A stretch of DNA of 64,000 nucleotides from Pseudobacteriovorax antillogorgiicola (lineage in GTDB: Bacteria > Bdellovibrionota_B > Oligoflexia > Oligoflexales > CAIYRB01): the NCBI GenBank assembly GCA_945862295.1, contig CAMAXT010000003.1, forward strand, positions 9,550-73,549. The letters run 5' to 3'. Shown piece after piece: positions 1 to 64,000 of this stretch. Numbering within the stretch: the stretch's first letter is position 1; each line of letters begins with the position of its first letter. The notes beneath the pieces were generated by a model. The model did not search any database. It was not told the DNA's origin and was given only the letters and a program-made list of their open reading frames with translations. The position numbers and the translations under genes were made by a program.

Positions 1-354
1 TCTATTGCCGTCAACTACAGGGAGAACCCCAACATTATGATTGACCATTTTTTTTGCGGCCATAAGGAGTGATGCTCGCCGGTCAATAACCTCTAGGGAC
101 AGGGACATGATGTCTTTTGCCAACATTACCAACCTCCAACAAGTTTCTGGACATAGCCGAATTTTAAAAAGCAAGATTTGGACCAATAGAAACCGTTGAT
201 GTTTTTGCAGGCGATGGATCAAATCACGCGCCTGAATCAGCAAAAAGCTCAAACCACTCACAGCAAGCGGTACCAGGATTCCCGAATCTTACCAAATCAG
301 CTTTGCAGGTCTTGAGAAAACGCCAACTTTTTACTAATCTGTATTAAATAATCA

Positions 355-1068
355 TTGGTGGACTCAAATTTGGAAAACTGTCCTTGGCAGGGATTTCAAC
401 CGGCCACGATAAAATTTTGTGAAGACCAACTCTGCTCGTGGGTAACCCAACCAGCAAATACTTGGTCTAATATCGGTTTTGTTATCGTTGGAATTTTGAT
501 TTACCGGCGCGCTCAGGCAATGAAACAGGGTGGCCTGACGTTAATTGGCATCAGCAGTGTTCTTGTAGGTGTTGGCTCTGGCATGTTTCACGCCAGTAGC
601 ACGTTTCTGTTCGAGGTATTTGATCTACTAGGCATGTTTATGATCAGCGGCATCCTATTATGTTTTAATTTGCAGCGCCTCACTGGTATTTCAAACCGCA
701 TTAACACTGCTATCTATTTGGCTTTAAATGCCGCTTCAGCAGCATTGATGCTTATATGGCACCCATCAGGCATTGCGACATTTGCCGTGCAAATTGCAAT
801 AGCTTTAACCCTTGAGTTACTTCTCCATATCAGACGAGATGAGATATCCTATCGTCCTTTTCTGTATGTAACCGGAATTTTCACACTATCGTTTTTAATT
901 TGGGGTCTGGACATTAGTAAAATGGTTTGTGATCCACATAATCACATTCTCACTGGCCATGCCGTTTGGCATCTACTTAACGCAGCTGCAATCTTTTTCA
1001 TCTTCAAGTTCTACTCACAGTTCTCAACAACTAAAAAAGGACGTTTTAGTCTGGAGCCAAGAGCATGA
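355..1068 (+). CDS. Ceramidase-family (CREST superfamily) 7TM membrane hydrolase
   Basis: FCE...PANTWSN N-terminal motif, SGMFH (SxxxH), HAVWH (HxxWH) metal ligands, about 7 hydrophobic helices. Confidence 0.8.
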   Translation: MVDSNLENCPWQGFQPATIKFCEDQLCSWVTQPANTWSNIGFVIVGILIYRRAQAMKQGGLTLIGISSVLVGVGSGMFHASSTFLFEVFDLLGMFMISGILLCFNLQRLTGISNRINTAIYLALNAASAALMLIWHPSGIATFAVQIAIALTLELLLHIRRDEISYRPFLYVTGIFTLSFLIWGLDISKMVCDPHNHILTGHAVWHLLNAAAIFFIFKFYSQFSTTKKGRFSLEPRA

Positions 1069-1253
1069 TCGACCCATTAGTGCACAAAATACTTCTTGGC
1101 ACCATTGCATACGGGATCTGCCTGTGTCTCACCGCGGGAGGGTTTCAACTATATCGAAAAGAAAAAAAGAGCGCCATGTTTCTGCTATCAGCAGGAACAA
1201 TGATGCTCGTTTTATCAATCACAGTCAGAATCATACGTTCTAACACTATGTAG
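1065..1253 (+). CDS. Small two-helix membrane protein
   Basis: ATGA overlap with upstream stop; two hydrophobic segments flanking a basic loop. Confidence 0.55.
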   Translation: MIDPLVHKILLGTIAYGICLCLTAGGFQLYRKEKKSAMFLLSAGTMMLVLSITVRIIRSNTM

Positions 1254-1259
1254 ACAAAG

Positions 1260-3191
1260 TTAGCTTGGCTTCTGCGACTTGGCCCATTCGAGATTCTGCT
1301 TTAAAAAATCCCGCAACGCTTTGCCTTTAACAGCACGGTTATTCAAAAAACTGGTCGAAAGACGAATGAGTTCGTCCCAACGTTCAAACTTCAGATTCAT
1401 CGAAACACAGATTTCGATCGCAGATTTTCCGAGGTCCATCGCAGGAAAGTCATTTGCGATTGCCTCCATTAATGGCAATGATTCGGTATAATGGCCGTAA
1501 GTAAATAGGTCATGAGCAATCTGGTAGCGAAGGTTAAGGGCATTCTCAGCAGTTGGAACGATCCGCAGGTAGTCATTTGCTGCGACTGCGAACCGAGCCT
1601 TCAATTCTGGCAGTGCAATTGGCTTTTTGACCTCGCCCGGCGGTGGAACTTCAGAGAATGTGCCCTCTTCAATCAATTTGACTAAAATCTTGATGCGCTC
1701 AAAGGCAGCGACCTCTAATTGATCGCCGGCTTTTGCGCCCATGGTAACGATCGAATCTAGCTCATTAAGAGCGTCTTTCCAGCGTTCCTGGGCGAGCAGA
1801 GCTTCAGCTATCGACAAACGAATCGTCAGTAGTTTTGTACCATCTTTTTCTTTAGCAGCTTGTTTTTGGAGTTCAAGGATAGCTGCAGTCATGAGTTCTT
1901 TTTTTCGTTTAACATCCGGCTGCGCTTGGGCTGTGCTGAGTAAACGAAATCCTACCGTCGCTGGCAAAAGTTGATGCATCTTTACTGCGCGTGTCATGAC
2001 AGCTTGGTTTTCATGATGCTCATCATACCAGTCGCCTGTCGTGTCGGTAGTCAACTTTATGATCGCATCGAGTTCTTTTTGCATAGCTGCAACATTTCCA
2101 GCTGCGATGTAGGCATGAGCTAAACGCAGGTGAATGTCTGGACGCTCAATAGTCTCAGGATCTTCTTTAAACTTAGCTTCGTAGTAGGGAACTGCTTTGT
2201 CGAGCTTACCTTTGACAATCCAATCGAGAGCCTGCATGTCTTTAAACTGCACTATCTTCTTTTTCTCTCCGATTTTTTCGTAAAACGCCGTCGCCGCTGC
2301 TTCATCATCTAAAGTTGCCCAGAGCCAAGTCAAATCATTGATAGCTTCCTTGCGCAATTGAAAGAAAACTTCGGTATCTTCCTTCATCCCAATGACAACG
2401 AGCTGAAGTGCGGCCATTGCTTTTTTAAGATTGTCTTCTTTTTGTTTTTCCTCCGGTGTTAGGTACCGAATGAGGTAGGCCCATCCCAATCGGTAGGTCG
2501 CATAGTGCTTAAGTTCATCCTGTACAGGCTCTTTGCGTACGTCATCGTAAATCCTGATCGCTTCATCTAATTTCTTTTTACTCATCAACAAGTCAGCATG
2601 TGACAGCGAAGCTTTTCGGATCCACTCCGGGGTTTTACTTTGTTGCTTGGCTAGCTTTAGGTACATCTCAATGTGTTCGTTGCCAACCCTTGCCATAGCG
2701 CTACCAGTCATCCAATTGACTTGCGCGGTACGCAAATCCTTGGGGAAATTTGCAGCAAATTCTCGCATTTTATTCGATATTGCTAGGAGTTGTTCATTGA
2801 CGATGGTGAGTTTAAGTTCAGGTTTATTTAAAGTTTCACCAATCCACCAACGGTCAAAATCCTGATTATAGGTTTCGATTGCTCTGTGCTGTAAATAATT
2901 AGCCCGTTCAGTATGATAACGACCTAATTCAAAAAGGTAGGTCGCTCCTTGGATGGTTGCTTTTTCTTGCTGATACTTTGCTTCAAGACCCGTGATGATC
3001 GCCTGTCTTTTTTTCTCCGCCTCTAGCAATTGCTTATCATCCAGATCATCGTCCCAAGGAAGCAGCGTCGCATGCAAGGTAAACTGATCGGGAGCAGCAT
3101 CAATCAACTTCTCAGCCACCACACGTGACGATGATCCAAATGAAGGTGTTGTCAGACAAAAAACCGAAACAAAAAGAACAACAAAATTCAT
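1260..3191 (-). CDS. Secreted tetratricopeptide-repeat protein (possibly related to gliding-motility TPR proteins)
   Basis: Long helical ORF with TPR-like units (YATYRLGWAY, IHLRLAHAYI, LRYQIAHDLFTYGHY); signal-peptide-like start MNFVVLFVSVFCL at 3191 (ORF track starts 3281). Confidence 0.7.
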   Translation of the reverse strand: MNFVVLFVSVFCLTTPSFGSSSRVVAEKLIDAAPDQFTLHATLLPWDDDLDDKQLLEAEKKRQAIITGLEAKYQQEKATIQGATYLFELGRYHTERANYLQHRAIETYNQDFDRWWIGETLNKPELKLTIVNEQLLAISNKMREFAANFPKDLRTAQVNWMTGSAMARVGNEHIEMYLKLAKQQSKTPEWIRKASLSHADLLMSKKKLDEAIRIYDDVRKEPVQDELKHYATYRLGWAYLIRYLTPEEKQKEDNLKKAMAALQLVVIGMKEDTEVFFQLRKEAINDLTWLWATLDDEAAATAFYEKIGEKKKIVQFKDMQALDWIVKGKLDKAVPYYEAKFKEDPETIERPDIHLRLAHAYIAAGNVAAMQKELDAIIKLTTDTTGDWYDEHHENQAVMTRAVKMHQLLPATVGFRLLSTAQAQPDVKRKKELMTAAILELQKQAAKEKDGTKLLTIRLSIAEALLAQERWKDALNELDSIVTMGAKAGDQLEVAAFERIKILVKLIEEGTFSEVPPPGEVKKPIALPELKARFAVAANDYLRIVPTAENALNLRYQIAHDLFTYGHYTESLPLMEAIANDFPAMDLGKSAIEICVSMNLKFERWDELIRLSTSFLNNRAVKGKALRDFLKQNLEWAKSQKPS

Positions 3192-3509
3192 GGCAGTCCC
3201 AAATATAGATGGCATAAATATACTTAGATTATAGCAGATACTCGGTGTGTTTTTCTTAACCCGACCTCGCAGATTTAACAAAATAGGAAAAAAGACACGG
3301 AAAAACCCATGTTAATTCTCGTCGGGCAACACCATGCTAGCAAATTATTTAAATATTACAGCCCCTTACATGGACGGCGGTCAGCGGATCTTGTTGACAC
3401 CCATGAGCCGATGTGGTTCCATTCTATTTCTCATATTCAGATGTGTAAAACAGATCGCACCCATTCCCTTTGTTAGTCAAAAGGGTGAGACACTACAAGG
3501 AGCTACTCG

Positions 3510-4091
3510 ATGGCAGTTTTAGTTGGAAAAAATGCACCAGATTTTAAAGCAACAGCAGTTGTAAACGGCGATTTTAAACAAGTCAGCCTGAGCGACTACA
3601 AAGGAAAATTCGTCCTTTTGTTTTTCTACCCGCTCGATTTCACATTTGTTTGCCCAACTGAAATGCACGCATTTCAGGATAAAGCGGACGCTTTCAAGAA
3701 ACTAAACACAGAAATCATCGGCGTTTCTGTTGATAGTCAGTTTTCTCACCTGGCATGGTTGAACACTAAGCGCGAAGATGGCGGTATCGAAGGCGTTAAA
3801 TATCCGATCGTCGCTGACATCAACAAAACTATCGCTCGTGACTACGATGTTCTTATTCCAGACGCTGGTATCGCTCTTCGCGGCGCATTCCTCATCGACA
3901 AACAAGGTAAAGTTCGTCACCAAACAGTCAACGACCTACCACTAGGCCGTAACATCGATGAATTCCTGCGTTTGGTTGAAGCACTACAATTCCACGAAGA
4001 GCATGGCGAAGTTTGCCCAGCTAACTGGAAAAAAGGCGACAAATCAATGAAGGCTGACCAAGCTGGTCTAAAAGCTTATTTCAAAAAATGA
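3510..4091 (+). CDS. ahpC: Typical 2-Cys peroxiredoxin (AhpC/TsaA)
   Basis: [13 protein letters not shown] peroxidatic motif and GEVCPANW resolving motif; AAGGAG RBS upstream. Confidence 0.95.
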
Positions 4092-4110
4092 GCTATGTAA
4101 GTTAAATACG

Positions 4111-4144
4111 AAATCCCAACCCTAAAACGGGTTGGGATTTTTTA
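4111..4144 (+). terminator. Rho-independent terminator, possibly bidirectional
   Basis: Perfect 12-bp stem aaatcccaaccc/gggttgggattt, 6-nt loop, T-run after; lies between convergent genes. Confidence 0.85.
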
Positions 4145-4168
4145 TGTCTAAGGAGCTGTTTAATAACA

Positions 4169-5839
4169 TTACTGAATCAAACTAATTCCAGGTTTGCCCT
4201 TTTGCATCGTCAACAAAAGAAGGGAGCAGATATCATCTGAGTTTATCTTTTCGGAATGGTTGCTATCTCCAAGTACCCCGATCACCTGCGTTGACGCCGT
4301 AAACGGCTTCCAATCTTCCCAGCCCGACCCTGATTGGACGTTGCCAGTGTAAGCAAAATGCGTCCAAAGTCTCCCAATTTTCTCTTGAAACTTTAAATGC
4401 GGACCGACTCCCGGCAACCATGCAAAGGGTGGAACCTGCTGAAACACATAAAAAAGTTCCATCCCATGAAAGCTACCTTTTACCCAGCGGTCCATGACAT
4501 CAAAAATATTTTTTTCGAACTGATAGAGATAAACCGGTGAGGTCTGGGCACTCGAGAAAAGCCCGGCGTAATAGCGAGCACGACAACCGAAATGGTAATC
4601 CGTTTTCAGTCTAGCTAGCAGTGGCTCGTAAGACTTAACCTTGCCTTGCTCATAGTGAGCTTTAATCTTGGCTTTAGTTGTTTCATCTATTTTCCAGTTC
4701 TTAAAGAGCAATTCCCAGTTATCTTTTGAATCTTTCATCATAAAAGTCGGTATCTCTTGTTGGTTCGTTCCGATGAGAATCGGGATATCCATATGGCGCT
4801 TTGCCTTGATGACTTCATCTGGATACTCAGTAAAAAATGCTCCGTCAAAGACCGGCGAGAAATAGAAGTTATCTAGAGACGGTGATTGATAATCCATCTC
4901 AGGTTCTGCTTTAGAAATCCTTTCAAGAGACATCTCAACTAAACAAGACGCCTTAACCTTGCCGTCCGAATGTCGATTGCAGCCAAGTTTTTGAATCAGA
5001 TACTTACTAACTTCTTTCGCGTACTCCGTTGATGAGATCCAACAGGTTCCGCTTTGTAAGATCGCTTTTTGGAAAAGCCCTTTCGCATCGGGATGAGCAA
5101 TGAGATTACAAAGACTCATTGCACCTGAAGAAGAGCCAAAAGCAGTCACATTGTTCAAGTCTCCACCAAAGGCACCGATGTTAGCCTTTACCCATGCGAA
5201 CGCTTGTAACTGATCCAGGTGTCCTAAATTTCCTACAGCTGGTTCGCGCTGCGCCAAATCAGGGTCATACATGAAGCCGCTGGTGCCAGTTCGGTAGTTA
5301 ATTGATACGACAATAACGTTACCAAGATCAGCCAAGCGTTCACCGTTGTAGATCGGTAATCCAAATGGTGTCCAAGAGGACGATCCCACCTGAAAACCAC
5401 CACCAGGCATAAAAACCATTACAGGTAGTTTTACAGTATCTTTCGTATGCATCGCCTTCTTCGGAACCCATATGTTCAAATTCAAACAGTCAGGGCCACC
5501 AGAAAAACTGCGAGTAAACATCGCATCGGAATTAAATTTATCCATATGGGGACAAGATGTTCCATACGAATGAGCTTTTAAGGTTTTATACTTTCCAACC
5601 AAAGTTGGTTTACGCCAGCGAAGATCATCAACAAAGGGAGCAGCATAAGGTATGCCTAGAAAGGCAATTGCGTCAGCGCTTTCAAGACCGTTAACTGTAC
5701 CATCAGCGATCACCACGTCGTGAGATTTCTTCAGTGCTTTCTTGGCAAAGACATATGGACAATAAGCGATTACAACCGCTAATAGTAGGTATCGAAGACG
5801 AAAGAAAGACTTCACGGGAAAGACCCACCATATTGACAA
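4169..5839 (-). CDS. Secreted type-B carboxylesterase (COesterase family)
   Basis: FLGIPYA, DCLNLNIWVP, PVMVFMPGGGF, NYRTG, GSSSG nucleophile elbow, FHGMEL catalytic His region. Confidence 0.9.
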   Translation of the reverse strand: MSIWWVFPVKSFFRLRYLLLAVVIAYCPYVFAKKALKKSHDVVIADGTVNGLESADAIAFLGIPYAAPFVDDLRWRKPTLVGKYKTLKAHSYGTSCPHMDKFNSDAMFTRSFSGGPDCLNLNIWVPKKAMHTKDTVKLPVMVFMPGGGFQVGSSSWTPFGLPIYNGERLADLGNVIVVSINYRTGTSGFMYDPDLAQREPAVGNLGHLDQLQAFAWVKANIGAFGGDLNNVTAFGSSSGAMSLCNLIAHPDAKGLFQKAILQSGTCWISSTEYAKEVSKYLIQKLGCNRHSDGKVKASCLVEMSLERISKAEPEMDYQSPSLDNFYFSPVFDGAFFTEYPDEVIKAKRHMDIPILIGTNQQEIPTFMMKDSKDNWELLFKNWKIDETTKAKIKAHYEQGKVKSYEPLLARLKTDYHFGCRARYYAGLFSSAQTSPVYLYQFEKNIFDVMDRWVKGSFHGMELFYVFQQVPPFAWLPGVGPHLKFQEKIGRLWTHFAYTGNVQSGSGWEDWKPFTASTQVIGVLGDSNHSEKINSDDICSLLLLTMQKGKPGISLIQ

Positions 5840-5878
5840 CTAGACTTATTTATTAGTTGCCCTGATAACAGAGCAATT

Positions 5879-8515
5879 CTACCACCGGTTCCACTCTACA
5901 CCAAAACTGTAATGCACATAGGGTTCCCTCATCGAGACCTCATCTGCAAATGGTAGCGTTCTGACTGCAGTAGCTGAAAGAAGGAACTCACTTGGCAACG
6001 ACTCAGGCAGACGGTACTGCATCGAAAGGCTAGAGAGAGCCTCAAAATATTCTTGTCCCGCAATGTATTTCAAACGATGGTTGTATGCACCTCGCAGCTG
6101 CCAAGTCCGGGAGCTGCCAAATGTCGTTAGCCCCTCCAACCGAAAGGGCAGCACGAGAGCCGACTGTTGAGGCACAAATTTTTCAGTTCGGCTTTTTCGC
6201 CAGTTAACATCAAAATCAGCGCCGACGGAAAAAAACAGATAGTCTAGATAGAGTCGACTGGACGCCAAATTAAACAAAATGGAGCCACCTGCTACCGTGC
6301 TATGCATCATGTCTTGTTCGGAATCGTTCTTAAGATTTAACAGACTCAAACCGATGCCAATTTTTCCCTGCTCGGAAAAGTAAGAGGGCACCTCATAAAG
6401 ACGTTCTTTAAATTTTCTGATTTCAAGTGCCGTCAATTGCCATCTAAATGCATCACCGCCGTCAGAATTAGGCATAAACGACTCGAATTTGAACTCGCCA
6501 AGTCGCACAGATGTCCCGCGCTGCATTGATTGACTAGCAACCGATCCAGCCTCCTGTTTATGCACAGCGAAGCCAACGAATAGGCCCTTATGCCGACTTT
6601 TTTCCGCATGTGCCACGCCTACAGAAACGGAAGATAACTGAGTATTTTGGGAGCCGGCTACGGCATCTGCACTTTCTTCATCGCGCACCGACTCACTAAT
6701 CAGAACATTGGTATCAACAGTATCTCCATAGACGACATCACCATATTTACTAAACAGCTCTTTCTGGCTAGATCGCAAAAACTCGGTGACCTTCGACGTA
6801 TAGTTTTCGCAGCGCTGGCTTCGGTCAAGATAGGAAAGCTCAGCGTCCTGTCCCAATGCAGCAAGTTGGTAAAATGCACCTGCTTGTTCTGGGGACACAT
6901 CATGCCTTGATTTGAGTTTCTGCCAGCTAGAAAGGCGAAGAGCTTCTTTCGCTGCCATAACATCACCCAAACCAGAGGTTCCTAATCTGGCCCGGAGTTC
7001 TTCCTGGGCAATATGACCTTTCTTTCGGTAGCTATAAAAAGACGGGAATATCTGTTCCGCCAAACCTTTGCGGATCATTAATGCAACAAGTGAATTGGGC
7101 GGCACAACGAAGGGATCAAATTCTGCAATCTCTCTGACACCTATACCCTCGCCAATGATCTGGACAAGAATAGAAGCGCAGTTGCGATCGAAAAAATAGT
7201 ACTTCGATTTAAAATTATGTTTGGCGGTGTAAAGGCGATTGATCAGAGATTTTTTTTGTTCGTCAGAAAGATTGAGTTTGAACCGCAATAAATTTCTGTC
7301 TTGATCGATCGTGTATGTTTTTACTGCTTGATAAAGTGTCTGTCGATCATAGACTGTAAGAAATCCGCCACTCAATCCTTTCAATGCCTGAACTATCGAC
7401 CTCATCGCGTCATGATCTTCACGAATAGCTTGGCCAAAATTGAACCATGACTGTCGGCATTCAGCTGGAAGCGCATCCGTGCGCGCACTTGGTTTTGCCG
7501 GGCTATCGGATTCCGTATCTGCAAGAAAAGAGATGACTAAGTCGTTAGGATTTTCGACACCGAGTTTTTCCGCTTCAGAGTTATTGCGCATCCGAACGCG
7601 TAAAATCAAGTGGCCTGCAATCTCAGCCGCATCGTTTACACCCGGGGTTGCATAAAGTAGTTCGAATCCTTCAACGGTATCAGTATTAAACTGTCCCATC
7701 GGAATCCGTCGGCGCGTGATCGGATCAAGAAACGTAACGTCATCAAGAAAGCCGTCATCACTGGTTTGACAGGCCAGCTTCACCGCCTCTGCGAATGGCT
7801 CGAAACTCGGAAACTGAAGTTTAAAAAATTCATATTTATCAGCTATGCGGCACTTAACTGAGTGTTCCGGGCTTGTCTCATTGTCGACGAAGAAAAATTC
7901 TCCAAACGTCGCGAAGTCTTCCTCTGGACTTGCCATCCCTTCATCACGCGCATAATTACGCGGGTCCTGATTGAGGGCCTCTCGGGTAAAAGGAATCTTG
8001 ATGCCAAAGTATTCCCGGTAACGCCAACCGCTGATATTGCGCCACTGATGAATCCGGCTGATTTTTTGATCTGAATCATACAAATGCAGAAGGTGATGAA
8101 CAATCTTACGCTTAAAGTACAATGTGAATTGGGTTGTCTCTAATTGATTTAGGCCGTCATCTGCCAGTTTCTTTGTCAAATGGTCTGCGTCATGCAGCTG
8201 AATTTTTATTTGAAAATTCAGCGGCCAGGGAGCTAGGTGGGTATCGGTTCTCCCAGGTTTGCCGTAAGACTTAAATAGTCGCGCTTTTGATCCTGGGACT
8301 TTCTTCGCAGCCTGTGACACCGATTCTGGAAGACTTGCTAAAAGTTCTTCGACGGCGGCTATTTCAAAACTCTGCCAGCGGCCCGGCCCATCGGTATCGA
8401 TAAGTGCGATACCGTATTTTGCTTCCACCTCATTACGACCAGCAAACGCTGTCGCACTGACAAGTAAAACGACAGCAGCGACTAATACCTTAGCTATTGA
8501 GATTTGGCACGACAT
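5879..8515 (-). CDS. DUF4105/Lnb-like protein: degenerate zincin-like N-domain, Cys/His papain-like domain, C-terminal beta-barrel
   Basis: GHLILR and YYFFDRNCAS motifs typical of DUF4105; amphipathic beta strands ending FGVEWNRW; signal peptide from ATG 8515. Confidence 0.75.
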   Translation of the reverse strand: MSCQISIAKVLVAAVVLLVSATAFAGRNEVEAKYGIALIDTDGPGRWQSFEIAAVEELLASLPESVSQAAKKVPGSKARLFKSYGKPGRTDTHLAPWPLNFQIKIQLHDADHLTKKLADDGLNQLETTQFTLYFKRKIVHHLLHLYDSDQKISRIHQWRNISGWRYREYFGIKIPFTREALNQDPRNYARDEGMASPEEDFATFGEFFFVDNETSPEHSVKCRIADKYEFFKLQFPSFEPFAEAVKLACQTSDDGFLDDVTFLDPITRRRIPMGQFNTDTVEGFELLYATPGVNDAAEIAGHLILRVRMRNNSEAEKLGVENPNDLVISFLADTESDSPAKPSARTDALPAECRQSWFNFGQAIREDHDAMRSIVQALKGLSGGFLTVYDRQTLYQAVKTYTIDQDRNLLRFKLNLSDEQKKSLINRLYTAKHNFKSKYYFFDRNCASILVQIIGEGIGVREIAEFDPFVVPPNSLVALMIRKGLAEQIFPSFYSYRKKGHIAQEELRARLGTSGLGDVMAAKEALRLSSWQKLKSRHDVSPEQAGAFYQLAALGQDAELSYLDRSQRCENYTSKVTEFLRSSQKELFSKYGDVVYGDTVDTNVLISESVRDEESADAVAGSQNTQLSSVSVGVAHAEKSRHKGLFVGFAVHKQEAGSVASQSMQRGTSVRLGEFKFESFMPNSDGGDAFRWQLTALEIRKFKERLYEVPSYFSEQGKIGIGLSLLNLKNDSEQDMMHSTVAGGSILFNLASSRLYLDYLFFSVGADFDVNWRKSRTEKFVPQQSALVLPFRLEGLTTFGSSRTWQLRGAYNHRLKYIAGQEYFEALSSLSMQYRLPESLPSEFLLSATAVRTLPFADEVSMREPYVHYSFGVEWNRW

Positions 8516-9953
8516 AGGTGAGTAACCTAACGAGTTCACTTCGAGTTGGACGGTTTGGGACATGTTTCATAATGGTAACTGCCAACTGATCTGGAGTCAC
8601 GCCCAATCGGCCTGCAAAAAGATTGAGCGTCGCACCGCGTCTACTAAATGCTTCCTGCACCAGGCGGTCCGCGACTTCAGGTTCGAGGGCTAAGTCTTTA
8701 TCGAAAGACGTCAGCTTTGTAGTGCTTTCAAGAGACGAATCAAGGACAGCGCTGACCGCTAAAACGCCGTCGCCTAATTTTTCAGTTCCCACTGTTGTAC
8801 TGCGGTAAGTAGCCACACCCGAACGTAAGGTAGCTCGCGAGGTATCGCCTGTCACAGCACTAGTTGATTCGCTAACACGGGTAGACGACGCCGCTGATGG
8901 TTTGGTTGAATTTTCATAGGAAAATCTCGCTGACGCCACAGTCGCATCAGTTGTCGATTTCGCAGTCACTTTGCTCGAGTGACGAGCTACATCGGAAGAC
9001 GGCTTAGTCGAATAGTCATAGGAAGCCATCACACTGGCATTTGTCGCATTACTGGATGACTCAGTCACGGTTGTCGAGAGGTTTGTTGTCGCACCGCTTG
9101 CGGCAGTCGTACCGTTAGTCGTCGGCTTGGCAGTGTTATTCCATGTGCTTTTACTTACGTCCGAAGTTGCATTTGCAGTCGCCATTGAGATATCGCCCGT
9201 TTTATCTGAGACTCTCGTTGTTAATTCACTAGCAGCCGTTGATGTATTTTTTGTTGGCGCAGTCGAGTATTTATGGGTGCCTTTGGTAGCATCAAAACTT
9301 ACTTCGGTTGTAAAGTCAGTGGTATTAACCGAAGCCTTTGTCGCGACAGTTGAAACATCAGAGGTCGCATTACTGGCTTTCGTCGAGAACTCCTCAATCG
9401 GTTTAGTCGAGTTTTGATAGGTAAATGTTACGGTCGCCCCAGTGACATCAGACACAGCGCCCGTAGTTGCACCGGTCGACTTAAGCGATGATTCAGTAAG
9501 TCTAGACGAGCCGTTCGAAGCTTTTGTCGTACCTTCAGAGGTTGCTTCAGACACATCAGAAGAAAATTCGCTCGTCGGTTTTGATGAATTTTTATAGGTG
9601 GCAACAGTCGCATTTGACGTAAGATCGGATGTCGCATTAGATGCTTTCGAAGAATTCCGACTCGCATTTGTTGAAACATCAGAAGACGCGTCCGATGCTT
9701 TAGTCGAAAATTCTGCAGTCTGCTTGGTTGATTGGTCATAAGTGACGCGGCTCGTTGCCTGGCTGCCGTCGGTAGTCATTTCTGAAGTATTTGTTGTAGC
9801 GTTTGCGACAGGCTTAGTCGATTTTCTGTAAGTGTTATCAGTAGTCGAAACGAACGAGTTACCGGTTATTGTAAAAGGTCCTGAGTAAGCTGTATGGCTC
9901 GTGAGAAGCATGACGACGGAAGTTGCGATCAGTGTGTTTCTTATAGTCTGCAT
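8490..9953 (-). CDS. Secreted Thr/Ser/Ala-rich repeat protein with a DUF3015/DUF2388-like C-terminal domain
   Basis: Signal peptide, AAGGA RBS, recurring [TS]YxxSTKP motif; helical C-terminus LVQEAFSRRGATLNLFAGRLG; overlaps the start of the DUF4105 gene. Confidence 0.7.
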   Translation of the reverse strand: MQTIRNTLIATSVVMLLTSHTAYSGPFTITGNSFVSTTDNTYRKSTKPVANATTNTSEMTTDGSQATSRVTYDQSTKQTAEFSTKASDASSDVSTNASRNSSKASNATSDLTSNATVATYKNSSKPTSEFSSDVSEATSEGTTKASNGSSRLTESSLKSTGATTGAVSDVTGATVTFTYQNSTKPIEEFSTKASNATSDVSTVATKASVNTTDFTTEVSFDATKGTHKYSTAPTKNTSTAASELTTRVSDKTGDISMATANATSDVSKSTWNNTAKPTTNGTTAASGATTNLSTTVTESSSNATNASVMASYDYSTKPSSDVARHSSKVTAKSTTDATVASARFSYENSTKPSAASSTRVSESTSAVTGDTSRATLRSGVATYRSTTVGTEKLGDGVLAVSAVLDSSLESTTKLTSFDKDLALEPEVADRLVQEAFSRRGATLNLFAGRLGVTPDQLAVTIMKHVPNRPTRSELVRLLTYVVPNLNS

Positions 9954-10080
9954 GTGTCGGTCCTTTTAATAAGTCTACCTATACAGATACAAGCAAAGTG
10001 CCAAAGGGAATACCTGCGATAATAGGCAGTTGCCTGCCCGAACACTTCAAATAGGTGTGTTCAAGAGGACGCAGTGTTAC

Positions 10081-10110
10081 AAAAAAACCCGCTTTGAAAC
10101 AAAGCGGGTT
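10081..10110 (-). terminator. Rho-independent terminator of the LRR lipoprotein gene
   Basis: Stem aacccgctttg/caaagcgggtt, followed on the minus strand by a T-run. Confidence 0.8.
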
Positions 10111-10133
10111 GTCATTAAAAAATTTAAAATAGA

Positions 10134-11006
10134 TCAAGGGGTTTTTAAGCAGAATGCCTTAACAGCTTCGTTCGTCCCGGCTTTTGTTGGACAATTCGCT
10201 TCGGTTCTATTTGCCGGAATTGCAATCGGATTGCCGTCAAGGAAGAGATCCTTAATCGTTTTTGAACCCGCTAAAGGCGAGATGTCGCTAATCTTACCGT
10301 TTGATAAATCCAACCAACGGAGTGAGCCAAGGCTCGCGATACTTGCTGGAATGTTGGCAATGCTGTGGCCTCTGATTTCCAAACCACGCAGATTGTTCAA
10401 ACCAGAAAAAGGTTCCAAACGAGAAATGCGACTATTACCCGGAATTTCAAGCCAATCTGAATTCGTTAAAACTTCGGCAGCAGCACTGCAAGTTGTTTTC
10501 TCAGATATCTTGATAAGCTCCTTAATGACATAAAAAATCGACCCTTCAACTTCTGAGTCGTTACAGTAACTCAAAAATCCTGTCGAAAAATCTGCCACAA
10601 CGACTTGCGGTACAGACACACATTTGGATTCGTCGTAAAATTTTCCCGCCGCCTCACACTCGACCTTAGCTTTGATCGAGCAAACTTCTCCGTGCCAGAT
10701 GAGTTGAGAAAAACTGACACATGAGTCTTCAGGTAATTTAGAATAGTGGCTGCAAGTGCCAGCGAACCAATAGGCTTCTTTTACCCTTTCGCATTGAATT
10801 TCGGTCAGGCTACCGTCATCCAAAAGAAAACTGTCTTTCTGACATTTACCGTCGACCCAAGAAAAACCATCGGTTTCTTCGCAGAATTGTTCAGCGGTCT
10901 TATCAGAACGAACGTCTTCGTCTTCACCCCAGCCATCGCGAAATCCGCAGCTTGTTAGAAAAGGCAGAACGCTAAGTAATAGAGACAGTGAAAAGGTGAA
11001 TCGCAA
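10134..11006 (-). CDS. Lipoprotein with Cys-rich repeats and a short leucine-rich-repeat domain
   Basis: Lipobox LTSC; four C-x6-8-[WY]-x4-C units; LRR units LNNLRGLEIRGH, LGSLRWLDLSNG, IKDLFLDGNPI. Confidence 0.8.
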   Translation of the reverse strand: MRFTFSLSLLLSVLPFLTSCGFRDGWGEDEDVRSDKTAEQFCEETDGFSWVDGKCQKDSFLLDDGSLTEIQCERVKEAYWFAGTCSHYSKLPEDSCVSFSQLIWHGEVCSIKAKVECEAAGKFYDESKCVSVPQVVVADFSTGFLSYCNDSEVEGSIFYVIKELIKISEKTTCSAAAEVLTNSDWLEIPGNSRISRLEPFSGLNNLRGLEIRGHSIANIPASIASLGSLRWLDLSNGKISDISPLAGSKTIKDLFLDGNPIAIPANRTEANCPTKAGTNEAVKAFCLKTP

Positions 11007-11178
11007 GGTCCACTCCTGTGATCAAATTGTTACCTTAGTCGGCACCGGTTTCACTGCTTATAGTCTGAGCAGGCGTCCGGAGCAACCTCCAGTTTAGATC
11101 AAAAGGCGACCAGAGCCAAAAGCTTTGGATAGACTTATGATTTCATAATCTTAAGGACCTTAAACGCGGCAAGGCTTG

Positions 11179-12972
11179 TCAAAATGCTAGAAAGCTTTCG
11201 GCCTTTAAATCCAGTTCATCAGCTAATAGGACTGGAACGCAAAAGTAATTGACACTAATCGCCGGATTGTAACCGTCGGTCCTCGGATGCGGAAAAATTT
11301 TACGCGTGCGACTCGTGAACTGCTTCATAACCCGGTACCCGGCAATGGTCGCACACTTGCCCCAACTGTAGCGACCATCGGGGGCATCACCCCTATCGAT
11401 GGCTGGACGCAACCCTTGCCCGGAAAGCTCATGCACATAGCGAAAGCCGGCATGATAGGTGTTCCAACCAGTAGCTAAGAGGTCGGCATCCGAAAGGCCG
11501 GACTCTTCTGTAAATATCAAAACAATTCCTGCCTGAGCGTATTGGCGAAAAACTTCGATCATAGCCTCATTGGTTTGACTTCTAACTTCATGAAAACCGT
11601 TGCCGACCATCATCACAGAATGTTTGACGTCAACACCAGCGCTTCGCACGCCTTCAATCGCCAGTTGTGGTTTGCCAATATCAGCATTGCGAATAAATTT
11701 CATGTTCGCTGGTAAGGCACCTGCCTTTTGTTGCTCGATCGCTGCATTGATCGCGGCATCTTCCAAATCCGCGCCAAAATACTGAAGATTACTTTGTGAT
11801 TTATTGAACCTCTGCCTCGTCGCTTCTCCTTGGCCCACCGCGTGCTCAATAAAAACAGCATATTTAAAGTTAGTTTCCTTACAAAAAAGATCGAGACTTT
11901 GATTTGCTAACTCGAAGGTTTTTCGGTTTGCGTCTTGACTAGCGGCAACGTTCTTTCCACGTTCAACCCAAACATCAGAGCTCTCGCCTTGAATCAGTTG
12001 GGAGAGCTTTGCCATGTAGGGATGATAGGCGTGAATTATTCCAAATGGCCCAGGACCTTTTGCGAAGACGCGGTCACCAAGTCTAGTCACGCAATCATTA
12101 GAATCAATGTACGCACTAGCCCGTAAAATAGCCTTCACAGGAGGCGGAAGATCCACGACGACATCGCCAATTTTTTTACCAATGGCAAGGTCATCGGTTT
12201 GGTTATTGTAACGCAATCCAAGAACCACCGGCAAAACTTGGAAGCCCATATCTATATCTGTAATCGTCGGCAACCATCCGGACTTCTCACTCTGACGTGG
12301 AACCGTCTGCAAATGCCGCTGAACAGCAATCCGGGAGTCTTGGTCCGGGATTTTTTTTCCAAGAACATCAGCAAACGCATGGGTAACATCTGCAGGCAGA
12401 TCTTTTGATACACTAGCGAAGTTTTTTACGATAAAAAGACCAGTTTCTGGCCGTGCCTCAACCATTTTTTCAGTAGTCACCGCCAGAATTCCGCGCGCCA
12501 CCAAAAGTGACAGGTCATTATTAAAAAGGCGGTCATCAGCTTTAAGCAGCGTCTGCAATTTAGAAGCGGTCACACTTCCACCTGCAAGTACATCTAAAGC
12601 ACCTTGGTTTTTCCAAACCGAAAGGACCCATTTTAGAGTCCAACAATCTGGAACGCTGGTAATCGCTGCAGTATAGATCACTGTCTCTATGACCCTGATC
12701 GATCCAACGATATCCTGCAGTTCCTCAGGCTGAAATACATCGAAGCTTAGCTGTGACCTAAAGGCACTGAGCCAATCGAGTAAAGTATTGCCGTCCGTAA
12801 ACAAATGCGGCACATGTTTTTGAAAGTGTTCGAAAGCTTCTTCCGAAATATAGGGAAATCCAGCGGAGGTTTTACCTGTCTTACCAGCTAGTACCAACGT
12901 CATCTCTTCTAGATGCTCAGGTAATAGCGTTAGGGCACATTTCAGGATCTTTTGCTCGATCTTTTTATTCAT
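11179..12972 (-). CDS. Putative class I SAM-dependent methyltransferase-like protein with winged-helix N-region (AprA-related family?)
   Basis: FIEHAVGQG motif-I-like segment, FGADLEDAAI, ADIGKP, GFHE; N-terminal winged-helix-like segment. Confidence 0.55.
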   Translation of the reverse strand: MNKKIEQKILKCALTLLPEHLEEMTLVLAGKTGKTSAGFPYISEEAFEHFQKHVPHLFTDGNTLLDWLSAFRSQLSFDVFQPEELQDIVGSIRVIETVIYTAAITSVPDCWTLKWVLSVWKNQGALDVLAGGSVTASKLQTLLKADDRLFNNDLSLLVARGILAVTTEKMVEARPETGLFIVKNFASVSKDLPADVTHAFADVLGKKIPDQDSRIAVQRHLQTVPRQSEKSGWLPTITDIDMGFQVLPVVLGLRYNNQTDDLAIGKKIGDVVVDLPPPVKAILRASAYIDSNDCVTRLGDRVFAKGPGPFGIIHAYHPYMAKLSQLIQGESSDVWVERGKNVAASQDANRKTFELANQSLDLFCKETNFKYAVFIEHAVGQGEATRQRFNKSQSNLQYFGADLEDAAINAAIEQQKAGALPANMKFIRNADIGKPQLAIEGVRSAGVDVKHSVMMVGNGFHEVRSQTNEAMIEVFRQYAQAGIVLIFTEESGLSDADLLATGWNTYHAGFRYVHELSGQGLRPAIDRGDAPDGRYSWGKCATIAGYRVMKQFTSRTRKIFPHPRTDGYNPAISVNYFCVPVLLADELDLKAESFLAF

Positions 12973-13159
12973 TGGTTCGTCTCGGTCAAAGCGTGCGTAA
13001 AGAAAGTCCCAGAAAACAAAGTCTTCTTGGATTTATACTTGTTAAGCTTTCGGAGGGGAATCTTAATACTCAACAAATATTTGCTTAGCTCACTTTAAAT
13101 GCTGCTTTTCCAGTCAGTTGGATTATTTACAATAGCAGCCAACAATACGGTCAGTCTTA

Positions 13160-13603
13160 TCAGCATCGCGGCTTTGACCTGGCTGATACTGGACCTTTTA
13201 GCTCCATAGCACCGATGCGTTTTTGTCCTGAGATGCCAAATGAGTATTCGGTGGATTGACGAGCAGTTGCTCCGAGCTCCAAGTCAGCGAAGCCGCGGTA
13301 GTCGATACTGAAAAATGCGTAGCGCCTGCCAGGAGGAGCTTTGAGGGACATATTGATCACGCAGTTTTTCTGAACCACCGGATTTGGAGATTCAGATGAG
13401 TCTACGATGTAGGAATCAAAAAGAAGAGTGAGTGCGCGGTTGTCAGGTGAAATGTTAGCGGCTACAGATCCGACATGGCACCCGCTTCCATTCGCTGAAA
13501 ATGTCGCTAAAGTCACACTACCGACCGATGGAAACTCTTCAGCGCTAAGCGCTGTACCGGCCAAAACAGATGTTAGTAGTGCCAACATGAATAAATGTTT
13601 CAT
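13160..13603 (-). CDS. Secreted DUF4360-family protein, apparently C-terminally truncated
   Basis: Signal peptide; NGSGC, LTLLFDSY, KNC, DYRGFADL motifs; lacks the usual C-terminal WSxC region. Confidence 0.7.
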   Translation of the reverse strand: MKHLFMLALLTSVLAGTALSAEEFPSVGSVTLATFSANGSGCHVGSVAANISPDNRALTLLFDSYIVDSSESPNPVVQKNCVINMSLKAPPGRRYAFFSIDYRGFADLELGATARQSTEYSFGISGQKRIGAMELKGPVSARSKPRC

Positions 13604-13655
13604 ACTATCTCCGGTTGTTTTTTTGATGCCCTAGGATCCCGCTAAAATCACTAAG

Positions 13656-13671
13656 AGCAACGTATGTGCCG
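13656..13671 (-). promoter_or_regulatory. Putative sigma54 (-24/-12) promoter of the DUF4360 gene
   Basis: Minus strand CGGCAC-ATACG-TTGCT, about 50 nt upstream of the ATG. Confidence 0.5.
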
Positions 13672-13885
13672 GCTGTCCGGCCGTCATGACGCCCACCGGA
13701 ATTACTAGCTTTTTGCAGGCAATGTCCTCAGACAGCTACGCTCAGGTGGTATCTTTTTGCTACCAAAACTTTTAATCCACTCGCAGAAATTCGCCAAAAC
13801 CGCCTGAGAAATGGGCCAAAATGCTTGACGGAAATGCCTATGCTTCCTAAGATCTCGCTAGATCCACAATAAAAAGGAGCCACCC

Positions 13886-14884
13886 ATGGGAATCACTAAG
13901 ATATTCGGCATTCTGCTCGCGTGTTTTTCAGTCCAATCAGCGTCAGCCGCAGCTGCTGAGCTATACGAGTACCGGATGGAAAGCATTGCAAGCCGGTCTA
14001 ACCAGGCTCAATGTGAAGCTTTTGTCCAAGATACGGCCCAGCGCTTCGCAGTTCGATCAGGTATCACGCCATTCGCTCATGGCTGTCGTTCGGACACAAT
14101 CGATTCTGGTTCACTTGAAGGTGTCATCAGTTATTTCGCTGAAGAACGAATCCAGTTTCTATCCTCTAAAGACCGCAGAGCTAGCGTTGATAGCGAAGGT
14201 GGCTTTGGGTCTGAACAGGCTTGCCAAGCAGCATTACCTGCACGCACCGCACAGTTTAAAACCATCTACGGAGTTGAGCCTTTAGCTAGTTGGTGCTTCC
14301 GCCTCTATTCCATGTCTTCAATTCACGTCGCAAGGGTCGAAGCCGTTGGAACCTCCGACATTAAATCAGTGATCGTTGGTTTTGACTTCTACGGTAGGTT
14401 TACCGTCCCGGCTCAAACCGTTCTAGCGACTATCAGAAATGCCGCTGAACAAAAATTCCCGGGCCATGTAGTCGATGCCAGTTTCGAAGGGAAGCTAGCT
14501 TACGCTCGCGCCACAGTTCGTTACTACAGCCCAATTCGCTATTTCATCGATAACATGGACGAGATGAAATTCGCGACAACCGAAGCATGTGAAGAAGCTG
14601 CCCAAGACGTTATGACTATGTTTCAAGACTTAGCTGATAGGCCTGTTACAACGTTCTGTACAGTTGACGGCCTAGCAGGCATCAGGGTCAATCTCATTTC
14701 ATTTACAAAGCTCATTGGCGCCACCGATCTTTATACCCACTATCAAGCTCCATCGTCTTTTCCAACAAGAGAGCAATGCCGTCAAAGTGCAACTCAAGTT
14801 GCGAACGATAACGATAAGGTCTTAGGGACCATTTGCACAGATGCTGTGCCGTCGGTGAAGCATGTTTTACTCAAGAAGGGGTAG
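13886..14884 (+). CDS. Secreted Cys-containing hypothetical protein with four internal repeats
   Basis: AAGGAG RBS, signal peptide; repeated units NQAQCEAF, SEQACQAA, TTEACEEA, TREQCRQS, each followed by a second Cys. Confidence 0.8.
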   Translation: MGITKIFGILLACFSVQSASAAAAELYEYRMESIASRSNQAQCEAFVQDTAQRFAVRSGITPFAHGCRSDTIDSGSLEGVISYFAEERIQFLSSKDRRASVDSEGGFGSEQACQAALPARTAQFKTIYGVEPLASWCFRLYSMSSIHVARVEAVGTSDIKSVIVGFDFYGRFTVPAQTVLATIRNAAEQKFPGHVVDASFEGKLAYARATVRYYSPIRYFIDNMDEMKFATTEACEEAAQDVMTMFQDLADRPVTTFCTVDGLAGIRVNLISFTKLIGATDLYTHYQAPSSFPTREQCRQSATQVANDNDKVLGTICTDAVPSVKHVLLKKG

Positions 14885-15009
14885 ATTCTGATTTCTGAAT
14901 TTCTTTTTTCAGTGATCTGACGTCACTAAAACGACTCTAGCTCCCGCGGGTTCGCTCATAAAATTTATGGTACTGTCGCTCAGGGCCACCGCATCTAAAT
15001 GCCCGTGGA

Positions 15010-15306
15010 CTTTGACTTCGCCATTGCCGTTGGCGTGATCTTGATCCTTGGCGGACCCGTAGCCTTTTGCTCATTTTTTCATGCGGAACCTGGACAGCAG
15101 GTCTAGGAGGCGCAGCGCATGACATGCATCGACGATTGCACCCGATTCTAGAGCGCTGCGCCGTGCAATTGCAAAATGCTTGGCGGTGTCACCTTTGTCT
15201 CCGGACTAAGTGTTACCTATGTATCAGGACTGAACACTGAACAGTCCATGGCAATATCTCTCGGCGATGATCACGATCACGCCTAAGGCTAGGCCAAGGT
15301 CAAAGG
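15010..15306. repeat. Non-coding nested inverted-repeat element (REPIN/MITE-like)
   Basis: Outer arms about 15010-15046 and 15269-15305 match at about 29/37 positions as reverse complements; inner perfect ggcgcagcgc/gcgctgcgcc pair at 15109-15162. Confidence 0.45.
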
Positions 15307-15531
15307 CTAAGACAACGACTTGTCATGTCGCCTCAAGCACATCCAAATTTTATAATCTCGTGGACGCACCCCTGGCAAGACGGGGGAACAAAAGCATCAA
15401 ACTAAAACGTAGGTGCGTCAGCTTTGACATCGAGTACCTTGAAAAAATAATGAGGGGCGCAGGCCTTGGGACTCTAAAAATTTATATGCGGTGTCCCTGT
15501 ACTGTTGCTTCAGCTTAAAATGAAACGCAAC

Positions 15532-15578
15532 GAGGGCGAGTCTAGTGTTCTTTTGGGATACACACTGACTTCGCCCTC
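15532..15578 (-). terminator. Hairpin, putative terminator downstream of the split lipoprotein gene
   Basis: gagggcgagtc...gacttcgccctc imperfect stem. Confidence 0.45.
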
Positions 15579-15601
15579 AGCTTCTTTCGCCGCAACGACT
15601 C

Positions 15602-16829
15602 TTAAAAATTTTTATCGACCATTACAGCTCTAAAGACAGCGTCTTGGTTATCAAAGACCCATTTCATTGGACTGTCGTTGTTCAATCCTTTAGTACGACA
15701 AAACTCATAGGCCTCAGGATACGTGCGTTTGGTGTAGGGAGCCGTTCCTCGCACGCTGCCCGTGAAACATTCTCTGATTTTTGGATTATTGATTGGGAAT
15801 TCGCAGTAATATTTTTGCATGGTAGGAGTCTACTTAGCAGCGGCACCCGCAGCTTCACACCCGTCTCTTGTTGATTGGTCTTGATTAAACCTTGCTCTCG
15901 CAACTTTTGCAGCGGCTGTAACATCAGCTAGCGTTACTGCACGAGGGTTGCCGCTGTTATTTCCACTATTTCCTCCACCGGTAACACCACCGCCAGTGCC
16001 TCCCCCACCTGTTTGACCGCCGCCACCTGTACCAGGACGGCGTTTTTTGTCCGCGTCCATGCGAGCGAGGAGTGCTTCAAGGCGACGATTGATATCATCC
16101 AAACTGTCAGTCTGGCGCGCAGTGTTATCCACTGGAGTTGACGCGTTGATGAAGCAACCTGCTGAACTAGTGTCGTTATGTACAGACTCAATACAGGTCA
16201 CACGCTTGAATGTTCGGGCATCGTAGCGTGCGTTACAAAGTAAGCGTGGGGATGTTTTTACAGCCGCCACTTGGCATCTCACACCAGAAAGTTCTTGTTC
16301 AATTTGGCGAATACATCCTGGACGCATATCGGGGCCAAATAGATCTGGACTTTTTACCCACAAGCACCAACGGCCACTATCAAGCGCAAGACCTTCGGTA
16401 CTTGCATCGGTAGATGGAACTGAAGCGATTTGTAGCAATTCACCTTTGCGATCGTCAGCAGAGGACTTTAGAGAAAATCGTATCTGCTCTCTCTCACCCT
16501 TTGCTGGAACAAATAAATCTTTAAGGTCATCACCGAAATAGAACTCAAAGACGCCATTCAGCAAAAGTCATTGCGACGCGGTTGCTTGAACTATCGTATT
16601 TATATGGAGAATAAAAACCTGCCTCGCCATCCGGTCCACTGAACGCCAAGTTTTTGCCGTCAACAAACACCAAACTGTTTCCGAATTGATCCGCGTAGGT
16701 CAAGCCAATGAGACTGTCCCCAGAGGTTGCTAAATCCATACCGGCACTTAGGGTATCGCTGCCGTTCTGTTTCGTCCTACAGGCGATCGTAAACATCAGA
16801 GCGGTTACTATTAAGAAATTAAAGCGCAT
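15602..16829 (-). pseudogene. Split lipoprotein gene: three ORF pieces (16545-16829, 15830-16564, 15602-15820) joined by a frameshift and an in-frame TAG
   Basis: GGAG RBS plus lipobox TIAC at the start; removing one T at 16563-16566 fuses pieces 1 and 2; TAG at 15830-15832 is in frame with piece 3 (AAK*TPTMQKYYC); Gly-rich linker. Confidence 0.6.
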
Positions 16830-17301
16830 ATTATCTCCAGAACAAAAGAAAGAGCCTTGGATCAGCATGGATGGCTTCAGCGTGATAAAGATTGGTAATA
16901 CCTATTATCTCGCTGGGATTGGCGCGCGGTCAATTAAGGTGAAACATAAGCCTATCGTCTAAATCGAGGGTGTTATGTCGAACAGCTGACAAACTGCTCA
17001 CATTTGCACGAGAGACTTTCTCTATAAAATTTGGTGGGTTATAGAATTTCCGCCGCGATCAGTCACATTCTACTAACCCGCTGAATAAATTATCAAATCC
17101 GTTCATGCCCAGAATACGTACAAGGTCTTTTTTCCATTCTCCTCGAAAATTTTACAAAAAACTTACATTTAAAAGCCTGCTCATATATAGACATTTCGAT
17201 CATCTAAAGCGACAATGCCAAGCGCTCAGCGTTTGGAGTTTTGAAAAAGCAGGCTCTCAGAAGCTGAGAGACCTAAACGCGGTCACTTCGTAATAATCAG
17301 G

Positions 17302-18129
17302 ATGAATATGAAATACGGACAAAAAGACTGGTGGGCAGTAATACTTGGCGGATCGAGCGGGCTCGGTCTTGCGACTGCTAAGAAACTAGCTTCATGCGGT
17401 ATGAATCTATGCCTTGTTCATAAAGACCGCCGCGCCTCGATGGAAACCATCCAAAAAGAATTCGACGCCATTAAAGCTTTGGGCGTCAAGATCGAAACGT
17501 TTAATACCGACGCACTTTCGAAAGAAGGCGTCAACCAAGTCCTTACAGCACTCGCGGACAAACTTGCTGGCGGCAAAGTTCGTCTAGTCTTGCATTCAAT
17601 TGCTGCCGGAAACTTAAGAAACCTTGCCCCAACTAAAACTGATAAAACTCCCGAGGAAAAAGACTTTGAAAACCTCCTCGGCGCTGAAGAAATCAACGGC
17701 ACGATCCACAACATGGCAATCAGTCTGGTTCCTTGGGTTCAAGAGATCATGAAACGAAAGATGTTCGCTACTGACGCCCGCGTCATTGGCTTAACATCAG
17801 AAGGCAGTCGCATTGCTTGGAACGGCTACGGTGCCGTTGCTTGCGCAAAAGCTGCTCTTGAATGCCTCATGCGCGGCCTCGCTCGTGAGTACGGACCACA
17901 CGGTATCCGTTGCAACATCGTGCAAGCCGGCATCACACCAACTCCTGCTCTCAAAATGATTCCTGGTAGCGACAAAATGCTTGAATCAGCGATTAGGCGC
18001 AACCCACTCGGCCGCCTGACAACCCCTGAAGATGTCGGCAACGTCATCAGTCTATTGTGTTCAGACGAAGCGTCTTGGATCAATGGATCAATTCTCACTG
18101 CAGACGGCGGCGAGAGCATCAGCGGTTAA
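17302..18129 (+). CDS. Enoyl-ACP reductase-like SDR (FabI/FabL type)
   Basis: GGSSGLG NAD(P)-binding motif, HSIA, catalytic Y-x6-K (YGAVACAK), NPLGRLTTPEDV. Confidence 0.85.
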   Translation: MNMKYGQKDWWAVILGGSSGLGLATAKKLASCGMNLCLVHKDRRASMETIQKEFDAIKALGVKIETFNTDALSKEGVNQVLTALADKLAGGKVRLVLHSIAAGNLRNLAPTKTDKTPEEKDFENLLGAEEINGTIHNMAISLVPWVQEIMKRKMFATDARVIGLTSEGSRIAWNGYGAVACAKAALECLMRGLAREYGPHGIRCNIVQAGITPTPALKMIPGSDKMLESAIRRNPLGRLTTPEDVGNVISLLCSDEASWINGSILTADGGESISG

Positions 18130-18144
18130 CTCTCAGGAGCTCAC

Positions 18145-18750
18145 TTGAACTACAGCGATTTTTTGACGACACCATCTCTTACGAAACTGCATCTTTTGTC
18201 TTTGACTCAAGGCGCATTGATCAAAGATCCACCGTCGCTAGAAATGCCAAAACTTCCAGCACCCCCTTTTTTGATGTTCGACCGCGTGGTCGAAGTCAAG
18301 AGAGACCGCCCGATGCGGATCGTGGCGGAACAAGATATTTTGCAAGACGCTTGGTACTTTCAGTGCCACTTTAAAGGTGATCCTGTCCAACCTGGTTGCC
18401 TCGGTCTTGATGCTGTTTGGCAACTTCTTGGCCTATTTTTATTTCTGAACGGCGGCGTTGGCTCCGGCCGAGCGCTCGGTGTTGGTGAGGTTGAATTTTT
18501 CGGTCAGATCCGTCCATTCGACAAAGTTGTTCGTTACGACATCAATATTCGTCGGCTGCTTAAAACAGAAGGCTCATCCATCGTCATCGGTGATGCAACG
18601 GTTCTCGTCGACGACGAAGCAATTTACACGGTAAAAAATGCGCGCGTCGGTTGTTTCGCTAACATGGCCTATACCGACTACCCGAATCCCGAATCCACAC
18701 ATGCACGTGGGGGGGTCATCGACAAATCCTCTCGGCTTAAAAAGGACTAG
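18145..18750 (+). CDS. fabA: 3-hydroxyacyl-ACP dehydratase/isomerase, FabA type
   Basis: LPAPPFLMFDR, CHFKGDPVQPGCLGLDAVWQL (His/Asp dyad), GRALGVGEVEFFGQ. Confidence 0.85.
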   Translation: MNYSDFLTTPSLTKLHLLSLTQGALIKDPPSLEMPKLPAPPFLMFDRVVEVKRDRPMRIVAEQDILQDAWYFQCHFKGDPVQPGCLGLDAVWQLLGLFLFLNGGVGSGRALGVGEVEFFGQIRPFDKVVRYDINIRRLLKTEGSSIVIGDATVLVDDEAIYTVKNARVGCFANMAYTDYPNPESTHARGGVIDKSSRLKKD

Positions 18751-18753
18751 GTT

Positions 18754-19230
18754 ATGGCCTCGCAAGATATTGCTACGCTAAGCAAGCACGTCATCAATCT
18801 GATGCCGCAGAAAAAACCATTTCTGTTTATCGACCGCATTACGGCGATCGATAACGAAGGCATCACGGCTGAATATTATTTTGACCCGAAGCTCGACTTC
18901 TACAGCGGCCACTTCCCAGGTCACCCAGTTACTCCAGGTGTGATCCTGATTGAAGCCATGGCGCAAACGGCTGTCGTTGCGCACGGCGTCTGGCATATGC
19001 TGATGGAAAACGAAAAGAATCCCGAAGGAGTGATTGGTGCCACAACGTCTTTGTTTACCGAGACGCAAGCTGAGTTTTTAAAAACCGTGCCTCCGGGATC
19101 AAAAGTAAAAATTATCGGTAAAAAAGAATACTTCAGACGCGGCAAGATTAAAGCAAATGCCACCGTCATCCTTGAAAATGGAACTATCGCTGCAACAGCC
19201 ACCCTGTGTGGAATGGGAGTTAAACTATGA
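18754..19230 (+). CDS. 3-hydroxyacyl-ACP dehydratase, FabZ type
   Basis: PFLFIDRI, GHFPGHPVTPGVILIEAMAQ (His/Glu dyad). Confidence 0.85.
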   Translation: MASQDIATLSKHVINLMPQKKPFLFIDRITAIDNEGITAEYYFDPKLDFYSGHFPGHPVTPGVILIEAMAQTAVVAHGVWHMLMENEKNPEGVIGATTSLFTETQAEFLKTVPPGSKVKIIGKKEYFRRGKIKANATVILENGTIAATATLCGMGVKL

Positions 19231-20501
19231 GCAATCGACGTGTTGTCGTAACTGGTTTAGGCGTTATCGCACCCAACGCCCGTGGATTAAAAGAATACGA
19301 AGCTGCATTAAGAGCTGGTAAATCAGGCTTAAAATTTCAACCTGAACTGGCGGAACTTGCGTTTGGTTGTCACGTTGCTGGTGTTCCGGCAAGCGTCGAA
19401 GGCATCAAAGAACAATATTTCCGCGCAGAAGATCTCCTAGCTATGAATTCACCGATGATTTTTGCCGGCATGGCAGCGATCGATGCATTCAAAGATGCCG
19501 GCTTAAAAGTTCCTGCATGGGACGAAGATTTACTTTACGAAGACACTGGCGCCATCATTGGCACAGGCATCGGCGGCATCGAAACATTTGCAGAAAAAAT
19601 TTACCCAGCGGTCATTGCTAAACGTGTTCGCCGCCTCGGTAGCGCGATGGTTGAACAAACCATGGCGAGTGCTGTGAGTGCTAAGCTTTCCGGGCTCCTA
19701 GCACTAGGTAATCAAGTTACGACAAACAGCAGTGCATGTAGCACTGGTACCGAAGCTGTGATCATGGGCTATGATCGGATCAAAGCGGGATACGCTGACC
19801 GCATGGTTGTCGGTGGTACGGAAGGTGTGAGTCCTTACATCTGGGCTGGTTTTGACGCGATGCGCGTTCTGTCTGCAAAGTTCAACGACACACCTGAGAA
19901 AGCGTCGCGTCCGATGAGCGCAACATCCGCAGGCTTTGTTCCAGGAGCAGGCTCAGGGATCCTCGTAATCGAATCACTGGAAGCCGCTAAAGCTCGCGGC
20001 GCCCGTATTTATGCAGAGATCCTTGGTGCCTCAATCACCAGTGGTGGCATGCGCAAAGGTGGAACAATGACGGCTCAGTCCCCGCACAGCGTTCGCCGTT
20101 GTATCCGCGATGCCGTTACCAGGTCTGGAATTTCTGCCAAGGATATTCAGTATATAAATGGCCATTTGACCGCGACCATGGCCGATCCATATGAGTTGGG
20201 CAACTGGTCAGCTGCGCTAGAACGTGGACCTGGAGCATTTCCTTATATTAACTCAACAAAATCCATGATAGGACACGCTCTGGGCGCATCAGGGGGACTT
20301 GAGCTGGTTGCCACTGTTCTTCAGATGCACAAAAACTTTGTCCATCCGTCGATCAACTGCGAAGACTTTAACGAAGAGATTAAAGACTTCGCCCAACATG
20401 TTCCCACTAAGACAAAAGAAACCGAGATCAATTACGCAGCGAAAGCTAGTTTTGGTTTCGGGGACGTTAATAGCTGTATCATCTTGAAATCCTGGAGGTA
20501 A
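19227..20501 (+). CDS. Beta-ketoacyl-ACP synthase (FabF/FabB family)
   Basis: RRVVVTGLG, SACSTG active Cys, NGHLT and GHALG His residues, SFGFG. Confidence 0.92.
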   Translation: MSNRRVVVTGLGVIAPNARGLKEYEAALRAGKSGLKFQPELAELAFGCHVAGVPASVEGIKEQYFRAEDLLAMNSPMIFAGMAAIDAFKDAGLKVPAWDEDLLYEDTGAIIGTGIGGIETFAEKIYPAVIAKRVRRLGSAMVEQTMASAVSAKLSGLLALGNQVTTNSSACSTGTEAVIMGYDRIKAGYADRMVVGGTEGVSPYIWAGFDAMRVLSAKFNDTPEKASRPMSATSAGFVPGAGSGILVIESLEAAKARGARIYAEILGASITSGGMRKGGTMTAQSPHSVRRCIRDAVTRSGISAKDIQYINGHLTATMADPYELGNWSAALERGPGAFPYINSTKSMIGHALGASGGLELVATVLQMHKNFVHPSINCEDFNEEIKDFAQHVPTKTKETEINYAAKASFGFGDVNSCIILKSWR

Positions 20502-20507
20502 AAAAAG

Positions 20508-20756
20508 ATGACAACCGAAGCACTTTATAATGAAGTTGTTCAAATCATTTCTAAGTACTCACGAGCTGAGGAAGCGATGAAAGGTGTTTCTCGCGACTCA
20601 TCGATCTTGGGTGACTTGAAAGTCAACTCAACACGCTTTGTCGACATCTTGATTGAATTTGAAGATAAATATAATCTCCAAATCAGCGACGATGATGCAG
20701 ATAAAATTGAAACAGTTGGCGACGCTGTTGATCTATTGAAGAAACTCATTCACTAA
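20508..20756 (+). CDS. Acyl carrier protein (NS-type phosphopantetheine site)
   Basis: 82 aa, acidic; DLKVNSTRFVDILIEFEDKY...ISDDDADKIETVGDAV. Confidence 0.88.
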   Translation: MTTEALYNEVVQIISKYSRAEEAMKGVSRDSSILGDLKVNSTRFVDILIEFEDKYNLQISDDDADKIETVGDAVDLLKKLIH

Positions 20757-20783
20757 TCAACGCTGCAGATATCAAGATTTGAT

Positions 20784-21581
20784 ATGGCTCTAAATACACG
20801 GGAACAACGAAGTCTGGCCCTGCATCACTATGTTGCTTGGGTCAATTTCCTGTGGTTTGGATTCATCTTTGTCTTGATTCTTCGCTTTATGGCCCGCTAC
20901 CGGATTCGCAATAAATCCGCGTTACGGGACAAAGCAAACCTCCTGATGTCAGAAGCGGGTGACCGTCCGACTATCATCTGTTCTAATCATTTGACTCTCA
21001 TTGACTCAATGATCATCACCTGGGCAATCTGTCCGGCTATTCCTTCTATGCTAAATTTCAAACGTGTGCCTTGGCACATGCCGGAGTTTGCAAATTTTGC
21101 GAAAAACTTCGCGCTAAAATTTATGTGCTATTTAGGAAAGTCCATCTTCGTCAAACGCGGTGGTGGAGCAAAAGAACGCAGGAAGTCCATGGATCAGATT
21201 CACTGGCTTTTGGATAACGGACACACCTTTTGTATGTTTCCTGAAGGCGGCCGTTCGCGCAGTGGCAGAGTCCAAACGGATTCAGCGACCTACTCGGTTG
21301 GCGAACTGATTCAGCAGCATCCCAATGCGAAAGTTCTCACTATGTACATTCGGGGCGACGCGCAAAAAACCTGGGGCAAGTGGCCCGAGCTCGGCAGTAC
21401 TGTCGAGGCTGACATTAGAGAGCTTCATATCGGAGAGATCGAGCAAGGACGCAAAGGCGCGAGAGATATTTCCATCCGCATTATCGAAGATCTAATCAAA
21501 TTAGAGTCTGAGTATCTTGCCAGAGAAGCTGCCCGCAGCGCTCCGCATAGTGAGCAAAACCTTGCTGCAATATCCCGCTAA
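20784..21581 (+). CDS. PlsC/LPLAT-family acyltransferase
   Basis: NHLTLID (HX4D), FVKR, FPEGGRS blocks; N-terminal TM helix. Confidence 0.88.
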   Translation: MALNTREQRSLALHHYVAWVNFLWFGFIFVLILRFMARYRIRNKSALRDKANLLMSEAGDRPTIICSNHLTLIDSMIITWAICPAIPSMLNFKRVPWHMPEFANFAKNFALKFMCYLGKSIFVKRGGGAKERRKSMDQIHWLLDNGHTFCMFPEGGRSRSGRVQTDSATYSVGELIQQHPNAKVLTMYIRGDAQKTWGKWPELGSTVEADIRELHIGEIEQGRKGARDISIRIIEDLIKLESEYLAREAARSAPHSEQNLAAISR

Positions 21582-22243
21582 GATATTGGCGTAATGTTTT
21601 CAATCTGCAAATATACCGTTTTATCATTGAGCTGCTCTTTAAGTTGCCTGATACGCGCAGCCGTCAGAACACCTTCCGAAGCTAACGCAACAGCACAGTA
21701 ACGACCGTGGTGGCTAAAACTCATCGCATAGGTCAGCTCGTCATCAATGTGCTGTGGCAACGGTTCGCCGCCCGGACCTTTTTCAAAAGAAAACTCGTCG
21801 ACAGGAAAGCCAAAAATACTGCTGAGAACTAACTTAGCCAGTTCTCTGACGCCTTTCGACTCAATATCCGGGTCGGGAGTTACGCTGATCGGTAAAATAG
21901 CAACGGCACTAATTCTATGACCCTTAGTTTCTGGAACTGTGCAGGAATAAAAAAATTCATGATTGCGGAAAAAAGAAAAACGCATCTCGCTATCAACAGT
22001 CTTAGCAGTGAGCGCACTGAAGTCAATGTTGATGCTGCGGGGCTTTAGAGCATACTTTGGATCAACCTGCCGCATGGATTTATAGAATGCTTCTTTAACA
22101 CCAAAAAAACAAACTACAGGAGGTGCATCTTTCTTTAGAAGTGCCATGGCAGAGAGTTCATCCGAACTCATAGTGCGTTCAGCAAACCGCGCGTCGTCGC
22201 TTCGATCTATCTGCAGATCTATGATGTCGTTACCTATGTGCAT
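21578..22243 (-). CDS. 4'-phosphopantetheinyl transferase
   Basis: IGNDIIDL, FGVKEAFYK, C-terminal KGPGGEP...SFSHHG; likely start ATG 22243 (ORF track starts 22393). Confidence 0.85.
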   Translation of the reverse strand: MHIGNDIIDLQIDRSDDARFAERTMSSDELSAMALLKKDAPPVVCFFGVKEAFYKSMRQVDPKYALKPRSINIDFSALTAKTVDSEMRFSFFRNHEFFYSCTVPETKGHRISAVAILPISVTPDPDIESKGVRELAKLVLSSIFGFPVDEFSFEKGPGGEPLPQHIDDELTYAMSFSHHGRYCAVALASEGVLTAARIRQLKEQLNDKTVYLQIENITPIS

Positions 22244-22551
22244 GGCGCATTCCAATATTGTCGGCGTCGTAAAATCTGAAATACAACAAGTTTGCTGATA
22301 GGGAAAGTCATAATGACCACGGATTGGTGGCCAAAAAGGGGGGCTAAAAGTAGTCGCAGAAGGTCGGGACTTCACATTTTGACTTTTCAGCAACTTAGCC
22401 AGAAATCCCTGAAGATCTAGCAGGGCTACTCACACGCAAACGACAAAAAAGGTCCTCCAAAAACGCTAAGCTGCTGTTAACCCTTACATTTCTGGTCAAA
22501 TAGCCGATAAAAAGAGCAGGTAAATACTCTAATCATGTTGGAAGATCAAAC

Positions 22552-24753
22552 TTGGCAACAGGCTGGTCAAAACTAAAAGCAAAAATAAACGGCTTCAGCG
22601 AATGGCTAGAGCAGCGTCTATTTGCCGGCAACAGAAAGAGTGACCGCAAGCAAAGCGAACCGAGCAGTAAACCCAGTCTAGTCACAGCAGCACAGAATCA
22701 TTTACAAAACCTCATCGCCACGACCATCAGTCTAACTTTCATCGTCGCATTCGTATACGGTGTCTACTTCTATTCAAATACAATGAAGGAAATCGAACAG
22801 CATCCACTGGTAACGAACCTAGCAGAATCCAAAGCAATGACGCGAGTTCATTTCGGACTACCACCGCAATGCTCGGCTACCAGTCCCCACTGCTGGGCAG
22901 ATCCCAGCTTCGACGATACTCCATGGATCGCTGCAAGACTTCCTAGGGAGGATTTACACACTCTTAAAAACTACGAAGATGGTGTTAAATCAGGGAATAT
23001 CTTTTACCGTTTTGCGATCACGGCAACTCCTGATCAGCTAAAATCAGGTGAAGAACTCGCGTTCTCGCCGGTATTTGTATCACACAGTCGCTATACAGTT
23101 TTTGTAAATGGCAGAGTCGTGCAGACCGGTAGTTCTCTAAAAAGTTCCAGTGCAGCAATTGTCGTTTCCATTTCAAAGGATGACTTCAGCGGTGGACAAG
23201 CAATTGTCGGCATCCACGCTAGCCTCGAGAAAACAGACAAAGGTATTCGCCATCCGAACGGCATTTACGTTGGCCCCAAAACCATACTAGACGATGTTTA
23301 CGTTTTCAAAGAACGAGCACTATCGACATACTTTCTTTTGTTCTTACTCACCAAGGGTGCTATTTTCGTCGTCTTCTCTCTGTTCTTTTTCTTCAGCATC
23401 GACCGCAGAGCTTTGTTTAACTTTTTGCTCTACGCAATTTGTGTGACATTAGAGAATGCGCTAGCAGGTAATTTCCTCGCTAATTTTCTTGGCGCCGTAC
23501 CACGGGTATCGTTCTTCTTTATGTTGAAGATCGCGGCTATTTCTTGCCTCCTAAATTTCTTTGTAGAAATCTTTCAGGCAGCAAGGGCCCGACGGAAAGT
23601 TCGGATCTGGAATGCAATCCTCATGTTCGCAGTATTCATCATGGTCATTGATTTTGGGTATGGAACGCGAACCGTCACAGGCACGACTTTGTTTCAAGTT
23701 ACCAACTACCTCCTAGGTCTAAGCTTAGCTTTTGGCATCGGTACCGGACTTCTTGCGATCCGTCTGTGGACGCGCAACCAAGTGGAGCCGCGCAAGATTG
23801 CGAGTCTCAGACTATTCGTGGCGGTGATTAGTATATATCTCGCATTGATTATCTGGGAGTTTGTTTTCAACACCTTTGTTGGGTTTGACAATAGAGCAGT
23901 CTTTGACCTTATGTTCTTCATTTTCGTTGCATTCATTACAGCCAAAGAATTCGGTTTCAATGCAGGTCAAGTCACGACGCTTGAATCACACATGCAGGAA
24001 AAAAGACGCATGGAAGCCGAGTTGCAAGAAGCAGCAGAGATCGCGAAAGCGTTTTTACCTGGTCAACTTCCTAAATGGGACTTCTGCGATATCGGCATCT
24101 ATCATAAAGCGCTGTCTGAATCTTCTGGCGACTGGTACACCTTCGAAAATTCACCTTCAGGGAGATTCTGTCATTTTATCCTTTGCGACATCACCGGTCA
24201 TGGGGTGCAAGCAGCGCTTGTAGCTTCGACATGCAGGACGGTATTGAGCGCAATGAAACTTGAGAATACTGCGTGTGTCGAAAAGCCGGAGTTTATTACT
24301 GACTACGCTCGTGCGTTGAATCACATCTTGTACCATCAAGGTGGTGGCCATCACGTGTCGACATTCCTCGGCCTCAGTTTCGATATGCAGAATAATAAAA
24401 TGCACTATGTGTCTGGCGGACATCCGAATCCTTTGGTTATCTCAACCAACGCTGAAGGTGTACGTAACATTAAACCACTACCTTCGCGCCATTCCGTTCT
24501 TGGTACGTCACCGACGATCGATCACACACTTAAGTCTATTGATCTCGGTATCAACGATGAAGTCCTGGCGTTTTCAGACGGCTTACCTGTCGGATCAAAT
24601 CTAAAAGTACTGCGCCAGATGATTCAGTCTCAATATCCAATGAATACTGCCGCTACTACACTCTATGTTGATATGTGGAAGCACGAGCTGGAAAAGAACG
24701 GCAAAAAGCCAGACGACGATGTTTCCGTCCTCTGGCTTCGTCGCGTTGCCTAA
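22552..24753 (+). CDS. Membrane-bound SpoIIE/PP2C phosphatase with extracellular sensor and 7TM region
   Basis: SGDWY, CDITGHGVQAAL, GGHPNP, FSDGL, DDDVS motifs; periplasmic domain followed by about 7 TM helices. Confidence 0.9.
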   Translation: MATGWSKLKAKINGFSEWLEQRLFAGNRKSDRKQSEPSSKPSLVTAAQNHLQNLIATTISLTFIVAFVYGVYFYSNTMKEIEQHPLVTNLAESKAMTRVHFGLPPQCSATSPHCWADPSFDDTPWIAARLPREDLHTLKNYEDGVKSGNIFYRFAITATPDQLKSGEELAFSPVFVSHSRYTVFVNGRVVQTGSSLKSSSAAIVVSISKDDFSGGQAIVGIHASLEKTDKGIRHPNGIYVGPKTILDDVYVFKERALSTYFLLFLLTKGAIFVVFSLFFFFSIDRRALFNFLLYAICVTLENALAGNFLANFLGAVPRVSFFFMLKIAAISCLLNFFVEIFQAARARRKVRIWNAILMFAVFIMVIDFGYGTRTVTGTTLFQVTNYLLGLSLAFGIGTGLLAIRLWTRNQVEPRKIASLRLFVAVISIYLALIIWEFVFNTFVGFDNRAVFDLMFFIFVAFITAKEFGFNAGQVTTLESHMQEKRRMEAELQEAAEIAKAFLPGQLPKWDFCDIGIYHKALSESSGDWYTFENSPSGRFCHFILCDITGHGVQAALVASTCRTVLSAMKLENTACVEKPEFITDYARALNHILYHQGGGHHVSTFLGLSFDMQNNKMHYVSGGHPNPLVISTNAEGVRNIKPLPSRHSVLGTSPTIDHTLKSIDLGINDEVLAFSDGLPVGSNLKVLRQMIQSQYPMNTAATTLYVDMWKHELEKNGKKPDDDVSVLWLRRVA

Positions 24754-24758
24754 TTTAC

Positions 24759-26231
24759 TTATTCGTAAGAAAAGTTTTTCACTTTGGTACTGAGATCGAT
24801 CAGCATCTTTTGCATATTAGGTGCTGTCGGTTTTTCTAACCAATGGAAATAAATATTGTTCCAGTCGTAGCTACGGTACCAAAGAGAACCTTCAGCCGAA
24901 TATCCCGCTTTGAACGCAGGCCGCAGGTAACGAACCAAATCTAAAAGTGGTGTTGTGTCACCGATGGTACCGCGAACGCGCGATTCGCAGCTTTCCATAT
25001 TCAAAAAGGATAGTTCCGCTTTGTACTCACCGACAGTGGCTGCCTTCAGCGCTGTTCCGAGCGAGGCGAAATAAAGCTTCGTCGTCATACCAAAGTGATT
25101 GTCAGCGCCAAGCCCTGGCGAGTCGACACCCAATCCAACGATATCAGCATTGAGGCCGACAATATCAGCATTGAGCCCGACAATATCGGCATTGAGACCT
25201 ACGATATCAGCGTTGAGTCCTGGGATATCTGCATTCAGGCCAGGAATATCTGCGTTCAAGCCTGGGATGTCAGCATTGAGACCAGGAATATCGGCATTGA
25301 GAGTCTTCGACGCTGGCGATCCAGTGGGAGCTGGTGCCGCTACGTAAGAATGCTGAGGTTTTCCGCGAGGACGGAGTTGACCAAGCCAGAGTTTACCAAG
25401 AAGAATGTCTTGAGCTTGAGTAACATTTAGACCGACTTCACCTTCTTTGAGGTTTGAGACGATATCAAATTTCATCTGGCTAAGAATTTTGCTTTGATCT
25501 TTTACTTTCTTTTCTAGCTGCGCTTCGGTCAAACCAGTTAGAGCGAATTTAGAACCACCGTGCCCCTTAATCGTTACAAAGTACGAATATTCCTTTGCAC
25601 TAAAAATTTTTGTCATTGCAAAGGTCATGATTGTTTTCATGATTTCAGGATGGATAAACGGCTGCGTTTCATAAGCTTTATTAAGTGATGCTGGGTGGGC
25701 AAGAGCCAAGTCCGCATCAAATAGTTTCTTGCGAGGGTCGGCAGTGTCTTTCAAAGTTGGATCAAATTTCTCGTCGCTGATCGCCTTGATCTTCTCGTCG
25801 AGATTCTCGATGGCGTACTTTTCTTTACTGAATTTACCTTCTACGCACTTAAGATAGGACTTGTTCCTATAATGAGAGTTTACAAAAGCAACCCAGTTTA
25901 CATGCTTATTACTACAAGCCTCAAGGAGCGAACGAATCTCATGGGCAACCGCACCTTGCATGTACGGCTCTGCCGTATCAGCAAAATAGAAAATTAGTGC
26001 TGTTTTTCTTTTATTGGTCTCAGGCAAGGATTCCCTTACTAGAGGGGCATTATCGATGAGTTTGATCTTCTTGCCATCAGCCGTAGTGTCGCTGACACCA
26101 AGAGGTTCGCTCTCTTTTTCTTCTTTCTTTTCTGGCTTACAACCGGAGCCGATGATCATCACACTAAGGAAAGCAATCAAAGGAATGATGCTTAGAATCC
26201 GCAACGCGGGACGATGACAATGAGCGGCCAT
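24759..26231 (-). CDS. Lipoprotein, putative clostripain/caspase-fold cysteine peptidase with an internal heptapeptide repeat
   Basis: Lipobox GSGC; TIKGHGG His motif and LNMESCES Cys motif, as in clan CD peptidases. Confidence 0.6.
   Translation of the reverse strand: MAAHCHRPALRILSIIPLIAFLSVMIIGSGCKPEKKEEKESEPLGVSDTTADGKKIKLIDNAPLVRESLPETNKRKTALIFYFADTAEPYMQGAVAHEIRSLLEACSNKHVNWVAFVNSHYRNKSYLKCVEGKFSKEKYAIENLDEKIKAISDEKFDPTLKDTADPRKKLFDADLALAHPASLNKAYETQPFIHPEIMKTIMTFAMTKIFSAKEYSYFVTIKGHGGSKFALTGLTEAQLEKKVKDQSKILSQMKFDIVSNLKEGEVGLNVTQAQDILLGKLWLGQLRPRGKPQHSYVAAPAPTGSPASKTLNADIPGLNADIPGLNADIPGLNADIPGLNADIVGLNADIVGLNADIVGLNADIVGLGVDSPGLGADNHFGMTTKLYFASLGTALKAATVGEYKAELSFLNMESCESRVRGTIGDTTPLLDLVRYLRPAFKAGYSAEGSLWYRSYDWNNIYFHWLEKPTAPNMQKMLIDLSTKVKNFSYE
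25134..25301 (-). repeat. Coding tandem repeat, 8 x 21 bp (LNADIPG x4, LNADIVG x4)
   Basis: Directly visible; units differ mainly at synonymous positions. Confidence 0.95.
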
Positions 26232-26358
26232 AGGTCGACTCCCTTTTCAATAAAACAATAATCAATAAAACTAGGTGTATTTGGTATGTATAAGGTTACC
26301 CTAACTCATACAAAAGCCCGAGCAAATATCGTTTGTTTCCATGTTATTGATAAAGAAC

Positions 26359-26385
26359 TTATCGGCAAAACCGAAAAAAACCTGA
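26359..26385 (-). promoter_or_regulatory. Putative sigma28 (FliA) promoter
   Basis: Minus strand TCAGG-N14-GCCGATAA upstream of the peptidase lipoprotein gene. Confidence 0.55.
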
Positions 26386-26422
26386 GGAATATCTGGAAAT
26401 GTCAATAGTTACAGGGCCGATT

Positions 26423-27205
26423 TCAAAAGGCGCGAAAAGCGTCGCAAAGAAGTTTAAATGGGGTACTAAGCGCTACGGAATGAGGTGCGACGGCACAAAT
26501 ATAATGAGACGCAATCGGTATCTGTGCCTTGCCTTCGGGTCGTAATCTGTAAAGTCCTTTTGGGTTTCTGGCAGCGACATGTTCCGGTAGGAGCGCAAAT
26601 CCTAGGCCGGCTCTAACAAATTCAACTGCAACTTCAAAACTATCTACCCGATTGAGAGTTTCGAAAATAAAATGCTCTCCTATCTGAGAAACCGCGAAAC
26701 TTGCATTTAAATCAACATCTAAGTTGACTCTTGCGTTCTCAAACAAAAAGAGCGGGCGCTCAGTTGTTTTTTTTCCCCTTGCTTTGCTTTCAATGTCTTT
26801 TATTCCTTGATCGGTCGGAGAGCAGTATAGATAGAATTTATCTTCAAAAAGGATCTCACGCTTCTGTGTTAGTAAAATGCTTGGATCCACAGCGATTGCG
26901 ATATCTAGTTCACCGACATTCAGCCGACTAAGCAAATGTTCTGTTCTTCCGGTATGAAGTTCAAATTCTTGGGCTTCTTTCCCTTCCCCAACCAACCGTA
27001 ACGAATGTCTCAATTGCTCCTGAACTCTTGGCCAGGCATAGATAGCAATACTTTCAAAAATTCCTATACGCAGACGTTGCCTTCGTTCGTAAAGGTTGGC
27101 ATTTAGCTGCATGCCAAGCGAACTGGCTTCCTTTAAAATACGCAAAGCCGATTCATAAAATAGTTTGCCAGAAGGTGTTAGTTCTACCCCTTCACGACTT
27201 CGGTG
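26423..27205 (-). pseudogene. LysR-family regulator lacking most of its N-terminal HTH
   Basis: Begins at HRSREGVELTPSG (end of the LysR wing), followed by the substrate-binding domain (LRIG, GELDIAI, VRAGLGFALLP); the first ~45 aa of the HTH are missing. Confidence 0.75.
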
Positions 27206-27206
27206 C

Positions 27207-27383
27207 TCTCTACGCAATATAGATAAAACAGGACCGTATTTTCACAATGGATCGGTCGCTAGTTTAGACGATGCTATAGAGTTTATGGCCTATTACCAGC
27301 TCGGTAAAAAAATTGGCGCAGAAGAAAAAGACGATCTAAAAGCTTTTTTAGCGACTCTAACTGGACCGTTGAGCTTGAAATAA
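27207..27383 (+). pseudogene. C-terminal remnant of a di-heme cytochrome c peroxidase
   Basis: SLRNIDKTGPYFHNGSVASLDDAIEFMAYYQLG...LKAFLATLTG is the conserved CcpA/MauG C-terminus; no 5' part or CxxCH present. Confidence 0.8.
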
Positions 27384-27601
27384 ATTGGCAGTCAAAATAC
27401 AAGAATCCGTTTGAATCTATAGGACCATTACAACACAGCTTCAAGTTAGCTCTGTCGTTTATTTAAGGCTTTTTCTTCATTTGTGCCACTGTCCTGGTTG
27501 GAATTGCGAAGCTTATTAAAGTGATGCGTTACTTTGGTAAGTATCGCTATCGCCTGAGACCACGCCCAATAGCAAAATGCTTGCTGGAGGGCGACGGAAA
27601 A

Positions 27602-28336
27602 TCAGTCGCCCAAATTGATCCCTTCACAACTTAAGAGCTCCATCGGCTGGGGAAGTGCAGCACTTTCAGCGCAGAATCGTTGCCATTCTTCTACAGACAT
27701 TTCACCAAATATAGTTAATCCGACCGAGCCCCTCATTCGCATAAGTTCCTGAATACGCGCAGCTGATGGTGGGCCATCCGTAGCTATATCGTATTTCAAG
27801 ATCAATTGACGCGGCAACCTCGTATGAATTGGAGTCGCCTCGGCTGTCGGATTCGGTCCGACCTGAGGCTTATCTTGGATTTGTGTTTGCTGTACTTTCA
27901 AGAAAACCTTAGGTTCCCATATGCGGTCGAGTCTCGATCTTTGCCTACCTTTGTATTGAAGTTCGTAGCCTTGACTTTCTATCCAACTATCAAATGCTAT
28001 GGAACTAAGAAGAAGCGGCATTGCATAAAGAATAGTTTTTCCCATTTCTATCAGCATACTGGACGTAAAAGGCGCGAAACCATTAAATTCCGGGGGCTGA
28101 GGGTAATAGCCGAACAGACCAACCACGAAAATAAGCGGCGCAATAGATAGGAAAAACCATAAATAAAAAACAGTAGCGTCACCGCGGTGTATTGCCGCAA
28201 CTGGCTCCCAAACGCTACCCAGTACAGCTGCAATCCCGATTGCGGTTAGGATGAATCGCCAAGTAAAACCGATCCGGTGTATTGTTAATGTTGCTTTTGG
28301 ATGTGGTTTTTCGCTTCGCTTTAGCTTTCTTTTCAT
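27602..28336 (-). CDS. Hypothetical membrane protein
   Basis: Three hydrophobic segments, then a soluble C-terminal part; start uncertain (28336 or 28396). Confidence 0.55.
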   Translation of the reverse strand: MKRKLKRSEKPHPKATLTIHRIGFTWRFILTAIGIAAVLGSVWEPVAAIHRGDATVFYLWFFLSIAPLIFVVGLFGYYPQPPEFNGFAPFTSSMLIEMGKTILYAMPLLLSSIAFDSWIESQGYELQYKGRQRSRLDRIWEPKVFLKVQQTQIQDKPQVGPNPTAEATPIHTRLPRQLILKYDIATDGPPSAARIQELMRMRGSVGLTIFGEMSVEEWQRFCAESAALPQPMELLSCEGINLGD

Positions 28337-28472
28337 ACTCAACCTTGTGCGAGAGATCTTGAGCAAAGAATAGGAAAAACGGCTGGAAAAAGTCAACTCC
28401 GAAATCGTAAACGAAATTCACTATGAAAAATCCCCGACGGTTTTGGACGTCGTGCCTAGTTGGGGACTCAAA

Positions 28473-29180
28473 CTAGCTGCGTTGACTAAACAGCCACGGG
28501 AATAGAGTGTCATCACGGAACGCGTACTCCCAAGCATTGTGTCCAACCTGATCTAACTCGAAATACTCAAAGGTTTTAAGTCGAGCGCTTAGAGCGCTTT
28601 CAATTGCACGCGATTGACTTACGGATACAACTTTATCTTTATTGCCGTGGTAAACTCGAAGAGAGATATCTTTTATTTTTGCAATTGCTGACGTATCGGC
28701 CCCACCACAAATTGCAACTGCTGCAGAAAAAAGCTCTGGACAGCGAATTAGTAATTCGTAGACGCCGAAAGCACCCATGGAAAGTCCTGTAAGGTAGACG
28801 CGACGGGAATCGACATCCGGACGCGCTAGAAGACTCATCACTAACGCAGCGACTGCTTTCAAAGACTCAGTCGGCTGCGGTGCAAGCTTGACGCTGCTTT
28901 GACCCCAATCTTGAATATCAACCCAGCGGTTATCGTCCTGAGACTGAGGGGCTACTATTTGACAAGGATATTTTGCTAACGATGCAAGCGAGAACACCGA
29001 GGTTTCATCGTTAAAAAAGGGATACCAAAGTTGACTCTCGTTATCTGAACCGCACTCACCTACCCCGTGCAGAAAAATAACCAGTGGCAACTTCTGTTCA
29101 GTAGTTTTCGATTTGAAATGCCTATACGGCAGGCTTCCGAACTTGCCCTTGGTAAATTGGTCGGTAAACCGCACTGACAT
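28473..29180 (-). CDS. Alpha/beta hydrolase (phospholipase/carboxylesterase, predicted peptidase family)
   Basis: PLVIFLHGVGE, RVYLTGLSMGAFG, HGNKDKVV, GHNAW. Confidence 0.88.
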   Translation of the reverse strand: MSVRFTDQFTKGKFGSLPYRHFKSKTTEQKLPLVIFLHGVGECGSDNESQLWYPFFNDETSVFSLASLAKYPCQIVAPQSQDDNRWVDIQDWGQSSVKLAPQPTESLKAVAALVMSLLARPDVDSRRVYLTGLSMGAFGVYELLIRCPELFSAAVAICGGADTSAIAKIKDISLRVYHGNKDKVVSVSQSRAIESALSARLKTFEYFELDQVGHNAWEYAFRDDTLFPWLFSQRS

Positions 29181-30910
29181 TATGGTCCTCGGGGAGGAGG
29201 AGAATTGAATTCGACTTTTTCTTTTTCAAGTTCTGGAAGCGGAAAGAACCGGCTCTCACTGCGACCGTTATAGATCATCCAAAGGGCGGCGTTTATTTTG
29301 TGGGATTCGCCCTGCTGCACAGTATCACCGATGCGCGCCGACGATAGGCGTTCTTTTAAATTTGCTAATTGCTTGGGCTCGCGCAACTTCGCATCAAGAT
29401 CACCTTTGATTGCGAACGGTTCGAGTGGACGGCCCTTTTCGATAGGAAAAAGCGTCCAGTTGCCTCGGTTTTTGCCTTCGCCAACAGCTAGAACACCTGT
29501 TTTATTTAGCATCAACTCCGCACGTAGGAGATGAGGGACTTTTTCCAAACCTTCCATAAGATCGATCTGCGTATCAAGAACTTTTCGAGTCGATGGGCTA
29601 AACCACAGTTTGAGTGATTTACGTTTTCTCTTCTCGGTATCAATGACTTGTTTTAAATCGCCGGTGAGGCTTGTCTTAACAAGTGCAAATTCTTCCGGGG
29701 ATAATATGACACCGGCTTTCGTTACTTCTTTTCTAAATACTGCTGCAACTGCTTCGACGTACTCTGATGCTTGCCTGCGGTCACGGACAGGACCGACGGC
29801 AATCGTTACGCCAGGCTCAAAGTTACCAACAAACATCCGGTAACCCTCAATGTCTTTATAAAACATGATGCCGAACATCAGCCTTTGGTGCCAAGAATAG
29901 GGATCAAATGCTAATTTCTGTTTTTCAAGAAGCTGGGCCTCAGCAAGCATCGCCGCAAAAAATGTCGGTTGCGGGTCATAAACGATGTCATACGACTTCA
30001 ATGCCACGCGCAACAAACCGCGAGGCAGCTGATCAAAAAGGCGGATCTTTCTGATCTCACGGTCCAAGTGATATGAGCTGCTAGCGAATAGAACTTTTTT
30101 TTCTAAATCGAGCATTTGAAAAACGCCGGGTTGCTGCGGAACATTCTCTAAACACTCTGGAGGAACACCCCAACCCAAGCGGACACCCGAATCAAGATCG
30201 CCCTGCAGACGGATAGCTTCTTCAACCAAGACAATATTGCGCTCGAGAAGTTTTGCCTTCAGCACTTTGAAAAGATCTAACGTTACGTAAGCGTCGGCTT
30301 CAGCACGGTGTAAATCACCGGAGTCCAACTGAAAATGCTCTGCCAACCCACGGAGCGACTTATCTGGAGCTTCTTTGGCCAATTTTTCGACAAGTAAGTG
30401 GGTGCAGAGAAAGAAGTTGCCCATCTCAACATCACAAACGGCTTTCGCAAAGTACCTGAGGAACTTCATGTCGCCGATTGTGTTGTGGCTTACTAAAATG
30501 CCGTTACCAGCATACTCAATAAACCCAGGCATCACCTGAGCGATAAGTGGTGCGTCACGAACCGTTTGGTTATTGATACCGGTCATGCGGCGCACGATCG
30601 GAGGGATCGGAATCTGTGGATTCACCAGGCTATAGAATGTTTCACCTGGCTCGCCGTTCTTGTATTTGACGGCAAAGATTTCGGTAATGCCGTTTTTCTC
30701 GGGGTTGCCGCCGGTGGTTTCGATATCAAAAACAATGTATTCGGCATCATCGAGGGATGAGCGAACACTTAAAAGCGAAGCTTCATCAGGTGCCGGACCA
30801 CCAACCTGGGGCTTGCGACGGCGTTTTTGTCCGCGACGCTGACTGGACCCGCCGCTGCGTGGAGCGTTTCCAGGTCCGTTATTCTTATCATGCGGTAATT
30901 GTCTCGACAC
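29180..30910 (-). CDS. DEDDh 3'-5' exonuclease (DnaQ/PolC-like) fused to a degenerate GIY-YIG-like domain
   Basis: FDIETTG, SHNTIGD, HRAEADA; then PQQPGVFQMLD...VLFASSS. Confidence 0.85.
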   Translation of the reverse strand: MSRQLPHDKNNGPGNAPRSGGSSQRRGQKRRRKPQVGGPAPDEASLLSVRSSLDDAEYIVFDIETTGGNPEKNGITEIFAVKYKNGEPGETFYSLVNPQIPIPPIVRRMTGINNQTVRDAPLIAQVMPGFIEYAGNGILVSHNTIGDMKFLRYFAKAVCDVEMGNFFLCTHLLVEKLAKEAPDKSLRGLAEHFQLDSGDLHRAEADAYVTLDLFKVLKAKLLERNIVLVEEAIRLQGDLDSGVRLGWGVPPECLENVPQQPGVFQMLDLEKKVLFASSSYHLDREIRKIRLFDQLPRGLLRVALKSYDIVYDPQPTFFAAMLAEAQLLEKQKLAFDPYSWHQRLMFGIMFYKDIEGYRMFVGNFEPGVTIAVGPVRDRRQASEYVEAVAAVFRKEVTKAGVILSPEEFALVKTSLTGDLKQVIDTEKRKRKSLKLWFSPSTRKVLDTQIDLMEGLEKVPHLLRAELMLNKTGVLAVGEGKNRGNWTLFPIEKGRPLEPFAIKGDLDAKLREPKQLANLKERLSSARIGDTVQQGESHKINAALWMIYNGRSESRFFPLPELEKEKVEFNSPPPRGP

Positions 30911-30927
30911 AGCTTACTCGATTCCGG

Positions 30928-32265
30928 TCATTTGCTTAAAAAAACGCACTTACCACGATTCCAAGTGCCCATTATTTTTATTGGTAAATTAAAACCATCA
31001 TAGGGGGTCCAGCCACACTTGGAAACAACTTCCTCGTTGCGGACCAAAAAGTTTTCACGCTTTATCCAGACAAAGTCGCCATCAAATCCATTGGCGATCG
31101 TGCCCTTTTTATCGAATCCAAAAAGCTCCGCTGGACGCGACGCGGACATTTCCAAGAGGCGGTGATGAGACAGGCCGGTCATTTCAGCAATCTTAAACAC
31201 CAGAGGATAGAAAAACTCAATCGCAGGCACTCCAGACGGGGATTTGGCGACTTCCTGATGTTTCTCGGAAAGAAGATGCGGGGCATGGTCGGTGGCGAAG
31301 ATATCAACCGCCCCCTGACCGACCAATTTGAGGAGGTCCTCTTTCTCTGCACGTGAGCGGAGTGGAGGATTCATTTTTACTAACGGACCGAGGCGTTCGT
31401 AATCATCGGTCGAAAAAAGTAGGTGATGGGGTGCCACTTCGCAAGAGACAGGCAGGCCTTTGGCCTTATAAGCCTGAACCATCTCCACCTCTAGGGGCGT
31501 ACTAACATGAGCGATATGAACTGGCCGGCCGGAGGACACCGCCCATTCGAGAATAATCTTGGTCGATGCGTGTGCCGTTGCACTATCTCTGATCAACGAA
31601 TGAACTTCAAAATCTCGGTTAGCTCGCGAGTGCGTCCGCCCCGAATACTTCGCCTGATTGACGTCAACGCCGCACTGGTCTTCAGAATGAAAGACAATCA
31701 GCTTTTTGCAATCACGAGGCAGGCTCTTCCCGAGCTTATTAAGATCATCGTACATGAGGTCGCCGGTGCTGCGACCGTAAAAGACCTTTAATGCTGCAAG
31801 TGGCAAATCTGGAGACGTGAGAAGCTCAGCGACTTGATTAATGTTTCCGGCACCGACACCGAGCTGTAAGGTGAATTCGAGGCCCGAGGCTCTTGCGATC
31901 TCTGCTTTCTCAAGTACAGCAGCGCGGGTCATCGTTGGCGGGATCGTGTTAGGCATATCAGCGACAGCAACTACGCCACCGCGCCAAGCACCTTTTGCTA
32001 GTGAGTTCCAATCTTCCTTGGCAGTCAAACCTGGGGACCGGCTATGGACGTGCATATCGAGAGCGGCTGGTATGATCAGCTCTTGCTCGGCATCAATGAT
32101 AATGTCGGTTTGCTTTGGATTTTCAAGTGCTGCTCTATTTGAAATAGAAGTCGCGTTGGGTTCGGATAATGTTTCAGATTGAATCTTCAGATTTTGAATG
32201 ACGCCTTGATGGACATCAAAACTAAACTTATCTCCGTCGAGATTCCTTGCATTGATAATGCGCAC
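30928..32265 (-). CDS. pyrC: Dihydroorotase (amidohydrolase superfamily)
   Basis: DMHVHSRSPG, DMPNTIP, LKVF, HIAHVST, EVAPHHL, KMNPPLRS, TDHAPH, SKCGWTPY. Confidence 0.85.
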   Translation of the reverse strand: MRIINARNLDGDKFSFDVHQGVIQNLKIQSETLSEPNATSISNRAALENPKQTDIIIDAEQELIIPAALDMHVHSRSPGLTAKEDWNSLAKGAWRGGVVAVADMPNTIPPTMTRAAVLEKAEIARASGLEFTLQLGVGAGNINQVAELLTSPDLPLAALKVFYGRSTGDLMYDDLNKLGKSLPRDCKKLIVFHSEDQCGVDVNQAKYSGRTHSRANRDFEVHSLIRDSATAHASTKIILEWAVSSGRPVHIAHVSTPLEVEMVQAYKAKGLPVSCEVAPHHLLFSTDDYERLGPLVKMNPPLRSRAEKEDLLKLVGQGAVDIFATDHAPHLLSEKHQEVAKSPSGVPAIEFFYPLVFKIAEMTGLSHHRLLEMSASRPAELFGFDKKGTIANGFDGDFVWIKRENFLVRNEEVVSKCGWTPYDGFNLPIKIMGTWNRGKCVFLSK

Positions 32266-32364
32266 CAGGTTTATTCCTTATACGACCGGTAGACTGGCTG
32301 ACCGGTTCTGTCAGCGCATAGGTTATATAAGTCTAACTGCGCCAATGCCATTAAAAAATGGATA

Positions 32365-32811
32365 TTATTGCCATTTTTGCGCATGACAGAGGTAGCAGGA
32401 GGGTCTTTTTAGACCATTCGACACGTTGCCTTCTAGGGCTGGGCCGTGACATTCAATGCATGTTTGTGAAGGGGTTAATAAACCCGGGTGATGCCGGAAA
32501 CCCTCTTTGATTTCAGTATGGTCGGCAGGTGCTACCGAAAGGTTCGGGTCATCATCCAGCCAGTTTTTTCCGTGGCAGGTCAGGCAAGCAGGCTCTTTTC
32601 CGGCCCCTCCTACAAGGTTTTCGCCGTGGCAACGGGTGCAGTAACGTTCAGCTCTTTCAGCACCTGTTCCGTGAGCGATACCGCTAAATAATTGTGTATG
32701 CCCGAGAATTTGGCGCGGTTCCGGCTCGTCTCTTGAGCATGAGAAGAAGGCCGCTAAAGCGAGCACGCCGGTGAGCAGTGTTAGAAAGGCGAACTTGATG
32801 GTATGCTCCAA
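32365..32811 (-). CDS. Small tetraheme c-type cytochrome, probable lipoprotein
   Basis: Four CxxCH motifs (CTRCH, CLTCH, CIECH, CYLCH) in two similar halves; signal ending FFSC. Confidence 0.85.
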   Translation of the reverse strand: MEHTIKFAFLTLLTGVLALAAFFSCSRDEPEPRQILGHTQLFSGIAHGTGAERAERYCTRCHGENLVGGAGKEPACLTCHGKNWLDDDPNLSVAPADHTEIKEGFRHHPGLLTPSQTCIECHGPALEGNVSNGLKRPSCYLCHAQKWQ

Positions 32812-32925
32812 TTAATAACTATGACTGCAAAATTAAACTGGTAATGCTTCGTCTCATTGTACCACGGGCGAGAGTTAGCCGCATTATGACAGCCAATCCT
32901 TGGGCCGCAGAACATAAGGGGCAGT

Positions 32926-34137
32926 GTGCACTATTTAAAACATCAAACATTACGCTTAATTTTTCTTTTCTTTAGCATGGATTTTGTTTGTTCGATGGCG
33001 GCTCAGGCCACTCCAATATTAGCGCTTAATGAAGCTCAGAACTGCCAAGGCTGCCATAAGCCCGGTCGTGCTCAGCGGCCATTTTTGGAAAGACGCTGCA
33101 CGCTAGATTGCCAAGGTTGCCACATCGATCCGTCCGGCGCGGGCCCAAGAAATGCTTGGGGTAAATATTACTCGCAAGCCGAACTGAACACCGTCAAGTT
33201 TACGAATCCAGAAGATCCCTTGGCCGACACTAGTCGCTTCGATGTCCACTACGATGGTCGAGTGATTACAAGATACTTTGAAGATGAGTTGCGACGCTTT
33301 CCGATGAGCAACGAACTTAGCGCACGCGTGCGACCATTTGTGAACTACCTGCACTTAACATATCAAGCTGTGCTTTTTGGTCGCGTCGGTGATCAAAGCA
33401 TCAGAGCGACACGAGACGATAGCAGAAGATTCCGAGAAAAATATTCGATCATGGTCGATCAACTCCCTCTCAATCTCTATGCTCGCGCGTACCGCGGTCA
33501 ACCCATGTACGGTGTCAGAAGACCAAATCACACGCTCTGGATCAGAGAGCGAATCGGACTTGATCAGTTTGCAACGACGGAAGCAGTGGAAGTCGGGGGG
33601 ACGCCGAATGTGCCATTTATTAGGGGTTCCATCATGCAGGGCGACCCTTACTCCAATAAGGAAGATCGGCAAAAAGGTTCAAGCGTCCACGGCGGATTCC
33701 GTGGCGTAACATTAGCTTGGCACATCAACGGAAGTTCTTGGCAAACCGAATCTGAAAAGGCCGACATCAAAATGCGTGCTCTCGGCGTTGGCCTCAAGCC
33801 TTGGAAATTTATTCTAATGGCCGAAAGAAACTGGCGAAAGGTTGAGGAAAAAGAATACCCAACCAATGCCGCAGAATTCGAATCCCAAGCGATCAGACTG
33901 CATCCTTCATCAGAGATCACTGAGTACAGTGCCGCCGTTGATGTCTACCGCGGCATCCTTGCCGGCGTCGTCTTGGAAGAATTGCACGATGCGCGCAGTG
34001 ACAGCCTAAGGCGCAGTGTGTTCGCTGATTTCCATTTGATTCCATGGCTCCAATTTGAAATCTGGCGCCGCTTTGAAACTGGCACCCGCACCGCCGCCGA
34101 CACTCTCAGCGTCCTTCATGCTTACTTCGATTTTTAG
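32926..34137 (+). CDS. Diheme cytochrome c fused to an outer-membrane beta-barrel (Cyc2-like architecture)
   Basis: Signal peptide; CQGCH twice near the N-terminus; beta-strand-rich remainder ending HAYFDF. Confidence 0.7.
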   Translation: MHYLKHQTLRLIFLFFSMDFVCSMAAQATPILALNEAQNCQGCHKPGRAQRPFLERRCTLDCQGCHIDPSGAGPRNAWGKYYSQAELNTVKFTNPEDPLADTSRFDVHYDGRVITRYFEDELRRFPMSNELSARVRPFVNYLHLTYQAVLFGRVGDQSIRATRDDSRRFREKYSIMVDQLPLNLYARAYRGQPMYGVRRPNHTLWIRERIGLDQFATTEAVEVGGTPNVPFIRGSIMQGDPYSNKEDRQKGSSVHGGFRGVTLAWHINGSSWQTESEKADIKMRALGVGLKPWKFILMAERNWRKVEEKEYPTNAAEFESQAIRLHPSSEITEYSAAVDVYRGILAGVVLEELHDARSDSLRRSVFADFHLIPWLQFEIWRRFETGTRTAADTLSVLHAYFDF

Positions 34138-34223
34138 AAAATGAGGATAGCCTTCTATCTTCATCACTCTTCTTCACCCCAAACCAACTAAAACCTACCC
34201 ATCCTCCTAAAACTACTGAAATA

Positions 34224-34244
34224 TTGTGATTCTATGACTCACAA
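34224..34244. promoter_or_regulatory. Palindromic putative operator upstream of the diheme lipoprotein operon
   Basis: ttgtgattc-tat-gactcacaa, 8/9 inverted match. Confidence 0.3.
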
Positions 34245-34401
34245 ATTAACCCCCTCATTGCCCCTCAAAAATCTCAGCAGGCAAAAGTACAAACGAGTCG
34301 TGACCTTCCCTATAACTAATCATGAGCCAATTGCGGAAACCCTGACGCACGGCGAGATAAGCAATCGATAACCAAATCAAACGTCAATGGGAGTCTTAGG
34401 A

Positions 34402-35325
34402 ATGAAAACAATCCTGATACTTTTGGGAAGCATGAGCTTAGTTTTAAGCTGCAACTACTCAAGGGTCAAAACAACAGCCGCACCGCCGAGTGAAAATCAA
34501 CCTGGCTCAATCACTGACAGCCAATGGCTAACGCAGAACTTATTCCAAGCCCGTTGTGCCAGTTGCCACAATAGCGGCAGGCAACCTGGCGGACATAAAT
34601 TCGAAACAGAAAAAGACCTACTAGACAACGTCGTTAGAAAGACAATCGTTGCTGGGTCTCCATCTACAAGTTCTATATACACAATTATAGAAAGCGGCGC
34701 GATGCCGACACGCGGCGACAAAGCTACTCCAACAGAACTCTCAGTCCTATCATGCTGGATCACTGAAGGGGCTACAGCGGATTCAACAACCTGCGTACAA
34801 AAATTTGGACTAAGCGGCACTGCAAATCCGGGTGGAAACCCAGGGTCAGGAACCCCAACACCTATCCCAACATCTACACCAACACCTACTCCATCACCTA
34901 CACCTGACCCAGGGAACGACGACGGTGGAGGTGACGACAATGGCGATGATGATGACAACGGTGATGACGACAACAACGGCGAAGATGATAACGGCGGTAA
35001 TGACGATGACGGCAATGGCGAAGGCGGCGGCGATGGTGGAGAGGTTCCGGTTGTTATGTTCTCAGAAATCCAGCAACCAATTCTTACAGACCGTTGCGCC
35101 GGTTGCCACGGGTCTGAAAATCCCGCTGCACACGTCGTCCTTTTAAGTCTCGAAAATATTAAAAATCCCACTACTGGTCCTGCGTTAGTACAGTGCGGAA
35201 ACGCAAGCGCGAGTTTGCTTTATACAGTCGTAGCATCTGATGACATGCCGGCATTTTCTGAAGCTCTGTCACCGGATCTGAAACTTAAATTGAAAAACTG
35301 GATCGATGGTGGGTGCCAACCGTGA
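34402..35325 (+). CDS. Lipoprotein with two c-type cytochrome domains (planctomycete cytochrome c-like) joined by a Pro/Thr and Asp/Gly linker
   Basis: Lipobox VLSC; CASCH...MP...WI and CAGCH...MP...WI domains; linker TPTPIPTSTPTPTPSPTP followed by GDDDNG-type repeats. Confidence 0.85.
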   Translation: MKTILILLGSMSLVLSCNYSRVKTTAAPPSENQPGSITDSQWLTQNLFQARCASCHNSGRQPGGHKFETEKDLLDNVVRKTIVAGSPSTSSIYTIIESGAMPTRGDKATPTELSVLSCWITEGATADSTTCVQKFGLSGTANPGGNPGSGTPTPIPTSTPTPTPSPTPDPGNDDGGGDDNGDDDDNGDDDNNGEDDNGGNDDDGNGEGGGDGGEVPVVMFSEIQQPILTDRCAGCHGSENPAAHVVLLSLENIKNPTTGPALVQCGNASASLLYTVVASDDMPAFSEALSPDLKLKLKNWIDGGCQP

Positions 35326-36458
35326 GCTACATCAAAAATTTTTCTCATACTATAATTGCAGCTGTCTTCAGCCTATTTATTGGCCAAAGCCACGTTGCGC
35401 AAGCATTCCCACAGTTTTCGGGAGACGGCTACTTCAGCTGTACCTCTTGTCATGTTAGCACAAGTGGCGGCGACGCTCTCACCGCCTATGGTCGCTCATT
35501 TGCTGAAGAAAAGTTAACCACCTGGAGTTTCGAAGGTGAAGGTAAAACTCTGCATGGGAGCGTGAACATTCCAGAATGGTTACTCGTTGGCGGGCATGTC
35601 CGAATGATCCAAGTACACTACGAAGACTCTAAAATTTCTCAAGGAAACTTCTTCGTAATGCAGCGAGAAGTCGACCTTGGCTATGCCGGCGACGCCCTAA
35701 AATTTTACATCACTGTCGCAAACGAGCGTGATGAAGCCGGCGAATACGATACGAAAACCGTCACTATGCCGAAGTGGGTTGTGCGTTACGACATATTAGA
35801 AAAATTCTCTATTAGGGCAGGAAAAACCCCACCGAAATTCGGCTTAAACATTGCCGATCACAATGCTTACATCAGACGAAACATTGGCCTCGGAACAGAA
35901 GCGGACGAAAATCTTATCGAAGCCTCCTATTTTTCTGAAACCATCGAAGTTAATATCTCTCAGTCAGCAGCGTTTTTGCCTGCTGTGAAAGAACCGAACG
36001 AGGTAGACCCAGGTAGCTATTCAAATACCTATGCAAACTTGTCATACTTTTTTCTCGAAAAGCAGAGGGTTTCGACCAGCTTTCTTCGTCGCAAGAAAGT
36101 AGAAAGCTTGGAACAGATCGGCTCTGTGTCCTTGGCATTGACTCCAGCTGAAAAAGTACGAGCGCTCTTTGAGTATAACGCGGGCGAACGAGAAGTCAGT
36201 GACGTTAAGACGAAACTTCAAAACAGCTTCAGTCAGGTCATTTTTGAATCGTTCAAAGGTGTCTTTCCAAATATCACCTACCATTATCAAACTAGTAAAT
36301 CAGGTGCTGAAGAGTCAAGAGGCGACAAAATTGCCGCTGGCTTAGCTTGGCATCCTCGCCCCCATTTCGAGTTCTCAGGATCCTTCGGATCGGTTCGAAA
36401 TCTTAAGACATATACGTACGGTCACTCAGGTTTCTTAATGTTTCACTATTGGTTATAG
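35313..36458 (+). CDS. Monoheme cytochrome-porin fusion (Cyc2-like)
   Basis: Signal peptide, then AFPQF...CTSCH...LTAYGRSF resembling the Cyc2 N-terminal pattern; barrel ending FHYWL; alternative GTG start at 35322 overlaps the upstream stop. Confidence 0.7.
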   Translation: MPTVSYIKNFSHTIIAAVFSLFIGQSHVAQAFPQFSGDGYFSCTSCHVSTSGGDALTAYGRSFAEEKLTTWSFEGEGKTLHGSVNIPEWLLVGGHVRMIQVHYEDSKISQGNFFVMQREVDLGYAGDALKFYITVANERDEAGEYDTKTVTMPKWVVRYDILEKFSIRAGKTPPKFGLNIADHNAYIRRNIGLGTEADENLIEASYFSETIEVNISQSAAFLPAVKEPNEVDPGSYSNTYANLSYFFLEKQRVSTSFLRRKKVESLEQIGSVSLALTPAEKVRALFEYNAGEREVSDVKTKLQNSFSQVIFESFKGVFPNITYHYQTSKSGAEESRGDKIAAGLAWHPRPHFEFSGSFGSVRNLKTYTYGHSGFLMFHYWL

Positions 36459-36466
36459 GAGAAGAA

Positions 36467-37039
36467 ATGAAAGTTCGAATTTTTCCACTATTAATGACGG
36501 CGGCAGGGTTTTTTCCGCAAGCAAAGAGTGCTTCAGCTGCTCAGCAGTATGAAGTCGTAGAATCCGGATCATCGGTTGGTTTTCTGGCTGTTGGTAAGCC
36601 AGGATTTCTAAAGATCAGAGGTGAAGGCGGCACCATAAAAGGTAATGCGGAAGTAGAAGGCAATGGCTTCAAAGGGACATTCAATGCGAAGCTTCCGGCG
36701 ATAAAAACAGGTATCGACCTTCGAGACGAGCACATGCACGAAAAATACCTCGAAACAGGTAAGTATCCGGAAGCTATCCTCACTCTTTCTGAAGTTAAAT
36801 TTGAAAACGGCATTGCTGGAAAATGCTCGTTCAAAGGCGAACTCACCGTTAAGAACGTCGCCAAGCCGATCACTGGTGACTGCACTATCGACGGTCTCAC
36901 TGGTGACACGGTCTCTGTCAAAGCGGCTACTGAGATTAACATAGAAGACTTCCCGATCGGTGTACCATCGCATTTGGGTATCAAAGTCGCCGACAAGATC
37001 ACAATCTCAACTGAGTTCCAAGCTAAGAAGAAATCATAG
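36467..37039 (+). CDS. YceI-family periplasmic lipid/isoprenoid-binding protein
   Basis: IKTGIDLRDEHM, YPEAIL, GELTVKNVAKPI motifs; signal peptide; AGGAG RBS. Confidence 0.88.
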   Translation: MKVRIFPLLMTAAGFFPQAKSASAAQQYEVVESGSSVGFLAVGKPGFLKIRGEGGTIKGNAEVEGNGFKGTFNAKLPAIKTGIDLRDEHMHEKYLETGKYPEAILTLSEVKFENGIAGKCSFKGELTVKNVAKPITGDCTIDGLTGDTVSVKAATEINIEDFPIGVPSHLGIKVADKITISTEFQAKKKS

Positions 37040-37076
37040 TTTGTAGTTATGGGGGAAGTGATGATGCTTCACTCAA

Positions 37077-37226
37077 TTTAATCCGGGTCCACCCGTGTTT
37101 AATCCGGGTCCACTCGAATTACGGATTACCAAACAAGAAAGAATCCCGAAGACCGCGAAGTCTTCAGGGGGTTCTTGAAATGCGTAATCAGTCGGGAGAC
37201 CCGGGCTCTCGGGTGGATCCGGATTA
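37077..37226. repeat. About 150-bp nested palindromic element between convergent genes (REPIN-like or bidirectional terminator)
   Basis: Two direct copies of tttaatccgggtccacYcg (37077, 37098) with inverted partners at about 37193-37226; inner stem aagaatcccgaagac/gtcttcagggggttctt. Confidence 0.7.
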
Positions 37227-37246
37227 GTAGCGGATTAGTAGAAAAA

Positions 37247-37735
37247 TTAGTTGCGAACGCGGGCGGTAAGAATACCAGCGGCTTCATGCATAATAGATTG
37301 CTGAGCTTTTTCCATTAGAAGAATTTTTTCTGGCGAGTAGTTTCTTGAAGCAACGTAGGCTTTAGCTGCTTCAATGTTGATAGGGAAAATATCCTGATTA
37401 TTTTTCTTGAAAAAGATTGAGCACTCTATGTCTTTAGCCACTTTCGTACAAGTTGCGTTGCTCTCTGGTCCAGATAGAGTTAAAGGGTCACTCGAGCTAA
37501 CAGAATCAAGTTCGATCCACCGAGGATCAGCGCCATCAATTTGTTTTGGTAGCTTGTATCTTAAACTGATGAGGCCATTATTTTCGTTCCAATAAACATT
37601 TGTTGAGCGAAGAAGGACATCAACCTCTAAAAATTCACCAGCCGGAATTTTATAAACACCGCCGTCAGCAGCGAACGATGTTGTTGCACCGACTAATAAA
37701 AAAGCAGCTACTGGAAGCGCACGTAGAATACTCAT
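37247..37735 (-). CDS. Secreted hypothetical protein
   Basis: Signal peptide, AGGAG RBS, ATGA-type overlap with the upstream gene, one Cys pair. Confidence 0.75.
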   Translation of the reverse strand: MSILRALPVAAFLLVGATTSFAADGGVYKIPAGEFLEVDVLLRSTNVYWNENNGLISLRYKLPKQIDGADPRWIELDSVSSSDPLTLSGPESNATCTKVAKDIECSIFFKKNNQDIFPINIEAAKAYVASRNYSPEKILLMEKAQQSIMHEAAGILTARVRN

Positions 37736-39657
37736 ACATTCTCCTTTAAACCATCTGAGGATCGATAAAATGTGGCTCTACCTGAGCCGCATCGTTGAAT
37801 AGCACCTAATTCGACCAGCTTAGAAAGATCTCTAGTTGCTGTTGCGTCGGATACTTTCAGCCTGGCTATGAGATCCTTTGGCTGTATTTTTTCACCGCTG
37901 CCGGTCCATTTCAATACTTCAATTTGCCTGATATTTAAATGGGCCATAATGACACTCAACCGAGAATTCTCATCAGCATCTTTTTGGTCATTCACCAGAT
38001 CGAGATCATTTAACAATACGGGCGTATCTGCTAGATCGACAGGCGAATCAACATCCCCGTCGTGTCCGGTTTGGTCGCCAATTTGGCGGAAAGATACCAG
38101 TCCGTTTTTGACTTTTACACTTTCCTGTAACCGGTAACCTACCTCTGATACTTCAATCCATCTGCTAAACGGACCAAGTAGTTTTCTCGTCCGGGCGATC
38201 AACCCATATATTAGAGCATCATGCCTAAGAGGATTGTAATTTTGGCCCCAAAGCTTAGCCGTTAACTCGTCTTTCGTCAGGTCTCCAGCATTCGCGAGTG
38301 TGCATAGAAGCTTGCGAATAAGATGACTACAGCCTTCTTTTTTATGCTCGACGTGACCGTTTGAAAAAATAGTCAAGGATCCAGGCTCGAGATCAAAAAC
38401 AATGAGCATCTGCTCAGGATCGATACTCAGAGCGTTGCGAAGTAGACCAATCCAACCGGTCGCAAAGATGTCTTCAATCGCACCTGGATTGCGCATTTGA
38501 ATATCATCAATCAAATCGCCAAGTGGGTCTTCGCCACGCCGGAATTCTGAAACTTGATATTCCTGGCGTGCAAGAATACGGCGCGCAACATAGCCACCAG
38601 TCTTGAAAGAGAGGACTCGCAATGTCGAAAAAATACCAGTCCGCTCACGGTGCATGCCGAGCTTTTCTAAAATGATCGCCTGCAAGCCAAGAGATTTAAT
38701 AACAGAAGGGATGTGGGTCCGCTCTTGTGCTCTCTGGGATGCGTTGCGAGCAATCGAAAGCGCTACCGAATAACTACCCCTTTGCATCTGAACGGTCGCG
38801 AGACCAAGGTTATAGATCGTCTCAAGATAAGGATTGTCGACTTGATAAACGAGCGGACTAGCTTTATCTAGCAACTTAGAAGCTTCCTTGAGGTCGCCTT
38901 TCAGAGTCATAATTTTTGCGAGATGTACGTAGAGTGATGCTTTGGTGTAAGAGTCTTCGTAGCGGCATTTAAACAATGCGTCATTTAGTTCGGTAACAAT
39001 TTGATCGGCGTGCGTGAGACCGTAGGTTGCACGGTAGAGGCGTTTTGCTGCATCGAAAGTTTGTGTTAGTGCGCCCTGTCCGAGTTTCTGCGCTTTCGCT
39101 GCAGAAATCTCTAGGCTCTTCAGCCCTGCTCTTATCTGTCCCAATTGCAGTTGGACATGACCGCATAATTCATGAGCAAGTGCAGCACCATAAGCATAGT
39201 TGCCGCCGGTCGCTGCTTTCAATGATTTAACAACCCAGAAGTTCGCTTGATGGAAGTATCCAGTGGTGTACCGGAAAAATGCTAAACCTTGAAAAACATA
39301 GAACTGAATTTTATCGATATCACTTTGCGACGCAGAATTTGAATTTATCCAAACGGACCCTTGCTTTAGATTTCTCAGGAACAGCTGCTGCGCCGTTTTC
39401 GTTCGCCGCTCTCTACAAACAGCTAAGGCATAGAAAAATCTCGCTATGATCAGATCAGGGGCGGCCAGCTTGTTTTCATAGCTCTCATAAAGCCCTTCAG
39501 CTTCCGCGGTCCGACCGAGAAAGGAGAGAGCTCCAACAATCCATGGAATGGACGGCAGATCAGCAACAAACGCTGGCGAATCAATGGTTTCGGCCAGGAT
39601 TTCATTGTATCTTCCAGCTGACTGGAGGGATTCAAGTTTTGAGCTTATAGATTCCAT
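37732..39657 (-). CDS. TPR-containing transcriptional regulator with OmpR-type winged-helix and C-terminal DeoR/Fic-like HTH
   Basis: TPR-like helices; TKDELTAKLWG...IARTRKLL...GYRL; VSDATATRDLSKLVELG...GSGRATFY. Confidence 0.8.
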   Translation of the reverse strand: MESISSKLESLQSAGRYNEILAETIDSPAFVADLPSIPWIVGALSFLGRTAEAEGLYESYENKLAAPDLIIARFFYALAVCRERRTKTAQQLFLRNLKQGSVWINSNSASQSDIDKIQFYVFQGLAFFRYTTGYFHQANFWVVKSLKAATGGNYAYGAALAHELCGHVQLQLGQIRAGLKSLEISAAKAQKLGQGALTQTFDAAKRLYRATYGLTHADQIVTELNDALFKCRYEDSYTKASLYVHLAKIMTLKGDLKEASKLLDKASPLVYQVDNPYLETIYNLGLATVQMQRGSYSVALSIARNASQRAQERTHIPSVIKSLGLQAIILEKLGMHRERTGIFSTLRVLSFKTGGYVARRILARQEYQVSEFRRGEDPLGDLIDDIQMRNPGAIEDIFATGWIGLLRNALSIDPEQMLIVFDLEPGSLTIFSNGHVEHKKEGCSHLIRKLLCTLANAGDLTKDELTAKLWGQNYNPLRHDALIYGLIARTRKLLGPFSRWIEVSEVGYRLQESVKVKNGLVSFRQIGDQTGHDGDVDSPVDLADTPVLLNDLDLVNDQKDADENSRLSVIMAHLNIRQIEVLKWTGSGEKIQPKDLIARLKVSDATATRDLSKLVELGAIQRCGSGRATFYRSSDGLKENV

Positions 39658-39718
39658 ACAATTCCATGTTAAGTCGAGACACTTTTAAAACATTCTAATA
39701 AAAAAGTCAATTTGCCCC

Positions 39719-40750
39719 CTATTTTAAACTCGAGGCCCTCCACATCGTTTTTTCCATTTGAGATCGGTAAGATAGGATCAAAATGCCTCCCCATACCAAA
39801 AGCATATAAGCCAGACTTATAGCTGGTAACCCAGTAAACAAACCCGTCCGTAAGGCTGCCATTTCCATGAACGGCGCACAGGCTACCATCAGATATTTCG
39901 CAGACTTATCGAGTTTGTCGAACTTAGCTTCACAAGCGATCACCGCAAACACCGCCGGAAAGATCGTCAGCCCGCTCATCACCACCCAACCTTCAAACCC
40001 AACTAACCAACCAATCAAAAGTGAATACAGAGCTGCGAGTGCAATCTCGTGTGCAATTTTCCAAAACCGCACAGACAAGATTGCAAACACGACGATGCCT
40101 AGCGCTTCGCTTTCAATAAAAAATATTTCTGAGAAGCCACGAAAGTAAGCGGTCGTTAACGCTGCAAAACTTACTGACTCGACAACCTCACCCGCTGGCA
40201 AACGAAACCAGTGAATAACACTTCCAGCCGAGACATACCAAAGTACCCACACAGTAAAGATGTAAGGCAAAACCAGAATCGGCAGATTCCAAGGTAGAAG
40301 AAGTCTTTTCGAAATCAACGCGAACATACTAACCAAAGCTGGAGCGATCAGACACATTGCAAAGAGTGACGTTAAACTCGCAGAAAAAGCTGCCAAAGCG
40401 AGCCCTAGAAAGATACCGTTAACTGCTAAGGATGAGTCAACAATGCCGGCACGATCGGTTTTTAAAAGGCGGCCGTACTGAATAGCTAAGAAGGCGCAGA
40501 TAAAACTTGCAGCAGCATGCTTAGGCGAGAATGCAAAGAGCGCGATGCCAAGGGTAATAGCAAATATTTTGCTGTTATTAAAAAATGTGTTGCTCAGGCC
40601 ATCCAAGAAAGGACACGCAACGACTTCAAAAGCTTGCTTTGCAATTCTTGAAACAGGCGATGCCACCTTTGTATTTGGCAGTACAGCACTAATATCATTT
40701 ATTCTTAAAGACTGACCCATTGAAAGCCTCCTAGGGTTTGATGCTGCCAC
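39719..40750 (-). CDS. Urea transporter (UT/Yut) family membrane protein
   Basis: Internal duplication GLSNTFF / GFSEIFF, NGIFLGLA, LPILVLPYIFTVW; about 10 TM helices. Confidence 0.7.
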   Translation of the reverse strand: MAASNPRRLSMGQSLRINDISAVLPNTKVASPVSRIAKQAFEVVACPFLDGLSNTFFNNSKIFAITLGIALFAFSPKHAAASFICAFLAIQYGRLLKTDRAGIVDSSLAVNGIFLGLALAAFSASLTSLFAMCLIAPALVSMFALISKRLLLPWNLPILVLPYIFTVWVLWYVSAGSVIHWFRLPAGEVVESVSFAALTTAYFRGFSEIFFIESEALGIVVFAILSVRFWKIAHEIALAALYSLLIGWLVGFEGWVVMSGLTIFPAVFAVIACEAKFDKLDKSAKYLMVACAPFMEMAALRTGLFTGLPAISLAYMLLVWGGILILSYRSQMEKTMWRASSLK

Positions 40751-41316
40751 TGCAAAACTTCTGATGACTCTACGCGTACTGCAAAATGCCCGTTGTGACC
40801 TTTTGTGATATCTGCGTCAAGCCAGACACCGTCAGTTGGATCGTAAAGTTCGCAGCGACTGTCAGACGTTTTTACAGCACAGATCTCGTGATAGACGAAA
40901 TTCTTAGAAACCCAAGGAAGGGAGTTTGCCGCGCCGTCCCAGCGTTTTTGCCAATGACTCGTGGCGGACTGTTGCTGAAGACGTAGCACCTGCGCATCAA
41001 AGCACTCGATACCTTTCGCAGCAAAGATTAGATTTGCAAAGGCTCGAAATAGACCGCAATCGATAACCGGCAAACTAACTGCTTCACACCAGTATACAGG
41101 CCATGCGGATGGTCCCCATTCATAAAAAGTTTTTAGCCATCCAGGTCCCGCGAGGCGCGCCCCATCGGTGACGCTGAAATCAAAGGACCTCGCCATAGCA
41201 ACCAGCCAGTTCCGTGCGTTCTTGCAACAATCCTTTCCCGCGTGCGACTGCACGTCAGGACAATTGTTTCTTATGATCAAGTTATTTTGTTCAATAACCG
41301 CCGCGGCCAAATTCAT
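40705..41316 (-). CDS. Hypothetical protein with a transglutaminase-like Cys-His-Asp triad
   Basis: IDCGLFRAFA...YHEICAV...LYDPTDG pattern; overlaps both neighbouring genes. Confidence 0.55.
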   Translation of the reverse strand: MNLAAAVIEQNNLIIRNNCPDVQSHAGKDCCKNARNWLVAMARSFDFSVTDGARLAGPGWLKTFYEWGPSAWPVYWCEAVSLPVIDCGLFRAFANLIFAAKGIECFDAQVLRLQQQSATSHWQKRWDGAANSLPWVSKNFVYHEICAVKTSDSRCELYDPTDGVWLDADITKGHNGHFAVRVESSEVLQWQHQTLGGFQWVSL

Positions 41317-43537
41317 AACTCATGCTCCTTTCGTAAGCGCCTGCATCACCAATAATAATTCTGTCACCGATGGCAATGTCATCTGGCAAATCAAGACCGT
41401 TTGAGACGATGTCGTCTTCCATACAGATCCGGCCAAGAACTTTGGTTCTGCCATTGCCGATTTTTACCAGGGTTTGCCCTGGTTTCTGCAAAAAGAATCG
41501 GTGCGGATAAACACCAATCAGAGGAAGCTCAGCGATACAAGTGTCAACAACAATCTCAACCGGGAGATCGCCAGTACGACGAACGTCAACAATTGTCGTT
41601 ACCAGTGCCATCGCATCTTGCGTCATCGCTCGGCCAGGCTCAATGATGACACGCTCGACGTGTTCTAAACTTTGCCGCATGAATGCTACGATCTCAGTCC
41701 AAGGAATTGTGAAAAGATCTCTCGGGTGGTAGCCGCCACCCATATCGATAACTGATACCTTCTTGCTCGTGGCCGCTTCGATGTTAAGCGCCCAAACAAG
41801 CATCGACTCAACAGCATCCTGCCAATGACTATTGCCGATAAGGTTGCTGGCTAGGTGCAGATGCACGCCGAATTTAATATGGCTAGGGATCTCTGAAATC
41901 ACTTGGCACAGTTCGTTGAATTTAGCCGGCGTGTCAATTTCAATGCCAAATCTAGATTTAAAACCGGGAATCTTTAAACGAACACCCCAGACTTGGTCGC
42001 TTCTATTTGATTGAATTAAGCGCTTAAGTTCTTCAACAGAGTCGGCGAAGACAGCGTAGAGACCGTCAAAAGACTCCATACTCATCGGCCACCACTTCGC
42101 AGGACCGTTTAAAATAATTTCAGATTTATTCCAACCAGTCTCTACCGCTCGTTTGACCTCGAGCATACTGATGCATTCACCAAGCATACCGGCGTTGCGA
42201 GCAGATTTACAAAACACTTCGTCAGGATTTGTTTTAATACTGTAACCGGCCACAAAACCGATCGACTTATTTTCTATAAGAAACTCTTTGATCGCCGAAA
42301 AATTCTTTTGCAGCATGCCCGGTAAGACCAATCGCTCAGGCGTTGGTCGCGCTTCAGAGATTTCGTCTCTAAGGTATGGCTCGACATCAGAGATCAGAAT
42401 CAAATCATCAGCCTCAGATACAGCTGCAGCGAACTTATGTTCAACCTCACGAGAATCCTTGTCGATAATATCAACCAAACTCGCCATTCCAGCGCCGTAT
42501 TTTCCTGACATTGAAATTTGCCCATGCAGCGGCTCAGAAACCAAAGGTAGAGGCGTGTGCTCAAGCACCGGAATCTCTGTCACCACGCGGGTGAACTGAT
42601 TGCTGCGCGGCGATGACGTCACCTCTGGCTTGAGACCGGTGAACGCTTCGAAAAGCATTGCTGGTAGATTTATTCCTGCGATCGCCGTACCAAAGATCCA
42701 TGCTGGAAACCTTGGGTTCATTTCCATAAACCAAAGCTTGCCGTCACTGTCTTTTAGCAACTCAATTTCAGCGCCGCCGCTCCAATTAATGTTCTTAACG
42801 GCGACTGCTAGGTGTTCTCGTAAGTATGTTTCCAGAGGCTCGATCTTTCCTGACCAGGTCTTGCCATCAGGAGTCGTGACACGCTTGCGCATATATACGG
42901 CGTCTAGGAGTTGTCCTTCCTTTGCAGAAAAGCAGATGCTTTCCTCGACACCTTTTTTATGGGCTTGGAGAAAGAGCTTATCTGAAGACCATTTCATACT
43001 GAGGTGGCTTCTTTGCGCGGAAAAAGTCTGCCAATTTCCTATGAAACTGGCATCGTGGTATGGACCTTTAAGCCAAAGACGCCACGCACTGCGACGACAG
43101 AAATCATGGATCTCGGTCTCATGACAATTGATCGTAAGAGTTTCCGGAACACCGAAAGGCAAAAACTCAGTGACTGATGCATAGGGTTTGCTCGCTGCCC
43201 TTAATGCGGACGTTGCTGGTGACAGCAGTCGCGGGTGATAGCCGATATTTTTCGCTAGCCATATAGTCTCAAGATCTAACGTTGGAATGTAGTACCCGCC
43301 TTCATCCAGAACTGTCTGAATAAAAGTTTTGTGCGTATCTAAGTCCATCAAATCCCAACTAGGATGAACAATAGTTTCATCAAATACATCGTGGTGCAGA
43401 CCAGAACTTCCCGCCCAATAATCCATTCCTATGATTTTAATATTGGGATAGGATTCGCGAATTGCGCGGGCGACACCTATGCCCGCCGAAGGGCTTGGAC
43501 CTGAGTAGAGACCTGAAATTAAAAGTTTGTTCGTCAT
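41291..43537 (-). CDS. Fusion of an ATP-grasp amide ligase and a fold-type III PLP-dependent decarboxylase
   Basis: N-half WLKGPY, EIELL, FMEMNPRFPAW; C-half YSIKTNP (PLP Lys), NGPAK, SRFG, HLH, DMGGG, EPGRA, GRICMEDD, GAY. Confidence 0.88.
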   Translation of the reverse strand: MTNKLLISGLYSGPSPSAGIGVARAIRESYPNIKIIGMDYWAGSSGLHHDVFDETIVHPSWDLMDLDTHKTFIQTVLDEGGYYIPTLDLETIWLAKNIGYHPRLLSPATSALRAASKPYASVTEFLPFGVPETLTINCHETEIHDFCRRSAWRLWLKGPYHDASFIGNWQTFSAQRSHLSMKWSSDKLFLQAHKKGVEESICFSAKEGQLLDAVYMRKRVTTPDGKTWSGKIEPLETYLREHLAVAVKNINWSGGAEIELLKDSDGKLWFMEMNPRFPAWIFGTAIAGINLPAMLFEAFTGLKPEVTSSPRSNQFTRVVTEIPVLEHTPLPLVSEPLHGQISMSGKYGAGMASLVDIIDKDSREVEHKFAAAVSEADDLILISDVEPYLRDEISEARPTPERLVLPGMLQKNFSAIKEFLIENKSIGFVAGYSIKTNPDEVFCKSARNAGMLGECISMLEVKRAVETGWNKSEIILNGPAKWWPMSMESFDGLYAVFADSVEELKRLIQSNRSDQVWGVRLKIPGFKSRFGIEIDTPAKFNELCQVISEIPSHIKFGVHLHLASNLIGNSHWQDAVESMLVWALNIEAATSKKVSVIDMGGGYHPRDLFTIPWTEIVAFMRQSLEHVERVIIEPGRAMTQDAMALVTTIVDVRRTGDLPVEIVVDTCIAELPLIGVYPHRFFLQKPGQTLVKIGNGRTKVLGRICMEDDIVSNGLDLPDDIAIGDRIIIGDAGAYERSMSYEFGRGGY

Positions 43538-43656
43538 GTAGTTTTTGCTCACAGAATTAAAGGCTACCAATGTCCTCACGACCGAGTTTAGGGACATGCG
43601 GGAAGGGTTGGTACTACCTTGAGCTGCGAAGAATGAGGCGATCTGAAGAGATATAA

Positions 43657-44103
43657 ATGATTAGAATCAAAGAAAAAAAGCGACCAACGGCCTTTCGGCG
43701 GGCGGTAGTGCAACGCCACCCAATGGGTTGCGCAGTGGCATGTGTGGCCTTTTCACTAGGCCTTTCTTACGACAAAGCTCTTAATTTTTTTCGCATAAAA
43801 AAAAATGCCTGGCTCAACGGTTTCATGTGCCCTGAGATCACCGCCATATTAAACGCCTCAAGCCAAATCGACTACAAATGGCGTCAAGTGAAAGGACCTC
43901 AAAGTAGTAAGTCATTGGCTCCAATGACCATCGTCTTCTGTAAACCTTCAAGGCACTATCCGCACGGACACTTCCTAGTTAAACGAAAAGAAGGTGAATT
44001 CATGAATCCCTGGATTAATTTTCCAGAGATCGCACCCGCCAAAGCCGGATTTCAGTCTAAGTTGCCATCTAAAATTAGCTACGTAATCGAGCCATCTACC
44101 TAA
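43657..44103 (+). CDS. Stand-alone C39-like cysteine peptidase
   Basis: QRHPMGCAVACVA (Q-x5-C), GHFLV His, MNPW. Confidence 0.65.
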   Translation: MIRIKEKKRPTAFRRAVVQRHPMGCAVACVAFSLGLSYDKALNFFRIKKNAWLNGFMCPEITAILNASSQIDYKWRQVKGPQSSKSLAPMTIVFCKPSRHYPHGHFLVKRKEGEFMNPWINFPEIAPAKAGFQSKLPSKISYVIEPST

Positions 44104-44258
44104 TATGTCGATGAAAACCTAATTGGACTCGAAGCTCCGTTGACTTAAGAGATCGGTTTCCACAATACTGTGGCGCAAGGTGCTAGATATGCCGGCCGTC
44201 AGGGTCGGCAAGGTCGGTCGCCACGATTTTTTTGCATCCCCTTACATGAGGCAAAATA

Positions 44259-44960
44259 GTGAAAAAAAGCACAAAAACAGAACGCTTTCTTCTCGCAGGA
44301 GCGACGCTTCTACTTTTACCAATGTTGTCCTACACCGTGTATCTCACGCACATTTCAATGATCGAAGGAGAGATCTACAAAAACGCACCATTGATCAACC
44401 CCCAAGACGGCACCACAGTTACTCCAGAATACGGGGTTTTCTATCAGGCGCGTGGTAAAATTTCTGGACCCCTTCTTAACCCCCCTGAGCATCCAGAAAT
44501 CAAAGATGGGCTACAAACCATCATCACTCGTGAAGCTTTAAATGCGGAAACGCAAACCTGGAAGCAGGTTGATAAAAAACCGTCTTGGATTAGAGCAAAT
44601 GATTTCTCGATCGGTGATCAGCCAATCAAGGTCGCTGTCGCGTCAAGACTGATGATGGAGACGAAAACAGAAACTGTCCAGCGCACTGATACGGAACGGT
44701 TCATCATCGAACAACAGATCGCGCAACCTGTCGACTACGTGGTCTTCGGTATGTTTGTTACCGGCTTTCTTCAAGACGGTCACCACGAAAGACTGGTCAT
44801 AGCACCCCTATCAGAGATTGATAACGTCCTTGCCTACATTGCCGATTCCGGCAGGAAAAAAGCTACAGTCATGGCGATTTTATCAAGCATTATTATCATC
44901 CTAATCGGACTAACAATTAAGGGTGCTTTGTCTAGTCCACAACGAGTCGTCGCTAGGTAA
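44259..44960 (+). CDS. Hypothetical membrane protein (two TM helices flanking a periplasmic domain)
   Basis: N- and C-terminal hydrophobic helices; GAGG RBS before the GTG start. Confidence 0.7.
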   Translation: MKKSTKTERFLLAGATLLLLPMLSYTVYLTHISMIEGEIYKNAPLINPQDGTTVTPEYGVFYQARGKISGPLLNPPEHPEIKDGLQTIITREALNAETQTWKQVDKKPSWIRANDFSIGDQPIKVAVASRLMMETKTETVQRTDTERFIIEQQIAQPVDYVVFGMFVTGFLQDGHHERLVIAPLSEIDNVLAYIADSGRKKATVMAILSSIIIILIGLTIKGALSSPQRVVAR

Positions 44961-45080
44961 AATTTTCACAACTATCTGCGACTTTCGCCCCAAAAATCAT
45001 CACTGGCCAGGGCATAATTGCATCGTCTATTGATGTGGATGTATCATTATAGACAGCTAACCACTAAGGAAGGACTTTGT

Positions 45081-45473
45081 ATGGCGTTTAAGCTTTCACG
45101 CGCTTCTAGTTTTATTGGTGCTCTTGTCGTAACCAGTGCCGTTGCGCTCGGTGCGATGTCTTGCGGAGAAGACAGCAAAAAAGAAGAGGCTGCTGCGCCT
45201 ATTACTACTACTACTACTATTAAGTATGCTGACGTCTCAACATTCGTAAACGCAAACTGTGCAAACTCTGGATGCCATAATGCAACAACCAAAGCTGGTT
45301 CTTACGATATGTCTACAATAGTTGGCATTGCTGCAAAGGCAAGTAAATCAGTAACTCGAATCGAAGAAAAGACGATGCCGCAGGTTGGTTCAGCGCAGAA
45401 AACCGCGTTCGATGCCGATAAAACCAACTCTGCAAAAGTCCTCGAATGGCTGAAGGCAGGCGCACCTGAGTAA
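45081..45473 (+). CDS. Lipoprotein cytochrome c-like protein with a CX4CH motif
   Basis: AAGGA RBS, lipobox AMSC, CANSGCH, distal MP, C-terminal WLKAGAPE. Confidence 0.75.
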   Translation: MAFKLSRASSFIGALVVTSAVALGAMSCGEDSKKEEAAAPITTTTTIKYADVSTFVNANCANSGCHNATTKAGSYDMSTIVGIAAKASKSVTRIEEKTMPQVGSAQKTAFDADKTNSAKVLEWLKAGAPE

Positions 45474-45495
45474 GTTGTTCCTCAAAAATTAGCCC

Positions 45496-45525
45496 AAGCC
45501 TCAAGATCTCGCTTGAGGCTTTTTT
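45496..45525 (+). terminator. Rho-independent terminator
   Basis: aagcctcaag/cttgaggctt stem followed by a T-run. Confidence 0.85.
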
Positions 45526-45607
45526 ACTACCAACCCACCATAATAACTTCACTTTATATCCATTTAGAGATTTCGACAAAGCTCCGATAAGTAGATATGG
45601 AACCCGG

Positions 45608-46585
45608 ATGCAACGAGCCATATTGAAGAGCGCACACATTACAACTGACAAAACACTACTCCAGGCAAAACGCATTCTGACAATGTCTGTAGGCGTTTGT
45701 CTTTTGTTTTTTACAAGCTGCGGTAAGGCTGAAAAAAAATCAGAGGATCAACCAATCGACACCGCCAAGGTCGAGGAAGAAACCGATAAGAACGTTGCTC
45801 CGATTGATTCAAACGATCCAAAAAACACCACAGAAAAAACCGACAACATATCTAGCATCACACCAGTTGTTCTTTTTCTAGGTGGCTACACCAGCTGCCC
45901 GCGAAATGCTGAAGGTAATGAAGACCCAAGAACTATGGATCTCATTTCTATGTTTGATGGAGCAAAGGCCGGTGTCGCAGATATCAGCGGCCTCAATGAA
46001 ACTAGATACCTACTTTCATGTTACGGCTTCGATCCTGAGTCGATCAGTTATGTGCTGTCCAGTGAACCGGACAAAGTTCGCTTTAAAAAAGTGGCTGACA
46101 TGGAAGCTGATTTCGCAATGTTAATTAAAGACCTCCCGAATCCCGTCATATTTGTAACCGGTCACTCTTACGGTGCTTACACCGCCTTAAAACTAATCTC
46201 AGGTGCGGCCAAGGAAACAACGTTCGCTGGACTTGTGACCTTAGACGCTATTAGCAAAGTCGGTTGCACACCGGCGAATGCTCTCCCTGCCATTCTCGGC
46301 GGGACACCTGTACCCAAAGAATGTTTGGAGGCTCCTGCAGATATCAACACTGAAGAACAAAAGTTGATCCTCTCGAAATCACCGACTTGGCTGAACTACT
46401 ACCAGACTGACTCAATAATTTTACATTCGAGTGAATTTGCTTCCGCTCAAAATTTCAAAATGCATTATGAAGGCACCGGAATCAATCCACACATGGAGGT
46501 ACTCTATGATGAGGCAGTAGAGAACTCAGTTGTCGATTTGATCGTCTCCAAAACGAAAGCTGCTGCCGAACAAACGGCTGATTAA
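45608..46585 (+). CDS. Lipoprotein alpha/beta hydrolase
   Basis: Lipobox FTSC; GHSYGA nucleophile elbow, TLDAI, C-terminal His (NPHME). Confidence 0.8.
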   Translation: MQRAILKSAHITTDKTLLQAKRILTMSVGVCLLFFTSCGKAEKKSEDQPIDTAKVEEETDKNVAPIDSNDPKNTTEKTDNISSITPVVLFLGGYTSCPRNAEGNEDPRTMDLISMFDGAKAGVADISGLNETRYLLSCYGFDPESISYVLSSEPDKVRFKKVADMEADFAMLIKDLPNPVIFVTGHSYGAYTALKLISGAAKETTFAGLVTLDAISKVGCTPANALPAILGGTPVPKECLEAPADINTEEQKLILSKSPTWLNYYQTDSIILHSSEFASAQNFKMHYEGTGINPHMEVLYDEAVENSVVDLIVSKTKAAAEQTAD

Positions 46586-46717
46586 ACGTAGTCGAACTGA
46601 GCTAACCTCCGGTTATAAAATATCTAAATATCTAACACCGACCAGTTTATCGACAGCGTCAGGTGCCTCACCCGTGATGGTAAGATCCTGAAATATATAG
46701 ATAAATTTATCACCAGG

Positions 46718-46744
46718 TCATGGCATACACCTTGAATCCGATAA
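46718..46744 (+). promoter_or_regulatory. Putative sigma28-like promoter overlapping a sigma54-like TGGCAT-N5-TTGAA
   Basis: TCATG-N14-TCCGATAA, about 35 nt upstream of the TTG start at 46778. Confidence 0.4.
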
Positions 46745-46777
46745 GAAACGAGCGTCAATAAAGGAAATGAGGACACT

Positions 46778-47470
46778 TTGAAAACAGGCCTAATTCTTAA
46801 AAGTCTAATCGTAGTAATGGCAGTAGCTTTTGTCGGTTGCGCCAGTAGCTCTTCCCAAAAAGGTCAGGCTCCTGCGAAAGAAAGCGACACTCCCGACGAT
46901 CTAAAAAAAGATGACACAAAGATTGATCCAAATAAAAAAGGCACAACAACTGTTGATGGCAACGTTTGTGACGGCGAAGGCCTTGGCTTTACCCAAGGCA
47001 AAACAACTTTCGATGGGACAAATCGCAGTGGAAAAACCTTTCTGTATACAGGTCGCGACAAAAATGAAAAGTCCTTATGCGAAGTTCTAAAGAGTACAGG
47101 CAAAAAAGCAGCTATCTTTCAATTTGCAGGTTGGTCCTGCATCTCATGTATGGACGAAGCGAAAGACCTTCAGAAGTTTGTTAAATCAAGCAAGGGCAAA
47201 GACATTGCGCACATCTTAGTTTTTACTGATTTATTTGTAGATTCTAAAAACGAAGATTTCCAAGATTTTGTTACTAAGTACGCTCCGGATGCGACCGTTG
47301 TCTATGACGAAGCAAAATTGTGGAAAAAATACTCAAAAGATTCGGCGCTTCCTTCCAGAGCGACTATTATGACGATGAATCTCAATGCTGACGGCCATGT
47401 TCAAAACGAAGAAGACCAATATGCTAAAATCAAAGATGCAGCAATCGAACTAGCTGAGAAGATAAAATAA
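46778..47470 (+). CDS. Thioredoxin-fold lipoprotein
   Basis: Lipobox FVGC; FAGWSCISC CxxC motif. Confidence 0.75.
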   Translation: MKTGLILKSLIVVMAVAFVGCASSSSQKGQAPAKESDTPDDLKKDDTKIDPNKKGTTTVDGNVCDGEGLGFTQGKTTFDGTNRSGKTFLYTGRDKNEKSLCEVLKSTGKKAAIFQFAGWSCISCMDEAKDLQKFVKSSKGKDIAHILVFTDLFVDSKNEDFQDFVTKYAPDATVVYDEAKLWKKYSKDSALPSRATIMTMNLNADGHVQNEEDQYAKIKDAAIELAEKIK

Positions 47471-47964
47471 TGAGACTGGGCATAACAAATTTATTCGTAG
47501 TGGCGGCCCTTTCCGGGTTTGCGATGCAGGCTCAAGCTGAAACGATTAAACTACCAGCTAAGATCGATCTTTCGGCTATCGAGGGCAGCGACCGCCTGAC
47601 AAATGCGTCAATCAAAGACAAAAAAGTTCTCATTCAGTTCTGGGCATCGTGGTGCGTTGGTTGTAGCAAAGTCATGGAAGATATGATTCCCATCACAAAG
47701 CTATCAGACAAAACCAAGTACCTTTCGATCAGCCTCGATGAGACAAAAGAGCGAGCTAAAGGTTACTTCAAGTTTCAAAACGAAACCGTTAAAAAACTTC
47801 TTTCAAGCTCATGGATTGATCCTGACACAAGTTTAGCCAGTGCGCTGAACATCAAGTCCCTTCCTGCTCTTATACTGATCGACAGCCAAGGATCAGTCAT
47901 TGAAAGCATGTACGGACATCCAAGTGCAGAGCAAATGAAGAAAATCGAAGAATTCTTTAAGTAA
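47470..47964 (+). CDS. TlpA-family thiol-disulfide oxidoreductase
   Basis: QFWASWCVGC, ISLDE, SLPALILID. Confidence 0.9.
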   Translation: MRLGITNLFVVAALSGFAMQAQAETIKLPAKIDLSAIEGSDRLTNASIKDKKVLIQFWASWCVGCSKVMEDMIPITKLSDKTKYLSISLDETKERAKGYFKFQNETVKKLLSSSWIDPDTSLASALNIKSLPALILIDSQGSVIESMYGHPSAEQMKKIEEFFK

Positions 47965-47981
47965 AAGTTTTGGGGTGATTT

Positions 47982-48206
47982 ATGAAATCAGCATTGGCAT
48001 TCATAGTACTCGTATTCACACTAAGTGGCTGCGTGCATCCCCAAGTCAAATTTCGCAAAACAAGACTACTCGATCCGATGATGGATCCTGCTAAAACCGA
48101 CGGACTGCACACAACTCTTCGGAACGAGCCAGGCGTTTGGAATGAGCGCGGAACTGGTGACGTAGGTGGTTCATTGGGTGGTTCTTGCCCAACCTGTGGG
48201 ACCTAA
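47982..48206 (+). CDS. DUF4266-like small lipoprotein
   Basis: Lipobox LSGC, LLDPMMD, Gly-rich tail ending GGSCPTCGT; position between TlpA and a barrel gene. Confidence 0.7.
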   Translation: MKSALAFIVLVFTLSGCVHPQVKFRKTRLLDPMMDPAKTDGLHTTLRNEPGVWNERGTGDVGGSLGGSCPTCGT

Positions 48207-48209
48207 GCC

Positions 48210-49238
48210 ATGACAATGAAGCAGGCTACCGCATCGATCCTACTAGCCATCTCAGGCACAGCATTTTCTGATGATTCACACCTTCCAGGAAGTGCAACTT
48301 TTGGTGTCGCACGCTACGAAGACATTAACGTTGATTCAAACGTCATCTCCAGCGGCCTTAGTAAAACGTTTGCTCTAAAAGAAGGCCAAGGCTACGAAAC
48401 CTCAGCTGCGATCTCTGGAACAAAAAAATATATCTTGTTTAAAGAACCTGCTGATCTTTTACAGAAGCAGCTCAAAGGAAAAACAAAGATTGAGGAAGAC
48501 TCCGCCTCAGGTACTTTCACTCAGGGCTTTGGCATTGGTCACACCATTGGCATATTAGGTGGCACCAATAAAAGTCCGCTTTCCAAAAGCAAGTTTGTCG
48601 GTCTTCGACTAGGACTTTGGTGGTTAGAAGAAACACTGCAATCAGTCATCGAACATCGCAAGACCGACCTCGAACAAGCGGTACTAGACTTTGTTGATAC
48701 TGATGGCAAGAGAGTGATCACTCCTGAAGATCTCGACGGAAGAAATACCAGTCTAACTTTAACTCACTTTACGACACCATCGACCATCCTGCGCAGCGCC
48801 TACTCTTTCACATCTAGATCAGACCGCCCAGCTGCTTGGTCAGCCAGTGGTGAGATTAGACAGTTTATTGAAGCTACAGATAGTGCCGTGCATGTTGCGG
48901 CTGCCCACTACGAAAACATTGGCGAGATCAAAGCCAAGACTACTTTTGGTTCGGTCATTTCAAACACCCTCCGGGCTGAATGGCACCAAAAGCTATTCGA
49001 AAAATCTACGGGGGCAATTGGCTACCGTTACTACCTCGAAAAAGAAGATCCACGGGCCTTTGACGCTCAAGACAATCAGGTTGGAACGGATTCTGTATTC
49101 GCCTCCTGGCGCTGGCGCTTCGATAATGTCGCATGGACGGCAGAATCATCCGAGCTCAGCATGTTTGTTAACAGCTTCCGTGCCAATTCTGGCATCAACG
49201 GCATCCTGGTCGGTTCAAGTATCAGTTATACGTTTTAA
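48210..49238 (+). CDS. DUF3570-like outer-membrane beta-barrel protein
   Basis: Signal peptide, SAAISGT, amphipathic strands, GYRYY, C-terminal SYTF; follows the DUF4266-like gene. Confidence 0.6.
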   Translation: MTMKQATASILLAISGTAFSDDSHLPGSATFGVARYEDINVDSNVISSGLSKTFALKEGQGYETSAAISGTKKYILFKEPADLLQKQLKGKTKIEEDSASGTFTQGFGIGHTIGILGGTNKSPLSKSKFVGLRLGLWWLEETLQSVIEHRKTDLEQAVLDFVDTDGKRVITPEDLDGRNTSLTLTHFTTPSTILRSAYSFTSRSDRPAAWSASGEIRQFIEATDSAVHVAAAHYENIGEIKAKTTFGSVISNTLRAEWHQKLFEKSTGAIGYRYYLEKEDPRAFDAQDNQVGTDSVFASWRWRFDNVAWTAESSELSMFVNSFRANSGINGILVGSSISYTF

Positions 49239-49258
49239 CTACCTCGGTCATTTGTACT

Positions 49259-49690
49259 TCAGATGTTTAAACGCCATCCCAGCTCGGCAGAGAGGTGACG
49301 CATTCGGTAAGGGGGAGATTTCACAGCGCCTGTTTCATAAAAAAACGGCATCTCTTCTGCAAACATAACCTTCAACATCGGACCAGTGAGAAGTAGACTG
49401 CGCGTCAATTCCAACCCCATATGATAACCAACCGTTGATACGAACCCGGTTCTTTGCTTTTGCTCACCTGTTTCTGGATCCGAATATTTCATTGAGGAAT
49501 ACCCCTGATCTAAACCAAACACTAGTCCGAAACTAATATAGTCTGTGGAAAGTGGATATGATGTCAGCGTGATCGCACCGCCAAAATTATGAAAATGCGA
49601 ACGGCTGTTTCCGTAAACCAGTGGATTACGATCGGCCACTACTGATCTACCAGTAGCGGCTTCCCCGCGACGGACTTGGCGCAGGTGCAC
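49259..49690 (-). pseudogene. Possible remnant of an outer-membrane beta-strand protein
   Basis: C-terminal part looks like OMP strands (LSAELGWRLNI); no signal peptide, and the upstream reading frame I translated is interrupted by stops. Confidence 0.35.
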
Positions 49691-50173
49691 CGGCCTCTAC
49701 GGAAATCAACACGTCTTCCGCATCGACAATTTCGTTGGCTGATGTCGTCGACATAAACCTTACGGTCATTCCATTGACGACGGACGTGACCGAGCTAGCT
49801 GTCGACTGGAAACAGCAAGTTGCGCCGCCTCCGTTAGTGCTTGGCGCGCCTTAATAGAAATGTTTGAACTGGCTCCTTTGAGTGTTGTTAAACATAGCTA
49901 CGGGCCCGTAAACACGAATAAAAAGCTTATTTACGCAAAAAACCCTCATGTCACCTGCTGACACGAGGGGCAATTCTGAATAATTACATTGCAGCAGTAA
50001 TCTACTAGCGAACTACCATCAACACTAAGAGGGGCCAGTTCAAAAGAGTTTCACAACGAAGATACAGCTCTGACAAGCCATGGACAATTACCCTAGGTAC
50101 TTCTTACCTATGTCGGGCCAATCGCCTCTCCCGATATAATTATATATACGCTAGAACTTGAGACAATTAGGAC

Positions 50174-51196
50174 TTGGTGGTGAAGCCTTCTTCTTTAATT
50201 TTCGCGACACTTACCATGATGGCAATGTCATGGTTGATGCTTACCTTTGCCTACAGATCTCAGAGAGTCTCGGCGCTAAATCCGACGACAGCAAACTTCA
50301 ACGTTTACATCAACGACGAAGAAGGCAGACCGGTCGCCAACTACGCAGTGCGTCTTGATGGGCGACTGATTGGTAAAACAAATAGCGGTGGGACTGTTTC
50401 GAAAGAAGATATTGCTATCGGCAATACCTCAAACATCACATTAAATATTAAATCCGTGGAATTTCACTACGAGACTCCTCGCGAAGCAATTTTAGATCTA
50501 CCACACTATGTAGACATGGATGGACCAGACTTCACAATTACCGCGACTCTCTGTTTTGAATTCGTAACGTGCGAGGAAGACCGTTTTACAATCGCTCTTA
50601 GCCCTCCGTCAAAACCAAAAGCTGAGCAACCCGCCCGTAACCCCGATCTTTTGACGGCCAAATCTTATGAGTTTAACTTCATCCGCGCCGCAAATCAGGG
50701 ACCAAAAATCTTGACTGTGATCTCAGAAATCGAGCGCATTCAGAAAATCTCAAAGACCGGAAAGGTCGCCGGCACACCTATAGACGTCTTATTCTCCCAC
50801 ATTAGTTCAGACCAACACGGCCAGATGCTTCGCATAATCGGCAGCAACCCAAAGTCTGATACAGCTGAAAACGAGTTCGCACTTCTACTACCTTTGAAAC
50901 CACAGCTGCAAGCATTAGCACACGAAGTCGCAGCTTATCTACGAGATCTCACTCCCGAAAAAAACCTAGTCAGCGCTCGCAAGTCACTTAAACTCAGATT
51001 TCAGCAGCCGCTAAACAAAAGCTATGAAGTTTACGCAGGTGGGTTTTCCGGAGTGCCAATCACCCCTGACTCCTGGAATTTAGCTGTACCTAATTCTGGG
51101 AAATTTTTTCTGACCATTGTAAAAAAAGGTCAGATCGTTGCACGCAAATTCTATGATGCCGGCGATGCAGCGCAAATAGATTTCGATGAAAAATAA
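50174..51196 (+). CDS. Membrane-anchored hypothetical protein with an N-terminal beta-sandwich domain
   Basis: N-terminal TM helix; DEEGRPVANYAVRLDGRLIGKTNSGG pattern. Confidence 0.7.
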   Translation: MVVKPSSLIFATLTMMAMSWLMLTFAYRSQRVSALNPTTANFNVYINDEEGRPVANYAVRLDGRLIGKTNSGGTVSKEDIAIGNTSNITLNIKSVEFHYETPREAILDLPHYVDMDGPDFTITATLCFEFVTCEEDRFTIALSPPSKPKAEQPARNPDLLTAKSYEFNFIRAANQGPKILTVISEIERIQKISKTGKVAGTPIDVLFSHISSDQHGQMLRIIGSNPKSDTAENEFALLLPLKPQLQALAHEVAAYLRDLTPEKNLVSARKSLKLRFQQPLNKSYEVYAGGFSGVPITPDSWNLAVPNSGKFFLTIVKKGQIVARKFYDAGDAAQIDFDEK

Positions 51197-52136
51197 CGCT
51201 CAACGACCGGAAGACCAAAAACAATCAAATCTGAAGTGGTATCTCGCGGCAACTGGCTCGGCTGCTCTTATTGCACTTGTAACCATTGCAACCAAGGCCG
51301 GTATCACCATTATCGGCAAAGATTGGTTTCTCGCTTTTATGTTTGCCGCCTCGGTTCCTTTTCTTATCCCCTACAAACCCATCGCAACAACTGGAATCAC
51401 CTCCGTTTTGGCCAAAACAGGCTCGAAACGTGACTTCCTTTGTCACGCCTTATGCACTGGTAGTGCGTGGATCTTATACGTTAGTGGAGTCTCACTGTTG
51501 TCAGCTTCTGTCGCTGTTTTCGTTAGCCGCACGGAAGGCATTTTGATCATCATCTTTGCCGGAATATTTTTAAAAGAGCGCCTAGGTTTTAAGGTTCTGC
51601 TGGCGGCTTTCATTGCTGTAGTTGGCATTATCCTGATCGATCAAACAGATCTCTCGTTGGAAGCTTCGCTATCTGGAAGTGCTGATTTGCGTCGAGGGAT
51701 TATCTTTATCGTCGCTAGCGCCGTGATGTTTGCTGGTGGGGAGATTTTTGCTCGGAATGCAATCGATACCTGGGACCCACAAATATTTACACTGATAAGA
51801 AATCTTCTGATGCTTCCAGTGTTTCTTGCCTTTGCAATGCTGTCTGAAACTAAGTTGATCTGGGATCTTAAAGCAATTGGTTGGTCAACTCTCGCGGCTG
51901 TTTGTGGACCCGTTGGAGCCCGTATCCTCTATCTCAACTGCATACGGCACATACCCGTAAGTCATGCAGCGGTGATGACCAATAGCGAGCCGATTTTCGG
52001 GTTTATCTTGGGTTTTTTAGTGTTTGCCGATCGACCTAGTATGGGTCAAATCGCTGGGGCAACGTTGATTGTCGCAGCAATATTGACCCTAGTGACCTAC
52101 GGTTCGAAGAAAGAAGGCAGCTTAGAGAACAGTTAA
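51186..52136 (+). CDS. EamA/DMT-family transporter
   Basis: Ten TM helices; FLKERLG and SEPIFGFILGFLVFADRP repeats. Confidence 0.9.
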   Translation: MKNNAQRPEDQKQSNLKWYLAATGSAALIALVTIATKAGITIIGKDWFLAFMFAASVPFLIPYKPIATTGITSVLAKTGSKRDFLCHALCTGSAWILYVSGVSLLSASVAVFVSRTEGILIIIFAGIFLKERLGFKVLLAAFIAVVGIILIDQTDLSLEASLSGSADLRRGIIFIVASAVMFAGGEIFARNAIDTWDPQIFTLIRNLLMLPVFLAFAMLSETKLIWDLKAIGWSTLAAVCGPVGARILYLNCIRHIPVSHAAVMTNSEPIFGFILGFLVFADRPSMGQIAGATLIVAAILTLVTYGSKKEGSLENS

Positions 52137-52496
52137 AGTCCCACCAACGTGTGCTGGATGCAGCTGACATTTAAACGGAAAAATTCCTGCTTTTGTTGGA
52201 CTGATAGTGACACTCTTGGATTCGTTTGCAAGAACAACGATCGCCTCGGTCAATCCTGGCACTTCAAAACCATGGGGTTCAGCCAGGGTGTTTTTGAGAA
52301 CGATCTCGTATTTTTTTCCGTGTGTTAGTTTTGCATCAGCTGGTTGCCAAACTTTTTTGTCACCGACGAGAACGTTCGTAAACTCAACCTTTTCCATTTC
52401 CGGTGCAGCAACTTTCTTTTTATCGTTACCTGATGCCATTGCAAATGAACTCACAATCGCAAAAAATAAAACCATTAATCCTGTGCGTCGCAGCAT
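52122..52496 (-). CDS. Secreted cupredoxin-domain protein (nitrosocyanin-like C-terminus)
   Basis: Signal peptide; PHGFEV...AGIFPFKCQLHPAHVGGTLTV. Confidence 0.8.
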   Translation of the reverse strand: MLRRTGLMVLFFAIVSSFAMASGNDKKKVAAPEMEKVEFTNVLVGDKKVWQPADAKLTHGKKYEIVLKNTLAEPHGFEVPGLTEAIVVLANESKSVTISPTKAGIFPFKCQLHPAHVGGTLTVL

Positions 52497-52725
52497 ATTG
52501 AAACTCCCCAGCTATTGATTGAATTGTCTCGAAGTATAGCAGCGAGGTGCACTTTCTCCCAGGAATTGTGAATTTCGCCTCGCTCAATGCAGTATAACCA
52601 CCTGATTTAATGCAAGTAATTTCAAGCGCCCGGCCGACTTGACGCCTACTGCGGTCAACCGCTATGTTAACGAGGTTCTGAAGTCAGAATATCCGACTAG
52701 CATTACTATTATGAGGCTGACCTAT

Positions 52726-53043
52726 ATGGGTGAGAAAGAAGCGCACGCGCAAATCAAAGAAGCAATTGAATCCAATGACATCACTGTCTTCATGAAGGGC
52801 ACGCCAGCTGCACCACAGTGTGGGTTTTCAGCGCACGTTGTTCAAATTCTAAATAGCTATGGCAAAACTTACCACACCATCAATGTCCTCGATGATTGGG
52901 ATCTGCGTGAAGGCATCAAATCCTTCGCAAGCTGGCCAACTATTCCTCAGATTTATGTCAAAGGAAAGTTCATCGGCGGCTGCGATATCACTGCCGAACT
53001 GCACCGTAAAGGCGAACTAAAAACCATTCTCGATCAAGTCTGA
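52726..53043 (+). CDS. grxD: Monothiol glutaredoxin Grx4
   Basis: FMKGTP, QCGFS, WPTIPQIY, FIGGCDI; likely start ATG 52726 after GAGG. Confidence 0.95.
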   Translation: MGEKEAHAQIKEAIESNDITVFMKGTPAAPQCGFSAHVVQILNSYGKTYHTINVLDDWDLREGIKSFASWPTIPQIYVKGKFIGGCDITAELHRKGELKTILDQV

Positions 53044-53089
53044 TTTGCTATACTAGAGTTTTATTAAAACACAGGGTAGGGAGACGACG

Positions 53090-54241
53090 ATGGCCATTGA
53101 TAAGTCTTTTTTTACAACAGCGGTGCATGCCGGCGCCCACCCTGAACAAGTAACCGGAGCGGTTATGCCTCCGATCTTTATGTCGACGACTTTTGCCCAA
53201 GAAGCTCCAGGCGAACATAAAGGCTTTGACTACTCTCGTGCTGGCAACCCTTCACGAGATGGTTACGAAGAAGCATTATCCGCATTAGAAGGCGCGAAAC
53301 ACGGCTTAGCGTTTGCTTCTGGACTCGCAGCAGAACAGGCAGTCGCGCAGCTTTTAAATCCTGGTGCCCGTGTCCTTGTTTGCGATGATGTCTACGGTGG
53401 TACAGGTCGTCTTTTTAGAAAACTCTACGCAAAATACAATCTGGATTTCAATTTTATCGACATGACTAGTCTAGCAGAAGTCAAAGCAGCTGCTGCTGCC
53501 GGTCCAGTCGATCTTATCTGGGTCGAGACGCCAACTAACCCAACCATGAAGATCATCGATATCCGCGCTATGGCAAAGATCGCTAAAGATAAAAAAGCGA
53601 TCCTTGTTGTCGATAACACATTCGCTACGCCGCTTTTTCAGTCACCACTCAAACTCGGTGCAGATATTGTCGTTCACAGTACGACAAAGTATATCGGTGG
53701 CCACTCTGATGTCATCGGTGGTGCACTGATGACCAGCAACGACGAGCTCCACCAGCAGCTCCGCTTTATTCAATTCGCTGCCGGCGCTGTGCCGTCACCG
53801 TTCGAATGCTTTATGCTGCATAGATCTGTAAAGACTCTCGCAATCAGAATGACTCAGCACGAAAAAAATGCCCTCGCTGTTGCAGAGTTCCTTTCCAGTC
53901 ATAAGAAAATGAAAAAAGTCTATTATCCCGGGCTCGCAAAAGATCCGGGCCACAACCTTGCTAAAGAACAGATGTCAGGATTTTCAGGTATGGTCAGCTT
54001 TGACCACACAGGAAATTACAGCGAAGTCGTAAGTTTTCTAAAAAAATTGAAGGTCTTTACTCTTGCCGAAAGTCTTGGCGGTGTAGAGTCATTAGTTAAT
54101 CATCCAGAGAAAATGACGCATGCTTCTGTGCCTGAGGAACTGCGAAAGAAATTAGGGATCGGTCATTCGCTCGTCCGTCTATCATGCGGCATCGAGTCAG
54201 CTGACGACCTTATCGCTGACCTTAAGCTAGCGTTGGAATAA
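53090..54241 (+). CDS. Cystathionine gamma-lyase/gamma-synthase (trans-sulfuration PLP enzyme)
   Basis: YSRAGNP, FASGLAA, DVYGGT, ETPTNP, VDNTFAT, HSTTKYIGGHSD, AESLGGVESL. Confidence 0.93.
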   Translation: MAIDKSFFTTAVHAGAHPEQVTGAVMPPIFMSTTFAQEAPGEHKGFDYSRAGNPSRDGYEEALSALEGAKHGLAFASGLAAEQAVAQLLNPGARVLVCDDVYGGTGRLFRKLYAKYNLDFNFIDMTSLAEVKAAAAAGPVDLIWVETPTNPTMKIIDIRAMAKIAKDKKAILVVDNTFATPLFQSPLKLGADIVVHSTTKYIGGHSDVIGGALMTSNDELHQQLRFIQFAAGAVPSPFECFMLHRSVKTLAIRMTQHEKNALAVAEFLSSHKKMKKVYYPGLAKDPGHNLAKEQMSGFSGMVSFDHTGNYSEVVSFLKKLKVFTLAESLGGVESLVNHPEKMTHASVPEELRKKLGIGHSLVRLSCGIESADDLIADLKLALE

Positions 54242-54287
54242 GCCCGGCGGCCCAACAACTGGCCGCAATCAATCTTAGTCAGTCTTC

Positions 54288-55106
54288 TCAAATATACGGG
54301 GGATCAATCGGAAGCCGAACATGAAAGGTCGAACCCGCACCAAGCTGACTTTCGACAGTCAAAGTCCCGCCGTGTGCCTCAACAATGTGCCGACTAACCG
54401 ACAAGCCAAGACCTATACCTGGAATGGTACCGATCGTTGCCGACGACCTTTGAAAAGGTTTAAAAATTCCTGAAAGATCATTATCAGCGATGCCAATACC
54501 CTGATCGCTCACTGACATCAGTAGGTTGTTGTGATTTTTGACAACCTCGAGTCGAACCTCACCACCAGACGGCGAATACTTTATAGCATTCGAGAGAAGG
54601 TTGTTGATAACCTGAAGAATGCGACCGGCATCACATTTAACTGATAATTTCCCGTCTGAAACAATCAGCGTCAATTTATGAGCTTTTGACGACGTTCTGT
54701 GTAGCTCAACTGCATCAATCAAAATTGGACCGAGGTCTACTTCCCTATACTCAAATCTAAGTTGTCCAGACTCAACTCTGGTCGTATCCAACAAATCACC
54801 CACGATGCGGTCGAGACTCTTTATCTGTCTTAAAATAATTGCTGCTAGTTCCTTATCCTCGCTTTGCAGGTTATTTAGCAACAACTCGGAAGCCATCGCC
54901 ATAGATCCAATTGGGTTACGTAAATCATGGGCAATCGAAGCAATGAACCGCAAGCGGTCCTTGTCTCTTTCGTCTAGGCGATCAGCCATTGAATTAAAAT
55001 TTGAGGAAATCGTCCTTATCTCTGCGATACCAAAAAGTTTTGCTCTGGTGATTGTTACGCCACGCCCATAGTCATTTACAACCTTTGACAAAGTCGAAAG
55101 CGGCAT
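54288..55106 (-). CDS. HAMP-HisKA-HATPase histidine kinase lacking its sensor/TM region (N-terminally truncated)
   Basis: AHDLRNP H-box, NLLSNAIKY, DQGIG, GIGLGL; starts inside the HAMP domain with an in-frame TAA 13 codons upstream. Confidence 0.8.
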   Translation of the reverse strand: MPLSTLSKVVNDYGRGVTITRAKLFGIAEIRTISSNFNSMADRLDERDKDRLRFIASIAHDLRNPIGSMAMASELLLNNLQSEDKELAAIILRQIKSLDRIVGDLLDTTRVESGQLRFEYREVDLGPILIDAVELHRTSSKAHKLTLIVSDGKLSVKCDAGRILQVINNLLSNAIKYSPSGGEVRLEVVKNHNNLLMSVSDQGIGIADNDLSGIFKPFQRSSATIGTIPGIGLGLSVSRHIVEAHGGTLTVESQLGAGSTFHVRLPIDPPYI

Positions 55107-55209
55107 TACAAGCCTCCCGAAGATACTACAGGTGACAAGTCCTTAGTATTAAATTAGCGAAGGGCGAGATAGACAAACGATCAGCCACTTACCTAAAGCA
55201 TTAGAGATC

Positions 55210-57567
55210 TTAGTTTAACGTCGAAACGCGAAATTTCCGCAGCGCTGTGCGTCCGCCAGAAGAAACGACGGTCAGTTCGTGCTCCCCCTTTACAGGAGTC
55301 CACCACACCTGTTCATCAATACGAACAGTTTTTAAAAAAGTTCCATTAAGAAACCATGAAACCTCTTCAGTACCACTATGCCCTTCAACCTCAAATGACA
55401 TCTCCTGCTTAGAGGGATCTAAGCCAGGAATCAGCATCATCACCTTATTCTTTGCGGGAGAAATAATGCGTAACTCTTCATCTTTCGCAATATGGACGCA
55501 AGCTGGATGAATTTTCGGTAAATCGGGAAGATACCGATTAGCCGTATTCATATACCGCCGGACACCTTGCGGCCAATTCATAAACGTCCCACGCTCAGTG
55601 ACGCGACCCGCACGGCAAGTCGGTCCAACAGCTAGACCACTCGCAGTCTCAATTTCCATTTCTGTATGATAGGGGCAGACGCCGGTTGGCAGATTATGAA
55701 TCAATGCCGAGACCAGACGTTTATGCGGACAAGCGTGCGACGGCAAATGTCCAGAAAAACTGCAAACCTCGACATCAGCAATGGAGCGTGGCTTCTCGTC
55801 GTCTGCTGGTTTATTGGTGTCATTTAAGTTCTCTAAGATATCAAAGAGTAGAGGCGCGGCCATATCCGCGCCGACTAATGCGTGACTTGGAGCGTAATCA
55901 ACGTTACCGAACCAAACCACCGCCGTGTATTTACCCGATGAGCCAGCAGCCCAAGCATCTCGATGCCCGAAACTCGTTCCGGTTTTCCAAAAAACATCTG
56001 TTGGTACCTTGGTGAAATCGCGGCGCCGTGGAAAATCCGGACGATCTCTGATACGTAACGCCTTTCGCGTTAACCACGTCGCGCCGGGAGAAAACACCTG
56101 CATTGCTACCGGTAAGGTTTGAACGTTACCTTGACTCAACCAACGGAGAGGAATGAAAGAACCGTCACGGGCTAATGCGGTATAAAGGCCCGCGATTTCA
56201 AGCGCCGTAAATTCAATGCCGCCAGCAGCAACGGAAAGACCGTAATGCCCAGGAGATTTTTGAATTCTAGTAATATCAAATTGAGATATGGTCCCAAGAA
56301 ACCGCTCTATCCCGATTTGCTGCAGCAAACTTACAAATGGAATATTGAGTGAACGCGCCAACGCATCTTCAACGCGCAGGAGACCATTAAAATTATTGTC
56401 GAAGTTTTTTGGTGTATAGCCACCGTAGTTTGTCGGAATATCCGTAATCAAGCGGTCAGGAATAATCATTCCAAGATCAAGTGCATGCGCGTAGATAAAG
56501 GGCTTAAGAAGCGAGCCCGGGGACCGTGGAATTTGAAACCCAGCGATTTGCGATCCTGGCCGCTTATTCCAAAAATCTATCCCGCCGATGATTGCTTTGA
56601 CTTCTCCCGTCGCCGTCTCGACGACAATGGCAGCATGATTATGAACCCCTTGATCAGCAGCATGCCGGCCCTCCCGCAATGACAAATCCGTCAAAAGCCC
56701 CTGCACTGCCGGATCTATCGTGGTGTTAACATCTCCAGCCCCTGCCCCCGCCTGCTGTAGCCAATAAGCCAAATGCGCCACGTCCCTAGGAAAGGGCTTT
56801 AACCGCTTTGGCACCTCCGCCGCAAGTACCGATTCAAGCGACTCCTGACCTTCACCAAAAACACCTGCCGCATACATCTGCTTTAAAATTTTATCCCGCG
56901 CCTCTTGCAACTTCACCACATGCTTCGGATCAGGAAATCTTTTAGACGGCAGCTGCGGTACAGAAAGCAACACTGCAATTTCATCTGGTGAAAGATTGCT
57001 CGCGCTGTGACCAAAATATGCCCAGGAAGCTGTTTCGACACCCTCGATATTTTTACCAAAAGAAATATAGGTCATGTAAGCAGAAAGGATCTCTTTTTTT
57101 GACATGCGCATTTCTAATTGCAACGCGCGAAAGGCTTCAATGAATTTCGAACCAAAAGATCGTCGCCTCGGTTCGAGAACCCGAACCAATTGCATCGTCA
57201 ACGTCGAAGCACCAGATACGACTTTGCGTTGCATAAAATTTTGCAGCGTTGCTCGCGCAATCGCAATTGGGTCAACACCAGGATGGAAATAAAAACGGCG
57301 GTCTTCGAAGGCGATTAATGCTCGTTTGTAATCAGGATCAATCCGCGCCATATCGGCATTAATACGCCATTTTTCATCGCCAGAAAGAAAGATAAACCCC
57401 GTTGAAAGGTCAGAAAATCTAATGACCGTTGACGGTGGCGTCGCTAAACGATCAGGAAGGGGTACTAGCCAAAAAACAGCAAGGAGCAGCGTTGCGAAAA
57501 TAACAGTAGCCAGCAAACGAGGTCTGCTGGCCGCTTTCGAAAAAACCATCTTAACAGTCGTCGTCAA
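55210..57567 (-). CDS. pbpC: Penicillin-binding protein 1C
   Basis: EDRRFYFHPGVD, GASTLTMQ, SLLKP (SxxK), SLN, KTGTS; directly downstream of alpha-2-macroglobulin. Confidence 0.95.
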   Translation of the reverse strand: MTTTVKMVFSKAASRPRLLATVIFATLLLAVFWLVPLPDRLATPPSTVIRFSDLSTGFIFLSGDEKWRINADMARIDPDYKRALIAFEDRRFYFHPGVDPIAIARATLQNFMQRKVVSGASTLTMQLVRVLEPRRRSFGSKFIEAFRALQLEMRMSKKEILSAYMTYISFGKNIEGVETASWAYFGHSASNLSPDEIAVLLSVPQLPSKRFPDPKHVVKLQEARDKILKQMYAAGVFGEGQESLESVLAAEVPKRLKPFPRDVAHLAYWLQQAGAGAGDVNTTIDPAVQGLLTDLSLREGRHAADQGVHNHAAIVVETATGEVKAIIGGIDFWNKRPGSQIAGFQIPRSPGSLLKPFIYAHALDLGMIIPDRLITDIPTNYGGYTPKNFDNNFNGLLRVEDALARSLNIPFVSLLQQIGIERFLGTISQFDITRIQKSPGHYGLSVAAGGIEFTALEIAGLYTALARDGSFIPLRWLSQGNVQTLPVAMQVFSPGATWLTRKALRIRDRPDFPRRRDFTKVPTDVFWKTGTSFGHRDAWAAGSSGKYTAVVWFGNVDYAPSHALVGADMAAPLLFDILENLNDTNKPADDEKPRSIADVEVCSFSGHLPSHACPHKRLVSALIHNLPTGVCPYHTEMEIETASGLAVGPTCRAGRVTERGTFMNWPQGVRRYMNTANRYLPDLPKIHPACVHIAKDEELRIISPAKNKVMMLIPGLDPSKQEMSFEVEGHSGTEEVSWFLNGTFLKTVRIDEQVWWTPVKGEHELTVVSSGGRTALRKFRVSTLN

Positions 57568-57581
57568 AATTCAGTTGCCTA

Positions 57582-60500
57582 TCATTTGCCCGAAACTTCG
57601 TCCCAAGGACTCTTAATATTAGTTACACCACCAACTTCGCGCGCCCAAATTCTTGGATCATACATCGCCTCAGCTTCAACTGGAGGAATTGCGAACCTTC
57701 CAGCTAATACAGCCCTCGAAGCGTAATAAACCTTTCTAGTTTCGTAAGGCTTTAAAGCACCAAATACTTCGATTCTGTCGTCTCTGATGTTCATGTAATC
57801 TGCTGCCCAAACCTGTTCAGTATCGATAAACTCAGCCGTTGTGCCACGCCCTAACCGCGGGTTTTCTATCTCCCAACCGGCAGGAAACCGGTCGACAAGA
57901 GCAATGTTATCGATGCGCTCTGCAGTCTTATTGCGAATAACAAGTTCGGTGTAGATGATGCCTGCGAGCGACACTCCAGATTCAGTATTTAACTGACTGC
58001 CATCAGACTTTTTATAGTTTCTAGAGATATCGATGCCTTCGCCACCTGTTTTGAAGTCAGCAGCTTTCAAAATACCTTCACTAGAAATAATTGCGTAGAG
58101 TTTCCCTTCACCCTTTTTCCCAATGTTTAAGGTAACACTCTTCTTCTCAGTAGCGCGGTTTACGATCCATGAAAGTTTCGCCTGCGGTTTTCTTTTTGAA
58201 CCGTCAACAGAAAGCTCGGCATCGTAATTTGAGGCTCCGCCTGACACAAATTTCCCAAGTCCCGTAACTGACCAAACGAGTTCCTGCGTTGTGTAGTAGC
58301 CGCTGTTCTTACCGCGGAGGTACCCAGCAACAACATCGGCCAAGGGACTGCCGGCGGCATCAGACCCGAAGAGATCAGAAAATACGCTCAACATGATGCC
58401 GCGACGACGGAAGTCGGAATAGAATGACCAAGAGTTTTTCCTCTCACCTGTAATAGTCGAGATATCTGGGTGCTTTAAATCCCCTGCAAACCGGTGATCA
58501 CCCATAAGATGCAGCGCTGCCATGAGGAGATATTTATCTTCTTGAACTTGGCTTTCCTTTGTCAATGTTTGACTGTTTAAGTCGGTTAGGAACGCTTCAG
58601 TGTCTGCTTTGAGACCTTTCCCTCCTAGTGCAAGAACATAATAAATGTAAGGTGCTGCTTCACTCAATTCATTGTAGTGGTTGGACTGTTTGGATCTAAC
58701 GCTGCCGTTAACCATCTTATCACTAAGAAATTTCAGCGCTTCATCTACACGCTCTTTCGCAACGGGAAAATTCATCTTTTGAGCATCTAATAGCATATGA
58801 GTTGCATACGCTGTCCCCCAATTAGTTGGGGATGTAGAACCCGGCCAATAGGCAAAGCCGCCTGATGAGGTTTGCATTGAAAGAACCCTAGCTATACCTT
58901 TTGCTACCATGTCGTCGATCGCACCAGCGCTAGAAAATGTCGCTGGATCAACTTGATCTAGAAGATCGCGGATGACCAACAGTGGTCTAGTTGAAGACGT
59001 CGTCTGCTCAATGCATCCGTGCGGATACTGTACTAGATATTTCAAATGTTGAAGCGAATCAGCATAGGGATTACTTGTGAGCCAAACTGAAGTTCGTTCG
59101 GTTCCAGGTACAAAATCGTCAAATTGCGGCTTAAGTTCGACCGTATCTCCGGCCACATCAACTCTTTTGGTAACTCGAGATTTTGGTTTTGCAGATAAAA
59201 TCGGAACATCCAGGTCTTCAAAAGATTCAATCGAGCCAGCTTTAGCTTTAACTTTAAACTGCACCGCACCACCCGTTGCAATTGTCGTCGCTTTAAAGAC
59301 AATTGTCTTGGACGCACCAAGATTAATGCTTACTTTCGATATTTCTGGTGCAACAACCGAAACCAATGCGACAGCGGGGTCTTCGTTGCTTGACTCCAAA
59401 TTGGCAACATCGAGGCTAAGACTAACTTCTTGCGCTTTACCGGACATATTGGTCACTGTGACCGGAATATCAAACTGGTCTCCTTCAGTCATAAAGCGCG
59501 GCAAAGATGTTTGCAATACCAGCGGATCACGAACAAATACCTGCGCTGAACCTGAAGCAATTCTCTTCTTATCGGCAGAGACCACCATGACACGCAACTG
59601 CCCGCGGTACTGCGGCACCTCTAGACTAACGGAGATTTTGCCGTTTTCGGGAACCTGTTTTAGTCCACTCCAAAGAGCGACTGGTTTAACAAGTGATACC
59701 GGAGTTTCATTCTCGCTGCCATCACCTCCGTGCGTGCTCGACGTACCGGAGCCTGGCAGCATTACATTCCAACCGAAGGTTTCAAATGTTTCAATGCCAA
59801 GAGCTCTCGGTTCAAAAATTGTCTTTATAGGATCAGGCGTTTTAAAGCGGGTAAGGGACAAGATCCCCTCATCAACAGCCGCCACTGTTACAAATCTACC
59901 AGCTTCTGATTTCGGAAACTCAAGGTCGACTGTTAGAGTAGAATTTGGCTTTATCTCTTCGGCTACTTCAATTTTTATACTGTCAGAAAACTCTTCAGGT
60001 TCAACTCGGAAAGAGTGCACGCCAAAGGCGCGGTCTGGCATAAAGCTTTGTGCAGATTCGAGGTGCGGATCCTTGATCAGAAATGCACTGACGTAAACGT
60101 TCGGATAAAATTCTTTTAAATCAAATTCCCAGGTGGTCTTTCCAGCCGCTACTTCAATCCATTTTGAATCAATGATACGGTCCGTTTCCGCCGTTAACAG
60201 CAACCGGCCTTTGAAGGGTATCGTCGCTTCAACTATGACGCTTTTTCCCTTTTTGACAATCTCTGGACCGGTAATTTGAATCCAACTTGGTTTAAGAGGC
60301 TTCGGAGTTTGGTCTCTAGAGGATTCGTTCGGCCACCAGTAATAGTCGTTATCAGTACCACCGAGCGTCAAATCGGTTCGCGCCTTGCCAAGTGATGCTT
60401 TTAGAAGAAATCCACTGGCGTTGGTATTGACTGGAATAGACCCTTTGAAGCGGCCATTCTTTGCCTGAACCTGAAGTTTAGTTTCGGTAACTTGCCGCTG

Positions 60501-63242
60501 AAATCTCTTGTAGCTGCTGCCTTCGTCGTCGCTCCAACTCCAGTCGTATTCAGACTCAAGTCGAACAAACTCAAGTTGGATCTCTTCATCCTTTGGCAAA
60601 ATTTCACCGTTCCAGTCGACGATCACCCCTTCAAAAACAAAGGCGTCACCTTTCTGCAAACTTTTCATTCCTGATGAAAGTCCAACATAGAATGCCTCTG
60701 GATGGACTGGGACAGAGACTGTGTTTTGCGTACTCCTACCAGACTCGCCTTCGAAGACTGCGACTTTTGCTTGCAATGACGCACTACCAGCAAAACCACC
60801 ACTCTTCTCTGATACTGGGCAGCTAAGCGTGATCGTGTCGTCCTCACCTATCTCGCCATTGACCATACCAAGCGCTACTGACTTCGGCTCTTTGTTGTCT
60901 GTGTAGTAGACTCCGTAATAGTAATTGCTATTTTTTGCGGGTGTAAACTTACTAGGCCAAAGTTCGCAATTCAGTTCCACCTTACTGCCAGCAGCAGAAC
61001 CACCGAAGAGGTAGCGAGACTCAATCTGAAACTTAGATTCCTGATTTCGAGCAAGGTTCTCTGACATCGCTTTTATATCGACCTTCATACGCTCGGGCAT
61101 AAAGTCTTCGACATTAAACGTGTAGCGACCGATTTCTTTATCACCAGCTTTCGCGACAACAAGATATTTGCCAGTAACCGCAAAGGATTCAAACTTGACG
61201 TCTGAATCCGCAAGACCAGCATTGTTTATCTTGAGGTTGAGTTTCTTTAGAAGTTTTTCGCGTGGGTCAAAAAGTTCGAGCAACACCGGCATATCGGCCG
61301 GTGGCGCAAGATTGTCTGCGCCTCTGAGTAACGCTACAATATGAGCAGTTTCACCTGGACGGTAAACACCGCGGTCACTGTAGATCGCTGCTTTATACGG
61401 AGTATCTCCACCGCTAAAAGGACGGCCCTGAATCAGTTGTTCAGAAACTTCCGTTTTTAGTTCGCTAAATTTCAAGTAAGTCAGGTCACTCTCTTTACTC
61501 GCTAAGATGGCGAACGGCTCTGATGGATCGATCTCTTTTGATTTATCCCAGTTCATAGTGCAATGACCGTCGCTGTCAGAGTTACAAGTCGCGAGCGCTC
61601 TACCACTCTTTGTGATCATTTTGACTTCAACACCAGAGATTGGCTTTACGTTGTGAAAATCGATCGCCCAGACTTTTATCTGCTTACCGTTTTCGCCGCG
61701 TTTGACGAGGAGGTTGATATCGGTCGCAATGAGTCGCTTGAGATCGGGTGCGGACTTTCCTGCTTTGTCCCGCACAGAAAATTCGATCACCCCGCGCGGA
61801 ATATTTGGCATGACGTCATCTAGGGACAGCACATGCGTCGCGAGCGTGTCAGGTTTGCCATCAAATTTGACGGTCGACTTCAGAATCAAATTCGAGTTTC
61901 GGTCGGTGGCTTTCTCAACGTCGTCACTAATCCAAAAGACAAGATTCTCAGCGGGAATATGTCTAACTTCGACTTCCGCTTCAGGTGTGTTCATGTGTTT
62001 GATTGCAATGTTTTTCCAGGAATCGCGCGACAGATAGCGACCTTGAGCCATGACAGAAACCTGAGGTTTTCTTCTCGGGATATTAAACTTTGTCGATTTC
62101 AGTGCTTTCACAACCCCGCCATCTGTGGTGCGTAGACCGGCGTTGATCGTCAGCGTCGTTTCGCCAAATTTAAAATCACCCAAAACGCGAAAACCGCCTC
62201 TGGACGGAACAACGGAGAACTCTTGTTCGGGCTGAATCGTTACGAATTGCTTCGCACTTTGTTCTTCCGGCGAGCATCTATCACTGACGTACATGCCGTC
62301 AGGGGTTTCATTATCATAATAGTAAATTCTGTTTTGATATGAGTCGTCGGTATCCGGAGCTCTTGCTCCATCGTTACAGATAACCTGGATATAGAATCCA
62401 TTCGTTCCCTCTTTAAGATTCATGCCTTTGACGATGACATCAGAACCTTCAAAAAGTTGAATGCTTAAATTTTTCGCCGTTGTAATCTTGTGACCACTTT
62501 CCAATGAAGGCAGACCTGCGTTAACCGTTACGCTGATTGACTCGGCTTTCCCTATAGCCGAAGCTGGCAAGATCGCGAGGATGCTATTTTTAGAGCCCCC
62601 GACTGAATACTTCGGAGTTAGGTTTGCTTTTTCCTTTGAGAACCGTAGAAAACTTCCAACTTTTCGGTAATCGACAGGACCAGTAAAAAGTACCTCAAAC
62701 TCGTGATCACCTGAGACGGAATTTATGCGTGAAAGGTTTGCTCTTTTTACAGCGAATTCTGGTGTCTCAAAAACACGCTCGACCTGGATAGACTCATCAG
62801 GTTTTACGGTTTTGCCGTCGATATTTACTGAAACCAATCTGACGCTATAGCTGGTCTTTAACTTAAACGCTTCAGTTGGTGTAAATATAATGGCGCTGTT
62901 TGATTCATAGCGCCACGTCCCAGTCACAGCAGGCTCGATTGAAAAAACCGTATCAGCTGGGATGGCAACAATTTCTGACGTTATTGGTCTTGCGAACTGA
63001 ACTTTCACAGCGTCAGGAACAACGCCGTCTTCACCAACGGTTTGGATTTGTGGTGCATAGTCTGCTAGAAGCGGTATTTCTTGCGTCAAAGGAGTTTCTT
63101 CTGCAGAAGTTTCTTCATTTTCTTCAATCACTCCATCAGTCTTTGACGACTGGTAGAATCTGAATGCAAAGAATCCTGCGAGGATCACCCCAACAAGTGC
63201 ACCAATGACAACTACAACTCTACCCTTTGGGCCCTTGAGCAT
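57582..63242 (-). CDS. Bacterial alpha-2-macroglobulin (YfhM-like)
   Basis: DRGVYRPGE, AAVDEGIL, thioester motif YPHGCIEQ, PAGWEIEN, EAMYDP; 1886 aa; paired with pbpC. Confidence 0.95.
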   Translation of the reverse strand: MLKGPKGRVVVVIGALVGVILAGFFAFRFYQSSKTDGVIEENEETSAEETPLTQEIPLLADYAPQIQTVGEDGVVPDAVKVQFARPITSEIVAIPADTVFSIEPAVTGTWRYESNSAIIFTPTEAFKLKTSYSVRLVSVNIDGKTVKPDESIQVERVFETPEFAVKRANLSRINSVSGDHEFEVLFTGPVDYRKVGSFLRFSKEKANLTPKYSVGGSKNSILAILPASAIGKAESISVTVNAGLPSLESGHKITTAKNLSIQLFEGSDVIVKGMNLKEGTNGFYIQVICNDGARAPDTDDSYQNRIYYYDNETPDGMYVSDRCSPEEQSAKQFVTIQPEQEFSVVPSRGGFRVLGDFKFGETTLTINAGLRTTDGGVVKALKSTKFNIPRRKPQVSVMAQGRYLSRDSWKNIAIKHMNTPEAEVEVRHIPAENLVFWISDDVEKATDRNSNLILKSTVKFDGKPDTLATHVLSLDDVMPNIPRGVIEFSVRDKAGKSAPDLKRLIATDINLLVKRGENGKQIKVWAIDFHNVKPISGVEVKMITKSGRALATCNSDSDGHCTMNWDKSKEIDPSEPFAILASKESDLTYLKFSELKTEVSEQLIQGRPFSGGDTPYKAAIYSDRGVYRPGETAHIVALLRGADNLAPPADMPVLLELFDPREKLLKKLNLKINNAGLADSDVKFESFAVTGKYLVVAKAGDKEIGRYTFNVEDFMPERMKVDIKAMSENLARNQESKFQIESRYLFGGSAAGSKVELNCELWPSKFTPAKNSNYYYGVYYTDNKEPKSVALGMVNGEIGEDDTITLSCPVSEKSGGFAGSASLQAKVAVFEGESGRSTQNTVSVPVHPEAFYVGLSSGMKSLQKGDAFVFEGVIVDWNGEILPKDEEIQLEFVRLESEYDWSWSDDEGSSYKRFQRQVTETKLQVQAKNGRFKGSIPVNTNASGFLLKASLGKARTDLTLGGTDNDYYWWPNESSRDQTPKPLKPSWIQITGPEIVKKGKSVIVEATIPFKGRLLLTAETDRIIDSKWIEVAAGKTTWEFDLKEFYPNVYVSAFLIKDPHLESAQSFMPDRAFGVHSFRVEPEEFSDSIKIEVAEEIKPNSTLTVDLEFPKSEAGRFVTVAAVDEGILSLTRFKTPDPIKTIFEPRALGIETFETFGWNVMLPGSGTSSTHGGDGSENETPVSLVKPVALWSGLKQVPENGKISVSLEVPQYRGQLRVMVVSADKKRIASGSAQVFVRDPLVLQTSLPRFMTEGDQFDIPVTVTNMSGKAQEVSLSLDVANLESSNEDPAVALVSVVAPEISKVSINLGASKTIVFKATTIATGGAVQFKVKAKAGSIESFEDLDVPILSAKPKSRVTKRVDVAGDTVELKPQFDDFVPGTERTSVWLTSNPYADSLQHLKYLVQYPHGCIEQTTSSTRPLLVIRDLLDQVDPATFSSAGAIDDMVAKGIARVLSMQTSSGGFAYWPGSTSPTNWGTAYATHMLLDAQKMNFPVAKERVDEALKFLSDKMVNGSVRSKQSNHYNELSEAAPYIYYVLALGGKGLKADTEAFLTDLNSQTLTKESQVQEDKYLLMAALHLMGDHRFAGDLKHPDISTITGERKNSWSFYSDFRRRGIMLSVFSDLFGSDAAGSPLADVVAGYLRGKNSGYYTTQELVWSVTGLGKFVSGGASNYDAELSVDGSKRKPQAKLSWIVNRATEKKSVTLNIGKKGEGKLYAIISSEGILKAADFKTGGEGIDISRNYKKSDGSQLNTESGVSLAGIIYTELVIRNKTAERIDNIALVDRFPAGWEIENPRLGRGTTAEFIDTEQVWAADYMNIRDDRIEVFGALKPYETRKVYYASRAVLAGRFAIPPVEAEAMYDPRIWAREVGGVTNIKSPWDEVSGK

Positions 63243-63420
63243 AGGACACCTCCAACAACCGCGATTAAAATAAAGATTTAGTGCCAGAATTATAGATCAA
63301 GGCTTAACTAAAATCGCTATGTTATAAGGCGGGCGACCAGCAAATTGATCGGTTTCACCATTTTCATAACTAACCAAAACTACTGATTTTTTTATGGGAA
63401 GTCTTTAAACACTAAAGCTG

Positions 63421-63828
63421 GTGAAGAGGAGACCCGATGATAGCAGTAACAACAATTTCGTAGGGGCTGCGCCACGCGCCCCGATTAAGGGTATTGCCAA
63501 TGCTTCAAGTGATCAATCGGTCATTGCTTGTATTGCATCAAACTTATCGACGACAGGAATTTTCCTCAAAACCGGAGAAACCTGCTTCCGCATTGGCGAT
63601 AAGATTGAAATCGTTGCTAAGGTAGATCAGATTTCAAAGCCGTTCCTGGCTAAGGCCGAGGTCATGCGTTTTAGTACAAATTTAAAATTTGGCGTTGGCT
63701 ACGGATTAAAATTTCTAAACATAGACAACAGTGTCATCGGTGAAATACGCGAAATCGTCGGTGTAAGGCCGATTTCAGAATTTGGTGACTTCCTGTCATC
63801 ACCTGCACTAAAATTAGCAAAAAATTGA
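63421..63828 (+). CDS. PilZ-domain protein
   Basis: PRAP, NLSTTGIFL, AEVMR, GYGLKFLNI. Confidence 0.8.
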   Translation: MKRRPDDSSNNNFVGAAPRAPIKGIANASSDQSVIACIASNLSTTGIFLKTGETCFRIGDKIEIVAKVDQISKPFLAKAEVMRFSTNLKFGVGYGLKFLNIDNSVIGEIREIVGVRPISEFGDFLSSPALKLAKN

Positions 63829-63829
63829 C

Positions 63830-64000
63830 TTAGGCCATGCCTGCCCAATTTTTTATCAATCCAGAAACCATCGACACAGCGTGATCGTTGTACTTCATCC
63901 ATCTTACGACAATGTCCGCTTCTTGTTTTTGCGGAGCAACATTCTGATCATGCATAATCTTAACTGTAGATAGGTACTGTTGAATCACCCCGTCAACTGT
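63830..64000 (-). CDS. udk: Uridine kinase, 3' end (gene runs off the window; not in the ORF track)
   Basis: My translation TVDGVIQQYLSTVKIMHDQNVAPQKQEADIVVRWMKYNDHAVSMVSGLIKNWAGMA* resembles the Udk C-terminus (VIxQYxxTVxPMH..P.K..AD). Confidence 0.7.
   Translation of the reverse strand, partial: TVDGVIQQYLSTVKIMHDQNVAPQKQEADIVVRWMKYNDHAVSMVSGLIKNWAGMA

Follow-up and report, generated by a model that had tools for sequence, protein, structure and literature searches.

Several described systems resemble parts of the locus analysed here. In the rhizoferrin pathway (FigA/FigC, also FslA/FslC), the available text of PMC7857480 has an acid joined to an amino acid and the conjugate then decarboxylated by a PLP enzyme related to diaminopimelate decarboxylase (DAPDC); the same text gives SbnH and AcsE as further fold-III decarboxylases acting on conjugates, and describes how, in butirosin side-chain synthesis, tethered glutamate is the substrate of an ATP-dependent ligase and of a fold-III decarboxylase from the same clade. 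The available parts of PMC7183216 and PMC12865890 describe, for closthioamide (CtaD/CtaG) and related systems, an ATP-grasp enzyme paired with a papain/transglutaminase-like amide-bond former. Bacterial fusions of a UT (urea-transporter-type) domain to an M23 peptidase are listed in a domain survey, the available part of which gives neither gene context nor function for them (PMC12998343).

The genes of interest lie on the minus strand of the window (the whole stretch of DNA analysed, 64,000 nucleotides) and encode a fusion of an ATP-grasp ligase with a fold-III PLP decarboxylase, a thiol enzyme, and a UT-family membrane protein; a literature search found no paper describing such a module. The decarboxylase is like FigC in having methionine after its catalytic cysteine, but its identity to FigC is low, the fusion reaches 69.1 on NCBIfam FslC, whose cut-off is 500, and the rhizoferrin ligase is described, as far as the available text goes, as a separate NIS synthetase rather than an ATP-grasp enzyme, with neither a thiol enzyme nor a UT protein. 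The butirosin enzymes BtrI, BtrJ and BtrK (with BtrH and BtrG) may be likened to the module by their described functions, not by sequence, as a ligase with a fold-III decarboxylase; BtrH is a papain-type acyltransferase that acts later in the pathway. Unlike the butirosin system, the module in the window has no carrier gene that could be seen, and its ligase and decarboxylase are fused. It is also unlike CtaD/CtaG, whose substrates are carrier-bound thioesters in the available descriptions: the window has no carrier, thioamidation or PHBA genes, and the thiol enzyme falls in no described family.

The first-pass annotation had claimed three overlapping minus-strand open reading frames (ORFs), and the ORF list contains all three (Table 1) with both overlaps, of 26 nt (41291-41316) between the fusion and thiol enzyme genes and of 46 nt (40705-40750) between the thiol enzyme and UT genes, the last of which has GTG as its start codon. 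The motifs claimed were all found, EMNPRFPAW, YSIKTNP, DMGGG and CMEDD in the 768-aa translation and DCG, YHE and YDP in the 203-aa translation. The real start of the fusion is probably Met21 (43537), giving 748 aa, because the database form (P0005) has 748 aa and relatives begin there.

Table 1. Features of the locus, in window coordinates
Feature	Position	Strand	Basis
Terminator-like hairpin, 10 pairs	37145..37168	-	79 nt past last gene of the co-directional string
162-aa protein, N-terminal signal-peptide-like segment	37247..37735	-	Hydrophobic residues 1-19
641-aa TPR protein, C-terminal winged-helix HTH	37732..39657	-	Pfam HTH_DeoR at 577-623; TPR
UT-family (urea-transporter-type) membrane protein, 343 aa, divergent subfamily	39719..40750	-	Pfam UT 80 bits, cut-off 25
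Cytoplasmic thiol enzyme, 203 aa, transglutaminase/papain-like, predicted triad Cys87-His143-Asp159	40705..41316	-	Structural model; alignment
ATP-grasp ligase + fold-III (alanine-racemase-fold) PLP decarboxylase fusion	41291..43597	-	Longest ORF 768 aa; Pfam
Fold-III PLP decarboxylase domain, residues ~420-768	41294..42340	-	Pfam Orn_Arg_deC_N, Orn_DAP_Arg_deC
ATP-grasp ligase domain, residues ~21-340	42578..43537	-	Structural model; invariant residues
148-aa small papain-type protein, divergent	43657..44103	+	Gln19, Cys25, His105, Asn121

The fusion protein and the thiol enzyme

The fusion has 560 relatives that scored at E<=0.001, and most of the 120 matches listed among these are 735-765 aa long and cover 97% of the query. 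The sources name such relatives 'diaminopimelate decarboxylase'. That one polypeptide carries both an intact ATP-grasp ligase and an intact fold-III decarboxylase is upheld by Pfam, by the structural model and by residues invariant in 17 aligned fusions: K137, K238, E277, E279, E292, N294 and R296 in the ATP-grasp half, and K455, H581, G620-622, E653, G655, C725, M726 and D729 in the decarboxylase half.

Pfam ATPgrasp_Ter scored 22.9 bits on the fusion, under its cut-off of 29.1, and the ATP-grasp fold was confirmed on the predicted model (pLDDT 86.1), which matched biotin carboxylases in Foldseek at E 1e-14 and 2pn1 with a TMt of 0.70. The VIA Z values of the model were 21.1 for 2pn1, 20.6 for GAR synthetase, 20.4 for PylC, 19.6 for BacD and 16.4 for RizA, against 14.8 for LysX, 13.4-15.9 for RimK and about 13-14 for the macrocyclases MdnC/AMdnB, and no specific substrate is readable from them because many ATP-grasp enzymes score within 1-2 units of one another. 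As modelled, the domain is closer to small-molecule ligases than to LysX, RimK or RiPP macrocyclases. PylC, BacD and RizA are among the solved folds predicted to be nearest to it, although they share only 11-15% sequence identity with it; the amine that PylC acylates is on a side chain, and an alpha-amino-acid end stays free.

The decarboxylase half matched Pfam Orn_Arg_deC_N (57.5 bits, cut-off 23.4) and Orn_DAP_Arg_deC (25.5 bits, cut-off 23), and aligned equally well with DAPDC (6n2a, 59 bits) and FigC (7kh2, 58 bits), keeping the PLP lysine (SIKTN), the histidine of HLHL, GGG, EPGR and Cys725 of both. The residue after the catalytic Cys725 is methionine (CMEDD) in 17/17 fusions, and the FigC equivalent is CMQHD; FigC, which decarboxylates an acylated amino acid, is described as bearing this Cys-Met signature in the available text of PMC7857480, where the argument consists of one residue and docking. 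Because the signature is common to both enzymes, it gives indirect support to the order of reactions proposed at first pass, in which ligation would precede decarboxylation; that interpretation as a whole is supported in part. The best NCBIfam match of this half is lysA, at 88.9 bits against a cut-off of 297.9, and a true lysA (451 bits) was found on a different contig of the assembly, in keeping with the earlier view that the decarboxylase is probably not a housekeeping enzyme.

No Pfam or NCBIfam family matched the 203-aa protein, nor was any hydrophobic segment found in its sequence. The claimed Cys-His-Asp triad is invariant across 24 aligned thiol enzymes, and among 150 family representatives the cysteine is present in 146, the histidine in 148, and aspartate in 138 with asparagine in another 7. 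The predicted model (pLDDT 85.6), in which Cys87 starts a helix and the histidine and aspartate lie on neighbouring strands, gives the papain-like fold that had been claimed, matching transglutaminases, PeiP/PeiW, PNGase and two kinds of amide-forming acyltransferase, GdmF (Z 7.3) and the arylamine N-acetyltransferases (Z 5-6.5), with Z up to 8.1 overall. Both kinds of acyltransferase are among the nearest folds; the matches are of modest strength, at a Z of about 8 and a Foldseek E of 0.01, and many of them are hydrolases, and therefore both acyl transfer and hydrolysis are possible. On the evidence of the model, the protein belongs to a new transglutaminase/papain-like family outside any described one. 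One member of the family is fused to a GNAT acetyltransferase, and one natural protein of 944 aa contains the ligase, the decarboxylase and the thiol enzyme in a single chain.

The UT protein, distribution of the module and a sister operon

The third ORF had been called a UT-family protein, and its Pfam score bears this out. The profile of its subfamily matched mammalian UT-A/UT-B as well as Desulfovibrio-type UT structures (3m6e, 3k3f; E 1e-36 to 5e-35 for the latter), and the protein is clearly of the same family as these and dvUT. Unlike the urea channels, it has a Yut equivalog score of 62.3 against a cut-off of 274.6, and both UT signature motifs are altered in the subfamily alignment, where 17/18 rows have V, I or L at the Thr position of WDLPVFTLPF and 17/18 have Tyr at the Phe positions. 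The subfamily may conduct nothing urea-like, because residues have been lost from both motifs. The 343-aa protein is the only UT protein of the assembly (77.7% complete). No urease alpha subunit was found in the whole of that assembly (best match 19.9 bits, cut-off 680); the first-pass annotation had reported urease as absent from the window.

Neighbourhoods were counted in 83 loci, scoring only those with room for the gene in question (65 for the thiol enzyme, 48 for the UT gene, 64 for the 148-aa gene), and the counts overstate independence because many of the loci are near-copies of one another. The thiol enzyme gene is directly downstream of the fusion in 65/65 loci, an adjacency that is strict across phyla, and the two are present in the same 6/131 genomes of the phylum, within which the module is patchy; fusion and thiol enzyme are inseparable. 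In 24/48 loci the UT gene comes next, always inside one fusion clade (SH-aLRT 100), and the other 24 have the fusion and thiol enzyme without it. The co-occurrence proposed at first pass thus holds throughout for the thiol enzyme, and for the UT gene in one clade only. Loci of the clade without UT contain two Asp/Asn-hydroxylase-like proteins (a lead only) and a TauD-type oxygenase. Proteins of the former type often act on peptides.

Genomes of the phylum also contain a sister operon, not found in print in a literature search, which encodes a PqqD-like protein, an ATP-grasp enzyme, a decarboxylase, a UT domain fused to an M23 peptidase, and barrel and TPR proteins. It has the same three activities and UT domain as the module and the same Cys-Met signature (7/7 sister decarboxylases examined), and its ligase and decarboxylase share 23-28% identity with the corresponding fusion halves. 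Unlike the module, it has separate enzymes, the UT-fused M23 metallopeptidase replaces the free thiol enzyme, and a PqqD-like protein (48.4 and 38.7 bits, cut-off 23.4) opens the operon, abutting the ATP-grasp gene. In solved UT proteins the C-terminus is cytoplasmic; if this is so here, the M23 domain would sit at the inner mouth of the channel, because it follows on the UT domain, past which there is no other membrane segment. In the phylum sample, the UT gene sits in the fusion operon or the sister operon in 11/12 UT-bearing genomes. The UT gene is tied to the pair of fusion and thiol enzyme, and the three overlapping genes of the window are a real, widely conserved module.

A proposed pathway and its alternatives

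The module probably makes a small amine-bearing amide, and our tentative preference is to regard it as a system that builds amides in the cytoplasm, independently of NRPSs, and is coupled to a membrane channel. The ATP-grasp domain would turn a carboxylate into an acyl phosphate and join the acyl group to the amine of an amino acid, leaving the alpha-amino-acid end free as in side-chain acylation of the PylC or FigA type. The fused decarboxylase, as its active-site signature suggests, would then strip the alpha-carboxylate from the conjugate to give an amine-ended amide. The Cys-His-Asp enzyme might form an acyl-thioester on Cys87 and transfer its acyl group to a further amine, or hydrolyse an amide and so release the final compound. 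In the clade of the window, the divergent UT protein might pass a small uncharged product, precursor or by-product across the inner membrane. The module serves neither lysine synthesis nor urease-linked urea uptake; the true lysA is on a different contig, and a search of the 77.7% complete assembly gave no urease. Coupling to a channel is countered by the half of the loci with room that have no UT gene, and a free small molecule by the Asp/Asn-hydroxylase-like proteins.

These proteins, together with the TauD-type oxygenase, are points in favour of a somewhat unlikely alternative in which the ATP-grasp enzyme loads an amino acid onto a carboxylate of a peptide or small carrier protein, the decarboxylase modifies it in place, and the thiol enzyme, or the M23 peptidase of the sister operon, cuts off the finished unit, by the logic of the BtrI/BtrJ/BtrK, LysW/LysX or scaffold-peptide ('pearlin') pathways. 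BtrK, of the same decarboxylase clade, works on carrier-bound glutamate according to the available text of PMC7857480, and the module and the sister operon both have a peptidase-type protein as third enzyme. The PqqD-like peptide binder and M23 peptidase of the sister operon are a better fit to peptide chemistry than to a free small molecule. The window's operon, on the other hand, has no PqqD-like, carrier or precursor gene and little space for one (59-119 nt before the fusion and 61 nt past the UT gene); ORF clustering over the 83 loci found no conserved ORF of at least 70 aa adjoining the fusion; and small-molecule ligases, rather than LysX, RimK or RiPP macrocyclases, are the closer matches of the modelled ligase.

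It is improbable that the conjugation is reversible in the manner of glutathionylspermidine (Gsp) synthetase/amidase, with a diamine made first by the decarboxylase from a free amino acid, a carboxylate added to it by the ATP-grasp enzyme, and the thiol enzyme working in the opposite direction as an amidase and so controlling how much conjugate there is. The Gsp architecture pairs the same enzyme types, a papain-type amidase and an ATP-grasp synthetase; all three required activities are present here, always together, and GNAT, to which one thiol enzyme is fused, is an amine-acylating fold. The Cys-Met signature, however, is evidence against a substrate whose side-chain amine is free, the ligase-first domain order and the fusion itself suit hand-over of a conjugate to the decarboxylase, and sequence and profile searches gave no similarity to Gsp.

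Transport through UT channels is passive and can be inward, and the M23 domain of the sister operon, if the UT C-terminus is cytoplasmic, would lie at the channel's inner mouth. Uptake of a small amide or ureido compound by the UT protein, its hydrolysis by the thiol enzyme and processing of the freed amino acid by the fusion is nonetheless quite doubtful: an ATP-consuming ligase would be unusual for catabolism, the fusion and thiol enzyme occur without UT in 24/48 loci, and the clade without UT, with its oxygenases, looks biosynthetic. A housekeeping lysine or polyamine decarboxylase that adjoins a urea channel but shares no pathway with it would account for the name used in the sources and for lysA as best NCBIfam match, and is very improbable given the sub-cut-off lysA score, the separate true lysA, the lack of a urease match in the assembly, the strict adjacency across phyla and the patchy spread. 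The amide-building module coupled to a channel remains our tentative preference.

Flanking genes

The divergent 148-aa gene had been called a C39-like peptidase. The gene is present and its papain-type residues Gln19, Cys25, His105 and Asn121 are invariant in an alignment of 6 sequences, but the C39 label is weak: no Pfam family was above cut-off, no sequence match was found in the PDB, and Pfam Peptidase_C39 touches 1/6 members of the family at E 0.022. The gene is upstream of the fusion in 5/64 loci with room, and also in G082; it is only an occasional accessory neighbour of the module.

Downstream, the 641-aa TPR/HTH protein is encoded in the same direction as the operon and is a candidate regulator. 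Relatives 32-37% identical to it adjoin the module in G001, G024, G077, G082 and G087, and none was found outside the phylum among 80 metagenome loci. The terminator-like hairpin is a pattern match only, because the region has 10 such sites against 8.6 in shuffles. The 162-aa protein has relatives of 26-30% identity beside the UT gene in the same five genomes and is a lineage-specific member of the cluster.

Gene layout and the pairing of fusion with thiol enzyme

The fusion of an ATP-grasp ligase with a fold-III PLP decarboxylase, the thiol enzyme (a Cys87-His143-Asp159 protein) and the UT protein (a membrane protein of the urea-transporter family) are encoded by successive minus-strand orfs that overlap by 26 nt and then by 46 nt, and every motif quoted for them in the first-pass annotation was found in the translations. 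The database form of the fusion has 748 aa, and the N-termini of relatives correspond to Met21; therefore, its real start is probably at 43537 (Met21). The hairpin listed with these genes in the table comes from a scan in which promoter and terminator patterns were no more numerous than in shuffled sequence. Elsewhere the window has the content of an ordinary chromosome (genes for fatty-acid synthesis, a peroxiredoxin, a PBP1c with an alpha-2-macroglobulin, and others), the G+C content is even throughout, and the stretch is present in 14 listed sequencing runs, all of DNA, from lake water, sediment, soil and groundwater metagenomes. The adjoining of the PBP1c-type penicillin-binding protein gene and the bacterial alpha-2-macroglobulin gene is a usual pairing. 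Three plus-strand genes code for a di-haem cytochrome c that carries a Planctomycete cytochrome C domain, for a 381-aa protein of no assigned family and for YceI; the latter two are also close to the module in another genome (G024, locus L020), and the flank is therefore partly syntenic.

Coordinates of the features discussed (in the window unless a locus or genome contig is named)
Feature	Location	Strand or direction	Length (aa)	Basis or remark
Fusion, orf	41291-43597	-	768	
Thiol enzyme, orf	40705-41316	-	203	
UT protein, orf	39719-40750	-	343	
148-aa protein, papain-type	43657-44103	divergent from the minus-strand operon	148	orf list
TPR protein with C-terminal HTH	37732-39657	co-directional with the operon	641	orf and Pfam
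Protein with signal-peptide-like N-terminus	37247-37735	co-directional with the operon	162	
Terminator-like hairpin	37168-37145			3′ of the 162-aa gene; pattern scan
Cytochrome c, 381-aa protein, YceI	34387-37039	+		
PBP1c-type protein, alpha-2-macroglobulin	55210-63242	-	785, 1886	
Fusion loci of the clade without UT	L054:5086-13659, L069:5128-7967, L060:84-1603, others			
Sister operon	L023:5353-12114 (G005), L022, L107-L112			absent from the window itself
Neighbour of a 148-aa-family gene	L001:6686-7429 (= G082)		247	
Fusion orthologues with in-frame TGA	G001:C101:5405-7681, G087:C8:21019-23292			one TGA each

The pairing of the fusion with the thiol enzyme is obligate. Neighbours were counted by profile search of six-frame orfs at 83 loci, comprising 80 metagenome loci from an alignment query and three loci from genomes (L001, L020, L021); L010-L012, which duplicate the window, L020 and L021, were left out. 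The thiol enzyme gene is directly downstream of the fusion on the same strand at 65 of 65 loci that include the 3′ end of the fusion and at least 600 nt beyond it, a UT gene is present at 24 of the 48 loci with at least 1700 nt downstream, and the gene for the 148-aa protein at five of the 64 with at least 600 nt upstream, counts that overstate independence because many loci are near-copies (e.g., L035-L038, L027/L030/L034, L078/L079). In the window's phylum, six of 131 sampled genomes encode the fusion, the window's own included, and a thiol-enzyme profile identified exactly these six, each time abutting the fusion. The co-occurrence of these genes, presumed when they were first grouped as one system, thus extends to other genomes. 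A single-protein scan of genome contigs returned nine loci, of which one was a true orthologue and eight were discarded as short ATP-grasp motif matches. The in-frame TGA codons in the orthologues of G001 and G087 could mean recoding, an inactivated gene or an error in sequencing.

A search with the fusion scored 560 relatives; among the 120 matches listed, most have 735-765 aa, and their sources are metagenome-assembled genomes labelled Methylomirabilota, Polyangiaceae, Pseudobdellovibrionaceae, Burkholderiaceae, Allosphingosinicella, Pyrinomonadaceae and, once, Bathyarchaeia. When 54 full-length fusions were placed in a quick IQ-TREE phylogeny with some long branches flagged, all 21 UT-linked rows and two rows with too little flank formed one group (SH-aLRT 100), and a second group of 25 rows had no UT gene. 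The UT link is clade-specific but strong.

Folds and active sites of the enzymes

Both active sites of the fusion are intact. An ATP-grasp ligase had been proposed for one half from its motifs, and the proposal is upheld by structure prediction and residue conservation, with the Pfam ATPgrasp_Ter score of 22.9 bits just under its cut-off of 29.1. Residues 21-420 are predicted (pLDDT 86.1) to form a complete three-domain ATP-grasp fold, for which VIA gave Z 21.1 to 2pn1, a protein of unknown function (rmsd 3.1 over 271 residues), followed by GAR synthetase (20.6), PylC (20.4), PurK (19.9), BacD (19.6) and PurT (19.1) among 65 chains at Z of at least 8; Foldseek concurs (E 1e-14). LysX, RimK and RiPP macrocyclases score Z 13-16, and a macrocyclase reading was rejected on this fold comparison. 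K137, K238, E277, E279, E292, N294 and R296, which we take to be the nucleotide and Mg-ATP binding set (Lys, Glu pair, E-x-N-x-R), are invariant across 17 fusions, and the EMNPR motif is present. Bicarbonate chemistry like that of urea carboxylase was also rejected because the biotin carboxylase fold matches are generic and a biotin carrier is absent.

The fold-III PLP decarboxylase assignment of the other half stands, both Pfam domains being above cut-off (Orn_Arg_deC_N, 57.5 bits, cut-off 23.4; Orn_DAP_Arg_deC, 25.5 bits, cut-off 23). It aligns about equally with a plant diaminopimelate decarboxylase (DAPDC; 6n2a, 59 bits) and with the N-citrylornithine decarboxylase FigC/FslC of the rhizoferrin pathway (7kh2, 58 bits), and the PLP lysine, stacking histidine, glycine loop, EPGR motif and catalytic cysteine of these two structures, with roles as set out in passages of the FigC description (PMC7857480), are kept and are invariant in the 17 fusions. 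The fusion is not LysA, scoring 88.9 bits against that model (TIGR01048, cut-off 297.9), and its 69.1 bits against the N-citrylornithine decarboxylase model (NF041039) are likewise below the cut-off of 500. The true lysA of the assembly (451 bits) is on a different contig, and hundreds of database entries called diaminopimelate decarboxylase are misnamed.

The sole feature that the fusion decarboxylase has in common with FigC in particular is a methionine directly after the catalytic cysteine, invariant in the 17 fusions. In passages of the same description (PMC7857480), M355 is the replacement at this position in FigC, which acts on N-citrylornithine, and FigC, SbnH, AcsE, MccE and BtrK, which all have conjugates as substrates, are grouped with DAPDC in a single clade. 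The shared methionine and the conjugate-acting clade are a hint, not proof, that the substrate of the fusion decarboxylase may be an acylated or tethered amino acid.

Neither Pfam, Transglutaminase core (PF01841) included, nor NCBIfam matches the thiol enzyme at E≤0.01, and a PDB sequence search gave only chance-level matches. The proposal of a transglutaminase-like Cys-His-Asp triad nevertheless survives on two counts, conservation and predicted fold. Cys87, His143 and Asp159 are invariant in an alignment of 24 relatives, as are Cys30, Cys31, Cys77 and several tryptophans; a profile searched against 1.84 billion representatives found 385 clusters at E≤0.001 (180 at E≤1e-30), and in the best 150 representatives, most of them 190-250 aa long, Cys87 is found 146 times, His143 148 times and Asp159 138 times, asparagine taking the place of the aspartate in seven more. 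In the predicted structure (pLDDT 85.6), Cys87 would cap the N-terminus of a helix (87-100), and His143 and Asp159 would lie on the strands that follow (140-149 and 154-159). The VIA matches, read with the guidance that models lacking a clear match typically reach Z 7-8 at best, are 3kd4 (8.1), a bacterial transglutaminase (8.0), TG3 and factor XIII (7.8-8.0), PeiP (7.6) and the amide synthase GdmF (7.3), with PNGase, LapG, vasohibin and arylamine N-acetyltransferases as further fold matches. Rows 1-28 of the best 50 (Z 8.1-5.4) comprise transglutaminases, PNGase/Rad4, PeiP/PeiW, LapG, vasohibin, N-acetyltransferases, papain-type proteases and axonemal chains; most of the best Foldseek matches fall into these groups too, none at better than E 0.01. 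The ESM Atlas offered Transglut_core clusters (score 0.91) as a lead only. These scores are modest, the list is consistent, and the model points to a transglutaminase/papain-like fold.

No hydrophobic segment was found in the thiol enzyme, and for this reason it is taken to be cytoplasmic. A natural 944-aa chain (P0208) unites ligase and decarboxylase with a thiol domain (756-940) and shares 33% identity with the fusion across 720 residues; this is a single representative and possibly a gene-calling artefact. Other forms carry a C-terminal GNAT acetyltransferase (P0259, 376 aa) or a cysteine-rich C-terminal part without a family (P0162, 584 aa), the latter rejected as a UT fusion (hhalign probability 0.2). 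If the pathway preferred below is right, the module defines a new Cys-His-Asp family of 385 representative clusters, none in Pfam, with a fixed partner that makes its chemistry testable.

The divergent 148-aa protein, earlier called C39-like, belongs to a family with an invariant Gln, Cys, His, Asn pattern in six sequences; the Peptidase_C39 model matches one of the six at E 0.022 and leaves the window's own protein unmatched, and a PDB sequence search with the family gave no matches. In G082, the gene of this family adjoins that of a 247-aa protein in which a He_PIG Ig-like domain accompanies a region of acidic repeats.

The UT protein and the sister operon

Membership of the UT protein in the urea-transporter family, claimed at first reading, is borne out by Pfam UT (80 bits, cut-off 25) and by a profile of 18 subfamily members, which matches solved bacterial and mammalian urea transporters at E 1e-36 to 1e-21 (3m6e, 1.5e-36; 3k3f, 4.6e-35); a PDB search with the single sequence found nothing at E≤0.01. 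Both signature motifs can be recognised in altered form (WNLPILVLPY and LPAISLAY versus WDLPVFTLPF and PALTWPF in solved transporters). The equivalent of the signature threonine is valine, isoleucine or leucine in 17 of 18 subfamily rows in the first half, and serine in ten, alanine in seven and threonine in one in the second half; phenylalanine is replaced by tyrosine in 17 of the 18 rows in both halves. The signature threonines presumably matter for urea flux. The Yut equivalog scores 62.3 against a cut-off of 274.6. This is the only UT protein in the assembly, which is 77.7% complete and in which no urease alpha subunit was found, in line with the absence of urease first remarked for the window. 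The module is independent of urease, as it is of lysine synthesis.

Relatives without the fusion have a sister operon in which one gene encodes the ATP-grasp ligase (340-357 aa) and another the decarboxylase (453-481 aa), the products being 23-28% identical to the corresponding halves of the fusion; the Cys-Met feature is present in seven of seven sister decarboxylases examined. In the two of eight loci for which this was checked, the operon opens with a PqqD-like orf of 82-83 aa (48.4 and 38.7 bits, cut-off 23.4) that adjoins the ATP-grasp gene. At all eight, the decarboxylase gene is followed by one for a protein of ~700 aa, which matches Pfam UT and Peptidase_M23 in two loci and M23 alone in two others; Pfam UT matches ~700-aa orfs at this operon position in G005, G006, G010, G035 and G070. 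No hydrophobic segment was found between UT and M23 in the two proteins scanned (L022, L023). After UT-M23 come a ~400-aa protein with a weak outer-membrane-barrel match, followed by either an ABC-2 exporter or a TPR protein. Pfam UT occurs in 12 of the 131 genomes: in the fusion operon in six, in the sister operon in five, and only as contig-end fragments in one. Accordingly, UT proteins in this phylum sample belong essentially to the two operons, not to urea or urease metabolism. UT-M23 fusions are included among bacterial UT architectures in a 2026 survey, the relevant portion of which gives no gene context (PMC12998343).

A candidate pathway and its alternatives

The reading that we tentatively prefer, at somewhat short of even confidence, is that the ATP-grasp half would ligate a small molecule, the decarboxylase half would then decarboxylate the conjugate, the thiol enzyme would lastly transfer or release the product, and the UT protein would serve as a conduit for a small uncharged species. 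The main rival, which we consider unlikely though it merits attention, places the same chemistry on a carrier or a peptide. The PqqD-like protein speaks for it, and so do the modules of peptidase type, but the operon of the window is without any carrier or precursor gene. A synthetase/amidase couple like Gsp is improbable, and an uptake pathway slightly more so. That these are unrelated housekeeping genes is hardly credible. Anti-phage defence was rejected, as PADLOC gave no match for the fusion, thiol enzyme, UT protein or 148-aa protein at E≤0.01.

A further and rather doubtful reading would cover both operons: their UT proteins may be not urea channels but dedicated ports, for exit or for entry, or else platforms for the docking of decarboxylated amide metabolites of a new class, with an amide-cutting or -transferring enzyme (the free Cys-His-Asp protein here, the fused M23 in the sister operon) at the inner mouth of the pore. 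This would amount to a channel-coupled biosynthetic release machine with a patchy distribution among many bacterial phyla, in which the ligase-decarboxylase has a new family of thiol enzymes as obligate partner.

The enzymatic logic is already known from FigA/FigC and from the butirosin pair BtrJ/BtrK; the novelty lies in the fusion with ATP-grasp, in a family of thiol enzymes not described before and in the recruitment of a UT-type membrane protein. Full-text searches of the main text of openly accessible articles found no paper on a fusion of ATP-grasp with fold-III decarboxylase, its thiol partner or the UT link. Should the preferred pathway be correct, the UT family, known only for urea movement, would have a second widespread role alongside a biosynthetic enzyme pair, the rhizoferrin and butirosin logic of ligation followed by decarboxylation would also cover an ATP-grasp fusion from many phyla and from soil, lake and sediment habitats, and the product would probably be an undescribed metabolite.

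The loci of the clade without UT look like natural-product chemistry. One or two tandem ~250-aa proteins are encoded upstream of their fusions, with a divergent TauD-type dioxygenase at several loci. In the fungal E-64 pathway, a known case (PMC12568646), an Fe/2OG oxygenase occurs together with an amide bond synthetase and an ATP-grasp ligase. PDB sequence searches with the ~250-aa proteins gave only chance-level matches, and the ESM Atlas suggested Asp/Asn/Pro hydroxylases (score 0.96) as a lead only; an H-x-D...H pattern is invariant in them. At one of these loci (L054), an OPT oligopeptide transporter is encoded downstream of the fusion.
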